Positions 1-64,000 of a DNA stretch of 64,000 nucleotides are shown here, piece by piece (position 1 is the stretch's first letter; every line of letters begins with the position of its first letter). The notes under the pieces were generated by a model that was not told where the DNA came from, ran no database searches, and was given only the letters and a program-made list of their open reading frames with translations. The translations under genes and the position numbers were made by a program. Location of the stretch: positions 139,626-203,625 of the forward strand of contig JBFMHN010000005.1 of NCBI GenBank assembly GCA_040752895.1. The letters run 5' to 3'. This DNA is from Pseudomonadota bacterium. GTDB taxonomy: Bacteria > Pseudomonadota > Alphaproteobacteria > GCA-2746255.

Positions 1-549
1 AGGACCGTCGCGTCGCGGCTTTCGTCGTCGCCCGGGCGCGGCGGTGCCGAAGCGCTTGTTTTTGCTACTGAACTTCGTCCCATCATCATGCCTTTCCACT
101 CTTTCGTGTGTTGGCATGACGGCGTTGGTCAGGCGGGAAGTCGAGGCAACTGTCTCCGCAGTCTTCAGATAAAGAAGTTGACTTGGCCGTGTGGAGACGA
201 ACGAGCCCCAGGCCCAGGATGCGCCCGACTTCCGCGATGCGCTCGTTCGGCGTCATCCGTTCAGGAGCGATGGCGTTGGGGCCTGCAAGGCTCGCGTGCA
301 TGTAATGGAGACCGTCCGCAAAGCGATGTCGATGGCGGGACGGTAGGGGTGGATTTCGAGAAACAGAAGTAAATTCAATCGCTTATCGCAGCCGCGCGCA
401 AACAAAGGAAGCCGCGCGCGCCCTCTCGCATGTAAGCGATTGACTCTCGCGTCTGGCGAGAACAAAAATAGAACCCGGCTTCGCCGGATGAACAGACCGG
501 CGTGCGAAGCTACACACCGGTTGGACCAGTCCGAGCGAAGGAAAAGGGG

Positions 550-2481
550 ATGAACGAACTCCCAGGGGGCGACGTTGCCGAAAGCGAGAACGATCAGGAT
601 GGCCGCCGGCCGCACCACCGCATCCTGAACCTGGAGGTGGTGGGCGGGTTTCTCGACGGCACCCGGCTCGAGTTCACCGACGGACTCAACTGCATCATCG
701 GCGGCCGCGGCACCGGCAAGACCACGGTCCTCGAGTTCATCCGTTACATCCTCGGCATGATGCCCGATCCCGCCGACAGCCGGCCGCGTGCCAAGGCCAT
801 CGAAGGCCACGTGCGCGGCAATCTTGGCAGCGGCACGATCTATCTTGATGTTGAGACCAAGCACGGCACCCGGTATCGCGCCGAGCGGCCATGGGGCGAC
901 GACGTCCAGGTCCTGGACAGCGACGGCGATCCGATTCCCGTGTCGCTCGACCGCGATCTCGTGTTCAAGGCCGACATCTACAGCCAGAATGAGATCGAGG
1001 AGATTGCGACCAATCCGCGGTTCCAGCTCTCGCTCATCGACAAGTTTGCCGAGGAGGCGATCCGCGCGGCCAGCGTCGAGATTCAAAAGGCCAAGCGCGC
1101 CATCCAGCAGAGCGCCACCGATCTCCGGCATCTCGACCAGCGCATCCGCGAACTTCAGGACGTGGTCCCCGAGATCGAAGTTGTCGGCAAGCGCCTTCAG
1201 GAAATGCAGGTGGTCGAGGGCGCGGACGCGCAGCTGATCAACGCGGCCCACGCGCACAAGGCGCTGCGGACCCGGGAGACGGAGGCTGTCACCGATCTGC
1301 GCCGGGCGGTCGGGGCAGCCGCCGCGAGCTTCCGACGCTTTGCCGACTCGGTCGCGGAGGATTGCGCGAACGCCATTGGCGACGGATTCCGCGAGGGCCC
1401 GAATGGCGACCTGTTCGAGGAGATGGAGACCGCCGTCGAGGAGTTCGTCAGCGTATTCCGGGACGCCGTGCCCAAGGTCGAGAGTCGATGCAACGCTCTC
1501 ACCTCACGCCTCGACGACGTGACGCATCGGCTTGCGGCCGCGCATGCCCGGCAGGAGCAGCAATATCGCGAGATCATCGCCCGCTCGGCGCAGGAGCAGC
1601 AGCGGGCGGCCGAGCGGGCGAAGCTGCAGCAGCGGCATCTCGCGTTGACCAAGGCGCGGCACGAGCTGGATGGCCTGCGCCAGAAGCGGAAGGCGCTGGA
1701 GGCCAGCCACCGCCAGATGAACACGAAGCTGTCAGAGCTGCGCGACCGGCGGTTCGGGCTGCGCAAGGAAGTGGCCGAACGGCTCTCCGCCGCGCTCGGT
1801 CCGACCATCCGAGTGTCCATCACCCAGTCCGGTGACCGTTCCGGCTACGAGGCCCTGCTCAAGGACATGCTCAAGGGGAGCGGCCTTCAGTACAACCGCA
1901 TCGTCTCGCGCCTCGTCGAGAGCGTGTCGCCTGAGGAGCTGTCGCGGATCGTCCGCAAGGGCGATGCGGCACGTCTTGCCGAGGATGGCGGCATCGCCGA
2001 GGACCAGGCGCTCCGCATCGTCACCCATCTCCAGGATGGCGACGATACGGCCAAGCTGGAGACGATCGATCTGGAGGACGAGCCGCTGATCGCGCTCAAG
2101 GACGGCGCCGATTTCAAGAACTCGGCGGACCTGTCCACGGGCCAGCGCTGCACCGTCATCCTGCCGATCCTGCTGCTCGAAAGCGAGCGGCCGCTGCTGA
2201 TCGATCAGCCGGAGGACAATCTCGATAACGCCTTCGTCTACCACGCCATCGTCAAGAGCCTGCGCGAGGTGAAGGCCAGCCGGCAGCTGATCTTCGTGAC
2301 CCACAACCCGAACATCCCCGTCCTCGGCGAGGCGGAAAGGGTGTTCGTCTTCACCTCCGACGGCCGGCGCGGCGCCGTCTCCCACGTGGGAACGGTGGAT
2401 ACCGTGAAGGAGCAGATCGAGCACCTGCTCGAAGGCGGCAAGGAAGCCTTCGTCCTCCGCATGCAGAAGTACGGCCACTGA
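550..2481 (+). CDS. SMC/RecN-like ABC-type ATPase with central coiled coil
   Basis: Walker A GGRGTGKTT near the N-terminus. Long Q/R/E/A-rich coiled-coil middle. C-terminal ABC signature-like LSTGQR, Walker B LLIDQPEDNLD and H-loop VTHN. Start at 550 chosen because AAGGGG sits upstream of that ATG (the six-frame ORF opens at 502). Confidence 0.7.
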   Translation: MNELPGGDVAESENDQDGRRPHHRILNLEVVGGFLDGTRLEFTDGLNCIIGGRGTGKTTVLEFIRYILGMMPDPADSRPRAKAIEGHVRGNLGSGTIYLDVETKHGTRYRAERPWGDDVQVLDSDGDPIPVSLDRDLVFKADIYSQNEIEEIATNPRFQLSLIDKFAEEAIRAASVEIQKAKRAIQQSATDLRHLDQRIRELQDVVPEIEVVGKRLQEMQVVEGADAQLINAAHAHKALRTRETEAVTDLRRAVGAAAASFRRFADSVAEDCANAIGDGFREGPNGDLFEEMETAVEEFVSVFRDAVPKVESRCNALTSRLDDVTHRLAAAHARQEQQYREIIARSAQEQQRAAERAKLQQRHLALTKARHELDGLRQKRKALEASHRQMNTKLSELRDRRFGLRKEVAERLSAALGPTIRVSITQSGDRSGYEALLKDMLKGSGLQYNRIVSRLVESVSPEELSRIVRKGDAARLAEDGGIAEDQALRIVTHLQDGDDTAKLETIDLEDEPLIALKDGADFKNSADLSTGQRCTVILPILLLESERPLLIDQPEDNLDNAFVYHAIVKSLREVKASRQLIFVTHNPNIPVLGEAERVFVFTSDGRRGAVSHVGTVDTVKEQIEHLLEGGKEAFVLRMQKYGH

Positions 2482-2491
2482 GGCGGCCGCC

Positions 2492-3616
2492 ATGACGGAG
2501 GAGGAAGAGCAGACCCTGCTCGGGGATCTCGACGCGGACGACTGGGGCACGGTCCGGGAAGCCATCGAGCAGGTGGGAGACTGGCTTCGCACGCAGCATG
2601 TCGATGACCTCCTGAGGTCGGAGCTCGCGTCCCGCCTCCTGCGCCTGTCCTCCCATCCCAAGTGGGAGGTCCGCAAGGCCGTTGCCCACGCGGTGCTCTT
2701 CCTCCGTCACGATGCCTTTCCCGCGGTGATCGCCCGGATCGTCGAGGATGAGAACGCCTGGGTCCGCGAGGCGGCGCGGAAGACCCTGCAGCGGCGCAGC
2801 GAACTCAGCCGGGCCGATATTCATGGCGACAGCCGCGGCGACACGATCCTCGGCCTCCTCTCCGCCCTGGAGGCCCGCTACGGGCTGCGCGCGCGGCGGG
2901 CGGCGCTCAATGTCGCCGACCATCTGCATCACCGCTTCGTGCGCGAGGCGTACCACGAGATCGTTCGGATCATCTCGCCGCTCGATGCCTCGCTCCTCAA
3001 CCTGGAAAAGGAGCTCCAGGGCATACCGGGTGTCCCCGACCACACGCTTCTCCATGCGCGCCGGGCCCAGGCGCGCGTGCGGCTGATCACCGAATTCCTG
3101 GACAATCTCCGGGCGTTCACGACCGAGGCGCCGGCCGAGTTTGCCCTGGAGGCTCTGGTCCCCATCGTGAAGGAGGCCGCCGAGCTTGCCCTCAGCCACG
3201 TCGAGCTTCCCACCGCCGGCATCGACGTGCGCCAGGAGGTCGACGGCTCCTTGAACCTGGAAGCGAACCGCTCGCGGCTGCTGCAGGCCCTCATCAACAT
3301 CATCGTGAACGCCGTCGAGGCCTGTTCGAACCAGCCGCGCCGCGGCGTCCTGACCATCTCCGCCACCCCGCAGACGGATTCGCATATCAAGATCACGGTC
3401 ACCGATAACGGCTGCGGCATGAGCGAGGAGGCGCTGCGCGACTGCGTTCTGCTCTACAGCTCGGGCAAGGCCAACGGGATGGGCTTCGGCCTTCCGCTGG
3501 CAAAGAAGATCATCGAGATCGACCATCAGGGAACGCTGTCGATCGAGAGCCGCGACGGCGTGGGCACCACTGTGACGGTGATCCTGCCCGTAGAGCAGGC
3601 GCGTTCGGAGGACTGA
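2492..3616 (+). CDS. cytoplasmic sensor histidine kinase, HEAT-repeat N-terminus with HWE/HisKA_2-type H-box and HATPase_c
   Basis: HEAT-like repeats (HPKWEVRKAVAHAV..., ENAWVREAARKTL). H-box-like ADHLHHRFVREAYHEIVRII. HATPase_c motifs ITVTDNGCGM and GMGFGLPLAKKIIE. No transmembrane segment. Starts 11 nt after the ATPase gene ends. Confidence 0.7.
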   Translation: MTEEEEQTLLGDLDADDWGTVREAIEQVGDWLRTQHVDDLLRSELASRLLRLSSHPKWEVRKAVAHAVLFLRHDAFPAVIARIVEDENAWVREAARKTLQRRSELSRADIHGDSRGDTILGLLSALEARYGLRARRAALNVADHLHHRFVREAYHEIVRIISPLDASLLNLEKELQGIPGVPDHTLLHARRAQARVRLITEFLDNLRAFTTEAPAEFALEALVPIVKEAAELALSHVELPTAGIDVRQEVDGSLNLEANRSRLLQALINIIVNAVEACSNQPRRGVLTISATPQTDSHIKITVTDNGCGMSEEALRDCVLLYSSGKANGMGFGLPLAKKIIEIDHQGTLSIESRDGVGTTVTVILPVEQARSED

Positions 3617-3621
3617 CTCCG

Positions 3622-4398
3622 ATGGCCGATCGCCACATCGCTCTCATTGTGGAGGATGAGCCGGAGATGGCCGCCGAGCTTGCCGATCTCCTGCGGTCCT
3701 TCGGGCACGATCACCTGCATGCCGAAACCCTCGCCGATGCCAGAGCGTGTCTCGATGAAGGCGGCTTCTGCTACGTGCTGCTCGATCTGCAGATCAAGGC
3801 GGACGGTCAGTCGATCAAGCCGAGGGTGGAATCGGGCATGTCGCTTCTGCGCGAGATACGCAAGCGCTTCCCCCATCGCAGCGCCAACGACATGCATCTC
3901 GTGCCGGTGCTCGTGATCAGCGGGCACGGCAAGGAACCGAAGAACATCATCAGCGCATTCAAGGACGGCATCAACGACTTCATCATGAAGCCGCTCAGCG
4001 TCGACGGCCAGGACGTCGGCGCCAAGATCCGCCGCTGCCTGGAGCTCGCCGGCCGAAGCGACCACGACGCCTGCGAAGCGTGCACTCGTGCGGCGGCGGC
4101 CGGTCCGGCCGAGAAGCAGTACAATGGGACGGCGTTCTGGCACGCGTCCGACTACTCGGAGATTCGCCTGCGCGGCGAGCCCTATTACTTCACGGGCGAG
4201 ATTCAGCAGGCCGCGATCCGCTTTCTCCACGCGGCGGCGCAGACGGACGAACCATGGCGTTCGGGCAAGATCGTGCTGCAGGCGGCCAAGTCGAATGACA
4301 CGAACATGCGGATGGTCAACCTGTTCGGCCGCCATCCGGCCTGGGGCGTGCTGCTGCTCTCGAACGGGCGAGGGAAATACCGTCTAAGGACCGAGTAG
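3622..4398 (+). CDS. response regulator (REC domain) with an uncharacterized ~120 aa C-terminal output domain
   Basis: REC motifs: IALIVEDEP..., acceptor Asp in YVLLDLQIK, and VPVLVISGHG. The C-terminal half has no recognisable DNA-binding or enzymatic motif. Starts 6 nt after the kinase gene. Confidence 0.7.
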   Translation: MADRHIALIVEDEPEMAAELADLLRSFGHDHLHAETLADARACLDEGGFCYVLLDLQIKADGQSIKPRVESGMSLLREIRKRFPHRSANDMHLVPVLVISGHGKEPKNIISAFKDGINDFIMKPLSVDGQDVGAKIRRCLELAGRSDHDACEACTRAAAAGPAEKQYNGTAFWHASDYSEIRLRGEPYYFTGEIQQAAIRFLHAAAQTDEPWRSGKIVLQAAKSNDTNMRMVNLFGRHPAWGVLLLSNGRGKYRLRTE

Positions 4399-4538
4399 TC
4401 CTTCGCAAACCCGGCCATCACCGGTCCATCACTGGGCCGGTACGCTCCAGCGGCGATCCGCCGCCGGTCCTGCGGACAGCGTTACTCCGCAGGACCATCC
4501 TCTCCGCAGGTTTTCGTTGAAGGCCGAAGGAGAGGAGC

Positions 4539-4724
4539 GTGACCGTCCGACATCTCACCCAAGTTGAACTTGCCCAGCGCTGGCGGATCAGCCCGCGCAC
4601 GCTGGAGCGCTGGCGCTGGCTCGGCCAGGGGCCGCGATATCTCAAGATCGGCGGGCGCGTCGTCTATCGACTCGAAGATGTCGAGGCCTTCGAAGACGAG
4701 AAGCGGCAGGAGGCAGGCCGATGA
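4539..4724 (+). CDS. AlpA/excisionase-like HTH DNA-binding protein (prophage regulatory protein)
   Basis: 61 aa. The segment LTQVELAQRWRISPRTLERWRWLGQGPRYLKIGGRVVYRLEDVEAF is typical of the AlpA/Xis HTH family. Sits at the left edge of the phage gene block. Confidence 0.7.
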   Translation: MTVRHLTQVELAQRWRISPRTLERWRWLGQGPRYLKIGGRVVYRLEDVEAFEDEKRQEAGR

Positions 4725-5161
4725 CGGCAGGTCTTCAGAGTCGCGATTTCGCGGAATCCCGCACGGATAACTTTGTTTTCTCTCCGGTTCGCGGGCGAAA
4801 CCGCGCGAAATCATTCGAATTGGTGCCCGCAGCGCGAGCCGGTATTTCAATGGGGATGAAGATCCCCGAGCCCATCCGCACCATCGTCACCAGCGAAGCC
4901 GCGCTGTTCGGCTGGTTCGAGACGGCCCGGCCCGGCGAGCGCTTCACCTATCACATCGGCCACCTGGCAGTGGATCGCGCGCGGGAGACCTCGGGCCTGG
5001 CCGCAGGCGCGCGCGAGGCACTCGGCCGCGTCGCCGATCGCGTCATGGCGCTGGCCGGGCAGGAGATGCTGATCGCCGTGCAGCAGCGGCTCGACGATGG
5101 CCGCATGGCCTATCTCGCGATCAAGGCGGGCATGCGCGCCGCCAGGACGTGTGCGCGATGA
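4721..5161 (+). CDS. hypothetical phage protein
   Basis: ORF overlaps the AlpA-like gene by 4 nt. No recognisable motifs. Confidence 0.35.
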   Translation: MTAGLQSRDFAESRTDNFVFSPVRGRNRAKSFELVPAARAGISMGMKIPEPIRTIVTSEAALFGWFETARPGERFTYHIGHLAVDRARETSGLAAGAREALGRVADRVMALAGQEMLIAVQQRLDDGRMAYLAIKAGMRAARTCAR

Positions 5162-5327
5162 CGGCCCGACCGGCACTCGACGACGTCCGGCACATGCCGG
5201 TGCGCGATCTGCTCGCTCTGCCAGCGGAGCAGTTGGTTCGGCTCCGCCGCGAAGCCCGCATGGCCCGCGAAACAGCTGACCGCCTCGAGCGGTGGCTCGA
5301 CGGCATCGCCCGGATCCAGGGAGGAGC

Positions 5328-6164
5328 ATGATGGCGCTCAAGATCGTCACGGCCGACGAGCGTCTGGCCGAAGCCAACAACAAGACCACCCTCGCGATCT
5401 TCGGGCCGAGCGGTGTCGGCAAGACCTCGCTGCTGAAGACGCTGCCCGCGCGCGAGACGCTCTGTATCGATCTCGAAGCGGGCATGAAGTCGGTCCAGGA
5501 CTGGCCCGGCGACAGCATCCCCGTGCGCACTTTCGCCGACGCGATCGACATCGGCTGCCTCGTGGGCGGCGTCGATCCCGCAGTGCCGCCGGACGGGTTC
5601 TTCTCGGAGGCCCACTACCAGCACCTGGCGGCGACCAATCCGAATCTGGTCCGCCTGATCGCCTCCAAGCGGATCATCTTCGTCGACAGCATCACGGACC
5701 TGACGCGCCAGGCGATGGCGTGGGCGCGGATGCGGCCGGAGGCCTTCTCGGAGAAGACCGGCAAGCCCGATACCCGCGGCGCCTACGGGCTGCTCGCGCG
5801 CGAGGTCATCGGGCTTCTGAAGCACCTGCAGCACGCGCAGGCGAAGACCGTGATCTTCGTCGGGATCCTGGAGAAGGTCACTGACGAGCTCAGCCGCGCC
5901 GTCTGGCAGCCGCAGATGGAGGGCGGCAAGGCAGGCCGCGAGCTGCCGGGCATCGTCGATCAGGTTATCAGCATGAGCTTCTTCAGCGCCGACGGCGACA
6001 GCTGGCGGCACGAGCCGGAGCGCGGCGAGACCCGGCGCCTGGTCTGCCGCGCCGGCAATCCCTTTGGCCTCCCCGCCAAGGACCGCTCCGGCCGCCTCGA
6101 CGTAACCGAGCCCCCAGACCTCGGCGCCCTCCTCTCCAAGATCAACGCGACCACGAAAGGATGA
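5328..6164 (+). CDS. AAA_24 / Sak4-like phage recombination ATPase
   Basis: Walker A LAIFGPSGVGKTSL right after the N-terminus. Size and downstream DUF669-like partner fit the Sak4 family. GGAGGAG RBS and ATGATG start overlapping the upstream stop. Confidence 0.65.
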   Translation: MMALKIVTADERLAEANNKTTLAIFGPSGVGKTSLLKTLPARETLCIDLEAGMKSVQDWPGDSIPVRTFADAIDIGCLVGGVDPAVPPDGFFSEAHYQHLAATNPNLVRLIASKRIIFVDSITDLTRQAMAWARMRPEAFSEKTGKPDTRGAYGLLAREVIGLLKHLQHAQAKTVIFVGILEKVTDELSRAVWQPQMEGGKAGRELPGIVDQVISMSFFSADGDSWRHEPERGETRRLVCRAGNPFGLPAKDRSGRLDVTEPPDLGALLSKINATTKG

Positions 6165-6886
6165 ATCCCATGACCTTCGACATGAACGACGCCGAGCCCC
6201 AGAAGACCGGCGAGCTCATCCCGGACGGCACCTTCGCCAAGGTGGCGATGGCGATCCGCAAGGGCGGCACGGACGGCCAAGCCGAGATCGATCGCGGCCT
6301 GCTCAAGGCCTCGAACTCGCCCGGCAGCGACGTGCTCATGCTCGACTGCGAGTTCACCGTGACCGAGGGACCGCATGCCCGGCGCAAGTTCTGGCAGATG
6401 TTCACCGTCCAGGGTGGCAAGGTGGACGAGCATGGCGTCTCGATCGGCTGGAAGATCTCCAAGAGCACCTTCCGCGCCATGATCGACTCGGCGCTCGGCC
6501 TCGATCCCGCCGACATGAGCGAGGCGGCGAAGGCGAAGCGCATCCTGCGCGGTCTCGCCGACTTGGGCGGCATCACCTTCGTCGCCAAGATCAAGATCGA
6601 GCCCTCCGAGGACCCCCGCTACGGCGACAGCAACAAGCTCGACCGCGTGGTCCTGCCGAGCGAGCCGGAATGGCGCAAGGTGATGGACGGCGAGGTCCTG
6701 CCTGCGAGCCCGAGCACCCGCGCCCGCCCGAAATCTGCTGCGCCGGCGGCGCAGCCGGCCTGGAACCAGGCGGCTCCCACCCAGCCGCCGGCACAGGCCG
6801 CCGCCCCGGCCTGGGCCAACGCAGGTGCGTCCACGCCGCCGCAGCCCGCCGGCAAACCCACCGGGCCCGCCTGGCTCAACAGCTGA
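6161..6886 (+). CDS. DUF669-like phage protein (partner of Sak4-type ATPases) with Pro/Ala-rich C-terminal tail
   Basis: N-terminal pattern FDMNDAEP...LIPDGTFAKVAMAI...FTVTEGPHARRKFWQMF matches the DUF669 signature. Start overlaps the stop of the ATPase gene. Confidence 0.5.
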   Translation: MNPMTFDMNDAEPQKTGELIPDGTFAKVAMAIRKGGTDGQAEIDRGLLKASNSPGSDVLMLDCEFTVTEGPHARRKFWQMFTVQGGKVDEHGVSIGWKISKSTFRAMIDSALGLDPADMSEAAKAKRILRGLADLGGITFVAKIKIEPSEDPRYGDSNKLDRVVLPSEPEWRKVMDGEVLPASPSTRARPKSAAPAAQPAWNQAAPTQPPAQAAAPAWANAGASTPPQPAGKPTGPAWLNS

Positions 6887-6891
6887 CCGCC

Positions 6892-7119
6892 ATGACCGAT
6901 GACGAGTGGCAGGCGCACGTGACGCGCGAAGCGGCAAAGGAGGTCGGCAAATGGCTCGAAGGGCGCGGAAGGCTCAATCAGCCCATCGCCGCCCTCACCA
7001 TGGCCGACCTCGAGGCCATGGCCTCGAATGCGATCTCCCGCTTCATCGTCCTGGCCTCGCGGCGGATCAAGGAGCAGCCCACCGGCTACGAGGACCTGAC
7101 CCGGCTCTTGCTCGGGTAG
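6892..7119 (+). CDS. hypothetical small phage protein
   Basis: Internal ATG of ORF 6670-7119. The upstream part of that ORF overlaps the preceding gene's C-terminus in another frame. Confidence 0.3.
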   Translation: MTDDEWQAHVTREAAKEVGKWLEGRGRLNQPIAALTMADLEAMASNAISRFIVLASRRIKEQPTGYEDLTRLLLG

Positions 7120-7498
7120 AGCCCTGCGCCCTGTGCGGGCGTGAGGCGCGCGGCTTCGGCTACGTCCACCGGCTGCAGTGGGACCGATTTCCGCACCACC
7201 GCTTCTGCTCAATGCGCTGCCTCGACGCCGGTTCGGCCCTCGCGAACAGGAACAACGGAATGATCGACAAGACCGAGATGGAGATCCGCGCGATCAAGGA
7301 TGCCCGCCGCTTCCTGGCCGAGGCGCTCACCGAGCTCGGCCTGATGGCGCCCTTTCATGACCGCAGCGCGGCCGAGATCGACCGCATTATCGAGGCCTGC
7401 ATCGATGGGTTCCAGGAGTCGATGCGCCGCCAGTCCGAGGAAGGGACGCGCAGCGACGAGCTGAACGATCCCATCCCTTTTTGAGGAGGCCGGCCGCC

Positions 7499-7714
7499 AT
7501 GATGGATCTGAACCATGACGGTCCGGCCAGAAACTGGCTGGCGCTGCTCGCGGCGGCAGAAGCCAACGCCGAGACGGAGTTCGAGATCGAATTCTGCGCC
7601 AGCCTGCGCGAAAAGCTCGACGCCTATGGCGATCGCGCCCGTCTGACGCCCGCACAGGAATACAAGCTGCACTGCATCGCTGAAGCCGGCGGCTTCTGGG
7701 AGCGCAGCGCATGA
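7499..7714 (+). CDS. hypothetical small phage protein (N-terminus MMDLNH)
   Basis: ORF 7481-7714. Its start lies in the conserved CATGATGGATCTGAACCA motif. Confidence 0.35.
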   Translation: MMDLNHDGPARNWLALLAAAEANAETEFEIEFCASLREKLDAYGDRARLTPAQEYKLHCIAEAGGFWERSA

Positions 7715-8475
7715 TCGATCTGAACCACGGCTCGGGCGCCGTCTATGGCGGCACCATCACCGGCGGGACGGCGACCCGCATCAATGCGCTTGTCGACGGC
7801 GCCCTCGTCAAGCGCCATCGCCGGCAGGCTCCACGCGACTATCTCGGCGGAAGCCGCATCGGCGAGCCCTGTGCGCGCCGGCTCGTCTATGAGATCAGCC
7901 ATGCACCGCCGGACGAGGGCCGCGAGTCCGATGGCACCATTTTGCGCATCTTCGAGGCCGGTCATCGCTTCGAGACGCTCTCGATCGGCTGGCTGCGTGC
8001 CGCGGGCTTCGATCTCTGGACAGAGCGCCGCGACGGCGGCCAGTTCGGCTTCTCGGCCGCCGGCGGCCGGCTGCGCGGCCATATCGACGGCGTCATCGTC
8101 GGCGGGCCCGATGTCGGCATCGCCTGGCCGGCTCTCTGGGAGCACAAGGCGCTCAACGCCAAATCCTGGAACGACCTGGTCAAGCGGGGCCTGGCGGTCT
8201 CGAAGCCGATCTACTTCGCGCAGGTCCAGCTCTACATGGCCTACATGGAGCTCGCGGTCGCGCTTTTCACCGCGATCAACAAGGACACCCAGGCGCTCTA
8301 TCACGAAGCCGTCGCCTTCGATGCGGCTGAGGCCCAGGCGCTCTCCAACAAGGCGGTCGAGATCATCCGTGCCGCGGAAGCAGGCGAGCTGCCGCCGCGC
8401 ATCGCTACGGCGCCCGACTTCTATCTCTGCCGTCTGTGTCCTTATCAGCAACGCTGCTGGGAGGGCGCGCCATGA
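7711..8475 (+). CDS. PD-(D/E)XK family exonuclease (YqaJ/RecB/Cas4-like) with C-terminal Cys cluster
   Basis: Motif GHIDGV...WEHKALN (D...EhK) and C-terminal CRLCPYQQRC. Placed in the replication/recombination module. Confidence 0.6.
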   Translation: MIDLNHGSGAVYGGTITGGTATRINALVDGALVKRHRRQAPRDYLGGSRIGEPCARRLVYEISHAPPDEGRESDGTILRIFEAGHRFETLSIGWLRAAGFDLWTERRDGGQFGFSAAGGRLRGHIDGVIVGGPDVGIAWPALWEHKALNAKSWNDLVKRGLAVSKPIYFAQVQLYMAYMELAVALFTAINKDTQALYHEAVAFDAAEAQALSNKAVEIIRAAEAGELPPRIATAPDFYLCRLCPYQQRCWEGAP

Positions 8476-9746
8476 CCTTCACGCCCTCCGCGCTCCAGGC
8501 GAAGGCCATCGAGGCCATCAAAGACTGGTTCACGAACCGCACGGCGGAGAACCAGGTGTTCCGGGTCTTCGGCTATGCAGGGACCGGAAAGACGACGATC
8601 ACGAAGCACGCGATTGCCGAGCTGGGATTGGACGGGGGCGTCCTCTACGCCGCGTTCACCGGCAAGGCGGCGCTGGTCATGACCCGCAAGGGGACGCCGG
8701 CCTCGACCATCCATTCGCTGATCTACCGCGTCTCGGAGGCGACGCCGGCCGAGATCGAGCGGATCAAGCAGGAGATCGCCGACCTCAAGGCGAAGCTACC
8801 CGCCATGGGCACCGCCGAGCGCCTGTTTGCGGACTCGCAGCTGCGTTCGCTCGAGCTCCGCCTTGCCGACATCCACAAGCCGCGCTTTGTGCTGAACGAG
8901 CAGTCCGCGCTCCGCGAGGCCAAGCTTCTCGTGCTCGACGAGGTGTCGATGGTGGGCGACGACATGGCACGCGACCTCCTCGCCTTCGGCAAGCCGATCC
9001 TGGTGCTGGGCGATCCCGGTCAGCTCCCGCCGGTCAAGGGCGAAGGCGCCTTCACCAAGGATGCGCCCGACGTCCTCCTCACCGAGGTGCACCGGCAGGC
9101 GGGCGACAGCGCCATCATCCGCCTGGCCACGCTCGCGCGCGAAGGCACGCCGATCCCCTACGGCGAGCACGACGCCTTCGTGTGGAAGATGCGCAGGCAG
9201 GATATCGCGCCCGAGCAGATGCTGCGCGGCGGACAGGTCATCTGTGGCAGGAACGCGACCCGCATCCAGCTCAACCTTGCCATGAAGCGCGCGGCCGGCT
9301 TCGAGGGCGTCTATCCCATCGGGCACGGCGAGAAGATCATCTGCCTCAAGAACCGCAACGACCTCGGCCTCGTCAACGGCATGTTCCTCGACCTCACCGA
9401 GATCGAGGACGAGGACGAGCTCTCCTTCACCGCCGTCATCGACACCGAGGATGGCGAGAAGATCGGCGGCGCCAACGGCACGCGCGAGCGTTTCCGCATC
9501 TACAAGGGGCATTTCGATGAGCACGTCGCGCCCGACCGCGAGCGCGAGCGGCGCGATCACTGGAAGAAGAAGACGCTGATCGAAGCGGTGTGGGGCTGGG
9601 CCATCACCTGCCACAAGTCCCAGGGCTCGCAATGGGAGAATGTGATCGTCTTCGACGACGGTCTCGCGCGCACCGCCGAGGACCGCGCCCGCTGGCTCTA
9701 CACCGCCATCACCCGCGCCGAGCGCGGCCTCGTGATCCTCGATTGA
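8472..9746 (+). CDS. RecD/Dda/Pif1-like SF1 DNA helicase
   Basis: Walker A GYAGTGKTT, Walker B LLVLDEVSMV and C-terminal AITCHKSQGSQWENVIVF (UvrD_C_2-like). ATGA start/stop overlap with the exonuclease gene. Confidence 0.7.
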   Translation: MTFTPSALQAKAIEAIKDWFTNRTAENQVFRVFGYAGTGKTTITKHAIAELGLDGGVLYAAFTGKAALVMTRKGTPASTIHSLIYRVSEATPAEIERIKQEIADLKAKLPAMGTAERLFADSQLRSLELRLADIHKPRFVLNEQSALREAKLLVLDEVSMVGDDMARDLLAFGKPILVLGDPGQLPPVKGEGAFTKDAPDVLLTEVHRQAGDSAIIRLATLAREGTPIPYGEHDAFVWKMRRQDIAPEQMLRGGQVICGRNATRIQLNLAMKRAAGFEGVYPIGHGEKIICLKNRNDLGLVNGMFLDLTEIEDEDELSFTAVIDTEDGEKIGGANGTRERFRIYKGHFDEHVAPDRERERRDHWKKKTLIEAVWGWAITCHKSQGSQWENVIVFDDGLARTAEDRARWLYTAITRAERGLVILD

Positions 9747-9755
9747 GGCGCGCGC

Positions 9756-12644
9756 ATGATCGATCTCAACGACGCGAGCGCCCCGCTACCCCGATTCGAT
9801 CTCGATGCGATCGCCGCGCGCCTGCGGGACAGCGCAGCGATCTGGGTGCCGCAGCATTTCCCGAACGGGAGGCGGGAAGGCGACGAATGGCGGCTCGCCA
9901 ACATCCGTGGCGATGCCCCGCGCAAGAACGGCTCCTGCGTCATCGCGCTCAAGGGCGAGCGTGCCGGGGACTGGATCGACTTCGACGGCGGCAGTGGCGG
10001 CGGGCCCCTGAGCACGCTTGCAGAGGCGACCGGCTATGCCGGGCACCAGCTGTTCGCCTATGCGGCCGAGCTGGCGGGCGAAGCCCCATTTGCGGCACGC
10101 CCGAGAAAGAAGGCTCCGCGCCAATCATCCGACGACCTGGCGCGCGAGATCGCCTTCATCCTGTCGGGCGCACGGCCGATCGACGGCACGCATGCGGCAG
10201 CATATCTCGCCGCCCGCGGCCTCGCGCTGCCGCCCTCGTCCGACCTCCTCTTCCATGACGATCTCGCGCACTGGGAGGCGAAGCGCGGCTTTCCCGGCAT
10301 GGTCGCCATCGTGCGCAACGCCGGTGGCGCGCAGATCGCGCTCCATCGCACCTATCTCGACCCAGAGAAGCCCGCCAAGGCCGACGTCGCGCCTGCGCGC
10401 AAGACGCTCGGGCCGGTCGGCGGCGGCGCGGTGCGGCTGGCCGAACCGCAGAATGGCCTCATCGCTCTGACGGAGGGCATCGAGACGGCGCTCGCCGTGA
10501 TGTCCGCATGCCCTGATCTGCCAGCCTGGGCGACGTTGTCCGCCTCCGGCATGGAGAGCGTCGAGCTGCCGACCGGCATCGCGCGTGCTGTGCTGCTCGC
10601 CGACCACGACGACGCCGGGCGCCGCGCAGCCGAGGCAGCCGCCGCGAAGCTTGCGATGGAGGGCCGCCAGGTCTCCATCGCGCTGCCGCCCCGCGAGGGC
10701 GACGATTTCAACGACCTGCTCCTGCGCGACGGCCCGGAAGCGGTCAGGACCGCGATCGATGCCGCCGTGGCATGGGGCGGAGACAGTCCCTTGCACGCCG
10801 GCGGCGAAGGCACTCAGCAGCTTGAAATGGACCCCGTCATCGGTGCCACGGCGCCGGAACCCGACGAGGTTGCGCGCACCGCCGCAACCTATCCGCTGCC
10901 CTTCATCGAGGGTGTCGAGCTGCGCTACTTCCGCACGCGCAAGGGCGATGTCCTCGTCCACCGCAATGCCGGCAAGGACAAGGATGGCCACACCATCTGG
11001 CGCGTGGTCGCGAGCCCCTTCGGCATCCCCGCCCGGCTGCGCTATCTCGACCAGGAGGGGACCTATGGTCTGCGCCTGCTCGTGCGCGACATGCAGGGCG
11101 AGCCGCGCGCCGTCGACTTGCCGCGCGCCGGCCTCGCCCGCCAGGGTGCGCAGGAGATACGCTCCGCCCTCTTCGCCGCGGGCCTGCGCACCTATGGCGA
11201 TGGCGACCAGGTCGCGCTGGCGGTGCTCAAGGCGGCCGATCCGCGAGACGAGATCCTCGTCGTCAGCCGGCCCGGCTGGCATCGGCTCGATGGCTGCGAC
11301 CGCCCGCTCTTCGTGACGCCGGCGGGCCGGGCGATCGGTGATGCGCCGGCCTCCACGCTGGAGCTCGTCGCCAACGCCCGCTACGACACCGTGCGCGGCA
11401 GCCTCGACGGCTGGAAGGCCGCGGCGGCCGCCGCGGCATCGGTGAAGGGCTGTCCGCACTTCCTCCTCGGCGTGCTCGCGGGATTCTGCGGTGTCGTGCA
11501 GTCGCTCGCCGGCCTCGACAGCTGCGGCATCAATCTTTCCGGCCTCTCGTCGAGCGGCAAGACCACCGCCCAGCGCCTCGCCGTGTCCGCCTGGACCTCG
11601 ACAGCCATCGGTGCCGGACTGCTCCAGTCGATGCGCTCGACCGAGAACGCCATCGAGGTCTTCGCCCAGGCGGCGAGCGGCACCGTCCTTGCCCTCGACG
11701 AGCTCGCCCATGCCGACGGCCGGGCAATCGCCAAGCTCATCTACGCCATCGCCGGCGGCCAGGGGAAGGCGCGCATGACGGCCGGCGCCATCCTCAAGCA
11801 GCGCTATGCCTGGTCGACCTATGCGCTGCTCTCCAGCGAGTGCTCCCTGGAGGAGAAGGTGCGCGCCGACGGCGCGTCCTGGATCGCCGGCATGGCGGTG
11901 CGCATCCTCGACGTCGACGTGACGGAAGTGGACCGCTCGGTGCCGGCGGCCAGGCTCAAGGCGATCGCCGACGCCGAGAGCCACTGCGGCCATGCCGGCC
12001 CCGCCTTCGTCGAGCGGCTGGTCGCGGCCAGGCTGCACCATGCGCCCGACGCGCTGCGCGACCGCATTCTCGAACAGGCGCGCGAGCTTGCAGGCGACCG
12101 TGCCGATTCCGCACGGCTCCGGGCCGCGACCTGCCTTGCTCTCCCGCTCGTCGCCGGCAGGCTCGCCCAGGACTTCGATCTGCTGCCCTGGTCGATCGAC
12201 ATCGAAGCGCCGGTCCGCTGGGCCTGGGAGCGCTTCGAGAAATCCTCCGATGCCGAGGCGCTCACCCCCGACGAGCAGGGCATCGCGAGCCTGCGCGCCT
12301 GGATCGCGGAACGCTGGGACGTCACCATCAAATCCGTCGACATCGGCGTCGAGAGCTTCGACCGCAAGCTGAACAACCGCGAGGCCGTCGCCTGGTACGA
12401 CGACGCGGCCATCTATGTGCCCGCGCAGCGCCTGCGCGAAGCAGCGGGTGAGACGCTGAAGACCCAGCAGATCGTCAAGGCGCTCGCCGACCGGGACCTG
12501 CTGGCGACGCGCCAGGATCAGCGGCGCGCCACCGTGCGGTGGGTCCCGAAGATCGGTCGCATCGACGCCTACGCGCTCAAGCGCTCCGAGTTCGGCCGCC
12601 GCTCGGCCTGGGTCGATCACGGAATGCAGGAGGACGACGCATGA
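9756..12644 (+). CDS. phage/plasmid primase: Toprim domain plus C-terminal DUF927/SF3 helicase-like NTPase
   Basis: Toprim acidic motifs (ALTEGIETALA, LLADHDDAGRRAA, EGDDFNDLL). Downstream P-loop LSGLSSSGKTTAQ. Confidence 0.65.
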   Translation: MIDLNDASAPLPRFDLDAIAARLRDSAAIWVPQHFPNGRREGDEWRLANIRGDAPRKNGSCVIALKGERAGDWIDFDGGSGGGPLSTLAEATGYAGHQLFAYAAELAGEAPFAARPRKKAPRQSSDDLAREIAFILSGARPIDGTHAAAYLAARGLALPPSSDLLFHDDLAHWEAKRGFPGMVAIVRNAGGAQIALHRTYLDPEKPAKADVAPARKTLGPVGGGAVRLAEPQNGLIALTEGIETALAVMSACPDLPAWATLSASGMESVELPTGIARAVLLADHDDAGRRAAEAAAAKLAMEGRQVSIALPPREGDDFNDLLLRDGPEAVRTAIDAAVAWGGDSPLHAGGEGTQQLEMDPVIGATAPEPDEVARTAATYPLPFIEGVELRYFRTRKGDVLVHRNAGKDKDGHTIWRVVASPFGIPARLRYLDQEGTYGLRLLVRDMQGEPRAVDLPRAGLARQGAQEIRSALFAAGLRTYGDGDQVALAVLKAADPRDEILVVSRPGWHRLDGCDRPLFVTPAGRAIGDAPASTLELVANARYDTVRGSLDGWKAAAAAAASVKGCPHFLLGVLAGFCGVVQSLAGLDSCGINLSGLSSSGKTTAQRLAVSAWTSTAIGAGLLQSMRSTENAIEVFAQAASGTVLALDELAHADGRAIAKLIYAIAGGQGKARMTAGAILKQRYAWSTYALLSSECSLEEKVRADGASWIAGMAVRILDVDVTEVDRSVPAARLKAIADAESHCGHAGPAFVERLVAARLHHAPDALRDRILEQARELAGDRADSARLRAATCLALPLVAGRLAQDFDLLPWSIDIEAPVRWAWERFEKSSDAEALTPDEQGIASLRAWIAERWDVTIKSVDIGVESFDRKLNNREAVAWYDDAAIYVPAQRLREAAGETLKTQQIVKALADRDLLATRQDQRRATVRWVPKIGRIDAYALKRSEFGRRSAWVDHGMQEDDA

Positions 12645-12659
12645 CGGTGCGCGCCCATC

Positions 12660-13110
12660 CGTGCGCGCGCGCTGTGGCAACTGTGGCCAGTGTGGCCACG
12701 CCTAGGCGTGTGGCCATTGTGGCACCTGTGGCCAGTGCCGCCTCCCTCGATCATGTGGCCACTGTGGCACCTGTGGCCACTCCGCCCGCAGCGGCCGCCC
12801 GAGCAGGCATTTCAGTGGCCACAGTTGCCACACGGAATATCGCTGTGGCCACTGCTAACGCGTTGATGAACAAGGGCAGTTGCCACACTTTCCACAGTGG
12901 CCACAGCCGGGGGACAGATATAGGGGAAGAGAGGGTATTCCGTTCTTGCGGGAAGGTGCGGAGGGGTCGCGCGTCAATTTTATCTCTAGGAAGTGGAAAG
13001 TGTGGCAACTGTGGCCACTCGCCTTTGTCTTCAAGGGCTTATCAGTGGCCACATGAAATTCCGATGTGGCAACTGTGGCCACTGGCGAAGATCGCCCGCC
13101 CTTCCAAACA
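12660..13110. repeat. iteron-like array: at least 12 copies of TGTGGCCAC / TGTGGCAACTGTGGCCAC (palindromic core GTGGCCAC)
   Basis: Seen directly, e.g. ctgtggcaactgtggccagtgtggccac, catgtggccactgtggcacctgtggccac, and gatgtggcaactgtggccactgg on both sides of a less repetitive spacer. Irregular spacing, both orientations. Immediately downstream of the primase gene. Confidence 0.8.
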
Positions 13111-13345
13111 TCTCCGCCGTCGCCGGTCATCGACGCTGACCCTTGTGGCGACGAGCGCGCCGCGACGGCAGCGAGGCCGCGATCCTCCTGCCGATCGGTG
13201 ATCCCGAGCCGAGCGGACGACGACGGCCAGCTCCGCCAAGAACCAGACCGTCGCCGTCCTGACCACAACGATCCCGATCACGGAGACCATCATGGCTTCG
13301 ACGACTCTGACCGCGGCGTGTGCGGATGCAAGCCTGCCGGCGGTC

Positions 13346-13828
13346 GGCATGGCGCCGCCGCTCAGCGCCATCCTCTCTCTCGACCTCGGCACCACCATGG
13401 GGTGGGCCGTGCGCATGGCCGACGGAGCCATTCACAGTGGCGCCGTCTCCTTCCGCCCGAGCCGCTATGACGGCGGTGGCATGCGCTACCTGCGCTTCCG
13501 CAGCTGGCTCGACAGCCTTGCCGCCGATGCCGGTGGTCCCGGCGCGGTCTACTTCGAGGAAGTCCGGCGGCATGTCGGAACCGATGCGGCGCATCTCTAT
13601 GGCGGCTTTCTGGCGACACTGACCGCGTGGTGCGAGCAGAGGGGCGTTGCCTACGAGGGTGTGCCCGTCGGCACCATCAAGCGCCACGTCACCGGCAAGG
13701 GCAACGCGGACAAGGCGGCGGTGCTGGCCGCCGTCCGCGCACGCGGCTTTGCGCCCGCCGACGACAACGAGGCCGACGCCATCGCCATCCTGCTCTGGGC
13801 GATCGAGACGGGCGGAGGCGTGCGATGA
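13346..13828 (+). CDS. RuvC-like Holliday junction resolvase (phage-type)
   Basis: ILSLDLGTTMGWAV near the N-terminus and C-terminal DNEADAIAILLWA, the typical RuvC catalytic acidic residues. Confidence 0.6.
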   Translation, partial: GMAPPLSAILSLDLGTTMGWAVRMADGAIHSGAVSFRPSRYDGGGMRYLRFRSWLDSLAADAGGPGAVYFEEVRRHVGTDAAHLYGGFLATLTAWCEQRGVAYEGVPVGTIKRHVTGKGNADKAAVLAAVRARGFAPADDNEADAIAILLWAIETGGGVR

Positions 13829-14082
13829 CCGCCGAGATGCTGCTGAAGCACGCGGCCGCGGTGGTCGCCAATCGGCGTGAGACCTACGGCTGTCCCCGCA
13901 CCAGCATGGAAGCGATCGCGAAGCGCTGGTCGCTCAGTCTCGGGCACACCGTGACGCCGGCTCAGGTGGCGCTCTGCCTCATCGAGCTGAAGCTCGCGCG
14001 CCTCGCGCACGATCCGGCGCACCTCGACAGCATGGTCGATGTCGCCGGCTATGCCGCCGTCCTGCGAGAGGTGGCGCGGTGA
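13825..14082 (+). CDS. hypothetical phage protein
   Basis: Internal ATG of ORF 13627-14082 forming an ATGA overlap with the resolvase stop. Confidence 0.4.
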   Translation: MTAEMLLKHAAAVVANRRETYGCPRTSMEAIAKRWSLSLGHTVTPAQVALCLIELKLARLAHDPAHLDSMVDVAGYAAVLREVAR

Positions 14083-14276
14083 GGTGGTTCCCGAAGGGCT
14101 ATGGCGGCGAGCGCCGATCCGCCGAGGAGATCAAGCGCGAGGGCTGGCGCGAGCAAGGCCTGCTGGTGGTGAGCGCCGAGGACCAACGGCTCACCTGGCC
14201 CGAGCGCGAGCTCATCCGCCAGCTCGGCGAGAAGCTCTATGGCCGGCGCGCATCCCAGGAGGCGCGCCATGGCTGA
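14079..14276 (+). CDS. hypothetical small phage protein
   Basis: 65 aa ORF chained by overlapping stop/start. Confidence 0.3.
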   Translation: MRWFPKGYGGERRSAEEIKREGWREQGLLVVSAEDQRLTWPERELIRQLGEKLYGRRASQEARHG

Positions 14277-14709
14277 GACGCACTGGACGCCGTCGCTGGT
14301 CGAGGAGCGGCTCGCCGAGGCGGCAAGCGTGCTCAAGCGGCTGCCCGAGCCGAAGTTGCAGGGCTATTACAATCTCTGGCCACGGATCATCTACGAGTTC
14401 AGCGATCTGGTGGGACAGGAGCCCAGGCCGATGCGTGTGCTGCCGTCCCCCGCAGCGATCAGCCGCATGGAGGAGACGCTGACCTGGACCGTCGGGCTCG
14501 CCCCCGTCGACGGCAAGATCGTCTGGATGCGCGCCTTCGGCGAGCGCTGGAAGACCATCTGCTGGACGGTGGGGCTGCAGCGCTCCGCCGCCCACGAGCA
14601 CTGGCACTATGCGCTCTGTGTCATTGCCTGGCGGCTTAATGGGCGGCGGCTCAATCGTAATCATTCGCGGCGCAAAGTGATCGAGATGACCGGAGCGGCG
14701 AAGTCTTGA
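14269..14709 (+). CDS. hypothetical phage protein
   Basis: ORF with overlapping start. Followed by a hairpin terminator. Confidence 0.4.
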   Translation: MAETHWTPSLVEERLAEAASVLKRLPEPKLQGYYNLWPRIIYEFSDLVGQEPRPMRVLPSPAAISRMEETLTWTVGLAPVDGKIVWMRAFGERWKTICWTVGLQRSAAHEHWHYALCVIAWRLNGRRLNRNHSRRKVIEMTGAAKS

Positions 14710-14721
14710 GAAGCAAAGAGA

Positions 14722-14745
14722 AAGGTGTCCGGCGGACACTTTTCG
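14722..14745 (+). terminator. rho-independent terminator candidate
   Basis: GTGTCCGgcGGACAC stem followed by TTTTCG. Confidence 0.5.
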
Positions 14746-14879
14746 CTCGGACAAAATCGGTCGGATCGGCGTAGATTTCGGTCATGCTCAGGTGAGCCGC
14801 GCGCGGACGCCGCCGATCGGCGCCGAGCACGGGTCCTCCCTGGCCGAGAGCGTATGCTGGCGGCAATGGCCCGGAAGTT

Positions 14880-15050
14880 CGCCACCGCCAGCGGCGGAAT
14901 CTGAGTTACCAGTTACCACCGAGCCGGCCGCCCGTCGCACGAATTAAGCCCGTGTTCGCGCGGGCTTGGCGCGCCTCCCGAATGGGAGCCGCGCCCCGGT
15001 AACCGTCCCCGGCAGTTACCACCCTCCGGTTACCACCCTGTCCTTCCGGA
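14880..15050. promoter_or_regulatory. cluster of five GTTACC(ACC) / GGTAACC repeats upstream of the methyltransferase genes
   Basis: gagttaccagttaccaccgag ... ccggtaaccgtcc ... cagttaccaccctccggttaccaccctg, all within ~150 bp before the first ParB-MTase start. Confidence 0.45.
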
Positions 15051-15061
15051 TTCCGAGGTCC

Positions 15062-16471
15062 ATGTCGCCACGGCTGCCCGACAGCGTCGAGCATTGGCCG
15101 CTCGACCGGCTGCGCGCCTACGCACGCAACCCGCGCACGCACTCGGACGAGCAGGTGGCGCAGATCGCAGCGAGCATCGTCGAGTTCGGCTGGACCAGCC
15201 CGGTGCTGGTCGCGGGCGACGGCACGGTGATCGCCGGGCACGGCCGCCTCGAGGCAGCCCGCCGTCTCGGGCTCGATGCCGTGCCGGTCGTGGTGCTCGA
15301 CCACCTGAGCGAGGCGCAGCGCCGGGCCTACGTGATCGCGGACAACAAGCTGGCGCTCAACGCCGGCTGGAACGAGGAGCTGCTCGCCGCCGAGCTGCAT
15401 GCATTGAACGGCGAAGGCTTCGACTTGGCGCTCACCGGCTTCGACGAGGCCGAGCTCGACCGGCTGATGGCGCCGCTCGACGACACGGAGGCGATGTCGC
15501 CGGGTGGCGACACTGGCGAGAACGGCGACGCCGCGGACGAAGCGCCCGAGCCTCCGCGCAATCCGGTCACCCGGCCGGGCGATCGCTGGCAGCTCGGCGA
15601 TCACTGGCTGCTCTGCGGCGACAGCACCGATGCTGCCGTTGTCGCACGCGTGATGAATGGCGAGCGCGCGTCGCTGCTGTTTACCAGTCCGCCCTACGGC
15701 AACCAGCGGAATTACACGACTGGCGGGATCGGCGACTGGGATGCGCTGATGCGCGGCGTCTTCTGCCACCTCGATGAGGCGATGGCGGAAGACGGCCAGG
15801 TGCTCGTCAATCTCGGCCTCGTCCATCGCGACAACGAGTGGCAACCTTATTGGGAAGCCTGGCTCGCCTGGATGCGAGCCCAGGGCTGGCGGCGCTTCGG
15901 CCTTTACGTCTGGGACCAGGGGCCTGGACTTCCCGGAGACTGGAACGGCCGGCTCGCGCCCTCATTCGAGCTGCTATTCCACCTCAACCGCCTAGCGCGC
16001 AAGCCGAACAAGATCGTGCCCTGCAAGTGGGCCGGGCACATCAACGACAGCCACGGCGGCATGCGGGGCAAGGACGGCACCGTGGGCGAGTGGACTCATG
16101 CCGGCCAGGGCGTCCAGGAGACGCGCATCCCCGACAACGTCCTGCGCATCACGCGGCACAAGGCGCGCGGCATCGAGACCGAGCACCCGGCGGTGTTTCC
16201 GGTGGCGCTGCCCGAGTTTGTCATGAGCACCTATTCGGCAGCGGGTGACGTGGTGTTCGAGCCCTTCGCGGGATCCGGCACCACGTTGATCGCTGGCGAG
16301 CGCACCGGACGGAATGTGAGAGCGATCGAACTCGCGCCCGAGTATGTGGACGTCGCGCTCCTACGCTGGCGCCAGCTGTTTCCCGGAACCGAAGCCGTTC
16401 TCGACGGGGACGGCCGGACCTTCGAAGCGATCGCCACCGAGCGTGGCATCGACCTTCACGATGCGGTCTGA
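15062..16471 (+). CDS. ParB-like nuclease domain fused to N6/N4 DNA methyltransferase (paralog 1)
   Basis: N-terminal ParB-N motifs (VLVAGDGTVIAGHGRLEAARRLG). MTase motif IV SPPY (LLFTSPPYGNQ) precedes motif I FEPFAGSGTT. Confidence 0.75.
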   Translation: MSPRLPDSVEHWPLDRLRAYARNPRTHSDEQVAQIAASIVEFGWTSPVLVAGDGTVIAGHGRLEAARRLGLDAVPVVVLDHLSEAQRRAYVIADNKLALNAGWNEELLAAELHALNGEGFDLALTGFDEAELDRLMAPLDDTEAMSPGGDTGENGDAADEAPEPPRNPVTRPGDRWQLGDHWLLCGDSTDAAVVARVMNGERASLLFTSPPYGNQRNYTTGGIGDWDALMRGVFCHLDEAMAEDGQVLVNLGLVHRDNEWQPYWEAWLAWMRAQGWRRFGLYVWDQGPGLPGDWNGRLAPSFELLFHLNRLARKPNKIVPCKWAGHINDSHGGMRGKDGTVGEWTHAGQGVQETRIPDNVLRITRHKARGIETEHPAVFPVALPEFVMSTYSAAGDVVFEPFAGSGTTLIAGERTGRNVRAIELAPEYVDVALLRWRQLFPGTEAVLDGDGRTFEAIATERGIDLHDAV

Positions 16472-17714
16472 TCATCTGCAGGTCGAGCAGTGGCCGATCG
16501 AGCGGCTCCTGCCCTATGCGGCGAACGCCCGGACCCATCCGGAGGACCAGGTCGCCCAGATCGCCGGATCGATCGCGGAGTTCGGCTTCAACGTCCCGTG
16601 CCTCGTGGACGAGCGCGGCGTGCTGGTGGCCGGCCACGGCCGCTTGCTGGCGGCCCGGCGCCTCGGTCTGGCGGAGGTGCCGGTCATCCGGCTCGGCCAT
16701 CTGACCGACGCCCAGGCGCGCGCCTTCCGGATCGCGGACAACCAGATCGCGCTCAACGCCGGCTGGGACGACTCCCTGCTCGCGGCCGAGCTCGCGCGCC
16801 TGAAGGAGGACGGGGTTGACCTCGATGTCCTCGGCTTCGGCGAGGACGAGCTCGACCGCCTGTTCGATGACCTGAACGGGACCAATGGCGCGACGGAGGG
16901 CGAGGACGCCGTCCCGGAGCCGCCTGTGGAACCCGTCACACGCCCGGGCGACCTCTGGCTGCTTGGCGCGCATCGCCTGCTCTGCGGCGACGCCACCAGC
17001 GCCAGCGACGTCGAGAGGCTGCTCGCCGGAGCGGTCCCGCATCTGATGGTGACGGACCCGCCCTACGGGGTCGAGTACGATCCCTCCTGGCGCAACGAGG
17101 CCGGCGTGTCGGCGACCGCGCGCACCGGCCGCGTCTCGAACGACGACCGTGCCGACTGGCGCCAGGCCTGGGCGCTGTTCCCGGGCGACGTCGCCTATGT
17201 CTGGCACGCGGGCGTCCATGCGCGCACCGTCGCCGAGAGTCTGGAGGCGAGCGCGCTGATGATCCGCTCGCAGATCATCTGGGCGAAACCGCGCTTCGTG
17301 CTCGGGCGCGGCGACTACCATTGGCAGCACGAGCCGTGCTTCTACGCGGTCCGCAAGGGCGCGAACGGACACTGGCAGGGTGCGCGCGACCAGTCGACGC
17401 TGTGGACAATCGGCAGCGGCGGCGATGAGGACGAAGCGACGACACACGGCACGCAGAAGCCGGTCGAGTGCATGCGCCGGCCGATCGTCAACAACAGCAG
17501 GCGCGGCGATCTCGTCTACGAGCCCTTCGCCGGCAGCGGCTCGACCATCGTCGCAGCCCAGAGCACGGGGCGCGCCTGTCTCGCGCTGGAGGTCGACCCA
17601 CGCTACTGCGACGTGATCGTCGAGCGGTGGCAGGCGTTCACGGGGTCGCCCGCGATCCTCGATGGCGGTGAGCGGACCTTTGCGGACGTGAAGGACGAGC
17701 GGGCAGCGGCATGA
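16461..17714 (+). CDS. ParB-like nuclease domain fused to N6/N4 DNA methyltransferase (paralog 2)
   Basis: Same architecture: ParB-N (LVAGHGRLLAARRLG), DPPY (MVTDPPYGVEYD), then YEPFAGSGST. Start overlaps the end of paralog 1. Confidence 0.75.
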   Translation: MRSDHLQVEQWPIERLLPYAANARTHPEDQVAQIAGSIAEFGFNVPCLVDERGVLVAGHGRLLAARRLGLAEVPVIRLGHLTDAQARAFRIADNQIALNAGWDDSLLAAELARLKEDGVDLDVLGFGEDELDRLFDDLNGTNGATEGEDAVPEPPVEPVTRPGDLWLLGAHRLLCGDATSASDVERLLAGAVPHLMVTDPPYGVEYDPSWRNEAGVSATARTGRVSNDDRADWRQAWALFPGDVAYVWHAGVHARTVAESLEASALMIRSQIIWAKPRFVLGRGDYHWQHEPCFYAVRKGANGHWQGARDQSTLWTIGSGGDEDEATTHGTQKPVECMRRPIVNNSRRGDLVYEPFAGSGSTIVAAQSTGRACLALEVDPRYCDVIVERWQAFTGSPAILDGGERTFADVKDERAAA

Positions 17715-17926
17715 AGCAATCGAGAGCCATGTCGCTGGTCGAGGCGATCGCCAACGTGGGGGTCGGCTTCGGTGCGGCGGTGCTGGCCCAGGTCGTGGTG
17801 TTCCCGCTGTTCGGGCTCGACGTGCCGTTCGCGGACAATCTGCTGATCGGCGTGATCTTCACGAGCATGTCGATCGTGCGCTCCTACGCGCTGCGCCGGC
17901 TGTTCGAGGCCCTGCGGCGGGCATGA
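17711..17926 (+). CDS. small membrane protein (two predicted TM helices)
   Basis: 71 aa, hydrophobic stretches VGVGFGAAVLAQVVVFPLF and LLIGVIFTSMSIV. Start overlaps the stop of paralog 2. Confidence 0.4.
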   Translation: MKQSRAMSLVEAIANVGVGFGAAVLAQVVVFPLFGLDVPFADNLLIGVIFTSMSIVRSYALRRLFEALRRA

Positions 17927-18011
17927 CCGGCGCGCCCGCGCCCCGTCCCCCCGGATCATCAAATGATCCGGCCGGGCCGGAAAAAAGCAATCAGATTAAT
18001 CGCTTAACCGC

Positions 18012-18428
18012 TTGGCTCCGGGCCGAAGCAGCGCCTCTATGGCGGCACAGACGATGGAGACCGCCACGAACACCATCCTTCAGACCGCCAACCCCGACTG
18101 GGGCTTCTTCGGGACCATCCGCCACCACGCCCGGCCGGAGGAGGCCTGGCCGCTCGCGATGTCGGCGATCGCCGCCGCGACAGGCTGCCCCGAAACCGCC
18201 GTACGCGACTTCCTCGACAGCCGCCACGGCCGCCACTTCGCCGACGACGCCGCCAACGGACTCTTCAAGGGCCTCGATCTGAAAGCCGCCATCGAGGCCG
18301 CGGTGGACCGCTGGATGGGCTGGACCATCGGCCGCCGCACCGAGCGCGAATACGGCATCCCGCGCGGGCTGCCCTACCTCACGGGCTTCGTCACCCACTG
18401 CGAGATCGTGGCCGATGCCTCCGCCTGA
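18012..18428 (+). CDS. hypothetical protein
   Basis: ORF only. Start ambiguous (alternative ATG at ~18039). Confidence 0.3.
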   Translation: MAPGRSSASMAAQTMETATNTILQTANPDWGFFGTIRHHARPEEAWPLAMSAIAAATGCPETAVRDFLDSRHGRHFADDAANGLFKGLDLKAAIEAAVDRWMGWTIGRRTEREYGIPRGLPYLTGFVTHCEIVADASA

Positions 18429-18527
18429 TCGAGCCGCCTCGCCCTCAGCCCCGTGCCGCATTGCGGCCGGGGCTCGGGGTGGTAGAAGCGCCGCGATGGT
18501 CGCGGCGCCCTGCCCAAGGAGGCACCG

Positions 18528-18998
18528 ATGACCAAGACCGAGCTTTCACCCACCCAGCAGTCGCTCCTGAAGTCCGCCGCCGGCTGCGAGGACCGCGCCA
18601 TCCGCTGGCCCGACAATCTCCGGGGCGGCGCGCGCACGAAGATCATCACGGCGCTCGTCGAGGCGGGATTCGCGGAGAACCGGAAGGGCACGCTGGTCGT
18701 GACGGACGCCGGCATGCGCGCCGTCGACGTCGCCCCCGAGGCTGCACCCAAGCGCGCCCCGCACACGAAGGCCGCCGGGGCCCCGCGCAAGATGCGCGAG
18801 GGCAGCAAGCAGGCGCGCCTGATCGAGATGCTGAAGCGCAAGGAGGGCGCGAGCATCGAGGAGATCGTCGAGGCCTTCGGCTGGCAGCCGCACACCGTGC
18901 GCGGCGCCATCGCCGGCGCGCTCAAGAAGAAGCTTGGCCTGACCGTCACGTCCGAGAAGGTGGATGGCCGCGGCCGCGTGTACCGGATCGAGGCGTGA
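18528..18998 (+). CDS. DUF3489-like protein
   Basis: C-terminal LIEMLKRKEGASIEEIVEAFGWQPHTVRGAIAG matches the DUF3489 signature common in alphaproteobacteria. Confidence 0.5.
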   Translation: MTKTELSPTQQSLLKSAAGCEDRAIRWPDNLRGGARTKIITALVEAGFAENRKGTLVVTDAGMRAVDVAPEAAPKRAPHTKAAGAPRKMREGSKQARLIEMLKRKEGASIEEIVEAFGWQPHTVRGAIAGALKKKLGLTVTSEKVDGRGRVYRIEA

Positions 18999-19008
18999 GG
19001 AGGCGCCG

Positions 19009-19554
19009 ATGTCCGGAAAGCGTGGATACGACGTCTTCTCGATCGGCAGCCTCGCGGGCGAGGCGCTGATCCTCAGGAAGGGAATCACGCGGCGCGACAT
19101 CCCGCGCGTGACCGAAGAGTACCGGAAGCGCGAAGGCGTGCGCGTCGGCACCGTGATCGGCGTGAATGAGGACGGCATCGTGGGCTCGGAGCGCGAGGGC
19201 TGGCATCCGGGCCTGCCGGATGCATTTGCCAAGCCCTTCATCATCATCCCCTGGGTGCAGGTTCTCGAGCTCCTGGGGCGCGTGCCCGAAGGGACGACGG
19301 GGAAGCTCCTCGACGCCGACGAAAGTCCTGCGACGAGGACCATCAGGGTGAGCGACGCCACGTACCGGGCCATCGCCGAAGAGGCGGTCCTGCCGTTCCG
19401 CTCGACGGCCACCCGGCAGCAGGATGGGAGCTGGCTGGTGCCCATCGCCGGCGATACGTGGGAGCGGCTCCAGCAGCACCGGCTGCCCGGCGAGACCGAC
19501 GACGACGTGGTGTTGCGCCTGATCAGCCAGTACCGCGGCCACAAGCCGAACTGA
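19009..19554 (+). CDS. hypothetical phage protein
   Basis: Internal ATG of ORF 18964-19554. Confidence 0.35.
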   Translation: MSGKRGYDVFSIGSLAGEALILRKGITRRDIPRVTEEYRKREGVRVGTVIGVNEDGIVGSEREGWHPGLPDAFAKPFIIIPWVQVLELLGRVPEGTTGKLLDADESPATRTIRVSDATYRAIAEEAVLPFRSTATRQQDGSWLVPIAGDTWERLQQHRLPGETDDDVVLRLISQYRGHKPN

Positions 19555-19560
19555 TCGGCG

Positions 19561-20181
19561 ATGCCGCAGCGACGCCGCCGGGACCAGCGTCCCGGCGGCA
19601 GTCGTTTGGGCGGGCCGTTCTTCCGGAGACTTCCATTGGGACTGTCGATCCGCGCCTATGCCAGGGCCCGTGGCGTGAGCCATGTGGCGGTGCTCAAGGC
19701 CGCCAAGGCCGGCCGCATTCCGATGGAGCCGGACGGCACCATCGATCCCGCCAAGGCCGATGCGGCTTGGGCGCGATCGACGGAGCCCGGGCGGTCGCGT
19801 GCCAAGCCGGAGAAGCTGAAGCCGGTCGCCGAAGCGGCGGTCGGGTCGGTGCGCGAGACGCTCAAGGAGCAGGGGCTGCCTGCGAGCGGCAGCGTCACCT
19901 TCGTGCAGGCGCGCACCGCCCATGAGATCGCCAAGGCGCATCTCGCGCGGCTCCGGCTGCAGGAACGCAAGGGCGAGCTCGTCGACCGGGCGCGGGCGAC
20001 GGGGCTCGTGTTCCGGCTCGCCCGCGAGGAGCGGGACGCCTGGGCGAACTGGCCGGCGCGGGTCGCGGCCCTGATGGCGGCCGAGCTCGGTGTCGAGGCG
20101 CATCCCATGCAGAAGCTTCTGGAGACGCATGTCCGTTCACACCTCGCCGAGCTCGCCGAGGTCCGGCCCGAGTTTCGCTAG
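19561..20181 (+). CDS. terminase small subunit (HTH-containing)
   Basis: HTH-like segment LSIRAYARARGVSHVAVLKAAKAGRI. Directly upstream of and overlapping the gpA-type large terminase gene. Confidence 0.5.
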   Translation: MPQRRRRDQRPGGSRLGGPFFRRLPLGLSIRAYARARGVSHVAVLKAAKAGRIPMEPDGTIDPAKADAAWARSTEPGRSRAKPEKLKPVAEAAVGSVRETLKEQGLPASGSVTFVQARTAHEIAKAHLARLRLQERKGELVDRARATGLVFRLAREERDAWANWPARVAALMAAELGVEAHPMQKLLETHVRSHLAELAEVRPEFR

Positions 20182-22180
20182 CGCGGCCCTGCGGTTCGGT
20201 GACCTGTTCGCCTTCGAGGGTGTGGAGGAGCTTTGGCAGTCGTGGCGCGACGGCCTCACGCCGGACCCGCTGCTCGACGTCTCTGAGTGGGCGGACCGCC
20301 ACCGCTTCCTGAGCCCGCGGGCGTCGGCGGAGCCGGGGCGCTATCGCACCGATCGCACGCCCTACATGCGCGCCATCGTCGATGCGCTGTCGCCGTCGCA
20401 TCCCGCGCGGCGTGTCGTCTTCATGAAGGCGGCGCAGGTGGGCGCGACCGAGGCCGGCAACAACTGGATCGGTTACGTCATCCATCATGCGCCGGGCCCG
20501 ATGCTCGCCGTCCAGCCGACGGTCGAGCTCGCCAAGCGCTTCTCGCGCCAGCGCATCGATCCGCTGATCGCCGAGAGCCCGTCCCTGCGCGAGCGGGTGA
20601 AGCCGGCGCGCTCGCGCGACGCCGGCAACACGGTGCTGTCGAAGGAGTTCCCGGCCGGGCTTCTGGTCATCACCGGCGCCAACTCGGCGGTCGGCCTGCG
20701 CTCGATGCCGGCGCGCTACCTCTTCCTCGACGAGGTCGATGCCTATCCGCCCTCGGCCGACGAGGAAGGCGACCCGGTCGCGCTCGCCGAGGCGCGCACG
20801 CGCACCTTCTCCTGGCGGAGCAAGGTATTCATGGCCTCGACTCCGACGATCCACGGGATCTCGCGCATCGAGCGGGAGTACGAGGCGTCCGACCAGCGCC
20901 GGTTCTTCGTGCCGTGCCCGCATTGCGGCCACCGCCAGTGGCTCAGGTTCGAGCGGCTCAAGTGGGACAAGGGCCGGCCGGAGACGGCGCACTATCTCTG
21001 CGAGGCCTGCGACGGCGCGATTCAAGAGCACCACAAGACGGCAATGCTGATCGCCGGCGAGTGGCGGCCGACGACCGAGGCCTCCGATTCGACGACGATC
21101 GGCTTTCATCTCTCGGCCCTCTACTCGCCGGTCGGCTGGCTGTCCTGGGAGGCGATCGCCCGCATGTGGGAGGCCGCCACCACCGACGAGGCCAGGCGCA
21201 GCTTCAAGAACGGTGTCCTCGGCGAGACCTGGATCGAGACCGGCGAGGCGCCGGACTGGCAGCGGCTCTACGAGCGGCGGGGGGATTGGCCGATCGGTAC
21301 CGTGCCTGGCGGCGGGCTGTTCCTGACCGCCGGCGCCGACGTCCAGAAGGACCGGATCGAAGTCTCGATATGGGCCTGGGGCCGCGGTCTCACCAGCTGG
21401 CTCGTCGATCACATCGTGATCGACGGCGGCCCGGAGCGCGCCGAAGCCTGGGCGGAGCTCTCCGCACTGCTCGACCGAACCTGGCCACACGCGTATGGGC
21501 AGCGGCTCGGCCTCGCCAAGCTCGGCATCGACACCGGCTACGAGGCGCCGGCGGTCTATGCCTGGGCGCGCCAGGCTGGCTTCGCCCAGGTCGCGCCGGT
21601 GAAGGGTGTCGAGGGATTCAACCGCGCCGCCCCCGTAGTCGGGCCGAGCTATGTCGACGTGACGGAAGGCGGCCGCAAGCTGCGCCGCGGCGCGCGGCTC
21701 TGGACCGTGGCGGTTGCCACCTTCAAAAGCGAGACCTACCGCTTCCTGCGGCTCGGCCGCCCGACGGAGGACGAGCTCGCCGAAGGAACGCAGTACCCCG
21801 CCGGCTACGTCCATCTGCCGAAGGGGGCGGAGGCCGAGTGGGTCAAGCAGCTCGTCGCCGAGCAGCTGGTGACCGTCAAGACCCGCCGCGGCTTCCAGCG
21901 CCTCGAATGGCAGAAGCTGCGCGAGCGCAACGAGGTGCTCGACTGCCGCGTCTACGCCCGCGCCGCTGCCTGGATCGCCGGCATCGACCGCTGGAGCGAG
22001 GGAACCTGGCGCGACCTCGAGGCCCAGGTCACGGCAAACGACGGCGAAAGCGGAACGATGCCGGAGGCGGATGATTCGTCTGCGGAGCCGGATTCCTCCG
22101 ACGCGCCCTCGGCGGGCCTCCTGCGGCGTGAGCGGCGGCCGCGCGGCCGGCGCGTGTTCACCCCGAGCTACTTGAGCTGA
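20129..22180 (+). CDS. terminase large subunit, lambda gpA family
   Basis: Conserved gpA-family stretches (SEWADRHRF, TPYMRAIVDAL, Walker-like VVFMKAAQVGATE, FLDEVDAYP, FVPCPHCGHRQWLRFERLKW zinc-binding segment). Start uncertain: the ORF frame opens at 20090 inside terS. Confidence 0.8.
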   Translation: MSVHTSPSSPRSGPSFASAALRFGDLFAFEGVEELWQSWRDGLTPDPLLDVSEWADRHRFLSPRASAEPGRYRTDRTPYMRAIVDALSPSHPARRVVFMKAAQVGATEAGNNWIGYVIHHAPGPMLAVQPTVELAKRFSRQRIDPLIAESPSLRERVKPARSRDAGNTVLSKEFPAGLLVITGANSAVGLRSMPARYLFLDEVDAYPPSADEEGDPVALAEARTRTFSWRSKVFMASTPTIHGISRIEREYEASDQRRFFVPCPHCGHRQWLRFERLKWDKGRPETAHYLCEACDGAIQEHHKTAMLIAGEWRPTTEASDSTTIGFHLSALYSPVGWLSWEAIARMWEAATTDEARRSFKNGVLGETWIETGEAPDWQRLYERRGDWPIGTVPGGGLFLTAGADVQKDRIEVSIWAWGRGLTSWLVDHIVIDGGPERAEAWAELSALLDRTWPHAYGQRLGLAKLGIDTGYEAPAVYAWARQAGFAQVAPVKGVEGFNRAAPVVGPSYVDVTEGGRKLRRGARLWTVAVATFKSETYRFLRLGRPTEDELAEGTQYPAGYVHLPKGAEAEWVKQLVAEQLVTVKTRRGFQRLEWQKLRERNEVLDCRVYARAAAWIAGIDRWSEGTWRDLEAQVTANDGESGTMPEADDSSAEPDSSDAPSAGLLRRERRPRGRRVFTPSYLS

Positions 22181-22191
22181 ACCCGAGACCC

Positions 22192-22404
22192 ATGACGCTC
22201 GAAGAGATGATCGCGCGGCGCGATGCTCTGCTCGCCGCCCGCTTCCGCGGCGTGCGCACCGTCGAGATCGAAGGCCGGCGCATCACCTACGCGACCGACG
22301 CCGAGATGGCCGCCGCGCTCGCCGACCTCGAGCGGCGCATCGCCGAGACCAAGGCGGGCGCCCGGCGCCGGATCGTCCGCACGGCAGCGAGCAAAGGGCT
22401 GTGA
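22192..22404 (+). CDS. gpW-like head-tail joining protein
   Basis: 70 aa, located between the gpA-type terminase and the lambda-type portal as in lambda. Confidence 0.5.
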   Translation: MTLEEMIARRDALLAARFRGVRTVEIEGRRITYATDAEMAAALADLERRIAETKAGARRRIVRTAASKGL

Positions 22405-23870
22405 ACGGCATGCTCGGCATGATGCGGCGCTGGCGCCGGCAGGTCGGCGCCTTCATCGGCGGCTTTGAGGCGGGCGAGGCGAGCCGGCGGCTCCGGCACT
22501 TCCAGCCGAGCCGGGCGCATCTCAACACGCTGATCGCCGCGGCCGGCGCCGACATCACCGCACGCGCCCGCTGGCTCGTGCGCAACAACGGCTATGCGGC
22601 GAATGCGATCGAAAGCTGGGCCGGCAATGTCGTCGGCGATGGGATCAAGCCGTCGTCGCTGATCGCCGATGCCGATCTCAAGGCGCGCGTCCAGCGGCTC
22701 TGGCTCGACTGGACCGACGACAGCGACGCCGAAGGCTTCACCGATTTCTACGGCCAGCAGCGCCGCGCCGCGCGCGAGGTGTTCATCGCCGGCGAGGTGT
22801 TCCTCCGTTTCCGGCCACGCCAGCCTGGGGACGGGCTCGTCGTGCCGCTGCAGCTGCAGATGATCCCGTCCGAGATGCTCCCGCTCACGCGCAACGAGCA
22901 GATCGCGGGCGGCAATGTCATCCGCCAGGGCATTGAGTTCGACCGCATCGGCAGGCGCGTCGCCTACCACTTCCTGCGCCGCCATCCCGGCGACGTGACC
23001 GATCCGGGCCTCTCCGGCGAGACGGTGCGGGTGCCAGCCTCCGAGGTGATCCACGTCATCGATCCGGTGGATGCGGGGCAGCTACGGGGCGTCTCGCGCT
23101 TCGCGCCGGGGATCGTCAAGCTGTTCCTCCTCGACCAGTACGACGACGCCGAGCTCGACCGGAAGAAGGTCGCGGCGATGCACGCGCTCTTCATCACCAC
23201 GCCAGCGCCCGCCGAGCCGTTCGACGTCGCCGAGAGCGACGAGACGGGCGAGCGCACCATGGACCTGCAGCCCGGCCAGATCGTGATGCTGGAGCCGGGC
23301 GAGGAGGTCCAGACATCGGCGCCGGCCGACGTCGGCCAGACCTACGAGCCGTTCCAGTACCGCACGCTTCTGCAGGTCTCGGCGGCGCTCGGCGTCCCCT
23401 ACGCGTACCTCTCGAACGACATGCTGAAGGCCAACTACTCGAACTCGCGGCTCGCGCTCCTGGAGTTCCGCCGCCGGGTCGAGGCCTACCAGCATGCCGT
23501 CATGGTCTGGCAGATCTGCCGGCGCGTGTGGGCACGCTGGATGGATACGGCCGTCATGGCGGGCGCCCTCGACCTCCCTGGCTACGAGGCGCGCCGCCGC
23601 GACTACATCGCCTGCTCGTGGCTGCCGCCGAAGTGGGACTGGGTCGATCCGCTGAAGGATGCCCGCGCCGAGATCGAGCAGATCGAGGCGGGGCTCAAGA
23701 GCCGCACCCAGGCGCTCGCGGAGCGCGGCTACGACGCCGACCAAGTCGACGCTGAGATCGCCGCCGATCGCGAGCGGGAGCGAAGCCTCGGACTCTCTTT
23801 CGCCGGCGCGCGGTCCGATTCGGTCCCTGCTGATCTGGAACAGCCGGCATCCGCACCGGCGCCCGACTGA
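22401..23870 (+). CDS. portal protein, lambda gpB family
   Basis: Size (489 aa), position after gpW and lambda-portal-like N-terminus (ARARWLVRNNGYAANAIESWAGNVVGDGIKP). Confidence 0.7.
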   Translation: MNGMLGMMRRWRRQVGAFIGGFEAGEASRRLRHFQPSRAHLNTLIAAAGADITARARWLVRNNGYAANAIESWAGNVVGDGIKPSSLIADADLKARVQRLWLDWTDDSDAEGFTDFYGQQRRAAREVFIAGEVFLRFRPRQPGDGLVVPLQLQMIPSEMLPLTRNEQIAGGNVIRQGIEFDRIGRRVAYHFLRRHPGDVTDPGLSGETVRVPASEVIHVIDPVDAGQLRGVSRFAPGIVKLFLLDQYDDAELDRKKVAAMHALFITTPAPAEPFDVAESDETGERTMDLQPGQIVMLEPGEEVQTSAPADVGQTYEPFQYRTLLQVSAALGVPYAYLSNDMLKANYSNSRLALLEFRRRVEAYQHAVMVWQICRRVWARWMDTAVMAGALDLPGYEARRRDYIACSWLPPKWDWVDPLKDARAEIEQIEAGLKSRTQALAERGYDADQVDAEIAADRERERSLGLSFAGARSDSVPADLEQPASAPAPD

Positions 23871-23877
23871 GGACTCC

Positions 23878-25257
23878 ATGAGGTCACATCATCCTGCGCT
23901 GACCCGGCTCTCGGGCCGGCCGCTGGCGATCGCGCCGCGCGCGCTCGACGGGCTGCTCGCCGCCGATCTTCCCATCGATGCGCGCTCCGCGATCATGCCG
24001 GTCCTCCGCGACGCCGATCCGGCGCGCGGCTTCACGGTGACCGACAGCGGCATCGCCGTGGTGCCGGTGCTCGGGCCGCTGGTGAGCCGGGGCGACTGGC
24101 TGACGGCCCTCTTCGGCGCCAGCGACTATGGTGCGATCGGCAGCGCCGTCGCGGCGGCATTCGCGGAGCCCTCGGCCCGCGCCGTGCTGCTCGAGCTGGA
24201 CTCGCCCGGCGGCGAGGTCGGTGGCCTCTTCGATCTGGTCGACCGTCTCGTGTCCTTGCGCGACGAGGCGGACAAGCCGCTCTGGGCGGTGGCGCACGAG
24301 AGCGCGCTGTCGGCTGGCTTCGCCATCGCGAGTGCTGCGGACCGCCTCTACGTCAGCCGCACCGCCGAGGTCGGCTCGGTCGGCGTCGTCGCCATTCATG
24401 TCGACGAGAGCGCCGCCGACGCGATGGCCGGCCTCAAGTGGACGCTCATCCACGCAGGCAGAAAGAAGGTCGACGGCAATCCCCACGAGCCGCTCCCGCC
24501 TGAGGCCTTCACCGACATCCAGGCCGATGTCGACGCGCTCCATGGCGAGCTCGTCGCGCTCATTGCGCGCAATCGCGGCATGAGCCCGGACGCGGTCCGC
24601 GCAACAGAGGCCGCCATCTATCGCGGCCAGCGCGCAATCGACATCGGCTTCGCCGACCGCCTGGGTAGCGTCGACCAGGCACTCGCCGACCTCGTCGCAA
24701 CGCTCGATCGGCCGGCGCGAAGCCAGTCCCCGGGTCGGAGTTCGGGGACCGCCGCCGCGCAAGGCCGCGTAACGCCGCACACCTCCGCCGCTCAACCTTC
24801 AAGGAGAAAGCCTGACATGACCACCGAAACCGAAGCGCAAGCGCCCACCGAGGATGTCGCCAACATCGAAACGGGAGCGCCCGACAACAACGACCACGCC
24901 GAAGCCGAAGCGGGCATCGGCCAGGCGCCGGATCCGGCCCCGGCGGCTCCCGTCTCCGCACCGGCTTCCCCCGAAGCGCCGGCCAACGATGCAGCGCAGC
25001 GCCTCCGGTCCGAGTATGCCGAGATCGCCGCCATCGCGGCGCAGGCGGGCCGGCTTGGGCTGACCATCGATGCGGCGGACGCCATGGAGAAGGGGATCAG
25101 GCCTGAGGCCCTGCGCCGCTCGGTGCTCGATGCCCTCAGCCAGCGTGCCGAAGCGAGCGCCGTGGTCGCCGCGGCGCCGCAGGCACCCACGGCTGGTGAC
25201 AGCCCCATCGTCCGCCGCGCCCGTGAGCGCGCGGCGACCGCAAACCGCAACGCATGA
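23878..25257 (+). CDS. S49 family prohead protease (gpC-like) with C-terminal Ala/Pro/Glu-rich scaffold-like region
   Basis: S49/SppA-like motifs (AVAHESALSAGFAIASAADRLYVSRTAEVGSVGVV). Starts 8 nt after the portal gene. Confidence 0.7.
   Translation: MRSHHPALTRLSGRPLAIAPRALDGLLAADLPIDARSAIMPVLRDADPARGFTVTDSGIAVVPVLGPLVSRGDWLTALFGASDYGAIGSAVAAAFAEPSARAVLLELDSPGGEVGGLFDLVDRLVSLRDEADKPLWAVAHESALSAGFAIASAADRLYVSRTAEVGSVGVVAIHVDESAADAMAGLKWTLIHAGRKKVDGNPHEPLPPEAFTDIQADVDALHGELVALIARNRGMSPDAVRATEAAIYRGQRAIDIGFADRLGSVDQALADLVATLDRPARSQSPGRSSGTAAAQGRVTPHTSAAQPSRRKPDMTTETEAQAPTEDVANIETGAPDNNDHAEAEAGIGQAPDPAPAAPVSAPASPEAPANDAAQRLRSEYAEIAAIAAQAGRLGLTIDAADAMEKGIRPEALRRSVLDALSQRAEASAVVAAAPQAPTAGDSPIVRRARERAATANRNA
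24817..25257 (+). CDS. nested in-frame scaffold protein (Nu3-like) translated from an internal start of the protease gene
   Basis: Strong SD AAGGAGA 8 nt upstream of an in-frame internal ATG (MTTETEAQAP...). The downstream region is a low-complexity, acidic, Ala/Pro-rich sequence typical of scaffold proteins. Confidence 0.5.
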   Translation: MTTETEAQAPTEDVANIETGAPDNNDHAEAEAGIGQAPDPAPAAPVSAPASPEAPANDAAQRLRSEYAEIAAIAAQAGRLGLTIDAADAMEKGIRPEALRRSVLDALSQRAEASAVVAAAPQAPTAGDSPIVRRARERAATANRNA

Positions 25258-25268
25258 GGAGGTGACCC

Positions 25269-25658
25269 ATGCCTGTGCTGACCATGCCGCCCACGCTGGG
25301 CGATCTTCTCAAGTACGAGCTGAACGGCAGCTACTGCCGCGAGACCGTGACGCTCAAGGCGGGTACGAGCTATGCGCTTGGTTCCGTGCTCGGCAAGATC
25401 ACGGCCTCGGGCAAGTACCGCCTCTCGCCCGCGGCCCTCGTTCTCGGCGACGAGGGCGCGGAGGTTGCTGCCGCCGTCCTGCTCGAAGCGGTCGATGCCA
25501 CCGCCGGTGACAGGACCGGTCTCGTTGTCGCCCGCGGACCAGCGATCGTCTCCAAGGCCGCACTCGTCTTCGACGCCTCCGTCGATCAGGAGGCGGAGAA
25601 GGCCGCCAAGCACGCCGAGCTCAGCGCCGCTGGCATCGTGCCGCGCGACACCGCCTGA
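25269..25658 (+). CDS. head decoration protein (gpD-like)
   Basis: 129 aa, between protease and major capsid as in lambda. Confidence 0.55.
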   Translation: MPVLTMPPTLGDLLKYELNGSYCRETVTLKAGTSYALGSVLGKITASGKYRLSPAALVLGDEGAEVAAAVLLEAVDATAGDRTGLVVARGPAIVSKAALVFDASVDQEAEKAAKHAELSAAGIVPRDTA

Positions 25659-25751
25659 TCCACGCCCGTCAGATCCGATCCGTCACCGGCTCCGAGGCCT
25701 CCACTTCGGGGCCTTTTTCATGCCAGTTCCAGCCCAAGGAGACCCGACCCC

Positions 25752-26774
25752 ATGGTCGCCATGATCAACCCGTTCGATGCGGGCGGCTACTCGCTCGCCG
25801 AGATGACCCAGGCCATCAACATCCTGCCCAATGTCTACACCCGCCTCGGGCAGATGGGCCTGTTCCGCTTCGAGGGCGTGACCCAGCGCTCCGTTGTCAT
25901 CGAGCAGGCGGAAGGAGTCTTGAACCTCCTGCCGACCGTACCTCTCGGCGGTCCCGCCACCGTCGCCAATCGCGACACGCGCTCGATGCGCTCCTTCACG
26001 GTGCCGTGGATCCCGCACGACGACGTGATCACACCCCAGGACATCCAGGGCGTGCGCGGCTTCGGCGTCGCCGACGCCGCCGATCCGCTCGCCACCGTCA
26101 TGGAGCGCAAGCTCACCCGCATGCGGGTGAAGCACGCGCAGACGCGGGAGTACATGGAGGTCAATGCGCTTCGCGGCATCGTCAAGGACGGCGCCGGCAC
26201 CACGCTCTACAACTACCTGACCGAGTTCGGCCTGGCGCAGCAGGAGACCGACTTCGTGCTCGGCACCGCCGGCACCCAGGTCCAGGGCAAGGTGCGCGAC
26301 GTGCTGCGCAAGGTCGAGACCGAGCTCAAGGGCGAGACCATGACCGGCGTGCTGGCACTCGTCTCTCCTGAGTTCTTCGACAAGCTGATCGGTCACGCCA
26401 AGGTCGAGGACGCTTACAAGTACTACTCCTCGACCGGTGCCCAGCCGCTGCGCGAGGACACGCGCCGACGCTTCCCCTTCGCCGGCATCGTCTTCGAGGA
26501 GTACAGCGCCACCGTCACGCTTTCGACCGGCGCCACTGAGACGCTGATCCCGGCCGGCGAGGGAATCGCCTTCCCGCTCGGCACCCTCGACACCTTCGTC
26601 ACCTACGGCGCGCCGGCGAACCTGATCGAGACGGTCAACACGGTCGGCCTGCCGATCTACGCGCGCCAGATCGCGCGACCGGACGGCAGCGCCATCGAGG
26701 TCAAGACCGAGGCTTCGATCCTGCCGGTCAACAAGCGTCCGCGGCTCGCGGTGCGCATCTTCTCCAGCAACTGA
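25752..26774 (+). CDS. major capsid protein, lambda gpE family
   Basis: 340 aa. Its position after the decoration gene, the lambda-type terminase/portal/protease context and an N-terminus typical of the gpE family. Confidence 0.75.
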   Translation: MVAMINPFDAGGYSLAEMTQAINILPNVYTRLGQMGLFRFEGVTQRSVVIEQAEGVLNLLPTVPLGGPATVANRDTRSMRSFTVPWIPHDDVITPQDIQGVRGFGVADAADPLATVMERKLTRMRVKHAQTREYMEVNALRGIVKDGAGTTLYNYLTEFGLAQQETDFVLGTAGTQVQGKVRDVLRKVETELKGETMTGVLALVSPEFFDKLIGHAKVEDAYKYYSSTGAQPLREDTRRRFPFAGIVFEEYSATVTLSTGATETLIPAGEGIAFPLGTLDTFVTYGAPANLIETVNTVGLPIYARQIARPDGSAIEVKTEASILPVNKRPRLAVRIFSSN

Positions 26775-26792
26775 TCCCTCGGCAGGCTCGGA

Positions 26793-27110
26793 ATGAGCGT
26801 GTTTGCTGAGGCGATCGACGATCTCTTCGCCGATCCGAATCTCGCTCGGGACGCCCTGTGGCGTGCGGGCGGCACGGGCGTGGCTGTCCCGGTGCGGATC
26901 GTCCTGCGCCAGCCGGACCGCATTGGGAGCTTCGGCGAGACGCGCCTGCTCGCCGCGACCACCGTGGTCGAGGTGCGGACGGCAGAGGTGACGATGCTTG
27001 TGGAAGGCGACGCCTTCGAGATCGACGGCGAGACCTTCGTGGTCCAAGGCGAGCCCGTGCGTGACAGCGAGCGTCTCGTCTGGACGGCGGAGCTGCGGAA
27101 AGTGTCATGA
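26793..27110 (+). CDS. head-tail connector / head completion protein
   Basis: 105 aa ORF immediately after the capsid gene. Confidence 0.4.
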   Translation: MSVFAEAIDDLFADPNLARDALWRAGGTGVAVPVRIVLRQPDRIGSFGETRLLAATTVVEVRTAEVTMLVEGDAFEIDGETFVVQGEPVRDSERLVWTAELRKVS

Positions 27111-27766
27111 GGCTCGCGGCTGCACTGACCGGCGACCTGCGCCGAATGATGGCCGAGGAGTTCAAGGCCGCCGAGGGCGCCGTCACGGCCGGTGTTCGCG
27201 AGGCCGCCGACGGGCTCAAGGCGGAGCTGCGCCGGCAGATCACGGGTGCGGGCCTCGGCGAACGGCTCGCCCGGACTTGGCGCGGGGAGGCCTACCCCAA
27301 GGGACAGCAGAGCATCGCCGCCGCCGGCTTCGTCTGGTCGAAGGCGCCCGGCATCGTCCGCGTCTATGAGGACGGGGCCGTCATCCGCTCGACCCGCGGG
27401 CTCTTTCTGGCGATCCCCACCGACGCCGCCGGCCGCTACGGCGACGGCGGGGCCAAGATCACGCCCGGCGGCTGGGAGCGGCGGACGGGGCAGCGCCTTC
27501 GCTTCGTCTATCGCCGCGGCGCGCCCTCGCTGCTGGTCGCCGAAAACCTAAGGGCGCGGCGGGGCAAGCGGGGCGGCTTCGCGCAGGCGAGCGCAGCGGC
27601 GCTGCGGACGGGACGCGGCCTCGTCACGGTGCCGATCTTCATCCTCGTGCCTCAGGTCACCTTCAAGAAGCGCCTCGACGTCGCGGGCGCGGCGGCCCGC
27701 TGGCAGGCGCGCCTGCCCGAGCTGGTGCTGCGCCACTGGCGCGCGGTCTCGCAGGAGGACGGCTGA
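27107..27766 (+). CDS. conserved prophage virion/neck protein (uncharacterized)
   Basis: Overlapping start/stop chain in the structural module. Confidence 0.35.
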   Translation: MRLAAALTGDLRRMMAEEFKAAEGAVTAGVREAADGLKAELRRQITGAGLGERLARTWRGEAYPKGQQSIAAAGFVWSKAPGIVRVYEDGAVIRSTRGLFLAIPTDAAGRYGDGGAKITPGGWERRTGQRLRFVYRRGAPSLLVAENLRARRGKRGGFAQASAAALRTGRGLVTVPIFILVPQVTFKKRLDVAGAAARWQARLPELVLRHWRAVSQEDG

Positions 27767-28197
27767 TGTCGAAGCGCGAATCTGTCCTTGCGGCGCTTGA
27801 CCTAACGCTGCGCACGGGTCTCTCGGCGGCGGTCCGCCGCAACGAGGTCCTGCCCGAGAGGGTGCCGGCGGAGGGGCTCGTCATCCTGCGCGATGGCGAT
27901 CCCGGCGAGCCGGACGTGACGCTCAATCCGCGCGCGGAGTTCTACAGCCACCGGGTCGAAATCGAGGCCTATGTGACGCGTGACGCCGATGGTGGCGGCG
28001 AGGTGGCGCTCGATGCGCTGCTCGGTGATATCGGTGCCGCGCTCAAGGCCGATCCCAGCTTAGGCGGCCTCGCCGAGAACCTGATTCCATCCGCGCCCGA
28101 GATCGGCGCACTCGCCATCGAGGGCGGCGCTCCTGTCCTCAACGCCCGCCTCGTCGTCACGGTCGAGTACCTGGTGAGCGATCCGCTCATCAGCTGA
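27766..28197 (+). CDS. tail completion / neck protein
   Basis: 143 aa, just upstream of the major tail protein gene. Confidence 0.35.
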   Translation: MSKRESVLAALDLTLRTGLSAAVRRNEVLPERVPAEGLVILRDGDPGEPDVTLNPRAEFYSHRVEIEAYVTRDADGGGEVALDALLGDIGAALKADPSLGGLAENLIPSAPEIGALAIEGGAPVLNARLVVTVEYLVSDPLIS

Positions 28198-28220
28198 CCC
28201 CACAAGCCAAGGAGTTCCTC

Positions 28221-29492
28221 ATGCCCAAGGTGCGCGCCTACGGCGCGGACGCCACGCTCAAGACTTGCCGCGAGGCGGCTTACGGCGTGGCGCCGCTGTC
28301 CGGCTACCGGAGCCTCGACTTCAAGTCGACCGATCTCTCCTCGGCCCAGCCGCTCGGCGATGATCCGCTGCTCGGGCGCGGGCGCAATGCCCAGGACCCT
28401 TATCGCGGCCTCATCACCGATGAGGGCCAGATCGAGATCCCGCTCGACCTCCGCGGCACCGGCTTCTGGCTCACCGGGCTCTTCGGCGACCCGGTGACGA
28501 CGACGGTCAAGGCCAGCGGCTCGATCGGCTTCGCCGCTAATCCATCCGCCGGTGACACGATCACCTTGAACGGCACCGTCTGGACCTTCGTCTCCGGCAT
28601 CCCCTCGGGCAACGAGACCCAGATCCAGGCGACCGCGACCCAGACCGTCGACCAGCTGGTGGCCGACCTCAACGCCTCGGCCGATGCGGAGGTGTCGAAG
28701 TGCACCTATTCGCGGCCGACGGGCACCCAGACGCTGGCGATTGAGTTCGACATCGCGGGACCCACAGGCAACGGCTTCACCATCGCCGCCTCGGCGGCGA
28801 GCGTCTCGGGGCCCACTCTCACCGGTGGCGGCCATGCCCACGTCTGGGAGAGCGGCGCCGACGACATCCCGAGCTACACGGTCGAGATCGGCCACCCGAA
28901 GCTCACGACGCCGGTCTTCTTCCGCCACCTCGGCACGGTGATGGAGAGCCTCGCCTTCGAGATGGGCCAGGAGGGCCCTGCCAATGCGCGGCTCCAGCTT
29001 GTGGCCCAGGGCGAGGAGCGATATGCCGCCACCGTCGATGCGGCGCCGGACAGCTACGCCCTCCGGCGCTTCAGCCAGGGGCGCGGCTTCATCCGCCGCG
29101 GCGGGTCGGCGCTCGCCGGCGTCACCGGCGGCAGCCTCACCTTCTCCAACAACCTGGAGCGGGTGCGGGTGATCCGCGAGGACGGCAAGATCGAGGCGGC
29201 CGATCCGACCTTCGCCTCGGCGCAGGGCGCGATGTCGGTGCGCTTCGACGGCGCGACGCTCGTCGCCGAGGCCACCGACGGCGATCCGGTCGCCCTCGAA
29301 TACGGCTTCACCTTCCCCGAAGGCTACGCGCTCCGCTTCGAGCTGCCGCGCGTCTTCCTGCCCAAGCCCAAGTACGCCGTCTCCGGCCCCGGAGGGGTCG
29401 AGGCGAGCTTCGACTGGCGCGCCGCCTTCGACGACACGGAAGGCACCATGCTGCGCGCCCATCTCCTCAACGACGTCACCAGCTACGTTTGA
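28221..29492 (+). CDS. major tail (tube) protein
   Basis: 423 aa. Its position before the chaperone-frameshift-tape-measure trio and a strong terminator downstream. Confidence 0.55.
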   Translation: MPKVRAYGADATLKTCREAAYGVAPLSGYRSLDFKSTDLSSAQPLGDDPLLGRGRNAQDPYRGLITDEGQIEIPLDLRGTGFWLTGLFGDPVTTTVKASGSIGFAANPSAGDTITLNGTVWTFVSGIPSGNETQIQATATQTVDQLVADLNASADAEVSKCTYSRPTGTQTLAIEFDIAGPTGNGFTIAASAASVSGPTLTGGGHAHVWESGADDIPSYTVEIGHPKLTTPVFFRHLGTVMESLAFEMGQEGPANARLQLVAQGEERYAATVDAAPDSYALRRFSQGRGFIRRGGSALAGVTGGSLTFSNNLERVRVIREDGKIEAADPTFASAQGAMSVRFDGATLVAEATDGDPVALEYGFTFPEGYALRFELPRVFLPKPKYAVSGPGGVEASFDWRAAFDDTEGTMLRAHLLNDVTSYV

Positions 29493-29534
29493 TCGCTTTC
29501 CCCGCCCGGCCGTTCGCCGGGAAAACAGTCCACC

Positions 29535-29560
29535 GGACTGTTTTCTGATCCGTCTCACCC
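29535..29560 (+). terminator. rho-independent terminator candidate after the major tail gene
   Basis: AACAGTCCaccGGACTGTT stem followed by TTCTG. Confidence 0.55.
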
Positions 29561-29587
29561 CTCCACGCCTCTTGTGAGGACTCTCCC

Positions 29588-29944
29588 ATGATCCGTCTCG
29601 ATTTGAAACGCGAGCCCTATTGGCTCGACCTTGGCCATGGCGCGCGCGTCCATGTCCGGCCTTGCACCACGGCTCTCGTCATGGCCGCGCGGGCGGCGGT
29701 GGCGCGCAGCATTGATCCGACTACGGACGAAAACGCCGTCGGCGAGCGGACCGCGGCGCTCGTCAAGGCGCTCGCGAAGTCAGCGATCGACGGCTGGGAA
29801 GGCGTAGGCGATGAAAAGGGTGAGCCGGCCAAGCTCACGCCCGAAGGCGTCGATGCGCTGATGGACCTCTGGCCGATCGCCGAGTCCTTCGAGCGTCAGT
29901 ATCTCGGTCCGGCGCTGCTGCTGGACGCCGAAAAAAACGCCTGA
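29588..29944 (+). CDS. tail assembly chaperone (gpG-like)
   Basis: 118 aa ORF immediately upstream of the tape measure region. Ends 4 nt after the slippery heptamer. Confidence 0.6.
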   Translation: MIRLDLKREPYWLDLGHGARVHVRPCTTALVMAARAAVARSIDPTTDENAVGERTAALVKALAKSAIDGWEGVGDEKGEPAKLTPEGVDALMDLWPIAESFERQYLGPALLLDAEKNA

Positions 29945-30309
29945 CGGCCCGCGCCAAGTGGCACTTCGGCGGCGGGCCGGCCTATTGCGACGGGTGCCGG
30001 CGTGACGGTCGTCCCTGTGCGCGGGGCGAGCCCGGCATCGACGGCGCCCTCTGCCCCTACATCGCCAACGAGCCGCTGACCGATGCCGGTTGGCAGGCCT
30101 GGGACGTGCTCACGCGCTCAGGTGGCCAGCTACGGATCGTGCCCGGCGCCGTGATCGGCATCGATCTCGTGGCCGCGCTGCGGCTCGGCGAGGCCCTCGG
30201 CCATGACCTCCAGGCGCTGGCCGAGCTCCTGCCCGCCGGCGAGGCCGGCCTCGTGAAGGCGATGAACAATCGGCTCACCGACAATTACGAAGACTCGCGA
30301 AATCCGTGA
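29588..30309 (+). CDS. tail assembly chaperone -1 frameshift fusion product (gpGT-like) with Cys-rich extension
   Basis: Frame-1 ORF (listed 30106-30309, actually open from the slip site) is contiguous with the chaperone ORF after a -1 shift at AAAAAAC. The extension contains a CxxC...C...C cluster. Confidence 0.5.
29932..29938 (+). other. -1 programmed ribosomal frameshift slippery heptamer A_AAA_AAC
   Basis: Zero-frame codons GAA AAA AAC GCC TGA. The -1 frame continues open for ~120 codons (KKRLTARAKWHFGGGPAYCDGC...) to 30309. Confidence 0.6.
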
Positions 30310-30344
30310 CCCCCTCATAAACTCAATCAAAATGGGAGGGGGAG

Positions 30345-30668
30345 ATGGCGAAAAGACCCAATCGCGTTACCGAGGCCGAGGTTGCCTTTGCGACGCTGCA
30401 GATCGCGGCAAGCCGGCCCAATGGCACAGCAACGTATCAGCGACTGAAAAAGGAACTGCCCGATTACCTCAAGCTATCGGCGGAGGATCAGGTGCAGTCG
30501 CTGACCCGTCCGAATGAAGAACTGTGGGAGCAACTGATCCGGAACATCAAATCGCACTCCGATACGCCGGGGAACATAATCTGCGAGGGATATGCGACGC
30601 ATGTTCCCCGCGTTGGCTACAGGATCACGGATAGCGGCAGGCGCTACTTGAAAAGCAAAGGCTACTGA
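30345..30668 (+). CDS. standalone Mrr_N-like winged-helix protein (moron)
   Basis: 107 aa. LKKELPDYLKLSAEDQVQSL...WEQLIRNIKSH...GYATHVPRVGYRITDSGRRYLK resembles the N-terminal wHTH of Mrr-type restriction proteins. Local GC is clearly lower than in the flanks. Confidence 0.4.
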   Translation: MAKRPNRVTEAEVAFATLQIAASRPNGTATYQRLKKELPDYLKLSAEDQVQSLTRPNEELWEQLIRNIKSHSDTPGNIICEGYATHVPRVGYRITDSGRRYLKSKGY

Positions 30669-31258
30669 GAATAACGCGCCTTGTAGCCGGGCTTGAACCA
30701 TCGGAGTTCGGTTCCGCTCGGCGCGTCCTTGTCCCAGACAAACCACGCATAGGCCGTAGTGCCGGTCCCCTTCACCTCGACGCCGGTCGGATAGAAGGTG
30801 ATCCGTTCGCTGAAGACCCAGACGCGCGAGGGTGGACATCTTTCGAAGATTGTCCTGGCGCGGTTTGCACCCTCCAGGAACGCGAGGCGTAGTAAGAGCG
30901 CGAACTTCCTCTTGGCGAGATTCACGCCATTCGCCACGAATGCTTCCGCACTGTTGTATGGCGGGTTCGTGATGATGTTGTCAGCGCTCCGCGACGCCGT
31001 CAGGAAGTCAACTCCGATATCGCCAAACCCGCGATCGTAAAGATCGGAGCTGCGTACCGGGCGAGTAGTCTCTGCGAGAACCCGGGACATTGCGCCGTCA
31101 CCGCAGGCGCATTCCCAAATGTCACCCTTGAACTTCTCATTGTCGATGAGTGCGTAAGTCGCCCATGGAGGCGTCGGAAAGAAGTCCGGCCCGCTCAGGT
31201 CGGCGAAGCGCTTGATCGTTGGCTTGAAGCCGCCGTTGAGATTGTATGTTGCGTCCAT
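30662..31258 (-). CDS. small N6-adenine DNA methyltransferase (NPPY motif), moron
   Basis: Motif IITNPPYN with an upstream FxGxG-like ECACGDGAM. True start is MDATYNL (ATG ~31258). The longer six-frame ORF (to 32536) is an antisense extension into the tape-measure gene. Convergent with the wHTH gene, 7 nt overlap. Confidence 0.65.
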   Translation of the reverse strand: MDATYNLNGGFKPTIKRFADLSGPDFFPTPPWATYALIDNEKFKGDIWECACGDGAMSRVLAETTRPVRSSDLYDRGFGDIGVDFLTASRSADNIITNPPYNSAEAFVANGVNLAKRKFALLLRLAFLEGANRARTIFERCPPSRVWVFSERITFYPTGVEVKGTGTTAYAWFVWDKDAPSGTELRWFKPGYKARYSQ

Positions 31259-31486
31259 CCAAAAAAAACCTAACAGAATCAGATGGTTAGTAAAGCGAAA
31301 ATTTTGCGAGTCTTTTGAATCACTTAGCGCCTCAGCGCGTTCCGAGAGCCTACGAACTGCCGAATCGATCAGCACCGAACGTCCTATCGCCTCGTCCCCT
31401 GATGACCACCGAGAGCCCGAGCTAGAGGCCCAGAACCTCCAGGGCACCGACACTCTGCCTGCCTTCAACCCCACTCGGGACAGATC

Positions 31487-33931
31487 ATGACCACCCGCAA
31501 TCTCGCCGTGCGCCTTGCCGTCATCGACGGCGGCAAGGTGAAGGCAGAGCTGCGCGACGTCGGCGAGAGCGGCCAGCGCTCGCTCAAGCGCATCGAAGAC
31601 TCTGCGCGGCCCGCCTCGCGCGCGCTGCAGGCGATCGACGGCGCTGCCGGGCAGGTCCGCGGCTCGCTCGAAGGGCTGACCAGCCGCCTCGGCCCTCTGG
31701 GCGGGGCGCTCTCGCGGCTCGGCCCGGCCGGCCTTGCCGCCGGCGCGGCGATCGCGGGCCTCGGGCTCATCCTCACGCGCGGCGTGCAGGAGGCGGCCGA
31801 GGCCGACCGCTCCTACCGCCGCCTCGAGGCGGTGCTGCGCGCGACGGGCTACGCCTCGGGCCTGACGGCGCGCGAGATCGCCGGCTTCGCCGAGGAGATG
31901 GAGCGCTCGACGCTCGCCTCGGCCGAGTCCGTCCAAGACGCGGCTTCGGTGCTCGCGACCTTCCGCTCGGTCTCCGGCGAGACCTTCACGCGGGCGATCC
32001 GGCTGGCGCAGGACCTGTCCACGGTCTTCGGGCAGGACCTGCGCTCCAGCGCCACGCAGCTCGGCAAGGCGCTCGAAGAGCCCATACAGGGCATCTCGGC
32101 GCTCCGCCGGGTCGGCGTCTCCTTCACCGCCTCGCAGCGCGAGCTCATCGAATCGCTGGTCGAGACCGGCCAGACGGCGGAAGCGCAGAAGGTCATCCTC
32201 GATGCGCTCGAACAGCAGGTCGGCGGCGCCAGTGCCGCCGAGGCCGGCGGCCTCACCGGCGCCGCCAACCGCCTGTCCGACGCCTGGGGCAATCTCCTCG
32301 AGGCCATCGGCCGCACGCCTGCCGTTTCCGGGCTTGCAGAGGGCGCGCTCAACCTGCTCGCCGATGCCGCCGAGGGCGTGGCGAGCCTCTTCGAGGACGA
32401 CCCGATCTCGGTCCGCATCGTCGAGACCAACCGGCGGCTCATCGAGGCCGAGGACCGGCTCGTGAGGTTCAGGGAGAGCGGCAACCGCCGTGCCGTCGCC
32501 GTGACCCAGCGCCTGGTCGAGGACCTGAGGCGCCAAGTCGACGAGCTCATCGCTGAGGCGCGCAGGGAGGCCGAGGCCTTCGCTGAGGAGCAGCAGCGCG
32601 CGGAAGCGGGCCGCCGCGCCGCGGAAGCGGAGCGCCTAGCCGAGCTCCTCAGCACGCAGCGCCGCGAGATCGGCCGCGCGATCGACCAGATTGCGACGGA
32701 CCCCGCCGAGCGCATCGCGCGGATCAACCGGGAGCTCGATGAGACGCGCCGGCGGCTGGACGCGCTCCGCGCTCCGGACGGCAGCAACGCCGCCGACGTG
32801 GACGCGGCCATCGGCCGGGCCGAGGAGCTGGCGCGGCGGCGGATCGAGGCGATCGAGCGGCCGGCGCGGGAGGCCGCGGGCCGCGTCGCCGCCGCCAATG
32901 CCCGGGTGATCGAGGATCTCGGCCGGCAGCTCGCCGGTCTTGCCGACGAGCGCCAGGCCTTCATCGACCAGGCGCTCTCGCGCCTCTCGGAGGGCGCCAC
33001 GGCGGCGCAGCGCGCCGAGGTCGAGCGGCTCGCGGGCGCTCTCTACGACGAGAAGCAGGCCCGTGAAGAGCTCGCCAAGGCGATGCAGGAGGAGGAGCGG
33101 CTGCGCGAGGAGGGGCGGCGCCTCGTCGAGCAGCTGCGCACGCCGACCGAGGAGTATGGCGTGGCCGTCGAGCGCCTGAGCACGCTGCTCAGCGCCGGCG
33201 CGATCGATCAGGAGACGTTCAACCGCGCGCTCGTCAAGGCGAACGAGGACTTGGCGGCAGCGCAGGACCGGCTGCTCCGCCAGAGCCGGGAGTGGCAGGA
33301 CGGCGTCACCCGGGCGCTCAGGGACTATGCCGACGCGGCGACCGACTCCGCCAAGGCCGCAGAGCAGGCGACCGCGCTCGCCTTCAAAACCATGGAGGAC
33401 GCGCTCGTCTCCTTTGTGACCACGGGCAAGTTCGAGTTCGCCTCCTTCGCCGACAGCATCCTGGCGGACATCACCCGCATCGCGGTCCGCCAGGCGATCC
33501 TGGCACCGCTTGCCAACCTGCTCTCCGGCGGCAGTGAGGGCGGCGACCTCCTGGGCGGCCTCGGGCAGGTCTTCGCCGGGATCTTCCACGGCGGCGGGGT
33601 CGCCGGGCGCGACGCCACGCCTGCACGCGGCGTCGATGCCGCGGTGTTCCTAACGGCGCCCCGCTACCATACGGGCGGCTTCGCGGGCCTCGCGCCGGAC
33701 GAGATGCCGGCGATCCTGCGCCGCGGCGAGGCCGTGCTCACGCCGGAGCAGATGGCGGCGCTCGGCGCCGGCGCTCGCGGCCAAGCCGAGCGGCGGCCGG
33801 TCCCTGCGCAGGCGGGGATCACCGTGGTGATGAACATCTCGACGCCCGACGTGGGCGGCTTCCGCTACGCCCAGGGGCAGATCGCGGCCGACGCCGCGCG
33901 CGCCATCGACCGGGCGCGGCGCAACCTCTGA
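31487..33931 (+). CDS. tail tape measure protein
   Basis: 814 aa, long Ala/Arg/Glu-rich coiled-coil. Position after the G/GT chaperone. Confidence 0.75.
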   Translation: MTTRNLAVRLAVIDGGKVKAELRDVGESGQRSLKRIEDSARPASRALQAIDGAAGQVRGSLEGLTSRLGPLGGALSRLGPAGLAAGAAIAGLGLILTRGVQEAAEADRSYRRLEAVLRATGYASGLTAREIAGFAEEMERSTLASAESVQDAASVLATFRSVSGETFTRAIRLAQDLSTVFGQDLRSSATQLGKALEEPIQGISALRRVGVSFTASQRELIESLVETGQTAEAQKVILDALEQQVGGASAAEAGGLTGAANRLSDAWGNLLEAIGRTPAVSGLAEGALNLLADAAEGVASLFEDDPISVRIVETNRRLIEAEDRLVRFRESGNRRAVAVTQRLVEDLRRQVDELIAEARREAEAFAEEQQRAEAGRRAAEAERLAELLSTQRREIGRAIDQIATDPAERIARINRELDETRRRLDALRAPDGSNAADVDAAIGRAEELARRRIEAIERPAREAAGRVAAANARVIEDLGRQLAGLADERQAFIDQALSRLSEGATAAQRAEVERLAGALYDEKQAREELAKAMQEEERLREEGRRLVEQLRTPTEEYGVAVERLSTLLSAGAIDQETFNRALVKANEDLAAAQDRLLRQSREWQDGVTRALRDYADAATDSAKAAEQATALAFKTMEDALVSFVTTGKFEFASFADSILADITRIAVRQAILAPLANLLSGGSEGGDLLGGLGQVFAGIFHGGGVAGRDATPARGVDAAVFLTAPRYHTGGFAGLAPDEMPAILRRGEAVLTPEQMAALGAGARGQAERRPVPAQAGITVVMNISTPDVGGFRYAQGQIAADAARAIDRARRNL

Positions 33932-33943
33932 CGCGCATCGACC

Positions 33944-34546
33944 ATGACCGGCTTCCATGAGATGCAGTTCCCGCCCGACATCTCCTATGGCGCCTCGGGC
34001 GGTCCCGGCTACTCGACCACGGTGGTCACCACGGTGTCGGGCCACGAGCGGCGCAACGCCAACTGGGCTGAGGCGCGCGGGCGCTGGAACGTCGCGCATG
34101 GCCTCAAGAAGCGCGAGCAGGTGGCCGAGCTCATCGCCTTCTTCCGGGCGCGCAAGGGCCGCGCCTACGGCTTCCGCTTCAAGGACTGGACCGACTACCA
34201 GGCCTTCGCCCAACTGATCGGCATTGGCGACGGCACGACCAAGACCTTCCAGCTGGTCAAGCGCTACGCGAGCGGGGGCGAGATCGAGACGCGCGTCGCC
34301 GCCAAGCCCGTCGCCGGCACGGTCCGGGTCTATCGCGACGGCGTCGAGGCGGCCTCGGGCTGGACCGTGAACACGGCGACCGGCCTCGTCACCTTCACTT
34401 CCGCGCCCGCCTCCGGCGTGCAGGTGACGGCCGACTTCGAGTTCGACGTGCCGGCCCGCTTCGACAGCGACCAGATGGATATCACCATCGAGACCTACCA
34501 GCTCGGCAGCTGGGGGCAGATCATCATCGTCGAGATCCGGCCATGA
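33944..34546 (+). CDS. GTA gp12-like distal tail protein (DUF2460 family)
   Basis: Sequence MQFPPDISYGASGGPGYSTTVVTT...RRNANW...RFDSDQMDI matches the DUF2460 / RcGTA g12 family. Confidence 0.65.
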   Translation: MTGFHEMQFPPDISYGASGGPGYSTTVVTTVSGHERRNANWAEARGRWNVAHGLKKREQVAELIAFFRARKGRAYGFRFKDWTDYQAFAQLIGIGDGTTKTFQLVKRYASGGEIETRVAAKPVAGTVRVYRDGVEAASGWTVNTATGLVTFTSAPASGVQVTADFEFDVPARFDSDQMDITIETYQLGSWGQIIIVEIRP

Positions 34547-36123
34547 AGTCCGTTTCCGCAGCGCTCGCGGCCCATCTCGCCGGGCCGGTGACGACGCTCG
34601 CCACCTGCTGGCGCATCACGCGGCGGGATGGGCGGGAGTTCTTCTTCACCGATCACGACCGCGACCTCGTCTTCGAGGGCGAGGTCTACAGGGCGAGCTC
34701 GGGCTACTCGCGCACGGCGATCGCCAACGATTCGAGCCTCGGCGTCGACAACCTCGACGTCGAGGGCGTGTTCGACACGCAAGCGATCACCGAGGAGGAG
34801 CTGCGTGCGGGGCTGTTCGATCAGGCCGAGGTGCGCATCTTCCTCGTCAACTGGGCCGACCCGTCGATGGGCAGCTTGCGAATGCGCCGCGGTTGGTTCG
34901 GCGAGGTGGTGCTGACCGAGCAGGGCGTCTTCCGCACCGAGCTCAGGGGCATGACCCAGGCGCTCTCCCAGCGCATCGGCGAGCTCTACAGCCCCGAATG
35001 CCGCGCCGATCTCGGCGACGACCGCTGCAAGGTGCCGATCCATCCGCCGGAGATCCAGCGCTCGGCCGCCTATGCGGTGGGCGACATCGTCCGTGTCCGG
35101 ACGTCCTCGGCGCTGGCGACGATCGGCATCCCCTTCGTGAATCCGGGCTTCGATGCGGGCGACCTTTCCGGCTGGACCCTGGTGTCAGGCTCGGCGTCGG
35201 CCAAGACCTCGAACGGCGCGCTCGGGCCGAAGACGGGAACGCACTTCATCGAAGGCGGCAATGTTTCCAGCTTCGAGGTCCGCCAGACCGTCGATCTCGC
35301 AGGCGTGCTCGATCCCGCCACGACCGATGGCGGCAGCTATCTCCTCACCGTTGGCGCCTGGCGGGCCAATGGCGGCGGCGATACCGCCGACCAGGGCCGG
35401 GTGCGCGTCGAGCTGCTGGACGAAGCGGGCGCGGTGCTCGCGACGCCGCTCGACACTGGCAACGAGGCGATGGCGGGCGTCTGGACGCTCCGGCAAGCTG
35501 CCGACGCCCCGGTGCCGGCCGGCGCGCGGCAGCTGCGGGTGGTCTTCAGCGGGACGCGCGTGAGCGGCACGGCCTGCAACGCTGCGCTCGACGGCGTCTC
35601 CGGCTACTTCACCGACACCACCACCGGCGTCGGCACCGCCGCCGTCTACGAGAACCGGATCTACCGCTGCGTCGCGGTGGGCACCACCGCTGCGGTCCAG
35701 CCCGCCTACGACACGGGCGTCGGCCAGCAGACCACGGATGGCAGCGCCGTGTTCGAGGCGATGGAGGCGTGGAGCCGTGCGGGGCTCGTCGCCGATGTGG
35801 TCGACCGCGCCGTCTTCACCGCCTCCATCGACGAGCCGCGCGCGGCCGACGGCTGGTTCGCGGGCGGCGTGCTGACCTGGGAGAGCGGTCCGAACACCGG
35901 CCGCTCGATCGAGGTCAAGGCCTGGACGCAAGCGAGCGGCCGGATCGAGCTCTTCCTCCCCATGGGCTATGCGATCCGGGTCGGCGATCTCTTCCGCATA
36001 CACCCCGGCTGCGACAAGCGCCTCGATACCTGCATCGATCGCTTTGCCAACGTCCTCAACTTCCGCGGCGAGCCCTACGTGCCGGGCCAGGACGCCATCA
36101 TGAGCTACCCCGATGCCCGCTGA
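34543..36123 (+). CDS. GTA gp13-like tail hub protein (DUF2163 / BR0599 family) with large internal insertion
   Basis: N-terminal LATCWRITRRDGREFFFTDHDRDLVFEGEVY and C-terminal GCDKRLDTCIDRFANVLNFRGEPYVPGQD are DUF2163 hallmarks. At 526 aa it is ~200 aa longer than typical members. Confidence 0.6.
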   Translation: MKSVSAALAAHLAGPVTTLATCWRITRRDGREFFFTDHDRDLVFEGEVYRASSGYSRTAIANDSSLGVDNLDVEGVFDTQAITEEELRAGLFDQAEVRIFLVNWADPSMGSLRMRRGWFGEVVLTEQGVFRTELRGMTQALSQRIGELYSPECRADLGDDRCKVPIHPPEIQRSAAYAVGDIVRVRTSSALATIGIPFVNPGFDAGDLSGWTLVSGSASAKTSNGALGPKTGTHFIEGGNVSSFEVRQTVDLAGVLDPATTDGGSYLLTVGAWRANGGGDTADQGRVRVELLDEAGAVLATPLDTGNEAMAGVWTLRQAADAPVPAGARQLRVVFSGTRVSGTACNAALDGVSGYFTDTTTGVGTAAVYENRIYRCVAVGTTAAVQPAYDTGVGQQTTDGSAVFEAMEAWSRAGLVADVVDRAVFTASIDEPRAADGWFAGGVLTWESGPNTGRSIEVKAWTQASGRIELFLPMGYAIRVGDLFRIHPGCDKRLDTCIDRFANVLNFRGEPYVPGQDAIMSYPDAR

Positions 36124-36547
36124 GATAATCACGCCCGAGCAGATCGTCGCGGAGGCGCGGAGCTGGCTCGGCGTGCCCTGGCGCCACCAGGGGCGGACCC
36201 GTTCCGGCATCGACTGCGTCGGCCTCGTGGTGCAGGTCGCGCGCGCCCTCGGGCTCTCGGACTACGACCACACCGCCTATGGCCGCCGTGCCCAGGGCCA
36301 GGGCTTCGTCGAGCACTTCCGCACCAACATGGACGGCGTCGCCATCCCGGAGGCAGGGCCGGGCGACGTGCTCGTCTTCGCCGACCAGGCCTATCCCTGC
36401 CACTGCGGCTTCCTCACCGAGCGGCTGAGCCATCCGCATCTCATCCACGCCCATGCGCTCCGGCGCAAGGTGATCGAGGAGCCCTACGCCGGCGAGTGGC
36501 TCGCCAAGGTCAAGTTCGCCTTCCGCTTCCGCAAGCCCGTCGTCTGA
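36113..36547 (+). CDS. NlpC/P60 family cell-wall peptidase (GTA gp14-like)
   Basis: Catalytic Cys context GIDCVGLVVQV plus downstream His (HCGFL...HAHA). Confidence 0.65.
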   Translation: MPAEIITPEQIVAEARSWLGVPWRHQGRTRSGIDCVGLVVQVARALGLSDYDHTAYGRRAQGQGFVEHFRTNMDGVAIPEAGPGDVLVFADQAYPCHCGFLTERLSHPHLIHAHALRRKVIEEPYAGEWLAKVKFAFRFRKPVV

Positions 36548-36550
36548 TCC

Positions 36551-39500
36551 ATGGCCATCCTCGTTGCAGTGGGCGGGGCCGCGCTCGGCTCCGCCATCGG
36601 TGTCGGATGGCAGGCCGGCTGGCTGGTCGGCGCGGTCGCAGGCCAACTGCTGTTCCCGCGCAAGGGCCCGGACATCCGCACCGAGGGCCCGCGCCTCGGC
36701 GACCTCACCGTCACCTCGTCCGCCTACGGCGCGTCGATCGCGATTGGCTACGGCACGCTCCGGATGGCCGGCAACATGATCTGGTCGTCGGGCATCCGCG
36801 AGCAGCAGAACGTGACCCGCACCCGCGCGGGCGGCAAGGGCGGCGGCGGGGCGACCCAGACCTCGGTCAGCTACTCCTACTTTGCCTCGTTTGCGCTCAG
36901 CTTCGGCGAGGGGCCGGCCGAGGACGTGTTGCGCATCTGGGCCGACGGCAAGCTCATCTACGACAAGACCGGGGCGAGCCCGGACGTCGCCAAGCCCAAC
37001 CTGCGGTTCCGCTTCTATCCTGGCAGCGAGACCCAGCTGCCCGATCCCCTGATCGAGGCCCATGTGGGCGCCGGGCGCGCGCCGGCCCATCGCGGGCTCT
37101 GCCTCATCGTGTTCGAGGACCTGGCGCTCGCCGACTACGGCAACCGCATCCCCAACATTACCGCCGAGATCACCTTCCGCCGCGCCGCGCAGCAGCCTTC
37201 CCAGCTCCTCGACTTCATCACCACGGGCGAGGGCGGCGCCTTCGGCTCCTACCAGATCGACGAGCTCGCGGCCGATTGGCGGCGCGGCTACGGCTACTTC
37301 GTCTCGTCGAGCAGCAACGCCGATGCCGCCGGCCTCCATCGCTTCAGCCTGCGCACCATGAAGGAGGACCGCCAGGCGCGGATGTCGGACGTGACCCAGG
37401 TCGCGCCGAACAACTTCCCGAGCACGCTCTTCTGCGGCGAGGATGGCCATCTCTACGTCGTCACCGGGTCGAGCAACTCGCGTCCGATCCTGCGCATCGA
37501 GCCCAATGCGCTGAAGGAGGTCGGGCGCTTCGGTTCGACAAGCAACGGGCTCTCGAATTCGACCCTCCGCTTCGTCGCGACCACGTGGATGGGCATGGTC
37601 TCGGCCTACGGACCTTCGGGGCGGGCAGACTTCATCCTGACCGGCTCGATCTTCGACGACGTCGGCCTGATTCGCGCCGAGGGCATGAGCTACGTCTGGG
37701 GCGCGGGCCAGACGGTGACCGAGCCGCGCGTGCGCGGCGCCATCGGCGGGGCAGTCGGCGAAGGCTTCGGCGAGGGCTGGCTCCTCGGCAGCGGGACGGG
37801 GACCAACCATGCGAGCCTCGGACTCTACCGCATCCGGGTCTCGGCGCTCGCCCAGTACGATGCGCTGACCGGCCAGTCGCTGGGCGTCACCTTCGAGAAG
37901 GTGGCGAGCGTCAGCCCGGCGGAGATCGAGGCGGGAGCCACCGGCTTCTATGACACGGCCGGCGGCCTCACCTATGACGCCACCGACGACAGCGTGATAT
38001 TCCAGGCCCGGATCTCGAACGGCGGGTCGGCGGGCACGATCTATACGCTCAAGTGGCGGGCCGACGCCGGAGTCGTCTGGAAGACCGCGGTCCCGAGCCA
38101 GATCAACTACGAAGGCCCGTACTTCGGCCAGAGCCGGCTCAAGGGGCAGCGCTGGACCCTGATGCGCGGCACGCGCGTGGTCCAGCTCGACACCGCGACC
38201 GGCGCCATCGTGCTCAACGAGCTCTGGCCCAACGCCGTGAGCGAGGGTGGCGCCCAGGTCTACGACGCAGTCACCGACACCCATCTCGTGCGCGGCAGCA
38301 ACGGGTGGGCGCGGCTCTTTCTCAATCGCGGCGGCGGCGAGGGCGAGGCGCTGTCGGCCATCGTCGCCGACCTCTGCGGGCGTGCCGGCCTAGGGCTCGC
38401 CGATATCGACGTGGCCGAGCTCACGCCGTCCGTGCCTGGCTATGTGATCGGCCGGCAGACGACCGTGCGCGGCGCCATCGAGCCGCTGGCTCAGGCCTAT
38501 TTCTTCGACGCCGCCGAGAGTGATGACCTGCTGCGCTTTCGGACGCGCGGGCGGGCGCCGGCCGCCACCATCGGCGCCGACCTCCTGCTGCCGCTCGACG
38601 AGCGCACGGGCGAGAGCTGGCGCGAGCGCCGCACCCAGGAGGTGGAGCTGCCCGAGCGCGTCGGCATCGTCTACATGGATCGCGATGCCGACTACCAGCA
38701 GGGGGCGCAGAGCGAGAAGCGCGCCTCGCTGCCGCTCGCGACCATGCACTCGCGCGACCAGGCGAGCCTCGAGCTGGCGCTCGCCATCGATGCCGCCACG
38801 GCGAAGCGCATCGCCGCCAAGACGCTCTACAGCGCCTGGATCGAGCGCAGTCAATACGAGGGTGCGCTGCCGCCCGACTTCCTGGCCTTGGATCCAACGG
38901 ACGTCGTCGACGTGGTCTTTCCGAGCGGATCGGCGTTCCGCACGCGGATCACCCGGCTCGATGTCGGCGCCGACTTCTCGCTGGCGCTGAAGGGGGTGTC
39001 TGAGACAGCAGCGACTTACGTTTCCACGGCCCTCGCCGATGGCGGGTCCGGCCGGCCGGCGCAGGCGGTCGGGGCCGAGGCGGCCACGCGCCTCATCCTG
39101 GCCGACCTGCCGCTCCTGCGCGACGTCGACGACGCGGGCGGCGCCGGCTCGCGCCTCTACTACCTGATGGCGGGCTTCGGCAGCCCGGGCTGGCCGGGCG
39201 CTGCCCTCTATCGCAGCCCCGACGGCTCGGCCTGGGCGCAGTTGGGGCGCGCTCTGAGCGAGGCGACCTGGGGTGCCACCGCCAATGCGCTTGGAGCCCC
39301 GCGCTCGCCCTTCGGCACGGACGAGGAGAACAGCCTCACCGTCTTCATGACCACCGGCGGCGATCGCCTGGAGAGCGTGACCCAGGAGGCGCTGGTCAAC
39401 GGCGCCAATGCGGCCCTCGTGCTCAAGGCCAATGGCGAGCCGGAGATCATCCAGTTCCGCGACGTGTCGATCAACGCTGACGGCTCCTACACGCTTCGAG

Positions 39501-40045
39501 GCCTCCTGCGCGGCCGCCGGGGGACGGACGTCTTTGTTGGCGGCCACGCCGTAGGCGAGATCTTCGTGCTGCTCGATCCCGACGACGTCGAGACTCTCTC
39601 CGTCTCGCTCGGCGACCTCGGCCTGGCGCGCTCCTGGCGGGCGGTCGGGTTCGGCACGCTGTTCGAGGACGCCGAGACCATCGTGCACAGCCACAGCGGC
39701 CGCGACCTCAAGCCCTACGCGCCCGTGCATCTCGCCGGGAGCCGGAACGGCGGCGGCGACCTCACGGTCACCTGGGTCCGCCGCACGCGCATCGGCGGCG
39801 ACTGGCGCGACGGCACGGGCGTGGTCCCGCTCGGCGAGGCCTCCGAGGCTTACGAGGTGGACGTGCTCGATACGCCGGGCGGCGCCGTCGTCCGCACCAT
39901 CACCGGGCTTTCGAGCCCCACCGCCCTCTACACGGCGGCCGACCAGACGACCGACTTCGGCGCGCCGCAGTCGCTGGTGCACGTCGCCATCTACCAGATG
40001 AGCGCGGTCGCCGGCCGCGGCTTCCCTGCAACAGCGAGCCTCTGA
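36551..40045 (+). CDS. GTA gp15-like host-specificity / central tail protein
   Basis: 1164 aa. Hydrophobic N-terminus (MAILVAVGGAALGSAIGVGWQAGWLVGAV) followed by the GTA g15-like phage-tail domain. Position after the P60 peptidase. Confidence 0.6.
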   Translation: MAILVAVGGAALGSAIGVGWQAGWLVGAVAGQLLFPRKGPDIRTEGPRLGDLTVTSSAYGASIAIGYGTLRMAGNMIWSSGIREQQNVTRTRAGGKGGGGATQTSVSYSYFASFALSFGEGPAEDVLRIWADGKLIYDKTGASPDVAKPNLRFRFYPGSETQLPDPLIEAHVGAGRAPAHRGLCLIVFEDLALADYGNRIPNITAEITFRRAAQQPSQLLDFITTGEGGAFGSYQIDELAADWRRGYGYFVSSSSNADAAGLHRFSLRTMKEDRQARMSDVTQVAPNNFPSTLFCGEDGHLYVVTGSSNSRPILRIEPNALKEVGRFGSTSNGLSNSTLRFVATTWMGMVSAYGPSGRADFILTGSIFDDVGLIRAEGMSYVWGAGQTVTEPRVRGAIGGAVGEGFGEGWLLGSGTGTNHASLGLYRIRVSALAQYDALTGQSLGVTFEKVASVSPAEIEAGATGFYDTAGGLTYDATDDSVIFQARISNGGSAGTIYTLKWRADAGVVWKTAVPSQINYEGPYFGQSRLKGQRWTLMRGTRVVQLDTATGAIVLNELWPNAVSEGGAQVYDAVTDTHLVRGSNGWARLFLNRGGGEGEALSAIVADLCGRAGLGLADIDVAELTPSVPGYVIGRQTTVRGAIEPLAQAYFFDAAESDDLLRFRTRGRAPAATIGADLLLPLDERTGESWRERRTQEVELPERVGIVYMDRDADYQQGAQSEKRASLPLATMHSRDQASLELALAIDAATAKRIAAKTLYSAWIERSQYEGALPPDFLALDPTDVVDVVFPSGSAFRTRITRLDVGADFSLALKGVSETAATYVSTALADGGSGRPAQAVGAEAATRLILADLPLLRDVDDAGGAGSRLYYLMAGFGSPGWPGAALYRSPDGSAWAQLGRALSEATWGATANALGAPRSPFGTDEENSLTVFMTTGGDRLESVTQEALVNGANAALVLKANGEPEIIQFRDVSINADGSYTLRGLLRGRRGTDVFVGGHAVGEIFVLLDPDDVETLSVSLGDLGLARSWRAVGFGTLFEDAETIVHSHSGRDLKPYAPVHLAGSRNGGGDLTVTWVRRTRIGGDWRDGTGVVPLGEASEAYEVDVLDTPGGAVVRTITGLSSPTALYTAADQTTDFGAPQSLVHVAIYQMSAVAGRGFPATASL

Positions 40046-40046
40046 C

Positions 40047-41762
40047 ATGCCAACGCCCAACCTCGGCATCCCGCACCTCGCAGCCTCCCAGAACCAGAAG
40101 GAGGTCACCGCCAACGACGCCTTCGACCGGCTCGACGAGGCGATGAACGACACCGCCTCGGTCGACTGCTCGGCCGGCAGCACCACCGTCGACGGCGCGA
40201 CCTTCACCCGCAACTTCGAGCTGGTGCTGACCGGCGCGCCGGCCGCCGCCTTCACGCTCAGCGTGCCCGACGGCAAGCGCTTCTTCCTGGTGAGGAACGC
40301 CACCGCGCAGGTCGCGACCGTGCAGCGGACCTCGGGCGGCGGCTCGGTCAACCTGACCGCGGGCCAGCGGCGCCTCCTCTACAACACCGGGACCGAGATC
40401 GTCGCCGCGGCGCCCGACGCCGCGGTGACCGGCGGCGGGGGCGGCGGGGGCGTGAGCGGCGCCGGCTTCCGCGGCGCGCTGGTCAAGCTCAGCGCCGACG
40501 CCAGCATCGCCAACCAGTCCCAGACCGCGATCGGCTGGGCGACCACGCTGTTCGACACCGACGGGTTCTGGAGCGGCGGCAGCCCGACCCGCCTCACGGT
40601 GCCCGCCGGCGTCTCCAAGGTGGTGGTCGTCGCCGGAGTCCAATGGGGCGCCAGCGCCACGGGCGACCGCTGGGTCGAGGTGCACCGGAACGGGGTCGAG
40701 GTGGAGGGGCTCCCCGGCAGCCTGATCGGGCCGCTCGGGAGCAGCAGCCGGGCCCGTCAGGCGGTGGTCTCGGCGCCGATCCAGGTGAGCCCGGGCGACT
40801 ACTTCGAGCTCCTGGCCTGGCAGAACAGCGGCGGCGCGCTCGCCGTCGAGGCCGACCCGCAGACCTGGTTCGCGGTCATGGCGGTCGACACCATCGCCCA
40901 GGCCTCGGAGGTTCGCGCGGTCCAGGTCAAGCGCACCACCGACCAGGCGATCGCGACCTCGACCATGACCGCGGTCGCCTGGGAGGCGGCCGAGTTCGAC
41001 GACGGCAGTATGTGGTCGGCCGGCAGCCCGACGCGGCTCACCGTGCCCGCCGGCGTCTCCAAGGTCCGGCTCAGTGCCAACCTGCGCTTCGCCACCACCT
41101 CGAGCGCGGGCTACCGCTTCATCCGCATCACGAGGAACGGCGCAAGCTTCGCCGGCCGGGCCGAGGACCTCGACACGGTGCCGAGCAACGGCGACAACGC
41201 GCTCTCGGTCACCACCGGCATCGTCCCGGTCCAGCCCGGCGACTACTTCGAGCTCGAGTGCTGGCAGAGCTCGGGCGGAAGCCTGAACGTCGCCGCCGGC
41301 GACGCCACCTGGTTCAACATGGAGGTGGTGGAACGGGTCGCGCCCGCCTTTCGCGGTGCGCTCGTCAACCTCACCGCCACCGAGCCGGTCCCGACCTCGA
41401 CCGACACGGCGCTCGCCTGGGACGCCGTGGTCTACGATACCGACGGCTTCTGGTCGGCCGGCAATCCGACGCGCCTCACGGTTCCCGCCGGCGTCTCCAA
41501 GGTGCGGCTCAAGGGCAACATCAGCTGGGGCTTCGGCGGCACCGGCTACCGGCACATCTGGGCCAGCAAGAACGGCGCCCTGTTCCCCGGTGCTGGCAAG
41601 GAGAGCGACGAGGGCGACAGCGGCGTCCAGAACTTCGCCTCTGCTGTCGTGCCTGTGGTCACCGGCGACTACTTCGAGTTTATCGCCCGCCAGACTTCGG
41701 GCTCCACCAAGAATGTGCTCGCCGCTGCCGACACCTGGTTCGCGATCGAGGTGGTCGAGTAG
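40047..41762 (+). CDS. tail fibre protein: DUF2793 N-terminal domain, Gly run, three tandem ~140 aa repeats
   Basis: N-terminus PNLGIPHLAASQNQKEVTANDAFDRLD (DUF2793-like). Repeats each contain (F/V)RGALV..., GFWSAG(S/N)PTRLTVPAGVSKVRL and PGDYFEL....(W/T)F..EVVE. Confidence 0.6.
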   Translation: MPTPNLGIPHLAASQNQKEVTANDAFDRLDEAMNDTASVDCSAGSTTVDGATFTRNFELVLTGAPAAAFTLSVPDGKRFFLVRNATAQVATVQRTSGGGSVNLTAGQRRLLYNTGTEIVAAAPDAAVTGGGGGGGVSGAGFRGALVKLSADASIANQSQTAIGWATTLFDTDGFWSGGSPTRLTVPAGVSKVVVVAGVQWGASATGDRWVEVHRNGVEVEGLPGSLIGPLGSSSRARQAVVSAPIQVSPGDYFELLAWQNSGGALAVEADPQTWFAVMAVDTIAQASEVRAVQVKRTTDQAIATSTMTAVAWEAAEFDDGSMWSAGSPTRLTVPAGVSKVRLSANLRFATTSSAGYRFIRITRNGASFAGRAEDLDTVPSNGDNALSVTTGIVPVQPGDYFELECWQSSGGSLNVAAGDATWFNMEVVERVAPAFRGALVNLTATEPVPTSTDTALAWDAVVYDTDGFWSAGNPTRLTVPAGVSKVRLKGNISWGFGGTGYRHIWASKNGALFPGAGKESDEGDSGVQNFASAVVPVVTGDYFEFIARQTSGSTKNVLAAADTWFAIEVVE

Positions 41763-41784
41763 ACGCGTCTCTGACCGTCGACTG

Positions 41785-41810
41785 ATTGGACCCGCCGCGA
41801 GGCGGGTTTC
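41785..41810 (+). terminator. rho-independent terminator candidate
   Basis: CCCGCCgcgaGGCGGG followed by TTTCGTGTG. Confidence 0.5.
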
Positions 41811-41829
41811 GTGTGTCTGGAGGAACCTC

Positions 41830-42111
41830 ATGAATGACGGAACGGATAGTGGGGGGCTTGTCAGCCTCCCAAAGGCCGAGCTTGAGCAGCTGCTGGGCCA
41901 GGCGGCCGCCCGCGGCGCCAGGCAGGCGCTCAAGGACATCGGCCTCGACAACGGCGAGGCGCGCGAGGACATCCGCGAGCTGCGCTCGCTCTTGGGCGCG
42001 CTGCGGCTCGCCCGGCGCACGGCGTGGCAGACCGCGGTGCGCGTGCTTACGACCGTGTTGCTCGCCGCTCTCCTCGCGCTCGCGGGGATCAAGCTCAAGC
42101 TGCTCGGCTGA
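41830..42111 (+). CDS. small membrane protein, possible holin
   Basis: 94 aa, single C-terminal TM (VLTTVLLAALLALAGIKL). Precedes the endolysin-like and spanin genes. Confidence 0.35.
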   Translation: MNDGTDSGGLVSLPKAELEQLLGQAAARGARQALKDIGLDNGEAREDIRELRSLLGALRLARRTAWQTAVRVLTTVLLAALLALAGIKLKLLG

Positions 42112-42147
42112 CGCCTCCGAGCGCTACCCGCCGTTCCAATCCGTCCA

Positions 42148-42172
42148 CCCGGCCGCCGCGAGGCGGCTTTTG
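42148..42172 (+). terminator. rho-independent terminator candidate
   Basis: GCCGCCgcgaGGCGGC followed by TTTTGA. Same core as the 41785 hairpin. Confidence 0.45.
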
Positions 42173-42189
42173 ATTCGAGGGAGCCTCCC

Positions 42190-42867
42190 ATGACCACGCA
42201 GACGCGAGCCCTGCCGCGCGGCATCCGCAATCACAACCCGCTCAACATCCGCTTGAACCCGGCCAACCGCTGGCAGGGGCGCATCGAGCCCGAGCGCAAC
42301 ACCGACGGTGCCTTCGAGCAGTTCGAGGGCCCCGTCTGGGGCCTGCGCGCCGGCGCCGTGCTGATCATCGCCCACTACAACCGCCGCGGCGCCGACACCA
42401 TCCGCAAGCTGGTGAGCATCTGGGCGCCGCCCAGCGAGAACGACACGGAAGCCTATGCCGCCTTCGTGGCGCGCGAGAGCGGCTTCGGCGCGGACCAGAA
42501 GCTCGACATGCACCGCGCCGAGCATCTGCGGCCCGTGCTTGTCGCGATGATCCGCATGGAGAACGGGCAGCAGCCCTACACGGACGCCCAAATCGACGCG
42601 GCGCTGGTGCGTGCCGGCGTGCTGCCGCCCGGGCGCCAGCTCAGCCAGTCGCGCACCGTGCGCGGCGGCCAGGCAGCGGCGACCGGCACGCTCGGCGCAG
42701 CGGCGATCGAAGCGGTGCAGGAGACGATCGGGCCGGCACAGGACGTGCTCGTCGGGATCGCGCCCTATCTCGATGCTGCCAAGTGGGCGCTGCTCCTCGT
42801 CACGCTGGTCGGCATCGGCGTGATGCTCTGGGCGCGGATCGACGACCGCCGCCGGGGGCTCCGGTGA
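42190..42867 (+). CDS. putative peptidoglycan hydrolase (endolysin-like) with C-terminal membrane anchor
   Basis: N-terminal RGIRNHNPLNIR motif, remembered from phage lysozyme-like proteins (recollection, not verified). C-terminal TM WALLLVTLVGIGVMLWA. Position between the fibre and the spanins. Confidence 0.4.
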   Translation: MTTQTRALPRGIRNHNPLNIRLNPANRWQGRIEPERNTDGAFEQFEGPVWGLRAGAVLIIAHYNRRGADTIRKLVSIWAPPSENDTEAYAAFVARESGFGADQKLDMHRAEHLRPVLVAMIRMENGQQPYTDAQIDAALVRAGVLPPGRQLSQSRTVRGGQAAATGTLGAAAIEAVQETIGPAQDVLVGIAPYLDAAKWALLLVTLVGIGVMLWARIDDRRRGLR

Positions 42868-43106
42868 TGTGGGCCCTGATCCAGCCCTGGCTCCTCCGCA
42901 ACGCCCTCGGCCTCCTCGGCTGGCTTGCCGCGGCGGCGGCCGCCGCGGCCGTGCTCGTGGGCGCCCGTCAGGCCGGGCGCAATGCCGAGCGCGTCGAGCG
43001 CATGAAGAAGACCATCGAGGTGCAACATGACCAGCTGGAAGCCGCTGCTCGCCGCCCTCGCGATCGCGACGAGCTTGCTCGCCGCCTGCGCGACGGCACC
43101 TTCTGA
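42867..43106 (+). CDS. i-spanin (Rz-like)
   Basis: N-terminal TM (LGLLGWLAAAAAAAAVLVGA) then charged coiled-coil. Overlaps the o-spanin gene. Confidence 0.5.
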   Translation: MWALIQPWLLRNALGLLGWLAAAAAAAAVLVGARQAGRNAERVERMKKTIEVQHDQLEAAARRPRDRDELARRLRDGTF

Positions 43107-43260
43107 CGGCGCGCCCTGTCCGCCGGTCGTGCCCTACAGCCAGAAGTTCCTCGCCCGGGCGGCCGACGAGCTCGACCGCCTGCCGCCCGGCTCGGCCATT
43201 GAGCAGATGCTCGCCGACTACCAGGTCATGCGGGATCAGGCACGGGCGTGCGGGCATTAG
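43027..43260 (+). CDS. o-spanin (Rz1-like lipoprotein)
   Basis: Signal peptide with lipobox LLAAC. Starts inside the i-spanin gene in another frame. Confidence 0.5.
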   Translation: MTSWKPLLAALAIATSLLAACATAPSDGAPCPPVVPYSQKFLARAADELDRLPPGSAIEQMLADYQVMRDQARACGH

Positions 43261-43428
43261 GCGGATCTGAAACTCAGCACGCATTTAGCTGTTTTTCAGG
43301 GATTCCCTTGTGCGATCGTTCGTGATTCACTGATCGGGGCGCGGTCGATTGGCGGGGCGGCCATTCTTGGCGGTGCAGTAGCCGGGGCAATTTGGGGTCC
43401 GCGCAACTGTCTGGGAGCAAGGGGACCG

Positions 43429-44649
43429 GTGGCGAACGAAACGAGGCTGATACGGTCGCAAGGGCTGTTCATCGAGGCCGAGGCGCCACTAGGTCTTGAC
43501 GAGTACCAGCAATTCACCACAAAAACCGACAAAAACGAGCGGCAAGGCATCGCCGGCTTAGGATTTGTTCTCCTCGGGTTGTTTGGGGAGGCGGGCAGCC
43601 TGCTAAGCGAACTCAAAAAGAAACAGCGAGATAAAGATTCCTACATCGCATACCACGACTCGGTTATCGAGGAGTTTGGCGATGTGCTTTGGTACTTCGC
43701 CAATGCAGCGCTTCGAGCCAACTTACCCCTCGCCGCGATCGCCAAGCTCTTACCGGCTAGTCTCGCCGACTGGGACTATCACGGCCGCGAGGGTGCATCC
43801 ACCTTCGTCGATCTCCAAACCGCAAAGGCAGAATTTAAGGGACCCCTCTCGACGGACATCGTCGAGCGTCGACTCTTGGCCCTAGCCGGGAATGTCGGTC
43901 AGCTCCTGGAGAATTTCAGCAACCGCAGATTTGATACTAATCGTGACGCGCTCTCGGCTGACCTCGTTGAAATCTTTCGCGCCCTAGTGGCTGCTGCCGA
44001 TGATGCCGACGTGAGTCTCGATGAGGCAGCACGCCGCAACATCGCAAAGACCTTGAGTCGATGGCCGATCGACCGCAAGTGGGATCCACCGTATGACGAT
44101 GATTTCGATGAGGACGAACGCCTGCCGCGCCGGATCGTGATGGTGTTCAAGGAGAAAGATGTTGGAGGGAAAAAATACGTCATCCAGCAGTGCAACGGCA
44201 TCAACATCGGGGATCGTCTGACGGACAACCGACTTGAACAAGATGATTATCGTTTTCATGACGTATTTCATCTCGCGTATGCAGCGATCCTTGGGTGGTC
44301 ACCGGTCATCCGGGCGCTGTTCAAGGTCAAGCGGAAGAGTCGTCCCGAGATCGATGAGAATCAAGACGGTGCGCGCGCCATCCTCATCGAGGAAGGCGTT
44401 TCCACCTGGATTTTTAACCATGCTCTTCGAAATCAACATTTCCGCAGCATCGATTCCCTCGACTATTCCCTTCTAAAGGCTGTTCGCGAACTCGTGAAAG
44501 GATATGAAGTGGAAAGCCGTCCGCATTGGCAGTGGGAGCTCGCCATCCTTGAAGGGTTCCGCGTATTCAGAGAAGTGTGCGCGCATCGGGGCGGCACCGT
44601 GATCGCCGACCTGAATGAGCACACCATTACGTTCAAAGGACCAAAATGA
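43429..44649 (+). CDS. MazG-like nucleoside triphosphate pyrophosphohydrolase domain fused to an uncharacterized ~250 aa C-terminal domain
   Basis: MazG motifs GLGFVLLGLFGEAGSLLSELKK and EEFGDVLWYFANAA. Local GC ~50% versus ~68% in the flanks. Confidence 0.6.
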   Translation: MANETRLIRSQGLFIEAEAPLGLDEYQQFTTKTDKNERQGIAGLGFVLLGLFGEAGSLLSELKKKQRDKDSYIAYHDSVIEEFGDVLWYFANAALRANLPLAAIAKLLPASLADWDYHGREGASTFVDLQTAKAEFKGPLSTDIVERRLLALAGNVGQLLENFSNRRFDTNRDALSADLVEIFRALVAAADDADVSLDEAARRNIAKTLSRWPIDRKWDPPYDDDFDEDERLPRRIVMVFKEKDVGGKKYVIQQCNGINIGDRLTDNRLEQDDYRFHDVFHLAYAAILGWSPVIRALFKVKRKSRPEIDENQDGARAILIEEGVSTWIFNHALRNQHFRSIDSLDYSLLKAVRELVKGYEVESRPHWQWELAILEGFRVFREVCAHRGGTVIADLNEHTITFKGPK

Positions 44650-45338
44650 GCCGCACCAATAAGAGTGAAGCACGGCAATTCGTCGAACGGCTAGCAGCGC
44701 TTCGTTTCGACACCGTTTTCAATCCCTATGCCCAAGCGTGCCCAGAATGGGACAGCGGCAACGCTGCGGCAACTCGTCGACGTAACCTTGAGCTCGTCCT
44801 TGAAGCCGCGATGGAAAAAGGGGTCGAGTCAATCTGGGTCGCGCGGGACCTAGGATATCGAGGTGGCCGTCGAACCGGTCTCGCCCTAACCGACGAAGTG
44901 CATCTTTCCTATCATGCGGCGCTGTTTGGTACGCCACCGCTCGCCCGCGCGACCAAGGGGCCCGCGGTAGCCGAACGAACCGCTGCCGTTGTATGGCAGA
45001 TGCTTCGCGCGATCGATCGTCCAATCTTTCTCTGGAATGTCTTCCCGCTTCACCCCCATCAGCCAGAAGACCCGATGTCGAATCGCTGCCACACGCGAGC
45101 GGAGCGGGCCGCTTGTCGACCCTTATTGGTCTGGCTTCTGGACGCGCTGCAGCCTCGCAACATAGTTGCTATTGGCCGGGATGCGCACGCTGCGCTTGAC
45201 GATCTGGGCGTAAGGGCAACGTCAGTGCGCCACCCGAGCTACGGCGGACAGCCGGAGTTCGTCAGCGGTCTAGCAGCTCTGTACGGTTTGTCCTCTATGG
45301 CGTCGAGCAATACTTCCCAGTTGCGTATGTTCCGGTAG
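44646..45338 (+). CDS. uncharacterized protein, possibly uracil-DNA glycosylase superfamily-like
   Basis: Start overlaps the stop of the MazG-like gene (ATGA). Gly-rich ARDLGYRGGRRTGLALTDE and C-terminal RHPSYGG loosely resemble the two UDG-superfamily motifs. Weak. Confidence 0.3.
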   Translation: MSRTNKSEARQFVERLAALRFDTVFNPYAQACPEWDSGNAAATRRRNLELVLEAAMEKGVESIWVARDLGYRGGRRTGLALTDEVHLSYHAALFGTPPLARATKGPAVAERTAAVVWQMLRAIDRPIFLWNVFPLHPHQPEDPMSNRCHTRAERAACRPLLVWLLDALQPRNIVAIGRDAHAALDDLGVRATSVRHPSYGGQPEFVSGLAALYGLSSMASSNTSQLRMFR

Positions 45339-45357
45339 CTTCATGACTCTGACCGAG

Positions 45358-45968
45358 TCACGCTGATCGCACCCAGTCAAGAGGAGCGCCAACGTATCCG
45401 TGCTGGCCAACGGACCGGATCCACTCGATAAATTCCGAAACGAGCGCATCGGGAAAATGGTTCTTATGTCCTCGGCCAGCGCATAGATCAAAGCCTCCGC
45501 AGTTACGGAAGCGCTTTAGGATTTTCGGACCTGTTCCGCCCCAATAGACATAATCAGTGCTCACGAGAACCCGATCAGTTTGTGTGTCATTCTCGATGTT
45601 TTTCTGATTCGCGCTTCCATCGGCATGGCTGTGATGGGAGTTCTCTTGATTCCAGCGACCCGACTTTGGATCACGGTGATAGATGTTATCGCCGAACGCC
45701 TGTTTCTTGCTTCCCGACAGCCTTGGCCTTTTGGGGAAGAAACGAGGGTCATGCCAATACTCGTCGAATGTCAGGGTCTCCGTGACGCGCATCGCGAACA
45801 CAATGTGGGCGTCACGGCCGCGCGACTTTGATCCAGTGCCTACCACCCAGTCGCCGACTTGGGCCATCCGCCTTATTATTGGCTTGCAGGTGGCGAGCGT
45901 GCAGAACCCATAGAAAGGGTTCGGCGCAAAGCCGTAGTCACGAGCGACGACGTAGGTGTACAGCGTCA
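45358..45968 (-). CDS. uncharacterized Cys/His-rich protein downstream of the TIR-like gene
   Basis: Conserved-looking N-terminus VTLYTYVVARDYGFAPNPFYGFCTLATCKP. C-terminal HHSHADGS and CGGFDLCAGRGHKNH. Proposed GTG start 10 nt after the TIR stop. The longer ATG-initiated ORF (to 46170) would overlap the TIR gene in another frame. Confidence 0.4.
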
Positions 45969-45979
45969 CCTGTCCATGC

Positions 45980-46456
45980 TCATCGGCAGCTATAGCGCTT
46001 GATGGGTCGATCCGACCGCAACTCACCAGAAGGAGTCCTCCAGTCGTTGATCTGTCCTGTGACCGCATCAATGATGCGATCGCTGTTCCATCCAACCACC
46101 GCATCGGCATATTTATCGAGTGCGTCTGGTACATCACACTCGGCGGCACCATGCGCCCAAACGCCGACAATGCGCTTTTCCGCTTTGTGGGCGTACTCGA
46201 TTTCCCAATCGACCCAGGGACTGTTACGAGTCTGCGGGGAGATATAGACGATCATGGTCCCAGCCCAGCGAATGCGCGGGGCTAGGATTTCGGACTTGAT
46301 GTAGTCGGGATTGGACGCGTCATTCGGCTTCTCAGCGTTGATGGACCCGTCCCGTATACTGAAGCCCTTATTCCCGAGAAGCTCCTTCAGCTTCCCCAGC
46401 CCTTCGTCGTCCTCATGAACGTGGCTGATGAAGACGTTTCGGGTTTCCTCGGTCAT
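45980..46456 (-). CDS. TIR-like domain protein (DUF1863 / Thoeris ThsB-like)
   Basis: N-terminal VFISHVHEDDEGLGKLKELL and later SPWVDWEIEYA match the bacterial TIR_2 pattern. Confidence 0.6.
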   Translation of the reverse strand: MTEETRNVFISHVHEDDEGLGKLKELLGNKGFSIRDGSINAEKPNDASNPDYIKSEILAPRIRWAGTMIVYISPQTRNSPWVDWEIEYAHKAEKRIVGVWAHGAAECDVPDALDKYADAVVGWNSDRIIDAVTGQINDWRTPSGELRSDRPIKRYSCR

Positions 46457-46560
46457 CGAGAATCTCCTCTATCGTTTCGTCCCATCCGTAGGGTGCCCAA
46501 CTCGGGGCAAGTCATCCTACCGTCTGCGACGTGTTGACCAGTCATTGATTTCTCGCTCAC

Positions 46561-47220
46561 TTAATCCGTCATGACCAAACGGCGCATGTGGTTGCGGTAG
46601 CTGATCAGGCGCTGGTTGACCCTTTCCATATCGGCCTTCAGTTCGTCGTATTTCGGAAACTTTTGTTGAATCTCCTGTGGATCGATCACCAGATCGCCGC
46701 TGGTCTTGTTCAGCTCGTTCTCATACCAACGGCGGAATCGCGCTTGCCACATCGTCAGGTGAGGCCGTAGCCCCTCGTTCAGAACCTCGATCGATAGCTT
46801 GATAATCTTCTGGGTGCTGCTGTGCCGCACCTTGTTGACGGGGACCGATTTTACGAGGTCCCGAGTGACGGCGAAGAATTCGTACCAACTGTTATAGATT
46901 TCAGCGATGACGTCATGGTCGAAATCGATCGGCAATCCAATTTTCCGTGTGCTCAGCTCCACCCATATTGCATAAGCTACCTGGCGATCCGTCATGTTTG
47001 GTTTGAGTCGAAGCTTGCCGGTGCCCGTTCCTATCTCGGCTTGGTCGATCTCGAAATCCTTCCAGCTGGAGCCACCAGAAAACCAACGCCAGCCAGCATA
47101 GACGAGAACCGCCACCAAGAGCGCGATACCAACCCAGAAGCTGACTTGGATCGATACCGACCAGTCCGAAAGGAGCCGTACGGACAAGAGGTCGATATTC
47201 GATTGGCTTGTGGTGTCCAT
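46561..47220 (-). CDS. membrane-anchored uncharacterized protein (single N-terminal TM plus ~170 aa cytoplasmic domain)
   Basis: TM VSFWVGIALLVAVLVYAGWRWF. Begins 5 nt after the upstream TIR gene's stop. Low GC. Confidence 0.45.
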   Translation of the reverse strand: MDTTSQSNIDLLSVRLLSDWSVSIQVSFWVGIALLVAVLVYAGWRWFSGGSSWKDFEIDQAEIGTGTGKLRLKPNMTDRQVAYAIWVELSTRKIGLPIDFDHDVIAEIYNSWYEFFAVTRDLVKSVPVNKVRHSSTQKIIKLSIEVLNEGLRPHLTMWQARFRRWYENELNKTSGDLVIDPQEIQQKFPKYDELKADMERVNQRLISYRNHMRRLVMTD

Positions 47221-47224
47221 CGAA

Positions 47225-47779
47225 TCACTCGCACTGCCGGTTGTACGTGAAGCGATCTCTGGGATTTTCGATCAAATGGGCATGTGTCGTTCGCCGCTGA
47301 AACGCCGCCTCGATGGCCTGCCATAGCTCGTCCGACGATTGCGGGTAGGCCATCCAACGGGCGAAGCAATCGCTTCCGGCAGCCTTCTTTTCAGGGGTCA
47401 GCAGATTCCTGTTCAGGCGATCCGGAAAGGCGCCATCCTCGGGGAAGGCAGGCATCTTGATGGCAAGCAACCCATTGGCAAGCCCGTTCTGCGGCGCCCG
47501 CAGCGATGCCTGGATTTCCCAGTCGACGTAGCGCCTCGCCCATGTGCATCTGCCCAGCATCACCAGCGTCACAGTCGAGTCGCGAATGTAAAGTTCGCGG
47601 ATGCGTCGCATGACGTACTCGGGGTCAGTGCTGTCAATGATGTCCTGAGCCATTGTCTGCCCTAGTCCGCGAGCAATGAACAGATTCTGCCCGTGATCAA
47701 ATGTGTTAACAAAGCGATCAACCCACGGCTGGTCGGCATGGTGATATGAGACGAAGCATTTGCGTCTCGTTGCATTCAT
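47225..47779 (-). CDS. TIR-like domain protein (DUF1863 / ThsB-like), second copy
   Basis: KCFVSYHHADQPWVDRFVNTF and RRYVDWEIQASL are classic TIR_2 motifs. Confidence 0.65.
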   Translation of the reverse strand: MNATRRKCFVSYHHADQPWVDRFVNTFDHGQNLFIARGLGQTMAQDIIDSTDPEYVMRRIRELYIRDSTVTLVMLGRCTWARRYVDWEIQASLRAPQNGLANGLLAIKMPAFPEDGAFPDRLNRNLLTPEKKAAGSDCFARWMAYPQSSDELWQAIEAAFQRRTTHAHLIENPRDRFTYNRQCE

Positions 47780-47797
47780 GGCTGACCCCAGAGATGC

Positions 47798-50560
47798 CTA
47801 TTCCACCTTTACCGCATCGGCGAGGCCGAGTTCCTGCAGGACCTGCCGAATCTCGTTCGCAAGGCCGGTCGCGGAATCGGCAGAGACAGTGACCGAGAAC
47901 TCGAGTCCGATCCTGAGTTCCGAGCCGGAGCGGAGCTTTGGCAGAATCTTCGTACCAAGGCGGTTCCAGACCTCCGGGGGGACGGCGCCCACAACGCGGA
48001 GTGTCCGTGTTGAAGTTGCGGGCTCGGGGGCGGGGCCAAGCGTGGGACCAGGTTCCGAAACGGGCGGGACCGTGGGGCCCGGCTCGGGCTCCGGACTTGG
48101 GGTGGGCATCGCTGGCTTCCCGGCCCTGAGCGCTTCCGCCGTGCTCTTCCTCAACAGGAACACTCCGGCGTCGAAAGCGACCTCGTCAGACGCAACCGCC
48201 TCCTGGAACCAGATCCGCTCGTACGTGCCGTCGGCCTTCTTGCCCGATGCCAAGCCGAAATCGCCGCGTGTCACGAACTCGACGATCTTGGACTTCAAAG
48301 TGGCGTCGGGATCGACGAGCCGAGTCAGCGAGCCATTGAGAAAGCTCTGTCGAAGGCTCGCAAGGGGCCAGGCGCCCGAGTCCTTCAGCGCCGGTGGCCA
48401 GTTGCGCTCGATGTATCCAGCGCCGACCGACTCGTTCAGGAGCGCTTCGGACTTGAGGGCGGCGATGACGCGCCCGCAAAGCGTCTCGCCGCTTGACGAA
48501 TGTCCCGCACCGAGGTCGATCACCTTGAGCCCATCCGCTTCCTGGCCGTCGGCAAGGATGGCGAAGCGGTAGCCGCCCCAGACCTCGTCCTTGGCGGCCT
48601 CTTCCGCGTCTTTGACCTTCGACTGGAGTTCCGCCCGGTCATTGCGGTCGAACTCCCCGCCCAGCGTGCCATCGGCCACCTCGCGCGCGACCCGCCTCCA
48701 TGCGAGCGCGAGCTCCACCTTCTCGCGCAGATCCCGCCCTGGCTTCTTGAGGCACCACACGAGCGCACCCGGATAGAGTCGGGGCGACTTGCCGCGGCTT
48801 CGAGTCCACTCGGCGATCTGGGTGCGGAGCGAGCCGGTGCCGGACCATTCCGTTTCGGGATCGGCTGCGACGAGCGTCAATCTGGGCGTGTCAGGAATCT
48901 CCGCGCCGTCGCGCGGGAAGGGGACGACAGGGATGCTGGCGCCACGCCGGAACTCGTCCTCGACGAGCTTCCGCATGGCGGGTTTGACCTCTGTCTCATG
49001 GTCAAGGGACGCCCGACGGTCGCTCACAACCTTCTTCATCGTCGGCTGATAGCCGATCCGGAATCCGTCCGTCCCCACCTTGCGCAGGAAGTAGGAGCGG
49101 TCTTCAAGCGCGAAGGCGGCATTATCGATGGTCGTCGTATCCAGCTCCGGCTCGCCGAGCGCGAAGCGGAGCTCCGGGAGATGCGCGACCTTGTCGGTCT
49201 GCCCGCCCGACGATTCGAACAAGATCGCGGTGCCAACCCGCTTGTGAATGTCGCGGAGCGGTCCCTTGGTATCGGCGTCGAGCGCCCTCGCATGAGCCTG
49301 CTCGCCGGCGATATCTGTGTCGATCGCAGCGACGAGGCGGGACTCGCCGAGCTGGCCCAGCACGACGCTGCGGAAGCCCGGCTCGGCCAGCGGTGCCGAC
49401 CCGAGCGTGATCAACGGCTCGGTGCGCGCCTTGCGGAACGCGTCCTGGGCCGCCAGCGATATCCACTGGGCCAGCATCGCGAGCGTGCCGCGCGTCTGCT
49501 GGTACTGCGGCAGCGGCTGCCATTTCCGTTGGAAGACTGACAGCGTCGCCGGATGGAACGGGTAACACGTCTCGAAGCGGCGCTGGAGGAACTCGCGCGC
49601 CTTGGCCTCGGTCGCCGCGGAATCCACCGCTGTCCACTCGGGCGGGAGCTGGGCGCGCCGCTCGAAGCACCAGTCGCCAAAGGCCCGCGCGACGCTCTTG
49701 CGGATCCTTTCGCTGCCAAGGTCCTGGAACAGCCGCCGGCGCACGACCTCGCTGATCTCGGTCTCGTCGTTGGCGATCAGGTCCTTGGCGACGCGGCGCA
49801 CCACCTTCGAAATCTTGTCCTGCCACTCCTGATCCCACTCGGTCATCTCCACCTGGCTGCGGGGAAGGGAAATCACGCATGCGCCGTGCGTAGTCCCCGT
49901 CGTGGCGACGGTCAGGTTCTGAATGAACGCATGGAATGAATCAGCGCTGCCCCGGTGGCGATTGAGGAAGTTTAGGACCTCGTCGAATAGCAGAAGCACA
50001 GGTGCCCCGGCGGCCTGGAAGACCCGCGCGATCGCGTCGGTGCCCGGCGGCGTGGTTTTCGCCGAAGGACCCAGCGCCTCGACGCCCTTGTCTCCGGCGA
50101 GCTGGCGAGCGATGTCGATCCACGGCGTCTCACGCCCCTCGCGCGGATCCCATGCGTTGCCGACAAAGACCGCGACCTTCCCTTTGGGCACGGTTGCGAC
50201 GCCCGCCTCCCGCACAAGATCGGCCACGCCCGAATAGCCCGCTGCCGCCTCGCCATTGCTTACGAGGTGGTAGAGCGTCGTGAGCGTATGCGTCTTGCCG
50301 CCACCGAACTGGGTGATCAGCGTGAGCACCGGCGCGGTATTCTCGGTCTTTCCTGAGAGCCGCCGAAGCACCATTCCTGCATGCTCGCGCAACGCCCTGG
50401 TGAAGCAGGTGCGGGCGAAGAACTGGTCGGGCTTCCGGTAATCCTCCGGCGCCGTCCCGGCCACGACCTGCTCAAGCGCGATGGCGAACTCGTCGGGGTT
50501 AAACGACCGGCCTTCGCGGACTTCCTTGCGCGGCGTCGCGACCTTGTACCAAGGTTCCAT
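47798..50560 (-). CDS. DUF499 family ATPase (COG1483-like), defense-associated
   Basis: 920 aa. P-loop ITQFGGGKTHTL and Walker B LLLFDEVLNF. The protein-level assignment to the DUF499 family rests mainly on the P-loop context and the adjacent DUF1156 partner. Confidence 0.6.
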   Translation of the reverse strand: MEPWYKVATPRKEVREGRSFNPDEFAIALEQVVAGTAPEDYRKPDQFFARTCFTRALREHAGMVLRRLSGKTENTAPVLTLITQFGGGKTHTLTTLYHLVSNGEAAAGYSGVADLVREAGVATVPKGKVAVFVGNAWDPREGRETPWIDIARQLAGDKGVEALGPSAKTTPPGTDAIARVFQAAGAPVLLLFDEVLNFLNRHRGSADSFHAFIQNLTVATTGTTHGACVISLPRSQVEMTEWDQEWQDKISKVVRRVAKDLIANDETEISEVVRRRLFQDLGSERIRKSVARAFGDWCFERRAQLPPEWTAVDSAATEAKAREFLQRRFETCYPFHPATLSVFQRKWQPLPQYQQTRGTLAMLAQWISLAAQDAFRKARTEPLITLGSAPLAEPGFRSVVLGQLGESRLVAAIDTDIAGEQAHARALDADTKGPLRDIHKRVGTAILFESSGGQTDKVAHLPELRFALGEPELDTTTIDNAAFALEDRSYFLRKVGTDGFRIGYQPTMKKVVSDRRASLDHETEVKPAMRKLVEDEFRRGASIPVVPFPRDGAEIPDTPRLTLVAADPETEWSGTGSLRTQIAEWTRSRGKSPRLYPGALVWCLKKPGRDLREKVELALAWRRVAREVADGTLGGEFDRNDRAELQSKVKDAEEAAKDEVWGGYRFAILADGQEADGLKVIDLGAGHSSSGETLCGRVIAALKSEALLNESVGAGYIERNWPPALKDSGAWPLASLRQSFLNGSLTRLVDPDATLKSKIVEFVTRGDFGLASGKKADGTYERIWFQEAVASDEVAFDAGVFLLRKSTAEALRAGKPAMPTPSPEPEPGPTVPPVSEPGPTLGPAPEPATSTRTLRVVGAVPPEVWNRLGTKILPKLRSGSELRIGLEFSVTVSADSATGLANEIRQVLQELGLADAVKVE

Positions 50561-50573
50561 TGCGATCCCCCTC

Positions 50574-51533
50574 CTACGGTCTCTGCAGGCGCGCGAACAG
50601 GTCGGTCGCCGTTCTCTTCAATCGGGCCAAATTGGCGTAAGCCACGGGCTCAAACCCGCGACCGCCCGCGTACATCCGGTAGCGGATGCCGTCGGTCACG
50701 ATCACATCGCGCGGAATCCCGAGCGCCTCCACATACCCCTTCCCCTGTTCCAGCGCGCCTTCAACGCCCGCACCCAGGCGTTTGGCTTCGATCACGAGAT
50801 GACAGTTTTCCGGCGTGCGCGGCAGGGCCCGAAATACCGCGACGTCGATGTAGCGCCACTTGACGGCAATCCGCTCCGGCGGCCAGCCGAGCGCGCGCAA
50901 AAAAGGCACGATGAAATGGGCGATCAGCTCGTCCTCGCTCGGAGGTTCGCCAAAGGCCTGGGAATCCTGGAACAGCGGGACGAGATCGGCGGCCTGAGCC
51001 ACGATTCCCCGCAGCCCGTCAGGCACTTCATCGATCGGCGGTTCCTCGGCTGGAAGCTCAGGCAACGGTGCCGTTTGCCAATGCGTCGGCGGGGATTTGA
51101 TGAAGCGCTCCGTGAAATCGATCACGTCCTGGCTCCACACCCGCGAGCAGCGCGGCGGATTGGCGCCGAAGGCCTGGCCCGCGAACGTATGCGGCTCGGG
51201 GAGGCGGCACCAGCGCACCCGCCGGCCGTGTTGCAGGTCCCAGCCGTTCACGTCGTCGAACGCGTTCAGGTACAAGTAATCGCTGGCCACGAGACCGACC
51301 GCCGCGATCGTCGCAAGACCCGTGCGCAGCAGGATCGCATCTCCTACCGTGACTTCGCTTGCGAAGCGCCGTACGAAGCCGCCCTCGAACTCGTTATCGT
51401 CGCGTTCGGGTTTCCAGGCCCCTGCATCGCCCGGGCCGATCAACACGACGCCGTGCTTGAGCAGAACGTCGGCATAGGACCGCGATGCCGGCCCGGCCGA
51501 GACTTGCCACACTGTCCGAGCAGAGACGGTCAT
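50574..51533 (-). CDS. PD-(D/E)xK nuclease-like protein
   Basis: C-terminal HLVIEAKRLG (ExK) with an upstream acidic residue context. ATG at MTVSARTVWQ forms a 4-6 nt overlap with the stop of the upstream DUF1156 gene. Confidence 0.45.
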   Translation of the reverse strand: MTVSARTVWQVSAGPASRSYADVLLKHGVVLIGPGDAGAWKPERDDNEFEGGFVRRFASEVTVGDAILLRTGLATIAAVGLVASDYLYLNAFDDVNGWDLQHGRRVRWCRLPEPHTFAGQAFGANPPRCSRVWSQDVIDFTERFIKSPPTHWQTAPLPELPAEEPPIDEVPDGLRGIVAQAADLVPLFQDSQAFGEPPSEDELIAHFIVPFLRALGWPPERIAVKWRYIDVAVFRALPRTPENCHLVIEAKRLGAGVEGALEQGKGYVEALGIPRDVIVTDGIRYRMYAGGRGFEPVAYANLARLKRTATDLFARLQRP

Positions 51534-51537
51534 CGGT

Positions 51538-54500
51538 TCACCTCGGCACCGCGAGAAGCATCGCGTCGAGGAGGCGCTTCTCCTCGCTGCCCCTCGGGTA
51601 GAGAGCGGAGAGGGCATTGGCGAGCCGCAGGAAGTCCGGGCTGCGCTCCTGCTCGGCCTTCAGCAGCGCACGCAGCGCATTGGTGCGGCCGCCCGCCTGG
51701 AGCAGCATGGCCGCGTGGATGCGGTCGAGGGTCGTGGCCTCCCGCGCAGAAGCCAAGCTTTCTTCCGAGACGTCGACGGCCATGCGCCCGCTGCGGCCCC
51801 GTGCGCCGCGGCCGCGCACTTTCGGAGCCGCCTCCATTTCGGGGAACAGCATGCCCTGAAGGGGATTGACGCCAGTCGAGGTTCCCAGCTCGAGCTGAGT
51901 GGCAACCGCCTGGGCGCCTTCGTCGCCGAAGAGCTGCTTCGCCCGCTCGGCGATGGGCAGCAGGCGCACGACGCCCTTCTTCGTCTCGATGACGCGGCCT
52001 TCCCACTTGGGCAAGTCGATTCCGAGCGGCTGGGCAAAGCGACGAACCACGTCGAAGACCAGCGTGAAGCCCTTCGCCTTGCCGCGTGACGCGCCTTCTT
52101 CGTCCTCCTCGTCGTCCGCCGCCTCCTCGTCCTTGCCGTCGTCGCTTGCGTTCTCCGCTACTTCGCCGTTCGTGCTCTGTAGCGTCCAGAGGAACAGCGC
52201 CGTGAGCCGCGCGTCCTCTTCTACGGCGCCGGCCGCACCGTTGCGCGCGCGCGCTTCGGCGGTGCCGAGCACCTGGCCGAGCGCGCTCCGACCCACGACC
52301 TCCCACACCTTCTCCAGGTACTCGGCGAGCGCAACCTCGCGCCCGTCGGCCGTTTCGACTTTGGCATAACGACTGAAGATTTCGAGCGCCGGTCCGATGC
52401 AAGCGAAGACGAGGTCGGCGCCACGGACGCCCTCGCCCTGCAGGTGCTCCATCCAGTCGCCAACGCGCTTCGGCAGCTCTCGCAGAACGTCGGCCCAGTC
52501 GCCGATCGGCGCGTCGTCGGGACGCGGGCGGCAGATGAGATGGACGCTGGTTGCGAGGGCGGCGGACTCTCTCGCGCGCAATCGAGAGCCCATTTCTGTT
52601 GCAATTGGCCACGACCCGGTGATTGTCCAACCGCCACGGATCATGCCGGAGAGCAGCGCTTCCCAGCCCTCCGTCGTCTTATGAGCAAAAACGACTGAAC
52701 CGACACCGTCTTCGCACAGTACTCGGCGACCCTCGCCAAAGGCGCGCCCCATAGCGGTTTCGAAAAAAGCCTTTGTCTTTGGCTGGCCATCCTCGGCTTC
52801 ATACCGCTCATCTTGCACGATTTCTTGACGTTTCGGCGTAAGTGGATTCGCCGCGTCAAACGGATCACGAAGGGCGTTCCGCTGAGCGAGAGACCGCTTG
52901 AGCCAGACAAAGAAAAAATCCGCCAATTCCGCGTAGCCAATCGCATCATAGTATGGCGGGTCGGTAAACCAGACCTGACAAGACGCGTCGGGTAACGGCG
53001 ACCTTGTGGCATCCGCGACTTGGACCTGTGCGGTTGAGCTGGTTGGAAAGTAACATTGGGAAATAGTATGACCGCTTCTTTCAACTGAGCTGTCGAAACT
53101 TCCGCTGGAGGACTCAGTAAGAACCGCCTCAGCGTAATCCCAAACCATTGAAATGGCTTGGCGCGCAAAGAGATTTACTGGACACTCAGCATCAAGTTTC
53201 CACCGAACAAATGAATTTCCAAGGTCGATCGATTTGTTAAGGCACAGCGCCATCAAATCTTGCAGTGCTGGTTGCTCTTCCAGTGTTGAGCATATTGTCT
53301 TCGCAAGGGCATGCGCGGTGGCGAGCTGTCGCGGGTTTAGCAAGTCCTTCCACTGCTTGACTCCGTAGTTGGGCACCCTAAAGCAGTTTGTATTTCTCGG
53401 CGGCAACGGTTCATCCGGCACCGGACAGAGACCCTGCTTCCCGTTGCGTTCCCATTCGTCGAGTAGCTTCGCCACGTGCACACGCGCCTTGCGCACCGCC
53501 TCGTAATCGCGCTCAGTCGGCAGCCGATAGTGCCGACCGGTCTCGCCCGGCTTTAGCGTCACCACCGCAAGCATCCGTGCTCCTGCCGAGCGTTGACCCT
53601 TCTCGTCGAACACCACGTCTGCACCGCCGCGCTGGGTGGAAAGTTGTGCTCGTACTCGCTCGGGTGGCAGGACCGCACCGCAGGAGATGCAGGTCGCCTT
53701 GGCGCGAGTCACGGTGCCGCCCGGCACATCCTTCTCAGTCTTCGGCTCGAAGACCTGGAACTCGACGCGTGGCGGCTGGCCCTGTGAACGTTCGACCCGG
53801 TGGCGGAGCGCTCGCTTGCGGCTCGCCTTTTTGCTGAGCCAGAACGAACGCGCGAGCGGAATTTCGGCGCCGCAGTTGGGCGACTCGCAGCGTACGGTGC
53901 GCACCCAGAGATAGGCGATCGGCACCGCACCATCCGGGTCCTTCGGATAGAAGCCGGCGAGTTCCTTTTCCGCCTTCTTCTTGATCTCCGCGCCGATGAG
54001 GCGAAGCTCTTCTGCGAGCTTCGGGCCATGGCGCGGGATGTCCTCTAGCATCACTTTCAGGATCAAACAGGCGACGGGGTTGAGATCGCTCGCGAAGGCC
54101 TCGCAGCCCACCCGCAGCGCTTCCAGAGGGATCGAGCCGCCACCGGCGAACGGGTCCACGACCAGTGGCGGCTCTTCCCCATGCGCCGCCTTCACCAGCG
54201 CGCGGCTGACATCGAGATAGGTGCGGTTGGACGCGAGATCCCAGTTCGCAAAGTCGGCGACGAATTTGAGCAACGCCTTGCGCAGGTCCTCGTCCGTTGT
54301 GCCTGGATTGCAACCTGCGACCTGCCGCAGGAGCTTTTGCGCCTGCTCCTTGAACTCACGCGGACACAGTGGATCGCACGGATCGGGCCAGAGGAGACCG
54401 AGCAGGACCGCCCGGCTCGACGCCAATGGCCGCCGCGCCCACCAAAGATGGAGCGTGCTCGGGTGCCCATGACGGATCGACTTCTCCCGTGCCGCGTGCC

Positions 54501-54561
54501 GCGACACTTCGGCGATCGGGAAATCCACTTCGGCAAGACGCTTGCAGTCTTTGGGGATCAT
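51538..54561 (-). CDS. DUF1156 family (COG1743) adenine-specific DNA methyltransferase
   Basis: N-terminal MIPKDCKRLAEVDFPIAEVSRHAAREKSIRHGHPSTLHLWWARRPLA is the DUF1156 signature. Downstream motif I VVDPFAGGGSIPLEA and later TDPPYYD (motif IV). Confidence 0.8.
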   Translation of the reverse strand: MIPKDCKRLAEVDFPIAEVSRHAAREKSIRHGHPSTLHLWWARRPLASSRAVLLGLLWPDPCDPLCPREFKEQAQKLLRQVAGCNPGTTDEDLRKALLKFVADFANWDLASNRTYLDVSRALVKAAHGEEPPLVVDPFAGGGSIPLEALRVGCEAFASDLNPVACLILKVMLEDIPRHGPKLAEELRLIGAEIKKKAEKELAGFYPKDPDGAVPIAYLWVRTVRCESPNCGAEIPLARSFWLSKKASRKRALRHRVERSQGQPPRVEFQVFEPKTEKDVPGGTVTRAKATCISCGAVLPPERVRAQLSTQRGGADVVFDEKGQRSAGARMLAVVTLKPGETGRHYRLPTERDYEAVRKARVHVAKLLDEWERNGKQGLCPVPDEPLPPRNTNCFRVPNYGVKQWKDLLNPRQLATAHALAKTICSTLEEQPALQDLMALCLNKSIDLGNSFVRWKLDAECPVNLFARQAISMVWDYAEAVLTESSSGSFDSSVERSGHTISQCYFPTSSTAQVQVADATRSPLPDASCQVWFTDPPYYDAIGYAELADFFFVWLKRSLAQRNALRDPFDAANPLTPKRQEIVQDERYEAEDGQPKTKAFFETAMGRAFGEGRRVLCEDGVGSVVFAHKTTEGWEALLSGMIRGGWTITGSWPIATEMGSRLRARESAALATSVHLICRPRPDDAPIGDWADVLRELPKRVGDWMEHLQGEGVRGADLVFACIGPALEIFSRYAKVETADGREVALAEYLEKVWEVVGRSALGQVLGTAEARARNGAAGAVEEDARLTALFLWTLQSTNGEVAENASDDGKDEEAADDEEDEEGASRGKAKGFTLVFDVVRRFAQPLGIDLPKWEGRVIETKKGVVRLLPIAERAKQLFGDEGAQAVATQLELGTSTGVNPLQGMLFPEMEAAPKVRGRGARGRSGRMAVDVSEESLASAREATTLDRIHAAMLLQAGGRTNALRALLKAEQERSPDFLRLANALSALYPRGSEEKRLLDAMLLAVPR

Positions 54562-57500
54562 TCTTTCGGTCCTTCGAAGGGCGCTTGGTCCTCGCGGAGC
54601 TCCATCGGCGTCGTCATCGCGTTCACCGAAAGGTAGTAGTGCGCGACCTTCGTCACCTCGTTCCAGTCGAGGCGCGCCGGGTCGCGGACCGGTTCCTGCA
54701 GGCGGGGAGCGGTGTCGCAGCCGGTGACGACGTAGAGCCAATAGCAGTCGCGCCGATCCTCGGCGACGCGCCGTTCGTTGGGCGTGAGCAGAATGGTCCC
54801 GGTCGAGGCGCCAAGCCCCTTCACCTCGATCAGGCGCAGCTCGCCCGAAGCGAGATCGAGGCTGGTGATGTCATAGCCCAGGTTCTTTGCGGATACGTCG
54901 AAAACCTGCCGACCCAGCGCCGCCTCGTGCTCCATGACGACGCGCATGGCGATCACCTCGGTCTCGAAGTTCGGCTTCAGTCGTCGCACCTCGGGCGCTT
55001 CCCGCTCGGGATGCGGCAGGATGAGAACGCTGGCCAGCCGCTCGACGGCCTGAAGCGTGAGTGCCCGCTGGCGTTCGAGGTCGGTGCGGCGGCGGTCGCG
55101 GCGGGCGAGCAGCTCCGCGTGTCGCGATTCCGCCTGCGCGAGGCGGCCTTCTGCGCCGGGGAGCTTCTGATCAACGTCTGCGGCAGCACGGCCGATCTCC
55201 TCGTCGGCGCGCTGGAGCAGTTCGGTCAGCGACAGTTCGACATGCGCACTGACGCGCTCGACTTCGGTGAGCCGGTCCTTGCGCGTCTCTTCGAGGAATG
55301 GCGCGAGCGCGTTCTCGTGGAGCCAGCTCGCTGCTTCGGGGAGAGTCGCGACCGCGGGCATTTCCGCCGGCGGATCGGCAGGGGCGAAGTTGCCGAGCAG
55401 CCCAGGTTCCTGGAGGCGAGGTGTGCCATCGTTGGCAATCTCCACCGCGAAAAGGCGCTCATGGATGACTTGGCCCAGCCCGTCCACGACCCGGGCTCGG
55501 TAGAAATCGACGCGTGCCGCGTGTTCGTGCTGCAGCGAATAGAAGGTTGCGCCCTTGCCGAGGACATTCAGCGCCTGGGCGTGCGTATGCCGCCGGACCG
55601 ACTCGAACAGAGGATGGCCGGGCGTGACCCACTCCAGCTTCTCCAGTTCGGCCGTGTCGCGATCGGTCGAGCAGCGTGGATAGCGGTCCGCAAGAGCCGG
55701 GAGCTTCCAATTCGCCTCCTTCTCGTAGCGGCGGAGCACTGAGGGCGTACGTGCCGGCTCAAAGGTATGCGGCAGGCTCGCCACCGGCCTGAGCGTGAAC
55801 GGCACGAACTCGGCTGCCTCGCGCAGGAAGCGGGCGATGGTCTCGGGCACCACGCGACGCTCTTGCGCTCGAGCACGCCGTTCGATCAGCATTTCGAGGT
55901 TGAGCTTCTTGCTCGCGAGCCCCTCCAGAGCATTCTGGCAGATCGCGCGGAACTGGCCTTCGTCGACATCGCGGAGCAGGCGATCTTCGAGGTCGGCATC
56001 GCCCAGCCGGCCGGCGTAGTAGTCGCGCAGGATGCGCTCGACGTGGGCGGCGGGCAGGACCTCGCCCACCACGTTGAAGACGGCGTCGTCCTCCAGCGCA
56101 TCGCGAATTTCCTGCAGCTTCTCCAGCAGGCGCTGCAGGACGCGGCCTTCGATGGTGTTGGTCGCTACGAAGTTGAAGATCAGGCAGTCCTTGCGCTGGC
56201 CGTAACGGTGGATGCGCCCCATCCGCTGCTCCAGCCGGTTCGGGTTCCACGGGATGTCGTAGTTGAACAGGATGTTGCAGACTTGCAGGTTGATGCCCTC
56301 GCCGGCAGCCTCGGTGGCCACGAGGACCTGGATCGCACCTTCGCGAAACTGCTGTTCGGCATAGAGCCGCGTGCCCGGCTCGTCGCGCGAGCCGGGCTTC
56401 ATGCCGCCATGGATGGTGCCGACGCGGAAGCCCCAGGACGTCAGTCGGTTCACGAGATAGTCCAGGGTGTCCTTGAATTCGGTGAACAGGAGCAGGCGCT
56501 GGTCCGGGTGATCGAAGAAGCCCTCCTTGTGGAGCAGCTCCTTCAATTCCGAGAGCTTCGCTTCCGAGCCCGCTTCCTCGACTGCCTGCGCCTCGCCGGC
56601 CAGTCTGCGAAGCTCCTGAACCTCCTGGCGAACCTGGTCGGCACTGGCTGCGAGCGTAACGGCCTCCAGCATCGCTTCGAGGTGCTCACGCTCGCTTTCC
56701 TCCATTTCCTCCAGTTCCTCCGGATCGGGGAGATCCGGCGGCGCCTGGCGGGCGAGGTCCTGTGCCCGCTTGAGACCCTCTTCCAATCGACGCGCGCGAT
56801 TTTCAAGTGACCGGCGCATGGCGTAGGTGCTCGATGCGAGCCGGCGCTGGTAGAGGGACATCAGGAACCCGATTGCCCGGGCGCGCGGGTCCTCACCCTC
56901 GGCTGCAGCGCGGGCGCTCTCGCGCTTCACGAAGCGCGTCACGTCGCGGTAGAGGTCGAATTCGGCACCGTCTATCTGGAAATCCACCGTGTGCGGGATG
57001 CGCTTGGTGAAGATCGGCTCAGCGGCCCAAGTGCCGTCGCCCCGCCGCTCGGGGAAGTAGACCATCGCCTCCTTGGTGCGACGCAGGTAGAAAGGCGCGC
57101 GCCGACGGTCCATAGCCTCCCTGATCGACCTCACGTCCGCGTAGGCGTCGGCATCGAGGAGCTGAAGGAACAGGCTGAAGTTCTGCGGGTCGCCCTTGTG
57201 GGGCGTCGCCGTCAGCAGCAGCATGTGATCCGAGGTGTCGCGCAGCAGCTCGCCCAGCCGGTAGCGCAGGCTCTTGTGCGACTCGTCGGCGGCTGACATG
57301 CGGTGCGCTTCGTCGACGATGACGAGGTCCCAGTGGACCTGCCGAAGACCGGGCAGGATGTCGGACCGTTTTGCCAGATCGAGCGACGTGATCACGCGGC
57401 TGCGTTCCAGCCACTGGTTGACGCCGAACTGGTCGCGGATGTCCTGGCCTTTCATTACCAGGAACTTCGCGTCGAACTTCTCCTTCAGCTCGCGCTGCCA

Positions 57501-57995
57501 TTGGAAGGCGAGGTTGGCCGGGCAGACGATCAGGATACGTTCGGCAAGTCCACGAAGCTCCAGTTCCCGAATGAGAAGCCCCGACATGATCGTCTTGCCC
57601 GCGCCAGCGTCGTCGGCCAGCAGAAAGCGCACGCGTGCGAGCTTGAGCAGATAGTCGTAGATCGCCTCGAGCTGATGCGGCAGCGGGTCGACCCGCGATA
57701 TCGATAGGCCGAAATAGGGGTCGAACTCGTAGGCGATGCCGAGCGCATAGGCCTGAAGCCCAAGGCGGAGCAACCGACCATCACCATCGAAGGAGCGCTG
57801 CGGTTCCAGAACGCTGAGGCGCTCCAGGTCGCTGGCGGTCATCGTCACTTTGCGGAACCGCTCGGAGTTCGAGCCCACGAGCCCGACGATCCAGCTTGTC
57901 GGTCCGTTGGCTTGTACCGTCTCCACCCGCATCGGCTCGTTGAAAAGCGGCCCGGTGAGGATCTGTCCTTCGCGGATAGGAGGCTCGCCGCTCAA
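54558..57995 (-). CDS. SNF2-family helicase with C-terminal DUF3883-like domain
   Basis: Motif I ADDAGAGKT, DEAH box VIVDEAHRM, motif VI QRMGRIHRYGQ and C-terminal LRLIEVKGLGASTGTILLTPNE. The coordinate-adjacent DUF1156 gene begins 4 nt inside this ORF's last codons (stop/start overlap). Confidence 0.75.
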   Translation of the reverse strand: MSGEPPIREGQILTGPLFNEPMRVETVQANGPTSWIVGLVGSNSERFRKVTMTASDLERLSVLEPQRSFDGDGRLLRLGLQAYALGIAYEFDPYFGLSISRVDPLPHQLEAIYDYLLKLARVRFLLADDAGAGKTIMSGLLIRELELRGLAERILIVCPANLAFQWQRELKEKFDAKFLVMKGQDIRDQFGVNQWLERSRVITSLDLAKRSDILPGLRQVHWDLVIVDEAHRMSAADESHKSLRYRLGELLRDTSDHMLLLTATPHKGDPQNFSLFLQLLDADAYADVRSIREAMDRRRAPFYLRRTKEAMVYFPERRGDGTWAAEPIFTKRIPHTVDFQIDGAEFDLYRDVTRFVKRESARAAAEGEDPRARAIGFLMSLYQRRLASSTYAMRRSLENRARRLEEGLKRAQDLARQAPPDLPDPEELEEMEESEREHLEAMLEAVTLAASADQVRQEVQELRRLAGEAQAVEEAGSEAKLSELKELLHKEGFFDHPDQRLLLFTEFKDTLDYLVNRLTSWGFRVGTIHGGMKPGSRDEPGTRLYAEQQFREGAIQVLVATEAAGEGINLQVCNILFNYDIPWNPNRLEQRMGRIHRYGQRKDCLIFNFVATNTIEGRVLQRLLEKLQEIRDALEDDAVFNVVGEVLPAAHVERILRDYYAGRLGDADLEDRLLRDVDEGQFRAICQNALEGLASKKLNLEMLIERRARAQERRVVPETIARFLREAAEFVPFTLRPVASLPHTFEPARTPSVLRRYEKEANWKLPALADRYPRCSTDRDTAELEKLEWVTPGHPLFESVRRHTHAQALNVLGKGATFYSLQHEHAARVDFYRARVVDGLGQVIHERLFAVEIANDGTPRLQEPGLLGNFAPADPPAEMPAVATLPEAASWLHENALAPFLEETRKDRLTEVERVSAHVELSLTELLQRADEEIGRAAADVDQKLPGAEGRLAQAESRHAELLARRDRRRTDLERQRALTLQAVERLASVLILPHPEREAPEVRRLKPNFETEVIAMRVVMEHEAALGRQVFDVSAKNLGYDITSLDLASGELRLIEVKGLGASTGTILLTPNERRVAEDRRDCYWLYVVTGCDTAPRLQEPVRDPARLDWNEVTKVAHYYLSVNAMTTPMELREDQAPFEGPKE

Positions 57996-58115
57996 CGGAC
58001 ACTCCTTTGGCCTTCAACTGCCTGAACCTGAGTCTGGGCAGTGCGACCTGAAAGGCGCTCGGAGTCGTCGTCCAACCGGTTACCGAATTCAAAGACGTCC
58101 ATCCCCTCTCCCCGC

Positions 58116-59030
58116 CTATTCACCCGCCTGAGCGCCGCCCATGGCCTCGCGGACTTCCTTCCGGTTCGCGAGCACGATGTGCTGATCCTGCGGGCGCTTG
58201 CGGGCTGGCTCTCCGTCGAGCCCCAGTCGTTTCAGGAAGTAGTACAGAAATGCCTTCGGGACCTCGATCGCGCGCTCTCCGTCTTGCATGCCGTAGTCGA
58301 GTTCGACCCCCCGGCGCTGGCCTTCCGACAGTCCGGGATGCGGAGCGATCACCACGGTCACCGACTCGGACCAGGCCCGATCGCTGGCCACCTCGATCGC
58401 GTGCGGCTTGTTCTCCCTGATGTCGAGAATCCGGGCGAAGACGAAGTCCTTGAAGGTCTCGTCGTTGTGGCAGAAGGCGCGCGCATGCCAGCGGAAGCCG
58501 TCGAACCCAAGGGCGTGGGGGGTGATCCAACGCCATTGCGGGTCCGGTTTCGACATCGACTGGTACCGGATCCGGATCGCCTGGCGCTCGCGAATTGCGC
58601 TCAAGACCGCCTTGAGGGTCCGCGTGTCGACGCTCCGGCCGGGGGCTGGCACGACCCGGAAGTCCGGCGGCTCAGCGAGCCACGCCTCCTCCGGCCTGAT
58701 CGTCCTGTTGGCGATGGAATGCAGCTGGGCGAGGTAGCGGTCAGAGTCCCCGACGTCGAAGGCCGACTGGAACTCGCGGGTTGCCAAGTAGCACTTGAGG
58801 CTCGAATCGTAGGTGAGATTAGTGGGCGCGAGTTCCTGGTAACGCGCGAGGTCGGCGGACGCTTGGGGCGTGGAAATCCCAAACCGGTCAGTGAGGTCGC
58901 TGCGGTTGATGCGCCCTTCCCAAAAGAGCCGGAAGTCGATGAACTCGAGCCGCTGCTCGATGCCCCACCTCAGGTCCTCGCGACCCTCGTCCTTGACCCT
59001 CTTCAGTCCAGTACCGCGCCTCACGGCCAC
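58116..59030 (-). CDS. WYL-domain transcriptional regulator (BrxR/CapW-like)
   Basis: N-terminal wHTH (RINRSDLTDRFGISTPQASADLARY) and WYL-type segment IRYQSMSKPDPQWRWITPHALGFDGFRWHARAF. Precedes the SNF2 gene by ~120 bp on the same strand. Confidence 0.65.
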   Translation of the reverse strand: MAVRRGTGLKRVKDEGREDLRWGIEQRLEFIDFRLFWEGRINRSDLTDRFGISTPQASADLARYQELAPTNLTYDSSLKCYLATREFQSAFDVGDSDRYLAQLHSIANRTIRPEEAWLAEPPDFRVVPAPGRSVDTRTLKAVLSAIRERQAIRIRYQSMSKPDPQWRWITPHALGFDGFRWHARAFCHNDETFKDFVFARILDIRENKPHAIEVASDRAWSESVTVVIAPHPGLSEGQRRGVELDYGMQDGERAIEVPKAFLYYFLKRLGLDGEPARKRPQDQHIVLANRKEVREAMGGAQAGE

Positions 59031-59258
59031 TCCTGCGTGCGTAAAGGAAGTTGATTGACTGGCAGTCCTATCTCGTATAGTTTCTTATCCCATCATCGAG
59101 GCCTCGTCAACCGGTGAGCAAGGAAGCACGAACGCAGGGACCACCATGCCGGCGCCAAACCCTACAGCGGCCGATTGCGCCTCGACGCCGGAATCGGCGC
59201 AGGGTAAAAGCTTCTCAAGCGGCGTCGATCACAGTGGCGGCTGTCACTCAAGAGCAGC

Positions 59259-60308
59259 TTGTCGCGGCTCTTGAAGGTTACGGATGTAGAGATTCGGAAT
59301 TGGAAGCGGGGGCAGCGGGCAATGGCGACAGCGGATCACGTTAAGGCCCTGATCCGAAGTCACGCCGAAGGCGATGATGAACGATTCTACGCCATTGCCA
59401 TGCAGGTTGCCGCCCAAGCCGCCCGGCAAGGGCACACGAAATTCGCTCAGGAATTGCGTGATTTGGTCGATCAGGCAAAGGCTCGCGCGAAGGCCGTGCC
59501 CTCCGGCCAAAGGACGAAGCCGGTCCCGATTATACAGCCACGCGGAGAGCTGGCCGGGCTGCTGACTGCAGCCTTCCCAAAGGGCCGCTTGTCCGATATG
59601 GCGCTGGACGAAGCGATCCGCTCGCGGATCGACCGCATCCTTCTCGAACAGCGGCAACGCGAGACCATTCTCGCGCACGGCATGTCGCCGCTCCGCAAGC
59701 TGCTGCTCGTTGGCCCGCCAGGCACAGGTAAGACAATGACCGCCGCGGCCTTGGCAGGCGAACTGAGCGTGCCTCTGTTCACCATTCAGCTCGACGGACT
59801 GATCACGAAGTACCTTGGCGAGACGGCCGCCAAGCTGCGCCTGATTTTTGAGTCAATTCAACAGACCAGGGCGGTCTACCTCTTCGACGAGTTCGATGCT
59901 CTGGGTGGGGAGCGCGCGGCCAGAAACGAGGTCGGGGAGATCCGGCGCGTACTGAACTCATTCCTTCAATTCCTTGAGCAGGACGACTCTGACAGCATCA
60001 TCGTCGCTGCGACCAATCATCCGCAGATCCTCGATAGGGCACTGTTTCGCAGGTTCGACTCCGTAATCGAGTATCGTTTGCCATCGGAGGACATTGCTGA
60101 AAAGGTGATGCGCTCGCGCCTTGCGCTTCTCGACACTTCTCAGGTCGAGTGGAACAAGGCTGTGGAAGCGGCGGAGGGTCTGAGCCATTCGGATATCACG
60201 CGCGCATGCGAGCACGCTGCCAAGAACGCCATTCTTCAGCACCACACGCGGATCGATACAGCCGAGCTTATTGAAGCCCTGATCGAGCGACGCGCCGCCC
60301 ATCAGTAG
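59259..60308 (+). CDS. AAA+ ATPase (IetA-like)
   Basis: Walker A LLLVGPPGTGKT, Walker B VYLFDEFDAL and sensor region. Alternative start ~59322 (MATADH...). Confidence 0.7.
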   Translation: MSRLLKVTDVEIRNWKRGQRAMATADHVKALIRSHAEGDDERFYAIAMQVAAQAARQGHTKFAQELRDLVDQAKARAKAVPSGQRTKPVPIIQPRGELAGLLTAAFPKGRLSDMALDEAIRSRIDRILLEQRQRETILAHGMSPLRKLLLVGPPGTGKTMTAAALAGELSVPLFTIQLDGLITKYLGETAAKLRLIFESIQQTRAVYLFDEFDALGGERAARNEVGEIRRVLNSFLQFLEQDDSDSIIVAATNHPQILDRALFRRFDSVIEYRLPSEDIAEKVMRSRLALLDTSQVEWNKAVEAAEGLSHSDITRACEHAAKNAILQHHTRIDTAELIEALIERRAAHQ

Positions 60309-60329
60309 CGTCTCTGGGGGTGCTGAACG

Positions 60330-62873
60330 ATGCCAGCCCCGAGAAATCGTAAGCACCTCCTCGTTCGAGCCGACCCCTCGGCAGAGGCATACAGGCCGCA
60401 TCCAAGGAAGATTGAGCAGCCTAGCTACGCCGGTCCGCCAGACCGGCGGCGACATGCCGCTGCTCTTCGCGATGCGTTGACGGAGGCCCGCAGACAAGCC
60501 GAAGCGAACCGAGAAGCCGTCGACATCTCAGTGCATGGGGCGCAGCCGGGTCTATATGTCGAGTTCGAAAGCCCTCCCGGCGTCGATTTGAAACTGGAAT
60601 CTCTTGAGGACCGACGCCGCGGTATAGAAGTGGTAGCGGTGCGGCGCGTTCCGGTAGAGCCCGAAGCTCCCCCAACCCAGTTCGCTACGGTCTTCGTGCC
60701 CGACGGCGCGCTCAGGCATTTCTTCGATCGCTTTCAACAGTACACGGAAGAGACGACACGGAAAGGCGAACCCCGTCACAAGGACATGGTGGACCGCATT
60801 GCCGCGCTCCGGAAAGCGACGCTACGAGCCCTTTGGACTGACGCCACCGAAGTCTATCCAGATGAGGCAGAGACGATCTGGTGGGAGGTGTGGCTCCGCC
60901 GCCATGATGGCAGCGAACTGCAGCGGCTTCTCGAATTCGCCGAACAGACTGGTCTCGATGTTGGGGAGCGACGACTAGGTTTTGATGACCGGATCGTGAT
61001 CTTAGTCCGGGGTACCATTGCCCAACTTTCAGCGTCGCTGGACGTTCTTAACGACCTCGCCGAGGTGCGCAAAGCCAAGGAAAGTGCCACGTTCTTCGCC
61101 GATGCTTCGCCGGAGGAACAGGCCGGCTGGCTGAATGACCTGAAAGAACGCGTGATACCACCGACGACCGAAAATGCACCTGCGGTTTGTGTCCTTGATA
61201 CCGGCGTTACGTGGGCGCATCCTCTGCTTGAGGACCTCATTGCACCTAACGACGCGATGGCCGTGGACCCCGCTTGGGGTGGGCACGACGATGGTGGCGG
61301 CCCTGGCAATATGGGGCACGGGACCGAAATGGCTGGCCTTGCGGCCTACGGTGACTTGGCGCCCCACCTTGGTTCCCGAGAACCCGTGCTGATCCGCCAC
61401 CGCCTTGAGTCGGTGAAAATCCTTCCTCCTAGAGGAGCGAACCCTCCGGAGCTGTACGGTGCGATCACAGCGCAGGCGGTCACACGGCCCGAGATCAATG
61501 TACCTCAGCGCCTGCGCGTCTTCTCCATGGCAGTCACTGCAACTGACGAGCGCGATCGCGGTCAACCAACGTCGTGGTCGGCCGCGATCGACGCGCTCGC
61601 TGCTGGGCGCGCGTTTGACCCGGCGACCCACGGCCTCGTCTATTTGGACGAGGCCGAGGAAGGCGCACGCCGGCTGTTCATTCTTAGCGCCGGAAACGTC
61701 GCGCCGGACCACCTGCAGGATGATCATCTTGGCCGCAGCGATGTGGAGACCGTGCACGATCCGGCCCATGCCTGGAACGCCCTTACCATAGGCGCCTGCA
61801 CCGAAAAGGCCACCATCGGAGACCCTACCTGGAATGGTTGGTCGCCGCTGGCGCCCCCTGGCGATCTGTCACCCTGGAGCACGACTTCCGTCACGTTTCA
61901 GGACCGATGGCCGATCAAGCCCGACGTTGTGTGCGAAGGCGGAAACGTAGCTGCAAATGGGGGAGCGTTCGAAAATGCTGTCCCTGATCTATGCCTGTTG
62001 TCGACCTACTTCCAACCGGCTCAAAAGAGCTTCGTCCTGTCGTGGGCCACAAGCGCTGCTACTGCACAAGTTGCCCGTATGGCGGCAATCATCAGGGCGG
62101 AGTATCCGGAGTACTGGCCTGAGACCGTCCGAGGTCTGATCGTTCACTCTGCAGAGTGGACCCGAGCGATGCAGGCACACTTGCGTGGCGCGGGAGGAAA
62201 GCGTGCACGAGCGAAGCTGGTCCGTCGTTATGGCTTTGGTCTCCCGAACCTCCATCGCGCATTGCGCAGCGCCAACGACGCCCTGACCTTGATAGCACAG
62301 GCGACGATTCGACCCTTCTCCGAAGGCAAGATGCGGGAGATGCATCTGCATGAGTTGCCATGGCCAAAGGAAGTGCTGGAAGAGTTGGGGCAGACGCCGG
62401 TCCGGCTTCGCGTCACCTTGTCATACTTTATAGAGCCTAATCCCGGTCGCCGCGGATGGCAGAAGCGGCATCGATACGCGTCGCATGGGCTGCGTTTCGA
62501 CCTGAAAGCTCCAACCGAGACGGTGGATGAGTTTCGCAAGCGCCTTAATCAACGTGCGCTCGACGAGGATGAGGGCAAGCCGGACACTACAGGTGCGACC
62601 GAATGGTTCCTCGGCGAGATGGCGCGCAACAAGGGCTCAATCCATTCCGACATGTGGGTCGGTACGGCCGCCGATCTGGCAGAGCGAGGAGTGGTCGGGA
62701 TCTATCCTGTGTCCGGATGGTGGAAGGACCAGCCCAAGCGCGACCGCAGCGACCTTGGTGCGCGGTACTCTCTTTTGCTTGCGATAGAGACAGAGGCAGA
62801 AGGCGTGGACATTTGGACTCCCGTGGCCCAGCAGATCGGCATTCCTGTCGAAGATGCAGTTATCGAGATCTGA
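60330..62873 (+). CDS. S8 family subtilisin-like serine peptidase (IetS-like)
   Basis: Catalytic triad contexts: Asp VCVLDTGV, His GHGTEMAGLAAYG and Ser SWATSAATAQVARMAAI. Confidence 0.7.
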   Translation: MPAPRNRKHLLVRADPSAEAYRPHPRKIEQPSYAGPPDRRRHAAALRDALTEARRQAEANREAVDISVHGAQPGLYVEFESPPGVDLKLESLEDRRRGIEVVAVRRVPVEPEAPPTQFATVFVPDGALRHFFDRFQQYTEETTRKGEPRHKDMVDRIAALRKATLRALWTDATEVYPDEAETIWWEVWLRRHDGSELQRLLEFAEQTGLDVGERRLGFDDRIVILVRGTIAQLSASLDVLNDLAEVRKAKESATFFADASPEEQAGWLNDLKERVIPPTTENAPAVCVLDTGVTWAHPLLEDLIAPNDAMAVDPAWGGHDDGGGPGNMGHGTEMAGLAAYGDLAPHLGSREPVLIRHRLESVKILPPRGANPPELYGAITAQAVTRPEINVPQRLRVFSMAVTATDERDRGQPTSWSAAIDALAAGRAFDPATHGLVYLDEAEEGARRLFILSAGNVAPDHLQDDHLGRSDVETVHDPAHAWNALTIGACTEKATIGDPTWNGWSPLAPPGDLSPWSTTSVTFQDRWPIKPDVVCEGGNVAANGGAFENAVPDLCLLSTYFQPAQKSFVLSWATSAATAQVARMAAIIRAEYPEYWPETVRGLIVHSAEWTRAMQAHLRGAGGKRARAKLVRRYGFGLPNLHRALRSANDALTLIAQATIRPFSEGKMREMHLHELPWPKEVLEELGQTPVRLRVTLSYFIEPNPGRRGWQKRHRYASHGLRFDLKAPTETVDEFRKRLNQRALDEDEGKPDTTGATEWFLGEMARNKGSIHSDMWVGTAADLAERGVVGIYPVSGWWKDQPKRDRSDLGARYSLLLAIETEAEGVDIWTPVAQQIGIPVEDAVIEI

Positions 62874-63223
62874 CATCGAGGTTCAGATCTTCCAATTCAC
62901 AGCCCTTGTGATTCGGGAGGGGGACGTCTGCGGACAGCTGTCAGGGCCGGAATGGGCGCCGGTAGTGGCCGAGACGATGCGTGCGCAAACTTTCTCGTGC
63001 ATGCGCGCCCTTACGTGCGATTACGAAGAGCGAGTTGGCGCAAGAGTCTTTCCCCTCCGCCAGCTATTAACCTATTGATATATAAAATACTTTACTATTT
63101 TAGACGGTCCGAATACCCGCGATCTTTCCGCCGGTTGCGGCGTCACTGCGCTTAGCCATCGCCCCTCTCGCACTCGGCGCTCGCAGACCACGCGGGATAG
63201 CGCATCGGGTCCCTCGGTAACTT

Positions 63224-64000
63224 CTAGAGGTGACTTTCCGTGAGTTGCCTCATAAGGGCAAACTTGGCCGGCCGGGCAAAATTGCCCAACCTCAGAACCG
63301 CGCCTCGTAAGATTTTGGCCGGCACAGTGTCGTCCGTAAACAATCTGACGATGGCGTTTGTCGTGAGATAAAGCGGCAGCGATGCGTGCCGATGCTTGGT
63401 TTGATAGTGCTCGAGCATTTTGGTTGTACTTATTTCAATCTGCTGAGCGAGCGCTGATCGTATATCTTTCGCAAGAGTGTCTTGGCTTCTGAGACCCAGA
63501 TTAAATCCGTGCGCGGTGACCGGGTGCATACCTACCGCGGCGTCGCCAATCAACGCAAAACGCGTGGTAACGAAGCGGTCCGCAAAAACCGCGACAAGGG
63601 GATAGAAATAGCGTTTTCCAATCAATTTCATTCTACCCAGGCGGTTGGCGAACCGGATTTGCACATCCCTGTTGAATGCCGCTTGCTCCATGTTCAGAAC
63701 CGATTCTGAAGCCGCTGTGGGCAAGGTGATGACAATCGATGAGGTGTTTTCCCCAAGCGGCAACACCGCCAGGGTCAGGCCGTAATGGAAGCACTCATAG
63801 GCGATATCATCGTGTGGCCTTTCATGCGCCATCCTGCACACGACCGCGACCCTGCCAAAGTCTCGTATAGACGCGCCAATGCCCATATGGCGACGGATCG
63901 TGGAAAAACGGCTGTCTGCAGCAACCACCAGGGAGGCCTCCAGCGCTTGTCCATCGGAAAGCCGGACCGAAGCACGGGTGGTGTCGGTGGCTACCGATAC
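63224..64000 (-). CDS. UbiH/UbiF/VisC-family FAD-dependent monooxygenase (partial, continues past window end)
   Basis: Motifs FALIGDAAVGMHP and GFNLGLRS typical of ubiquinone-biosynthesis hydroxylases. The reading frame is still open at position 64000. Confidence 0.7.
   Translation of the reverse strand, partial: VSVATDTTRASVRLSDGQALEASLVVAADSRFSTIRRHMGIGASIRDFGRVAVVCRMAHERPHDDIAYECFHYGLTLAVLPLGENTSSIVITLPTAASESVLNMEQAAFNRDVQIRFANRLGRMKLIGKRYFYPLVAVFADRFVTTRFALIGDAAVGMHPVTAHGFNLGLRSQDTLAKDIRSALAQQIEISTTKMLEHYQTKHRHASLPLYLTTNAIVRLFTDDTVPAKILRGAVLRLGNFARPAKFALMRQLTESHL

What the first reader, a model, noticed from the sequence alone, without database searches (positions are those of the whole stretch)
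502..4398. Three-gene operon: SMC-like ABC ATPase, HEAT-repeat HWE kinase and a response regulator with unknown output, next to the prophage
The three genes are packed with 6-11 nt gaps. The first encodes a RecN/SMC-like ABC ATPase (Walker A, coiled coil, LSTGQR signature, Walker B, H-loop). The second encodes a soluble HisKA_2/HWE-type histidine kinase whose only sensor module is a HEAT-repeat array. The third encodes a REC response regulator with an unassigned ~120 aa output domain. ABC ATPases with coiled coils are hallmark components of several anti-phage systems (Lamassu, Wadjet, Gabija, Septu), and two-component phospho-relays have been co-opted for defense (Detocs). I do not recognise this exact combination as a named system. 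It sits directly next to the prophage's regulatory end, which is typical for defense or superinfection-exclusion modules.
Basis: partly seen in the sequence, partly recalled or inferred. Interest (0 to 1): 0.7.

Follow-up and report, generated by a model that had tools for sequence, protein, structure and literature searches.

The report
SOS-gated prophage switch: ATPase, kinase, regulator
The three genes are real, but they lie inside the prophage and most likely form a DNA-damage-gated signalling cassette (a Rad50-like ATPase, a soluble kinase and a DNA-binding regulator) that switches on the phage's early genes, not a stand-alone anti-phage defence.

Summary
The three genes exist as described: ATPase 550-2481, kinase 2492-3616, regulator 3622-4398, with gaps of 10 and 5 nt. 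They are co-inherited in that order down to 34% ATPase identity.

1. The trio lies inside the prophage, between the serine-recombinase integration module and the HTH_17-led early operon.
3. That domain co-varies with an array of 11-bp-phased direct repeats that starts 14 nt after its stop codon, at the early promoter. Near-identical phages have swapped exactly this winged helix plus its repeats.
4. The trio's own promoter carries an alphaproteobacterial LexA box (GAAC-N7-GAAC, 460-474) over its -10. The box is present in 17 of 27 distinct trio loci.

The kinase is a canonical HisKA-like type, not HWE.

Best model, from sequence only: the SOS response lifts LexA repression, the trio is made, the ATPase-assisted kinase phosphorylates the regulator, and the regulator activates the early operon, inducing the prophage.

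The ATPase is a nuclease-less relative of the Ppl/TrlF PHP-ATPases. Distant trios sit in defence islands, so the sensor may have a defence ancestry. What the ATPase senses is unknown.

The parts
1..89 (-). Context: 5' end of the prophage's DUF2924 gene, part of the integration module. The serine recombinase lies beyond the window edge.
   Evidence: Translation MMMGRSSVAKTSASAPPRPGDDESRDATV. Relatives L001 and L003 carry DUF2924 plus a Resolvase/Recombinase gene at this position. The recombinase of L008 is 93% identical to that of L003.
86..301 (-). Context: small conserved 71-aa gene (orf71), divergent from the trio. It belongs to the integration-module backbone.
   Evidence: ORF. Found by tblastn at the same position in trio phages and in trio-less sibling phages. 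No Pfam hit.
376..442 (.). 10-bp inverted repeat CAATCGCTTA (376-385) / TAAGCGATTG (433-442). It flanks a conserved GC-rich core, and its right arm overlaps the -35. Function unknown.
   Evidence: Sequence, coordinates. Conserved in L001, L003, L008 and L009.
440..474 (+). Promoter of the trio: -35 TTGACT (440-445), an 18-nt spacer and a -10-like AAAAAT (464-469). The -10 is enclosed by the LexA-type box GAACAAAAATAGAAC (460-474).
   Evidence: Promoter scan. It is the only GAAC-N7-GAAC in the 64 kb. A perfect box lies within 200 nt upstream of the ATPase start in 17 of 27 distinct trio loci, against a background of 0.028 per kb; two further viral contigs also have one. Motif identity comes from PMC3091678 and PMC12700426. 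Binding by LexA is inferred.
550..2481 (+). Gene 1: Rad50/SMC-like ABC ATPase, 643 aa (the ORF is open from the GTG at 502). It is a PHP-less member of the TrlF/Ppl ATPase family and the presumed sensor or co-sensor.
   Evidence: Pfam AAA_23, AAA_21 and SMC_N. NCBIfam TrlF 316 bits, matching model positions 284-944 of 944. Relatives of 865-876 aa carry PHP plus PHP_C in front of the aligned part.
2492..3616 (+). Gene 2: soluble histidine kinase, 374 aa. It has an N-terminal HEAT-like module (invariant HPKWEVRKAVAHA, 2654-2692), a DHp domain with the phospho-acceptor His155 (2954-2956) and a canonical catalytic domain.
   Evidence: Pfam HATPase_c 4.6e-21 and HEAT_2 1.2e-5. Alignment of 13 orthologs with invariant H-box, N, G1 and G2 boxes.
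3622..4398 (+). Gene 3: response regulator, 258 aa. It has a REC domain (Asp55 at 3784-3786, Ser100, Lys123), a linker with a conserved GR..H..C motif, and a C-terminal OmpR/PhoB-type winged helix (residues 172-258, nt 4135-4395; recognition helix MRMVNLFGRHPAWG at 4306-4347).
4412..4476 (+). Array of direct repeats with an 11-bp period: strong units (T)CCATCAC at 4415-4421 and 4426-4432, then weaker in-phase TCC units. This is the predicted binding site of the regulator at the early promoter.
   Evidence: Lag-11 autocorrelation is 0.50 in the window, against 0.29 +/- 0.05 in shuffles (0 of 2000 reach it). The mean over 23 loci is 0.53 at lag 11 and 0.48 at lag 22, against 0.23-0.37 at other lags. 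The repeat sequence co-varies with the recognition helix. The window and L003/L009 are 93-100% identical in DNA except across 4101-4500. The tandem site is unique in the window.
4466..4496 (.). Perfect 11-bp inverted repeat GGTCCTGCGGA-N9-TCCGCAGGACC, found only in the window-type phages. It could be the site of a second regulator or an RNA hairpin; unexplained.
   Evidence: Sequence, coordinates. Present in L001 and L008, partly in L089, absent in L003.
4499..4535 (+). Leader hairpin that pairs an anti-SD sequence (CCTCTCC, 4499-4505) with the Shine-Dalgarno sequence of HTH_17 (GGAGAGG, 4529-4535).
   Evidence: The MFE fold is -24.5 kcal/mol, z = -3.0. The SD region is the paired 3' arm in 66 of 68 distinct loci, and the stems differ in sequence between loci.
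4539..4724 (+). Target: the first gene of the early operon, a 61-aa HTH_17 (excisionase/MerR-type) protein. It is followed by replication and recombination genes (AAA_24 ATPase, a nuclease-like protein, helicase, primase).
   Evidence: Pfam HTH_17 in relatives. There are 316 relatives in IMG/VR.

Best explanation
The trio is a signalling cassette that belongs to the prophage and sits in its genetic-switch region, between the integration module and the early (excision and replication) operon.

Proposed order of events:
1. In a healthy lysogen, host LexA sits on the GAAC-N7-GAAC box that brackets the -10 of the trio promoter and keeps the three genes off.
2. DNA damage triggers the SOS response, LexA is cleaved, and the trio is transcribed.
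3. The Rad50/SMC-like ABC ATPase acts as sensor partner of the soluble kinase, probably through the kinase's HEAT-like N-terminus. It is a nuclease-less relative of the DNA-end- and NTP-sensing Ppl/TrlF proteins.
4. The kinase autophosphorylates on His155 and passes the phosphate to Asp55 of the regulator.
5. The phosphorylated regulator binds head-to-tail, through its OmpR/PhoB-type winged helix, to the 11-bp-phased direct repeats that begin 14 nt after its own stop codon.
6. This activates the promoter of the HTH_17-led early operon and induces the prophage.

Shown here from sequence and structure prediction:
- the gene order and strict co-inheritance of the three genes;
- their position inside the prophage;
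- intact catalytic motifs in all three proteins;
- the winged-helix fold of the regulator's output domain;
- the phased repeats, and their co-variation and co-exchange with the recognition helix;
- the conserved LexA-type box.

Inferred:
- LexA binding;
- activation rather than repression of the early promoter;
- coupling between ATPase and kinase;
- the nature of the signal. My best guess is DNA ends, damaged DNA or nucleotide status, by analogy with Ppl.
For: 1. Position.
- In relatives with longer contigs the order is recombinase, DUF2924, orf71 <-|-> ATPase, kinase, regulator, HTH_17, replication genes. These relatives are inserted at different host sites.
- The window starts inside the DUF2924 gene.
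- In other viral lineages (L196, L198, L207) the trio again lies between replication genes and DUF2924 plus recombinase.

2. Output domain.
- The C-terminal model has pLDDT 91.9.

3. Target.
- The repeats have a strict 11-bp period at fixed offsets from the regulator's stop codon.
- At least four repeat types each go with their own recognition-helix type.
- The window and L003/L009 are 93-100% identical across 6.2 kb except at 4101-4500, which is the winged helix plus the repeats. ATPase, kinase and HTH_17 stay 97-98% identical there, so they are not the repeat binders.

4. Sibling phages without the trio.
- The gene just upstream of HTH_17 encodes a protein with a different N-terminus but a homologous C-terminal domain. 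It is followed by an intrinsic terminator, then phased repeats, then the same leader.
- A promoter must therefore lie within the repeat region.
- In L125 that gene is divergent from a CI-like HTH_3 + Peptidase_S24 repressor. This is the same cascade with CI in the place of LexA.

5. LexA box.
- It is the only match in 64 kb and lies on the -10.
- Perfect boxes occur in 17 of 27 distinct trio loci. The spacers vary, the half-sites are kept, and in L017-19 the box has the opposite orientation in a different promoter. Background is 0.028 per kb.
- The motif is documented in PMC3091678 and PMC12700426.

6. No CI/XRE-type repressor was recognised among the other candidate genes of this prophage that I scanned.

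7. Phosphorelay residues are invariant.
Against: - Nothing has been tested experimentally.
- I could not identify the -35 and -10 of the early promoter with confidence. Sites at a promoter can repress as well as activate.
- Four of 21 alphaproteobacterial trio loci lack the LexA box (L007/L097, L021, L096), as do all non-alphaproteobacterial loci.
- If LexA alone gated expression, a sensor ATPase and a kinase would seem superfluous, so the model does not explain why they are kept. The ATPase is the most conserved of the three proteins.
- Relatives in Magnetococcales lie in defence islands. The ATPase family includes the anti-phage protein Ppl and partners of TCAD9 conflict-system proteins. This favours invader sensing.
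- The window-type palindrome at 4466-4496 suggests a further, unknown regulator.
- My search for a repressor elsewhere in the prophage was not exhaustive.
Confidence: 0.55

Rival explanations
1. Invader-sensing module (defence, or 'escape from a doomed host'). Low-level trio protein in the lysogen detects DNA from a superinfecting phage or plasmid, or nucleotide depletion, through the Ppl-like ATPase. The phosphorelay then fires the resident prophage's early operon. This would either abort the infection at population level or let the prophage escape.
For: - The ATPase belongs to the Ppl/TrlF family. Ppl is reported to respond to 3'-OH DNA ends and NTP depletion (PMC12904381).
- Trios at about 50% identity sit among DarTG, RM/BrxR, AbiE and MC2/CTD6 genes, or next to NACHT and SNF2 genes.
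- A relative at 32% identity pairs with a TCAD9 conflict-system protein.
- This reading explains why a sensor ATPase and a kinase are kept.
Against: - The LexA box predicts repression in uninfected lysogens.
- There is no effector gene. The only output is the phage's own early promoter.
- No PADLOC model fits the kinase or the regulator.
- The cassette occupies the switch position also held by CI-type regulators in sibling phages.
Confidence: 0.2
2. Immunity repressor. The regulator, phosphorylated or not, binds the phased repeats to keep the early promoter off and so maintains lysogeny. The ATPase and kinase switch it off, for example through phosphatase activity, when damage is sensed. The exchangeable winged-helix and repeat cassettes would be classical heteroimmunity types.
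For: - Cassette exchange of a DNA-binding domain together with its sites is typical of repressor-operator immunity regions.
- No other repressor was recognised in the prophage.
- The sites overlap the region where the promoter must lie.
Against: - A LexA box on the repressor's own promoter would shut off the repressor in healthy cells and raise it after damage. That is the wrong sign.
- In L125/L146 a true CI-like repressor coexists with, and is divergent from, the protein carrying the homologous domain. That domain therefore sits in the 'early' position, not the repressor position.
- OmpR/PhoB-type domains on tandem repeats with an 11-bp period next to a promoter lacking a -35 are typically activators (established knowledge of PhoB and OmpR).
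Confidence: 0.13
3. Replication-origin or iteron system. The phased repeats are iterons, and the winged-helix protein is an initiator-like or copy-control factor for phage replication rather than a transcription factor.
For: - Winged-helix initiators bind arrays of direct repeats.
- The repeats lie just upstream of the replication module.
Against: - The units are 7-9 bp at an 11-bp period, not 17-22-bp iterons.
- The best structural matches are all OmpR/PhoB transcription factors.
- In sibling phages the array sits between a terminator and a conserved mRNA leader, which is a promoter position.
- No AT-rich unwinding element adjoins the array.
Confidence: 0.04

Closest known systems
Ppl (PHP-ATPase single-gene anti-phage protein) and the NCBIfam 'TrlF family AAA-like ATPase' (NF045780)
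   Same: The ABC ATPase head with its coiled-coil insert is homologous over its whole length: TrlF 316 bits over model positions 284-944, Ppl 122 bits, PADLOC Ppl 5.5e-22. Relatives of 865-876 aa align from about residue 250-272 onward.
   Different: The N-terminal PHP exonuclease of about 250-280 aa, which is the effector of Ppl, is absent. Scores are below both curated cut-offs (350 and 1000). Here the ATPase is a separate protein, always followed by a kinase and a regulator. I found no paper on TrlF.
OmpR/PhoB-family response regulators (PhoB at pho boxes, KdpE, PmrA, VicR)
   Same: REC domain plus a C-terminal winged helix with the beta-sheet, three helices and beta-hairpin wing. The predicted target is tandem direct repeats with an 11-bp period abutting a promoter, as for pho boxes.
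   Different: There is no detectable sequence similarity to Pfam Trans_reg_C or to any PDB sequence. The linker is long and carries a conserved GR..H..C motif. The REC domain has an insertion after the phospho-Asp. The protein is phage-encoded, and its only recognisable site is next to its own gene.
LexA-controlled prophage induction through a phage-encoded secondary regulator (coliphage 186 Tum, Gifsy antirepressors, CTXphi, GIL01) - from my own knowledge, not checked in the library
   Same: Host LexA, rather than a self-cleaving phage repressor, is predicted to gate a phage gene whose product then flips the switch.
   Different: The gated product is not a small antirepressor. It is a three-protein phosphorelay ending in a transcription factor. 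LexA binding is only predicted.
Phage-encoded sensory induction modules (VP882 VqmA-Qtip; transcription-factor plus small-protein modules of linear plasmid-like phages) - from my own knowledge
   Same: An accessory, exchangeable sensory module in the switch region gives the prophage an extra input into the lysis-lysogeny decision.
   Different: Those are one-component receptors with small antirepressors. This is a two-component relay with an ABC ATPase, acting directly on an early promoter.
Defence systems built on phosphorelays: Detocs, Ambrosia (bioRxiv 10.1101/2025.09.30.679545)
   Same: A histidine kinase plus a REC protein on a mobile element. In Ambrosia the REC protein carries a winged helix that is proposed to turn on defence genes.
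   Different: No restriction-modification or nucleosidase effector and no buffer REC protein are present. No PADLOC model matches the kinase or the regulator. The output is the phage's early operon.
SMC/Rad50-like defence ATPases (Lamassu LmuB, Wadjet JetC, Gabija GajA, Septu PtuA)
   Same: ABC ATPase head with a coiled coil. Partial PADLOC matches to LmuB (5.5e-13), AriA, PtuA and GajA cover mainly the Walker A and signature regions.
   Different: No partner genes of those systems (LmuA, JetABD, GajB, PtuB) are present. The matches are to generic head motifs, and the best family match is TrlF/Ppl.

Membership tests
Two-component system (histidine kinase plus response regulator) | Kinase with a conserved phospho-acceptor His in a DHp helix and a catalytic domain with N, G1 and G2 boxes | tested here: met
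   Invariant His155 in H-E-x-x-[RK]-x-x-S-P-L. N box NRSRLLQALINIIVNAVEA, G1 DNGCGM and G2 GMGFGL across 13 orthologs. HATPase_c 4.6e-21.
Two-component system (histidine kinase plus response regulator) | Receiver domain with an acidic pocket, phospho-acceptor Asp, conserved Thr/Ser and Lys | tested here: met
   E11/D12, D55, S100 and K123 are invariant or nearly invariant in 22 sequences. Response_reg 4.2e-11.
Two-component system (histidine kinase plus response regulator) | Phosphotransfer from this kinase to this regulator | not testable with these tools
   Supported only by strict adjacency and co-inheritance.
OmpR/PhoB family of response regulators | C-terminal winged-helix DNA-binding domain of the Trans_reg_C fold | tested here: met
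OmpR/PhoB family of response regulators | Sequence membership in Pfam Trans_reg_C (PF00486) | tested here: not met
   No Pfam hit beyond REC at E <= 0.1. A profile of the domain finds nothing in PDB sequences.
OmpR/PhoB family of response regulators | Binds tandem direct repeats with about one helical turn of spacing at target promoters | tested here: inconclusive
   The 11-bp-phased repeats co-vary and are co-exchanged with the recognition helix. Binding itself is untested.
   The H-box is H-E-I-V-R-I-I-S-P-L. The N box is canonical, N-x-x-x-N-A-x-E-A, and G1 is D-N-G-C-G-M. There are no HisKA_2 or HWE_HK Pfam hits. The best NCBIfam neighbours are AtoS, ZraS and FixL.
Ppl anti-phage protein / TrlF family | N-terminal PHP (polymerase and histidinol phosphatase) nuclease domain fused to the ATPase | tested here: not met
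   The match starts at TrlF model position 284. There is no PHP hit in the window protein. PHP and PHP_C are present in the 865-876-aa relatives P0352, P0359 and P0383.
Ppl anti-phage protein / TrlF family | Score above the curated family cut-off | tested here: not met
   TrlF 315.9 bits against a cut-off of 350. Ppl 122.2 against 1000. Spaf_1101 164.4 against 475.
Lamassu / Wadjet / Gabija / Septu | The SMC-like or OLD-type ATPase is accompanied by the system's partner genes (LmuA, JetABD, GajB, PtuB) | tested here: not met
   The neighbours are a kinase, a regulator and phage genes. PADLOC gives no hit for the kinase and only weak partial hits for the regulator.
Detocs | Kinase, plus a REC-only buffer protein, plus a REC-effector (nucleosidase) protein | tested here: not met
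   There is only one REC protein, with a DNA-binding output. No Detocs model hit in PADLOC.
Alphaproteobacterial LexA (SOS) regulon | GTTC-N7-GTTC or GAAC-N7-GAAC box overlapping the core promoter | tested here: met
   Box at 460-474 over the -10. Conserved in 17 of 27 distinct loci. Motif from PMC3091678 and PMC12700426.
Alphaproteobacterial LexA (SOS) regulon | LexA binding and damage-inducible transcription | not testable with these tools
   No expression or binding data are available.
Prophage-borne defence or superinfection-exclusion cargo (moron) | Optional cargo in a variable slot, self-contained with its own effector, expressed in the lysogen | tested here: inconclusive
   Optional: yes. 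About 12 of 316 HTH_17-type viral contigs carry it. Self-contained effector: no. Expression in the lysogen: predicted to be LexA-repressed.

The most novel reading that the evidence does not exclude
The ATPase-kinase-regulator trio is a widespread, undescribed class of signal-transduction system. In it, a nuclease-less Rad50/Ppl-like ABC ATPase reads the state of DNA or nucleotides in the cell (damage, free ends, invading DNA) and reports through a dedicated HEAT-domain kinase to a winged-helix regulator. Temperate phages of several lineages would have adopted it as the master input of their lytic switch. In this phage group that means host LexA as gatekeeper and exchangeable winged-helix/operator cassettes as specificity types. 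Chromosomal versions would drive sigma-54 activators inside defence islands.
Probability: 0.35. Interest if true: 0.8.

Novelty: new variant of a known kind. Interest (0 to 1): 0.66.

Why it matters
If the model holds, it describes a way of controlling prophage induction that has no dedicated phage repressor. The host SOS repressor would gate a phage phosphorelay, and the relay's final component would activate the early promoter directly.

It would also give a function to a large family of stand-alone Ppl-like ATPases: 1138 cluster representatives at E <= 1e-30. These are invariably linked to a kinase and a regulator down to 34% identity. That would be a cytoplasmic two-component system whose sensor is an SMC-like ATPase, which to my knowledge is not an established architecture.

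The natural cassette swaps of winged helix plus repeats offer ready-made orthogonal regulator-operator pairs.

The link to defence-type sensors raises a testable question: do prophages use an immune-type DNA sensor to decide when to leave the host?

Tried and rejected
- Literature on 'TrlF': only spectroscopy papers and unrelated hits.
- Exact-sequence look-up of the window regulator: not on record.
- Sequence-profile search of the output domain against PDB sequences: no significant hit. Only the fold comparison was informative.
- GenBank phage genomes: none carries the trio, so no annotated or studied phage could be used.
- Literature searches for phage-encoded two-component lysis-lysogeny switches, and for ABC-ATPase plus kinase conflict systems, found nothing describing this cassette.
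- hhalign of the output-domain profile against the QueC-like 620-aa slot protein (L105) and against the Magnetococcales regulator gave non-significant matches, E 0.14-0.17. Both proteins end in a G-x-Y-R-L wing-like motif, but I do not claim homology.
- Rfam found no known RNA family in 1-5300. The window has no tRNA.
- RecN/SbcC/SMC orthology is rejected: scores are far below the cut-offs, for example recN 35.7 against 407.85.
- HWE kinase is rejected.
- I could not place the -35 and -10 of the early promoter by sequence. 'CATCCT' looked like a -10, but it overlaps the 5' arm of a conserved mRNA hairpin, so I dropped that assignment.
- Autoregulation is rejected: the regulator's repeat motif is absent from the trio promoter.

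Full report

Yes, with corrections. Three co-directional ORFs occupy 502-2481, 2492-3616 and 3622-4398.

Orthologs of the first protein are 641-643 aa, and a Shine-Dalgarno sequence precedes the ATG at 550. The ATPase therefore most likely starts at 550. The gaps between genes are 10 and 5 nt.

The ATPase has:
- Walker A GGRGTGKTT;
- the ABC signature LSTGQR;
- Walker B/D-loop LLIDQPEDNLD;
- an H-loop;
- Pfam AAA_23, AAA_21 and SMC_N.

The kinase has HATPase_c (4.6e-21) and a weak HEAT_2 match over residues 14-99. The regulator has a REC domain and about 90 C-terminal residues with no Pfam match.

**2. The trio is one co-inherited unit.**

The regulator family is tight: 148 proteins, 54-98% identity, nearly all about 258 aa.

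I searched all fetched loci by tblastn with the window proteins. ATPase, kinase and regulator are collinear wherever the contig allows, both in alphaproteobacterial MAGs and genomes and in IMG/VR contigs. The ATPase is the most conserved of the three: for example 69% when the regulator is 55%.

The same order holds at 52%, 39% and 34% ATPase identity. In a viral-contig scan, every ATPase at or above 34% identity that had downstream sequence was followed by a kinase and a regulator. That adds about 30 further contigs. At 32% identity the partner is instead a TCAD9-domain protein.

**3. Where it sits.**

Relatives with longer contigs show this order: host genes, a 127-aa gene, a large serine recombinase, DUF2924 and orf71 on one strand; then ATPase, kinase, regulator, HTH_17 and the phage replication genes on the other. 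The elements are inserted at different host sites.

The window begins inside the DUF2924 gene. The 98%-identical relative L008 has the recombinase just beyond it. The trio is therefore inside the prophage, in the region between integration and early genes where temperate phages keep their switch.

In other viral lineages (L196, L198, L207) it again lies between replication genes and DUF2924 plus recombinase.

The HTH_17 gene has 316 relatives in IMG/VR, but only about a dozen of those contigs carry the trio. It is thus one of several alternative occupants of this slot.

**4. The regulator's output domain.**

There is no sequence-level match. That explains why the domain looked unassigned.

**5. 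Its target.**

The 140-nt spacer between the regulator gene and HTH_17 holds direct repeats with a strict 11-bp period, at fixed offsets of 14/25/36/47/58 nt after the stop codon.

- Over 23 distinct loci, autocorrelation is 0.53 at lag 11 and 0.48 at lag 22, against 0.23-0.37 at other lags.
- In the window it is 0.50, against 0.29 +/- 0.05 in shuffles.

The repeat sequence goes with the recognition helix:

| Recognition helix | Repeat |
|---|---|
| NMRMVNLFGRHPAWG | (T)CCATCAC |
| AEGKMSNLFGDHPCWGK | ATCCCCCGC |
| TKMANLF..HPCWG and relatives | CATCCGCC |
| NAKMINLFRDHPCWG | ACCCGTC |

The clearest evidence is a natural swap. The window and L003/L009 are 93-100% identical in 100-nt steps across 6.2 kb, except at 4101-4500, where identity falls to 59-79%. 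That stretch is exactly the winged-helix coding part plus the repeats. ATPase, kinase and HTH_17 remain 97-98% identical there, so none of them is the repeat binder.

The tandem site is unique in the 64 kb.

**6. Sibling phages generalise the architecture.**

In trio-less phages, the gene directly upstream of HTH_17 encodes a protein with a different N-terminus but a homologous C-terminal domain. Examples are a 232-aa protein in L125/L146 and 315-320-aa proteins in L102/L106/L145. That gene is followed by an intrinsic terminator, then 11-bp-phased repeats, then the same conserved leader and HTH_17. A promoter must therefore lie within the repeat region.

In L125 the 232-aa gene is divergent from a CI-like HTH_3 + Peptidase_S24 repressor. 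Other slot contents are XRE plus an M78 peptidase plus two unknown proteins, or a QueC-like 620-aa protein.

The regulator of the trio is therefore a REC domain fused to this phage group's own early-promoter factor.

**7. The trio's promoter.**

Upstream of the ATPase gene lie TTGACT (440-445), 18 nt, and AAAAAT. The -10-like element is enclosed by GAACAAAAATAGAAC (460-474). GAAC-N7-GAAC / GTTC-N7-GTTC is the LexA box of alphaproteobacteria (PMC3091678, PMC12700426).

- It is the only such match in the window.
- A perfect box lies within 200 nt upstream of the ATPase start in 17 of 27 distinct trio loci (17 of 21 alphaproteobacterial ones).
- The spacers vary while the half-sites are conserved.
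- In L017-19 the box has the opposite orientation, in an unrelated promoter, where it overlaps the -35.
- The background is 0.028 per kb. Two further viral contigs also have a box.
- It is absent next to orf71 in most trio-less phages, so it belongs to the trio cassette.

**8. The kinase and the ATPase.**

An alignment of 13 kinases shows an invariant H-box, H-E-x-x-[RK]-x-x-S-P-L (His155), and canonical N, G1 and G2 boxes. This is a divergent HisKA-like kinase, not HWE/HisKA_2. The N-terminal HEAT-like motif HPKWEVRKAVAHA is invariant even in distant orthologs. It is a good candidate for the contact with the ATPase; that is an inference.

The best ATPase family match is NCBIfam TrlF: 316 bits against a cut-off of 350, covering model positions 284-944 of 944. 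Spaf_1101 and the anti-phage protein Ppl follow, and PADLOC's best hit is Ppl.

An exhaustive search finds 1138 cluster representatives at E <= 1e-30. Most are stand-alone proteins of 620-645 aa. The 865-876-aa members carry PHP and PHP_C in front of the aligned part. The window protein is thus a nuclease-less relative of the PHP-ATPases.

Ppl is described as a 3'-5' exonuclease activated by 3'-OH DNA ends and by loss of inhibitory NTPs (PMC12904381).

**9. Synthesis.**

The most economical reading is a cascade:
1. SOS removes LexA from the trio promoter.
2. The ATPase-assisted kinase phosphorylates the regulator.
3. The regulator occupies the phased sites and activates the early operon (excision-type HTH_17, replication genes).
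4. The prophage is induced.

In sibling phages a self-cleaving CI-like repressor plays the part that LexA plays here. I found no CI/XRE-type repressor among the other candidate genes of this prophage that I scanned. The scan was not exhaustive.

Still inferred: LexA binding, the sign of regulation, the ATPase-kinase coupling, and the signal.

The main weakness is that LexA gating alone does not explain why a highly conserved sensor ATPase and a kinase are needed. They may add a second condition (free DNA ends, damage, nucleotide status) or guard against leaky activation.

**10. The defence reading.**

The family link to Ppl is real. The Magnetococcales trio has a regulator with a different C-terminus and is followed by a REC-less sigma-54 activator. 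It lies among DarT/Macro, HsdM/S+BrxR, AbiEi/Eii and MC2/CTD6 genes. Another such locus is near NACHT and SNF2 genes.

The sensor may therefore have evolved in conflict systems. A version of the model in which it detects invading DNA and triggers induction cannot be excluded, and I give it 0.2.

In this window, however, the cassette has no effector, targets the phage's own promoter, and is predicted to be LexA-repressed.

The window does contain a real defence island, but it is on the other side of the prophage.

**11. Novelty.**

I found no GenBank phage carrying the trio and no paper describing it. It is built from known parts, so I rate it a new variant of a known kind: a two-component system and prophage switch. 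The more radical reading is that it represents a general class of ABC-ATPase-coupled phosphorelays, at a probability of about 0.35.

Noticed in passing
window 45980-60308: A defence-type island lies beyond the far end of the prophage, where GC drops to 0.54-0.60 over 43-48 kb. It holds two ThsB-type TIR proteins (45980-46456 and 47225-47779, both on the minus strand), a DUF499 protein (47798-50560 -), an SNF2 helicase with NOV_C (54558-57995 -), a WYL regulator (58116-59030 -) and an AAA/STAND-like ATPase (59259-60308 +).
   Followed up: partly
window 4499-4535, and the same position in 66 of 68 distinct HTH_17 loci: A conserved leader hairpin pairs an anti-SD sequence with the Shine-Dalgarno sequence of HTH_17. 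The stems differ in sequence between phages but stay complementary. This suggests translational control of the first early gene.
   Followed up: partly
window 4466-4496: A perfect 11-bp palindrome, GGTCCTGCGGA-N9-TCCGCAGGACC, lies between the repeat array and the leader. It is present only in the window-type phages (L001, L008; partly L089) and absent from L003. It could be the site of another regulator.
   Followed up: no
window 376-442: A 10-bp inverted repeat, CAATCGCTTA / TAAGCGATTG, flanks a conserved core (GCGCAAACAAAGGAAGCCGCGCG) in the divergent promoter region between orf71 and the ATPase gene. The right arm overlaps the -35 of the trio promoter.
   Followed up: no
L102-L119, L125, L146 (slot between orf71/DUF2924 and HTH_17): The same slot in sibling phages holds alternative cargo: a CI-like S24 repressor plus a 232-aa protein; XRE plus an M78 peptidase plus 388-aa and 315-aa proteins; a fused HTH_3/M78 protein plus DUF3368; or a 266-aa protein plus a QueC-like 620-670-aa protein. 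Several of the proteins just upstream of HTH_17 end in the same winged-helix domain or in a wing-like G-x-Y-R-L motif.
   Followed up: partly
window 4051-4074 (regulator residues 144-151), and all orthologs: The linker after the REC domain carries a G-R-x-x-H-x-x-C motif that is conserved even in the 38-50%-identical non-alphaproteobacterial regulators, together with a nearby conserved Cys139. It could be a metal or redox site, or a docking motif.
   Followed up: no
L178 9001-14318; L179 9001-14309; L024 6849-12078; L193: In Magnetococcales, Myxococcota and other deltaproteobacterial loci the trio is followed by a sigma-54 enhancer-binding protein that lacks its own REC domain. The regulators there are 302-329 aa (or 440-464 aa with a duplicated C-terminal module). 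Direct or inverted repeats again follow the regulator gene.
   Followed up: partly
L183-L185: A stand-alone ATPase at 32% identity is paired with, and overlaps, a 677-aa TCAD9-domain protein instead of a kinase and a regulator.
   Followed up: no
window 14906-15844 (-): A minus-strand 312-aa gene with lower GC3 and no Pfam hit sits between the DUF6362 gene and the ParB-methyltransferase gene. Relatives carry a Fic protein (L007) or an HTH_3 gene (L006) at this position, so it looks like a second cargo slot of the phage.
   Followed up: no
L020 6131-8362: In one MAG the trio is degraded: only ATPase residues 418-643, kinase residues 40-211 and regulator residues 4-136 are matched. This is a decayed copy in a prophage remnant.
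   Followed up: no
L165, L171, L174, L175 (about 255 nt from orf71): Some trio-less sibling phages have a GTTC-N7-GTTC box at the start of a different, unannotated slot cargo of about 2.6 kb. LexA gating may therefore not be exclusive to the trio.
   Followed up: no
L028 and L093, between the regulator gene and HTH_17: Insertions of about 150 and 510 nt separate the regulator gene from the repeats. The last approximately 25 nt of the regulator gene are duplicated in front of the repeat array, so the conserved box GTAGTTCTGCGTAAA travels with the repeats.
   Followed up: no

Follow-up and report, generated by a model that had tools for sequence, protein, structure and literature searches.

The repeat array directly downstream of the primase gene is very probably the replication origin of an alphaproteobacterial prophage, forming with the primase-helicase encoded upstream, which would read it, a Rep-ori module of the type found in staphylococcal pathogenicity islands (SaPIs); this function is suggested by comparative and structural evidence. 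An iteron-type phage origin beside a primase/initiator gene had been proposed by the first-pass annotation of the window (the whole 64-kb stretch of DNA analysed), and the proposal is supported by the adjoining SaPI Rep/Cch-like helicase and by a layout that is conserved while the sequence of the repeated unit changes. Most likely, this is an origin type already known from SaPIs, here with a fixed layout of 6+6 sites and unusually kept translatable.

Fourteen exact copies of TGTGGCMAC are found in the 64-kb window, all of them within a 410-bp stretch (12673-13082) and none outside it, whereas shuffling leads one to expect 0.53 copies, and none of 100 shuffles gave as many as 14. When degenerate copies are allowed, the stretch resolves into 21 non-overlapping 9-bp units with the consensus TGTGGC(C/A)AC, 15 on the + strand and 6 on the - strand, whose positions 2-5 (GTGG) are invariant. 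The units follow each other head-to-tail with a 9-bp period, grouped as triplets and doublets, and the first, at 12673, lies 28 nt past the stop codon (12642-12644) of the Toprim-DUF927 primase gene. The dense cluster, its location just 3' of that gene and the presence of both orientations, all claimed previously, are thereby borne out. The earlier count of at least 12 copies is right for the motif family, whereas the exact 8-mer palindrome GTGGCCAC is present in nine copies only (TGGCCACA is present in 12), and what had been described as irregular spacing is in fact an ordered series of triplets and doublets within an imperfect inverted repeat.

A host intergenic repeat family unrelated to phages, the check named in the first-pass annotation, does not account for the array, and a widespread or dispersed host repeat is ruled out because copies in the window are confined to the array and clusters in viral contigs track the primase. 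Across 2.9 million viral contigs, the 18-mer TGTGGCAACTGTGGCCAC is found in 10 stretches, eight of them on contigs with the same primase, the other two being single chance matches inside CGNCGH-coding ORFs of unrelated low-GC phages; every multi-copy occurrence of the motif is on a contig with a Toprim-DUF927 primase.

SaPI origins are located directly downstream of rep and contain 6-12 short iterons around an AT-rich centre, with at least two iterons per side in opposite orientation, and these iterons are read by the C-terminal winged helix of Rep, probably as two hexamers (PMC9371898; PMC7581432). The origins of Gram-negative PICIs are described in the same way (PMC6092414). In the window array, - and + triplets flank a centre with at least two iterons per side in opposite orientation, and "AT-rich" applies to this centre in a relative sense only, in a genome of ~70% GC. 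Twelve of the 21 units are found in two arms of six units each (Table 1), the right arm mirroring the left, so arranged that 12813-12904 and 12993-13084 make up an imperfect inverted repeat of 92 nt (75% complementary) on either side of a centre of 86-88 bp. Three extra triplets are located on the primase side of these core arms, and one of the 45-bp repeats that carry them is missing (deleted) in the relatives L003 and L086. The IHF-like core of the left arm is one of only two such cores in the 64-kb window, and a core in the same register is found in the arms of L167, L165 and L169.

The centre reaches 64% AT in its best 25-mer and does not rank with the most AT-rich spots in the window; the idea that the centre is the most AT-rich spot was rejected on composition, and only a relative dip in GC holds. 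This merely relative AT-richness counts against a SaPI-type origin.

Table 1. Positions of the array, its parts and the adjoining genes in the 64-kb window.
Feature	Position	Strand	Description	Basis
Primase-helicase gene	9756-12644	+	962 aa; DnaG-like zinc-binding/N domain, DUF7146, Toprim_3, DUF927 MCM-like AAA+ helicase, helical domain, winged-helix-like C-terminal domain (~856-950)	
SD-like AGGAGG and ATG	12628-12643	+	AGGAGG 12628-12633, 7 nt, ATG 12641-12643 overlapping the primase stop (ATGA)	
Coupled open frame	12641-13201	+	186 codons through the whole array; in frame with the RuvC-like gene and split from it by TGA 13199-13201	
Auxiliary iterons	12672-12786	+	three 45-bp tandem repeats, each with a + triplet: 12673-12699, 12709-12735, 12754-12780	TRF (period 45, 2.6 copies) and unit map
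Left origin arm (putative), six units	12815-12905	-	doublet 12815-12832 (-), 11 bp, single 12844-12852 (+), 26 bp, triplet 12879-12905 (-)	
IHF-like core	12856-12867	-	ATCAACGCGTTA, in the left-arm 26-bp spacer	
Origin centre, presumed melting/loading site	12906-12991	.	86 bp, ~55% GC (flanks ~70%), asymmetric	composition and alignment of 10 centres
Conserved centre element	12913-12924		GACAGATATAGG	alignment of 10 centres
Conserved centre element	12965-12974		GGTCGCGCGT	alignment of 10 centres
AT-richest tract of the centre	12975-12987		CAATTTTATCTCT, directly after GGTCGCGCGT	
Right origin arm (putative), six units	12992-13082	+	triplet 12992-13018 (+), 26 bp, single 13045-13053 (-), 11 bp, doublet 13065-13082 (+)	
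Weaker IHF-like site	13029-13041	+	CTTCAAGGGCTTA, in the right-arm 26-bp spacer, in the register of the left-arm site	
RuvC-like Holliday-junction resolvase gene	13292-13828	+	next gene of the operon	PHROG 159

The protein encoded upstream of the array is predicted to combine, in one polypeptide, a DnaG-type primase and a self-loading helicase of the class of SaPIbov1 Rep and SCCmec Cch (DUF927). Pfam assigns DUF7146, Toprim_3 and DUF927 (E 3.5e-36) to the 962-aa protein, with Toprim_3 and DUF7146 in the N-terminal 340 residues, and PHROGs annotates it as DNA primase. A phmmer search of the PDB retrieved Cch (5DGK, 4e-11) and SaPIbov1 Rep (8TCH, 2e-6), and the AF2 model (pLDDT 84.5) matches the same two structures in Foldseek over ~580-590 aligned columns (5DGK, E 2e-17, TMt 0.77; 8TCH, E 5e-17, TMt 0.71), as well as DnaG (2AU3, E 7e-11); the model also contains a helix-helix-hairpin unit at residues 856-950. 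The element itself is a full temperate phage, present as a prophage, and not a PICI satellite lacking virion genes, as the window carries a gpA-type large terminase (20090-22180), a portal of the lambda family and a long late region in one orientation, and every gene between 5.3 and 43 kb points the same way. Among GenBank phages, blastn with the array returned no match and tblastn with the primase returned only partial matches, less than 36% identical and including the SaPI-like PT1028, so there is no annotated close relative among them.

The units are better conserved than the DNA between them in 10 relatives whose primases are 94-97% identical, with 19 of 189 variable columns in units and 68 of 221 in spacers (Fisher p=2e-7); the units evolve ~4x more slowly than the spacers. 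The complete doublet-11-single-25/26-triplet-centre-triplet-25/26-single-11-doublet layout is also found in L167, L165, L168, L164 and L169, and L179 has, by eye, a similar triplet-26-single-11-doublet arm, the unit sequences of these six being TGTGGCCAC, TGTGGCTAC, ACTGCCTAC, GTGTCGAAA, AACGGGAAC and GTGGCCAC, respectively. Layout and spacings are kept in relatives whose units (TGTGGCTAC, ACTGCCTAC, GTGTCGAAA and AACGGGAAC) are unrelated in sequence. The array is directly 3' of the primase-helicase ORF in 20+ relatives, with the exception of L160, where a 73-aa gene lies between them, and the Toprim-DUF927 gene is the sole gene that always adjoins it, even where the genomic context differs, as in the serine-recombinase elements L164 and L179. 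The array centre of L178 contains an IS21-family element. Homologous modules are also present in lysogens of Chelatococcus sambhunathii DSM 18167 (L004), in the Magnetospirillum isolate with L160 and in Bradyrhizobium sp. HKCCYLS2038 (L163), and 370 DUF927-CTD homologues were retrieved.

The first-pass annotation had looked to the N-terminus of the Toprim-DUF927 protein as the binder of the repeats, an assignment that is not favoured by two relatives: the N-terminus of L179 is unrelated, yet its units are the GTGGCCAC units of the window, and the primase module of L168 is 63-74% identical, yet its units are ACTGCCTAC. The type of unit thus follows the helicase module and not the primase N-terminus, and the units are likely read by the Rep-like helicase/C-terminal module. 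Only five alignment columns separate GTGGC-type proteins from the others, two of them in the winged-helix-like domain, which is too few for covariation to place the specificity determinant, and lineages that differ in their units have a nearly identical putative recognition helix; both this scarcity of discriminating columns and the near-identity of the helix count against the SaPI-type assignment. Two relatives of the primase N-module, L010 and L125, carry a D5_N+DUF5906 helicase module and have only that N-module in common with the window protein. In a sister lineage with primases of ~975 aa, the array is found in-frame inside the 3' end of the primase ORF and is followed by a conserved PDWL(K/R)E tail. 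Only columns 1-354 of the profile of these primases align with the window-type profile in HHalign, and a PDB profile search for their C-terminal module gave no match, so that its interpretation as a diverged DUF927 was rejected and it is treated as a different helicase module.

Signals for host initiation factors were also sought. The stretch 12645-13291 contains no DnaA box within one mismatch, no CtrA site and no GANTC, as would suit an initiator that loads itself. To match a DnaA box, the innermost units (GTGGAAAG) need two mismatches, a level at which the window contains 48 matches, and the reading of them as DnaA boxes was therefore dropped. A promoter scan gave no sigma-70-like promoter on either strand, a single terminator-like match, at 12956-12972 in the centre, is weak and no more than chance would give, and Rfam at a permissive threshold gave nothing relevant.

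Based on the work with SaPI Rep, one helicase hexamer would dock on each arm through its C-terminal domains, with six sites for six protomers, and the two hexamers would melt the centre with no need of DnaA or a loader. Each hexamer would then encircle one strand and travel outward in the 3'-5' direction, while the fused primase would lay the first primers for the host polymerase. At the IHF-like site in the middle of each arm, a host bending protein may bend the DNA so that the three distal sites fold back onto the triplet, and the three extra triplets on the primase side may either raise the local concentration of the initiator or titrate it for copy control.

What was unexpected is a stop-free, SD-coupled frame across the putative origin. 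This frame is the -1 frame relative to the primase and starts from a separate ATG, and an SD-like purine run with an ATG overlapping or abutting the primase stop is kept in eight other lineages. A -1 frameshift from the primase frame into the array frame was considered and rejected, as the overlap region 12539-12644 shows no slippery heptamer and the separate SD and ATG provide a better explanation. The frame is stop-free across the array in 9 of the 10 lineages checked, as opposed to 1 of about 50 other frames, and in six lineages studied by shuffling, all six of them open, the chance of finding no stop is 0.006-0.04 each. It is fused in-frame with the downstream RuvC-like gene in L003, L088, L165, L164 and L169, and stops 90 nt short of the RuvC-like start in the window and most close relatives. 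The GC3 of the frame is 0.56-0.58, compared with 0.83-0.87 in the flanking genes, and is not protein-like. The earlier statement that the region has no coding potential is consequently correct as regards protein-like composition, but does not allow for one + frame that is translationally coupled and conserved open across the array.

The conserved openness points to a second, non-replicative constraint on the same DNA, and such a constraint beyond replication counts against a plain SaPI-type origin. The likeliest reason is that the frame would keep a gap of ~0.6 kb in the operon translated, allowing the genes from the RuvC-like one onward to escape Rho-dependent polarity. A bolder reading, offered tentatively and rather unlikely, is that of a dual-use element, in which the 6+6 template would position a double hexamer and translation across the origin would be deliberate, coupling ribosome and RNA-polymerase traffic to initiation. 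Such traffic could clear or activate bound initiator, or time firing to the expression of the replication operon, and in the sister lineage the origin would be translated as the disordered C-terminal linker of the initiator itself, ending in the conserved PDWL tail. If so, the open frame would do more than prevent polarity.

The same frame could instead be the primary function, the ORF encoding a VAT-rich repeat peptide or a disordered N-terminal extension of the RuvC-like protein, with DNA repeats that mirror peptide repeats. Its openness, the low per-lineage chance of that openness, the conserved SD and ATG at the primase stop, the fusions with the downstream gene and the in-frame array of the ~975-aa primases all speak for coding, but this explanation is highly improbable: apart from the low GC3 and the stop 90 nt before the RuvC-like start, the two orientations of the unit encode different peptides, conservation is at the level of the 9-mer with reverse complements included, and between lineages it is the DNA layout and spacing that are kept, not the peptide sequence. 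Somewhat less improbable, though still unlikely, is an operator or enhancer array without origin function, bound by the Rep-like protein or another regulator and serving autoregulation of the replication operon or late-gene activation. Initiators often autoregulate through their iterons, as in iteron plasmids, regulator arrays, too, typically consist of iterated sites in both orientations, and the array lies between the replication genes and the next block of genes. Nevertheless, no promoter was found on either strand, the coupled frame runs straight through the array within a co-oriented block of genes, no HTH regulator consistently adjoins the array among the relatives, and a promoter or operator makes little sense inside the primase ORF of the sister lineage. 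The dimeric-regulator site that the first-pass annotation offered as an alternative is likewise without support, the 3+1+2 layout of each arm being unlike dimer sites, and mirrored sets of six sites about a lower-GC centre are instead an origin design (PMC9371898).

The two remaining explanations are less probable still. The array could be a centromere-like (parS/parC-type) site or a packaging (pac/cos) site, bound by the terminase or by the ParB_N-methyltransferase encoded at 14966-16471, 1.9 kb downstream of the array. Clusters of short repeats also make up plasmid centromeres and some pac sites, a resemblance that leaves this explanation barely credible given that the linkage with the ParB_N-methyltransferase is inconsistent (in its place L160 has a C5 methylase, and in L164 and L179 the 2-3 kb downstream of the primase gave no ParB_N call), that the cos site of a lambda gpA-type terminase is expected beside the terminase genes, about 7 kb away, and that co-variation and co-localisation link the array to the helicase module alone. 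Least probable of all, the 92-nt inverted arms could act as a hairpin or cruciform, either in single-stranded DNA (a single-strand origin or priming signal) or in mRNA (processing or attenuation), rather than as protein sites in double-stranded DNA. As single-stranded DNA, the core folds at -81 kcal/mol (z = -11.6 relative to shuffles), but any mirror arrangement of copies of one motif makes the arms complementary, L165 and L168 keep the unit positions but have no complementarity between the 26-bp spacers of their two arms, nine further units on the left side have no partner, and no Rfam family matches.

As a SaPI-type replication origin, the array would extend the staphylococcal design of a self-loading helicase with a downstream iteron origin to complete temperate phages of Alphaproteobacteria. 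The relatives provide a natural series of origins with identical geometry (six sites per arm, 26- and 11-bp spacers, and an IHF-like site per arm) and interchangeable 9-bp sites, so that this geometry is a testable template for the positioning of two helicase hexamers at an origin, a point left open by the SaPI literature (PMC9371898), and the interchangeable units would permit specificity-swap work. The open frame, together with the sister lineage in which the origin is inside the initiator ORF, raises the question of how often, and why, phage origins stay translatable. In practical terms, the layout is a sequence signature for annotating prophage origins in Alphaproteobacteria and for building vectors for such hosts.

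Different known systems share part of this organization. The lambda ori, composed of iterons and an AT-rich part, lies inside gene O and is also translated, as is the array inside the 3' end of the initiator gene in the ~975-aa primases; the window array, in contrast, lies beyond the initiator ORF within a coupled frame of its own, and lambda O is not a helicase but recruits host DnaB through P. In phage P4, the alpha protein combines primase, helicase and origin binding in one polypeptide and acts with ori/crr, with short, octamer iterons in both orientations whose type I sequence we take to be TGTTCACC. The window shares with it the primase, the helicase and short iterons in both orientations, whereas the P4-type helicase module is D5_N/Primase_Cterm (SF3) and that of the window protein is DUF927, without D5_N; P4 alpha and its cognate site are cited in passages of PMC6092414. 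Iteron plasmids have repeated initiator sites beside a melting region, sometimes with IHF sites, and auxiliary iterons for copy control (PMC4980987). Their iterons (Rep_3/pi/TrfA) are 17-22 bp direct repeats in helical phase, unlike the 9-bp units in both orientations of the window, and their winged-helix dimer/monomer initiators have no helicase activity and need DnaA boxes and host DnaB loading, neither of which is seen in the window.

The staphylococcal systems are closer. SCCmec Cch is the best structural match (5DGK, TMt 0.77) and has the same Pfam domain, DUF927, but SCC elements carry no fused Toprim primase, and the Cch2 site consists of three 5-nt repeats. The direct repeats bound by the C-terminal domain of Cch2 lie in the intergenic region that follows the Cch2 gene (PMC7581432), and for Cch itself no mapped origin is reported in the cited SaPI/Cch literature. 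The pri-rep-ori modules of Gram-negative PICIs (e.g. EcCICFT073) can be likened to the window by their described origin organization, and those are satellites of Enterobacteria. The SaPI replicons (SaPIbov1 Rep, SaPI1 Pri+Rep and SaPI5 PriRep) differ from the window element, a complete alphaproteobacterial temperate phage and not a satellite, in their iterons of 5-6 bp, as opposed to 9-bp units at a 9-bp period in a fixed 3+1+2 pattern, a dissimilarity that counts against a SaPI-type origin; in addition, the window has an IHF-like site per arm, extra tandem triplets, a Toprim/DnaG-type primase with DUF7146 and a conserved open, putatively translated frame spanning the origin. What the two have in common is a helicase core homologous to SaPIbov1 Rep (8TCH), initiator and helicase in one predicted self-loading protein with the primase fused as in PriRep5, an ori right after the stop codon with inverted sets of short iterons around a lower-GC centre, and, in the window, 12 core sites that fit the proposed double hexamer (PMC9371898).

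The array of 9-bp units, the probable replication origin of the prophage, starts 28 nt past the end of the 962-aa primase-helicase gene and is housed in the gap of 647 bp that precedes the next gene. The unit TGTGGCMAC occurs in 14 exact copies, all of them within 12673-13082 and none elsewhere in the 64 kb, while shuffles of the window give 0.53 copies on average and never reached 14. The first-pass annotation had described a repeat cluster here, and its coordinates and description hold; of its "at least 12 copies", the exact palindrome GTGGCCAC accounts for only 9, while the family as a whole has more members than had been stated. Once the degenerate copies TGTGGCCAG, TGTGGCCAT, TGTGGCACC and TGTGGAAAG are included, there are 21 non-overlapping units, 15 on the plus and 6 on the minus strand, with GTGG invariant at positions 2-5.

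The spacing of the units, which had been called irregular, is ordered: they run head-to-tail with a period of 9 bp, grouped as triplets and doublets, and the array core is an imperfect inverted repeat with mirror-image arms of six units each. The centre between the arms is asymmetric, since different elements occupy its two sides. In an alignment of ten origin centres (A3), two such elements are conserved whatever iterons a lineage has: GACAGATATAGG near the left triplet, and GGTCGCGCGT, with TATCT and then a T/C-rich tract behind it, beside the right triplet. They may mark a melting site, a priming start or a site for a host factor. The 26-bp spacers of both arms carry a T-rich run, (A/T)TCAA, four bases and TT(A/G) in fixed register, a motif that matches WATCAANNNNTTR, the consensus of Escherichia coli IHF. 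The IHF-consensus-like (W)ATCAANNNNTTR lies in the same spacer register in the window and in three homologous loci (L167, L165 and L169), whatever the iteron sequence, and the relaxed core ATCAANNNNTTR is found once in the array of six of ten loci but at just two places in the 64 kb. Neither DnaA boxes (within 1 mismatch) nor CtrA or GANTC sites were found in the origin region.

Features of the array and of the surrounding genes (window coordinates)
Feature	Position	Remarks
Sak4-like ATPase	5292	
Two genes of unknown function	6161-7484	PHROG 2300; DUF6511
Cas4-type exonuclease	7711	
Dda-like helicase	8436	
962-aa primase	9756-12644	
Array	12673-13082	
Auxiliary iterons		Three 45-bp tandem repeats on primase side (left), each with one further + triplet
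Inverted repeat of core	12813-12904 / 12993-13084	92 nt; complementarity 75%
Left arm, doublet	12815-12832 (-)	11 bp to single
Left arm, single	12844-12852 (+)	26 bp to triplet
Left arm, 26-bp spacer	12853-12878	
Left arm, triplet	12879-12905 (-)	
Origin centre	12906-12991	86 bp; GC about 55% vs roughly 70% in genome
Left centre element	12913-12924	
Right centre element	12965-12987	
Right arm, triplet	12992-13018 (+)	26 bp to single
Right arm, 26-bp spacer	13019-13044	
Right arm, single	13045-13053 (-)	11 bp to doublet
Right arm, doublet	13065-13082 (+)	
RuvC-like resolvase	13292	
DUF6378, DUF6362	13627-14709	
Terminator-like hairpin and T run	14717-14747	AAAGGTGTCCGGCGGACACTTTTCGCT; directly after DUF6362 gene, within co-oriented block
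Second repeat cluster	14904-15035	(A/G)GTTACCA x4; smaller; before and at start of ParB_N-methyltransferase gene
ParB_N-methyltransferase	14966-16471	Tandem N6/N4 DNA methyltransferase genes
Second methyltransferase	16344-17714	Overlaps the former by about 130 nt
gpA-type terminase	20090	
Lambda-family portal	22401	

The array is kept in all ten close relatives (primase 94-97% identical, from metagenome-assembled alphaproteobacterial genomes and IMG/VR contigs), where variable columns are rarer in units (19/189) than in spacers (68/221; Fisher p = 2e-7). Two of these loci, L003 and L086, lack exactly one 45-bp auxiliary repeat (12718-12762 in the window), a copy-number polymorphism. The central segment 12926-12960 shows two haplotypes among the close relatives, with the flanking conserved elements fixed. 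Among more distant homologues of the helicase module, an array lies directly 3' of the gene in each complete contig with DNA.

Iteron units of loci graded by identity to the window
Locus	Helicase-module identity	Unit	Host or remark
L167	88%	TGTGGCMAC	same motif as window
L165	81%	(T/G)GTGGCTAC	
L160	75%	GTGGCCAC	Magnetospirillum
L162	69%	degenerate GTGGCT(A/T)C	Bradyrhizobium
L004 / L088	64% (whole protein)	degenerate GTGGC(C/A)A	L004, Chelatococcus
L168	59%	ACTGCCTAC	
L164	56%	GTGTCGAAA	
L179	55%	GTGGCCAC	Azospirillum MAG
L169	52%	AACGGGAAC	

Despite unrelated unit sequences, the window, L167, L165, L168, L164 and L169 have one layout in common: outward from a centre of 73-101 bp, each arm consists of a triplet, 25-26 bp, an inverted single, 11 bp and a doublet. 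Judged from these sequences, the unit class tracks the helicase module and not the primase module. L179, which is without DUF7146 and has an unrelated N-terminus, nevertheless has GTGGCCAC units, and L168, with a primase module 63-74% identical to that of the window, has ACTGCCTAC units. About 130 further loci have only residues 1-340 of the window primase in common; they carry other helicase modules, and their arrays are built on other motifs, including ACGTTCCC, AGGTTCAC and AGGTCCCC. The 18-mer TGTGGCAACTGTGGCCAC was found in ten stretches among 2.9 million viral contigs. For eight of them the contig also encodes this primase, and the remaining two are isolated chance matches in CGNCGH-coding ORFs of unrelated phages. 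In another locus, L178, an IS21-family element (IstB and rve transposase, minus strand, about 5200-6955) has inserted into a GTGTCGAAA-type array at its centre, and as the left half of the origin alone remains, this is probably an inactivated replicon.

The primase-helicase contains DUF7146, Toprim_3 and DUF927 domains, and its sequence matches SCCmec Cch (5DGK, E 4e-11) and a SaPI protein (8TCH, E 2e-6). An AlphaFold2 model built with 50 homologues (mean pLDDT 84.5) superposes over about 580-590 aligned columns both on Cch (E 2e-17, TM 0.77 of target) and on the SaPIbov1 "initiation of replication protein with helicase activity" (E 5e-17, TM 0.71), while DnaG primases match its N-terminal third. 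In the model, the last ~95 residues (856-950) fold as a helix-helix-hairpin unit of winged-helix type. Only five alignment columns discriminate the GTGGC-type proteins from the others; two of these, I886 and T900, the latter immediately N-terminal to helix 903-912, fall in this winged-helix-like domain.

The array region had also been thought to have no coding potential. It is indeed not gene-like, with a GC3 of 0.56-0.58 against 0.83-0.87 in the flanking genes, but one plus-strand frame across it is conserved free of stops. An ATG at 12641, preceded at 7 nt by AGGAGG (12628-12633), overlaps the primase stop (ATGA) and opens a frame, the same as that of the RuvC-like gene, which runs without stops to 13201, well beyond the array. 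A Shine-Dalgarno-like run and ATG at the primase stop are also seen in L001, L167, L165, L162, L004, L088, L164 and L169, and the frame continues into the downstream gene in L003, L088, L165, L164 and L169. The plus frame is stop-free over the array in 9/10 lineages, compared with one of about 50 other frames; the exception is L160/L161, which has neither an open frame over the array nor an ATGA stop. In this Magnetospirillum prophage, an opposite-strand 73-aa gene (6031-6252, weak YozE_SAM_like match) lies between primase stop and array. When spacer bases were shuffled with the units held fixed and that one frame was scored, the chance of a stop-free frame was 0.006-0.04 per lineage, and it is open in all six lineages tested.

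The common ~975-aa primases form a sister lineage that has only residues 1-340 in common with the window protein; their array is part of the primase coding sequence, within its last ~110 codons, and a conserved PDWL(K/R)E tail comes after it. The initiator gene thus seems to contain the origin, an arrangement known from lambda gene O, the established parallel for a translated origin. Comparable 9-bp arrays of this type are found at L008 (7594-7928), L056 (7636-7928) and about 100 further loci of L006-L159, one example being TGTGAACCT x3, centre, AGGTTCACA x3, which encodes low-complexity GERGERF and CEPCEPCEP; the helicase module of these proteins had no match to DUF927 by Pfam, PDB or HHalign. 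Because frames are open over the array and the sister lineage has it within an ORF, ribosome passage over the origin seems to be under selection. Untranslated stretches within operons invite Rho-dependent termination, and by this general rule the preferred reading is that the open frame would protect expression of the downstream genes; translation might conceivably also be coupled directly to origin firing.

Other roles for the array account less well for these observations than a replication origin does. A purely regulatory operator array is unlikely, given that no promoter was found, that the operon is co-oriented and that the sister lineage has its array inside an ORF. A centromere or packaging site is also unlikely, as the linkage to a ParB_N-methyltransferase is inconsistent and the terminase is of cos type and about 7 kb off. 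The codon statistics contradict a primarily coding repeat, as do the two orientations of the units and a peptide that is not conserved. Action as a hairpin or cruciform is suggested by a fold energy of -81 kcal/mol (z -11.6), but the arm spacers are non-complementary in L165 and L168, and yet the unit positions are kept.

The array sits in a prophage-like block of co-oriented genes, and no tRNA gene was found in the window. Arrays larger than the second cluster, of similar motif, occur directly 5' of a DNA-methylase gene in L160 (GTTTCCA x9, 8116-8278) and about 3 kb 3' of the primase in L010 (GGTTACCA x16, 10581-10957); all three clusters could be sites for the ParB_N domain or a late regulator. 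Outside the phage block lie defence-island-like genes (47798-59030, minus strand: a DUF499 protein, an SNF2/ResIII helicase with NOV_C domain and a WYL-domain regulator), and on its other side (502-4398) an SMC/AAA_23-type ATPase, a HATPase_c/HEAT protein and a response-regulator protein.

SaPI Rep combines initiator and self-loading helicase in one protein, with a C-terminal winged helix that recognises the iterons, and SaPI5 has a primase-Rep fusion; the SaPI ori, directly 3' of rep, has six to twelve penta- or hexanucleotide iterons, at least two on each side of an AT-rich centre in opposite directions, and two hexamers are thought to load, one per side (PMC9371898). Cch, a DUF927 protein, is a relative of SaPIbov1 Rep (PMC7581432). 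This Rep-ori design is reproduced point by point in the window. The sequences establish the architecture of the protein, where the array lies and its linkage to the helicase module, together with the statistics, the symmetry and the conservation of the units; from the SaPI work we infer what array and primase-helicase would do together. One hexamer would bind each six-site arm through its C-terminal domains, and both, needing neither DnaA nor a loader, would melt the centre and then separate 3'-5', the first primers coming from the fused Toprim primase. The conserved spacer motif suggests that an IHF-type host protein may bend each arm at the 26-bp spacer, which would return the distal three sites towards the triplet. 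More speculatively, the three extra triplets might concentrate or titrate the initiator.

Iteron-plasmid, lambda-O and P4-alpha origin classes were considered, and the module lacks the defining features of each. In the literature searched, neither this phage group nor DUF7146 was found described, and GenBank phages gave no close relative. The module is related to the SaPI/PICI replicon through its helicase and is probably akin to it in working, but unlike the satellites with Rep-ori, the element is not a PICI, since it encodes its own terminase and portal. It differs from known Rep-ori systems in its host clade and full-phage context, in 9-bp units set in a fixed 3+1+2 pattern, and in its IHF-like sites, auxiliary triplets and conserved, putatively translated frame.

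Follow-up and report, generated by a model that had tools for sequence, protein, structure and literature searches.

The low-GC block in the tail operon of this prophage is one copy of a widespread, apparently undescribed two-gene mobile cassette, in which the genes for a small winged-helix protein (A) and for a minimal N6-adenine DNA methyltransferase (B) lie tail to tail. The reading that we favour, with a probability of roughly 0.5, is that the pair represents a self-regulating methylase module that mimics CcrM, the cell-cycle methylase of the Alphaproteobacteria, and that A acts as the operator-binding, and possibly methylation-sensing, controller of B. This reading builds on the established anatomy of the insert, on the conservation of the pair and of its promoter and operator, on the relationship by descent between B and known GANTC methylases, and on the fold of A.

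The window, by which is meant the whole 64-kb stretch of DNA that was analysed, contains a prophage whose tail operon is interrupted by an insert of 1.2 kb, which separates the tail chaperone from the tape measure gene. The insert and its surroundings comprise the following features.

28221-29492: tail tube gene (Phage_tube_2), context

29588..30309, + strand: tail assembly chaperone (29588-29944), continued by a frameshift extension that ends at 30309; homologous to the L066 chaperone; context

30278..31486, no strand assigned: low-GC inserted block, consisting of the cassette followed on the right by 155 nt that are not conserved; recognised by GC and by comparison with L066

31332..31486, no strand assigned: right-hand end of the insert, which other copies of the cassette do not share; cassette DNA homology stops at about 31331

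31487..33931, + strand: tape measure protein (Tape_meas_lam_C at 1.8e-28, TMP_2), context

The tape measure gene is followed by DUF2460 and then BR0599 genes. The GC content falls to 0.53-0.60 across approximately 30300-31500, against about 0.70 on either side, and the insert as a whole has a GC of 0.571, compared with 0.691 in the left flank and 0.739 in the right, which bears out the low-GC block that an earlier note on this DNA had placed between the chaperone and the tape measure. The GC3 is 0.685 for gene A and 0.729 for gene B, and is at least 0.90 for the tube, TMP, TerL, portal and capsid genes. The borders of the insert were defined by comparison with a related IMG/VR phage (L066), in which the stop codon of the chaperone extension overlaps the ATG of the tape measure gene and no insert is found at this site; the block in the window is therefore an insertion. 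The idea of a foreign insert in the tail module is in this way upheld, and the block, which is low in GC and missing from this site in L066, is not a part of the module conserved in all relatives with host-like composition. Its extent, which had been given as 30330-31480, proved to be slightly wider by comparison with L066, running from about 30278 to 31486. The final codons of the chaperone frameshift extension come from the insert, and a copy of the TMP start, ATGACCACC, is found at 31402-31410 within the right-hand part (direct repeat D20). Rfam returned nothing meaningful for the insert region, and zero similarity was found between the cassette DNA and cultured phages.

The cassette itself is made up of two genes.

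30345..30668, + strand: gene A, encoding a 107-aa standalone winged helix, Mrr_N-like, with a strong SD GGGAGGGGGAG

30662..31258, - strand: gene B, encoding a minimal N6-adenine DNA methyltransferase of 198 aa, with motif I ECACGDG and motif IV NPPY

The genes are convergent and their stops overlap by 7 nt (30662-30668), just as the earlier note had described, and a terminator scan of the region found no terminator-like site between them.

Protein A matches the Pfam domain Mrr_N (PF14338) with an E value of 8.6e-4 and 19.8 bits, below the cut-off of 29.5, over positions 7-86 of 87, and Mrr_N is matched at an E value of 0.01 or better in 18 of 41 aligned A relatives, the best E value being 4.5e-9. 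Pfam recognised no domain besides Mrr_N, and in particular no Mrr_cat PD-(D/E)XK nuclease domain; the protein stops after the wing and the last helix. The AF2 model (pLDDT 91.7, pTM 0.82) has its elements in the order H-E-H-H-E-E-H, and on this model the fold of A can be assigned with confidence as a winged helix. The earlier suggestion of an Mrr_N-like protein that lacks a nuclease is supported, with the match of A itself being sub-threshold, and some similarity to Mrr_N does emerge on profile search. The top PDB matches of the model in Foldseek are the winged helices of forkhead, MarR and histone H1, at probabilities of up to 0.99 with E values above 0.07, and searches against both PDB and BFVD returned generic winged helices only, with nothing at an E value of 0.001 or better. 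Sequence searches of A against solved structures, with a single sequence as well as a profile, gave chance-level matches only, and hhalign of the A profile against an unverified sequence of E. coli Mrr aligned the right region at an E value of 0.09, a match that is given no weight here.

Relatives of A fill 403 clusters at 50% identity. The family keeps a length of about 100-110 aa, and 17 residues are invariant over the 41 aligned members. The recognition helix is invariant (W61, Q63 and R66-N-I-K-S-H71), and its constancy amid drift elsewhere in the alignment fits a single conserved DNA target. A degraded copy was observed in one case, L052. The protein also shows an H71...N77...H86 pattern and a beta-beta-alpha end. 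A role for A as a tiny nuclease was considered and rejected, as the last helix carries no conserved metal ligand and there is no PD-(D/E)XK core.

By its motifs and homology, B is an NPPY DNA adenine methyltransferase, as had been read from its 198-aa sequence at the outset. It matches phrog_799 at an E value of 2.7e-60 and has 7827 homologues, most of which, among the matches listed, are 196-204 aa in length. When aligned, the homologues begin at the same MDATYNLNGG, so the in-frame upstream extension of B is not used; a longer start, giving a protein of 237 aa, was rejected on this alignment. Motif I (WECACGDG, residues 48-55) comes before NPPY (residues 98-101), the beta-class motif order of IV before I is absent, and PF01555 (beta-class N6_N4_Mtase) has no match in B or its relatives. 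Residues N98, P99 and P100 are invariant in both alignments, with residue 101 being Y in close relatives and F in distant ones, and the approximately 100 residues that follow NPPY contain no obvious recognition domain. B could be assigned to no family in Pfam or NCBIfam, no relative with a solved structure was found for it, and its AF2 model reaches a pLDDT of only 38 from a shallow alignment. PADLOC gave chance-level matches only. In a tblastn comparison, B is 40% identical to PhiLM21_p027 at 85% coverage (E 2e-20), and the two proteins are alignable end to end and have motif I and NPPY in common. PhiLM21_p027 has been shown experimentally to carry out m6A methylation of GANTC, as does the host CcrM, and this activity has also been shown for its relatives of 179-599 aa at around 33% identity (PMC5537653). 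Judged by this homology, the target of B is probably GANTC, the site of CcrM. The 40% identity between B and PhiLM21_p027 does not in itself prove that the specificity is the same.

The pairing of A with B, which the earlier note had called unusual, is not peculiar to this prophage: there are 67 further paired loci, mostly in Alphaproteobacteria and in unrelated contexts, and the cassette is both conserved and widespread. Across the paired loci, B is 68-94% identical and A 28-90%. When the search starts from A, B lies convergent and abutting at almost every genome or metagenome locus that leaves room for it; when it starts from B (at least 68% identity, with room), A is present in 16 of 17 IMG/VR loci. 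The tail-to-tail arrangement, abutting or overlapping, is kept in nearly all loci, and more distant B homologues (50-66% identity) occur without A. The contexts encompass dnaX/recR with an antitoxin, a ParE TA pair, TerL/portal, IS and the chromosome, and in the related phage L066 the cassette sits after the portal in the opposite orientation. There is no nuclease gene in the cassette, and the two genes were not found described together when the literature was searched for the pair or for PF14338. A is also found to pair with non-homologous methylases, in one case in a gammaproteobacterium. In L018, a D12 Dam-class methylase has an A homologue as its convergent neighbour, in the layout seen for A and B, and the promoters of that pair contain no GANTC. 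A-like domains are, moreover, fused to the C-terminus of beta-class methylases (P0262 and P0270, the latter matching Mrr_N at 27.2 bits) and, in P0344, to a PLD nuclease.

The DNA ahead of the two genes contains three further elements.

30290..30303, + strand: GANTC-containing 14-mer AAGACTCGCGAAAT, 42-55 nt upstream of the A ATG; left arm of inverted repeat I12

31267..31294, - strand: predicted promoter P_B, with -35 TTTACT (31289-31294), a 16-nt spacer, a TG extended -10 and -10 TAGGTT (31267-31272)

31307..31328, - strand: predicted paired-GANTC operator, GCTAAGTGATTCAAAAGACTCG as read on the B strand; about 12 nt separate its end from the -35 downstream

P_B was identified by cross-locus conservation, and was not called by a generic promoter scanner. 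Its spacer holds the conserved TGATTCTG, with a GANTC at 31276-31280. The -10 lies 8 nt from the B ATG and an SD is absent, from which a leaderless B mRNA is predicted; an SD precedes B in just 1 of 33 loci. The consensus TTGacTAA-n5-TGATTCTGnTAnnnT-6 nt-ATG extends across 32 distinct loci, with the spacing fixed in 23 of them.

The operator element is the only GANTC-N4-GANTC of the window, and the right arm of a 14-nt inverted repeat (31301-31314) falls within it; the 14-mer of this repeat occurs exactly twice in the 64 kb, once ahead of each gene. A GANTC pair is found at a fixed -59 to -66 from the B ATG in 34 of 68 loci, and 6 of the 68 have no GANTC upstream of B. Across loci, the element is seen in either orientation or as a perfect palindrome, GTGAGTCA-n3-TGACTCAC, which, as far as sequence can tell, fits the site of a dimeric protein rather than a promoter or RNA element. 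The subtype of A is linked to the orientation of the operator, a link that is confounded by shared ancestry. The operator, being upstream of the -35, occupies an activator-like position.

The 150 nt upstream of B are enriched about 5-fold in GANTC (199 sites vs 39.8 +/- 6.1 in shuffles), and the density there is 18.7 per kb, compared with 1.55 per kb in the B coding sequence. The window overall is depleted in GANTC (142 sites vs 340 +/- 18), a strong depletion that fits a CcrM host, and four sites nonetheless lie within 31276-31366. The operator half-site is found, within the window, in the cassette alone, which fits local autoregulation. Upstream of A, a GACTCG motif recurs in several relatives, and the family as a whole shows only weak GANTC enrichment there, with sites in 39 of 68 loci. 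The likely GANTC target of B, together with the conserved GANTC promoter and operator, points to regulation of the methylase as the probable job of A. The role of anti-restriction decoy that had been suggested for the small protein is unlikely, because the DNA of the alphaproteobacterial host is itself already GANTC-methylated by CcrM.

In the model that we propose, the insert would represent a single copy of a two-gene epigenetic cassette that is self-contained and moves horizontally. B would methylate GANTC, leading to constitutive CcrM-type methylation of phage and host DNA, and its mRNA, which would be leaderless, would be made from the gene's own extended -10 sigma-70 promoter. A would bind the paired-GANTC operator and set the level of B, with its binding probably dependent on methylation of the operator sites so as to form a product-sensing feedback loop, and the terminator-free convergent transcription may add antisense interference. 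The specificity of B, the binding site of A, its sensitivity to methylation and the sign of the regulation are the points that we infer in this scheme. The prototype of the domain is found in E. coli Mrr, which responds to GANTC methylation by M.HhaII (PMC5435990), and it is therefore plausible that an A-type domain reads m6A-GANTC DNA. Several observations count against the model: the conserved GANTC sites fit the GcrA consensus, so that GcrA rather than A could read them; the paired site is present in only half of the loci and the enrichment before A is weak; the L018 promoters lack GANTC; the operator has an activator-like position; and the Mrr_N match of A lies below the Pfam threshold. 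A more far-reaching version would see A and B as a portable writer-reader pair, in which B writes m6A-GANTC and the nuclease-free A senses operator methylation and feeds back, giving a two-gene, self-sustaining switch by which phages and islands would impose or override CcrM-type cell-cycle methylation, with the A domain serving as a general methyl-DNA reader, in cis or trans, for three methylase classes and a PLD nuclease. This version is put forward tentatively, the odds being against it.

A different role for A would be that of a subunit in physical contact with B, which targets the enzyme to DNA or confers specificity, supplying in trans a target-recognition domain for a minimal catalytic core. 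The small size of B and the lack of an obvious recognition domain beyond its NPPY invite such an arrangement, as do the fusions of A-like domains to beta-class methylases, the A homologue that lies convergent with a Dam-class enzyme, and the nearly obligatory pairing within the B clade. However, PhiLM21_p027 and the 179-aa Paracoccus enzymes are active and GANTC-specific alone in E. coli (PMC5537653), an A homologue was not found in phiLM21, and the 50-66% identical B homologues are without A. Convergent genes with separate promoters are, in addition, rare for subunits of one enzyme, and a specificity determinant would not be expected to keep its recognition helix invariant in a protein whose overall divergence far outpaces that of B, so we regard a subunit role as unlikely.

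Somewhat less likely again is that host GcrA reads the GANTC sites and activates P_B, with A doing another job, such as shielding methylated DNA from a type IV nuclease, phage exclusion or host gene regulation. The GcrA consensus is YGAKTCK (PMC4647560), and it is matched both by TGATTCT, the invariant site in the spacer, and by CGAGTCT in the operator, which lie no more than 40 bp from, or just upstream of, the predicted start site. The near restriction of the cassette to Alphaproteobacteria and the GANTC depletion of the window, with the CcrM host that it fits, also suit this role for GcrA. Against it stand the joint inheritance of A and B in the 67 further loci and the pairing of A with non-homologous methylases, including the one in a gammaproteobacterium, where to our knowledge GcrA is not expected. 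The operator is palindromic or free in orientation, as for a dimer, whereas GcrA acts as a monomer (PMC9976885). The half-site, furthermore, has no other copy in the window, and a GANTC-methylated host would be unlikely to encode a nuclease against its own mark. Very improbable, finally, is that the pair is what decay has left of a restriction-modification or type IV system, in which A is the leftover DNA-binding domain of an Mrr-like nuclease and is now functionless. The similarity of A to Mrr_N, the PLD nuclease fusion and the convergent, overlapping layout, which is typical of restriction-modification gene pairs, would agree with such decay, but the family has kept its length, with invariant residues across the 41 aligned members and relatives in 403 clusters, A is retained at nearly every locus, and L052 is the only degraded copy that was seen.

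Phage GANTC methylases that mimic CcrM are already known, and what a co-inherited partner and a target-site promoter and operator would add, if A is indeed the controller of B, is a concrete control circuit. Uncontrolled CcrM-type methylation harms alphaproteobacterial cell cycles. The cassette also illustrates cleanly how a unit that brings its own promoter can change site and orientation within related phages. Should A read methylation, bacteria would have a small m6A-DNA reader that is neither a restriction enzyme nor GcrA, GANTC methylation might be detected with its help, and the recurrence of Mrr_N-type domains beside or fused to unrelated methylases would be explained.

Phage GANTC m6A methyltransferases with CcrM-like specificity are known from Sinorhizobium phage phiLM21 (PhiLM21_p027) and, as enzymes of 179 aa, from prophages of Paracoccus aminophilus (Dziewit et al. 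2014; PMC5537653). Their family (PHROG 799) is also that of B, which is likewise small, borne by an alphaproteobacterial phage or prophage, and unrelated in sequence to CcrM. All characterised members of the PhiLM21_p027 family sit upstream of the phage replication module (PMC5537653); the PhiLM21_p027 and Paracoccus genes are co-directional with that module and have no A-like neighbour. B, in contrast, is found in a tail operon, has its own predicted leaderless GANTC promoter, is always paired with A, and has a specificity that is presumed from homology. The C proteins of restriction-modification systems are Xre-type HTH proteins that bind a dyad C-box upstream of their own gene and control the restriction enzyme. 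As with these proteins, and with self-regulating methylases such as M.SsoII, a small DNA binder encoded with a methylase is proposed here to act on a promoter dyad operator and to time or limit expression; unlike C proteins, A is a winged helix, its predicted operator is at the methylase promoter and contains presumed methylation sites, and there is no nuclease. A appears to share the family of its winged-helix domain with the N-terminus of E. coli Mrr (Mrr_N plus Mrr_cat), but it is without the nuclease domain, and the writer of the mark is its partner and not its opponent. Whereas B is no CcrM homologue (no PF01555 match), A is not GcrA (Mrr_N being its sole Pfam match) and the module is mobile and consists of two genes, it has in common with the CcrM/GcrA circuit (PMC4647560) the same predicted mark, promoter sites that fit YGAKTCK, and the proposed logic of a methylase coupled to a methylation-sensitive promoter reader.

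The low-GC insert in the tail module of the prophage holds two convergent genes, gene A and gene B, and the main new result, drawn from sequence comparison, is that together they constitute a conserved mobile unit, the cassette. The surrounding prophage joins a lambda-like head (TerL gpA, lambda-family portal, capsid E) to a GTA-like siphovirus tail, whose further genes encode DUF2460, BR0599 and Rcc01698-like proteins. GC falls from about 0.70 to 0.53-0.60 across approximately 30300-31500, and the insert is delimited as 30278-31486, with a GC of 0.571 against 0.691 and 0.739 in its flanks. GC3 is 0.685 in A and 0.729 in B, compared with at least 0.90 in the neighbouring structural genes. The features in this region are:

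28221-29492, tail tube
29588-29944, tail chaperone, with a frameshift extension to 30309
30345-30668, plus strand, gene A, 107 aa, preceded by a strong Shine-Dalgarno sequence
30662-31258, minus strand, gene B, 198 aa
31487-33931, tape measure

The two genes overlap by 7 nt at their stop codons. The GC scan and the ORF coordinates thus bear out the earlier note, which had described a low-GC block with genes of 107 and about 198 aa and a 7-nt 3' overlap. A long in-frame upstream extension of B in the ORF list was rejected, since homologues start at the same MDATYNLNGG.

Protein B is, from its sequence, almost certainly a DNA m6A methylase. It matches PHROG 799 ("DNA methyltransferase") at 2.7e-60 and contains NPPY, preceded by motif I (WECACGDG), in agreement with its initial assignment as an NPPY adenine methyltransferase; no relative was found in Pfam, NCBIfam or PDB. 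Methylation of GANTC, the site of the alphaproteobacterial cell-cycle methylase CcrM, has been demonstrated experimentally for its best-characterised relative, phiLM21_p027 (40% identity, 85% coverage, E 2e-20), as well as for Paracoccus prophage enzymes of 179 aa and for longer relatives sharing about 33% identity (PMC5537653). GANTC is probably also the specificity of B. Two more prophage DNA methyltransferase genes are found upstream of the terminase, both with host-like GC3, so that B is a third, separately acquired methylase:

14966-16471, ParB_N + N6_N4_Mtase protein, 501 aa
16344-17714, N6_N4_Mtase protein, 456 aa

Comparison with a related phage, the IMG/VR contig L066 (TerL identity 71%; head-tail, tube and chaperone proteins 36-52%), indicates that the block between chaperone and tape measure is an insertion. 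In L066, the chaperone-extension ORF finishes ...EEMNANHG*, with a stop codon that overlaps the ATG of the tape measure. The homologous ORF in the window reads ...KAMNNRL followed by 10 extra codons within low-GC DNA, and the tape measure starts about 1.2 kb beyond the end of the homology. The earlier note had pointed to related prophages for the presence or absence of the cassette; L066 lacks the insert at this junction and carries the cassette (A 81%, B 82% identical) directly after the portal gene, its orientation with respect to the late genes being reversed. In two other loci (L004 and L032) the cassette adjoins TerL.

Weak direct repeats that share an offset of 1284-1285 nt flank the insert (30201-30263 versus 31486-31545; 44 nt at 70% identity, 10 nt at 90%), and the first 9 nt of the tape measure (ATGACCACC; 31487-31495) recur 85 nt upstream within the insert (31402-31410). 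These repeats could be recombination traces of cassette arrival or chance matches in GC-rich DNA. A Logan contig (L094, SRR35812448) encodes an identical A protein and shows 98.9% identity to window 30120-31020; upstream of 30120, an IS transposase (DDE_Tnp_1) replaces the chaperone gene. A second low-GC stretch just beyond the tail genes (about 43500-47200; GC about 0.545 in 1.2-kb windows), which includes a MazG_C-domain protein (43429-44649), may be another cargo region. Outside the structural region, an SMC/AAA_23/AAA_21-type ATPase and a DUF499 protein (502-2481 and 47798-50560) may be defence-related genes.

A search with A returned 131 small proteins and 58 genome loci, almost all from Alphaproteobacteria, including Bradyrhizobium, Mesorhizobium, Sphingomonas, Sphingobium, Roseovarius, Nisaea and Thioclava, among others. 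B is convergent with A, abutting or overlapping it, in nearly all loci with room. In IMG/VR, A accompanies B in 16 of the 17 loci that have room and a B at least 68% identical; homologues 50-66% identical are without A, the exception being L086, where a 102-aa ORF resembles A but is very divergent. The pairing of an Mrr_N-type protein with a methyltransferase is thus not peculiar to this prophage, and 67 further pairs were compared with it. Across these pairs, identity to the window copy is 68-94% for B (median 75%) and 28-90% for A (median 47%), and in every one of the 67 A is less conserved than B. Cassette copies share homologous DNA between 30341 and about 31331. Their settings include phage head genes, an IS element, a ParE TA pair, dnaX/ybaB/recR together with an antitoxin and, in the window, the tail operon. 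A degraded copy (L052, 7959-8483) has no B gene downstream, and its A-like reading frame continues past the wing into unrelated sequence.

Protein A almost certainly binds DNA. Its AlphaFold model, built from a 41-sequence alignment and confident (pLDDT 91.7), is a winged helix with additional N-terminal and C-terminal helices; Foldseek matches were limited to generic winged helices (forkhead, MarR, H1), and none reached significance. The 17 invariant residues of the family are mostly in the recognition helix and the following loop (TRPNEELWEQxIRNIKSH...GN). The likeness to Mrr_N that had been noted is supported by 18 of the 41 aligned relatives (best E 4.5e-9); the match of A itself to Pfam Mrr_N is weak, covering positions 7-86 of 87 but falling below the cut-off (E 8.6e-4; 19.8 versus 29.5 bits).

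Upstream of B, 32 distinct loci have the consensus TTGacTAA-n5-TGATTCTGnTAnnnT-6 nt-ATG, at a constant distance from the ATG in 23, and a Shine-Dalgarno sequence is found in only 1 of 33. We read this consensus as an extended -10 sigma-70 promoter, P_B, that would start at the A of the ATG, so that the B mRNA is predicted to be leaderless:

31289-31294, predicted -35 of P_B
31267-31272, predicted -10 of P_B

The invariant octamer of the consensus includes one GANTC site. A second element, separated from the -35 by about 12 nt on the upstream side, reads GAGTC-n4-GAnTCACTTAG in one lineage and the exact reverse complement of this in another that includes the window (31307-31328), and is a perfect palindrome, GTGAGTCA-n3-TGACTCAC, in a third. 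The 150 nt upstream of B hold 199 GANTC sites in 71 distinct loci versus 39.8 +/- 6.1 in shuffles, counts that, coming from related loci, gauge conservation and not independent events; the coding sequence of B has 1.55 sites per kb. At least one site is present in 62 of 68 loci and a pair in 34, nearly all at -59 to -66. Across the whole 64 kb, GANTC is depleted (142 sites versus 340 +/- 18 in dinucleotide-preserving shuffles), as would be expected with a host having CcrM-type methylation. The sole GANTC-N4-GANTC there is the second element described above, the putative operator, whose half-site has no other occurrence within the window. The 14-mer AAGACTCGCRAAAT has exactly two copies, forming an inverted repeat, each 42-55 nt upstream of the start codon of A or B.

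The A domain also has wider partners. When 1.84 billion representative proteins were searched with a profile, 403 clusters emerged, mostly standalone proteins of about 100-110 aa. The domain is C-terminal in two beta-class (PF01555) DNA methylases (P0262, P0270), in an NgoFVII-like PLD nuclease (P0344) and in a 442-aa protein annotated "DinD" on Zymomonas plasmid pZM36 (L007, 2948-4276). In a Gammaproteobacteria MAG (OZ220714.1; L018, 8001-9193), a 105-aa homologue is convergent, with a 4-nt overlap, with a 292-aa D12 Dam-class methylase (PF02086, E 2e-38) unrelated to B; no GANTC was seen in the promoters of this pair. The domain is thus repeatedly associated with methylases, of three unrelated folds, and also with a nuclease.

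The best-supported mechanism is that A acts as controller of the cassette. Its target would be the dyad operator with GANTC sites at P_B, where methylation by B or host CcrM would probably alter its binding. B would thereby come under feedback, and too much of this methylase would upset a host that depends on CcrM. A first alternative, that A is a targeting subunit of B, is favoured by the A-domain fusions; against it stand the convergent transcription units and the finding that members of the B family are active and specific alone (PMC5537653). In a second, host GcrA may read the GANTC sites, which fit the GcrA consensus, YGAKTCK (PMC4647560), leaving A some other role. The third, that A and B are left over from a decayed R-M system, is contradicted by the conservation of A.

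In the searchable literature, no description was found of an obligatory winged-helix partner for this kind of methylase, of a leaderless promoter and operator built from GANTC, or of cassette mobility or the wider link between the A domain and methylases. B itself is a methylase of a known, experimentally characterised kind. E. coli Mrr, the prototype of the domain in A, is activated by M.HhaII, a GANTC methylase (PMC5435990), and by this likeness methyl sensing by A is plausible.
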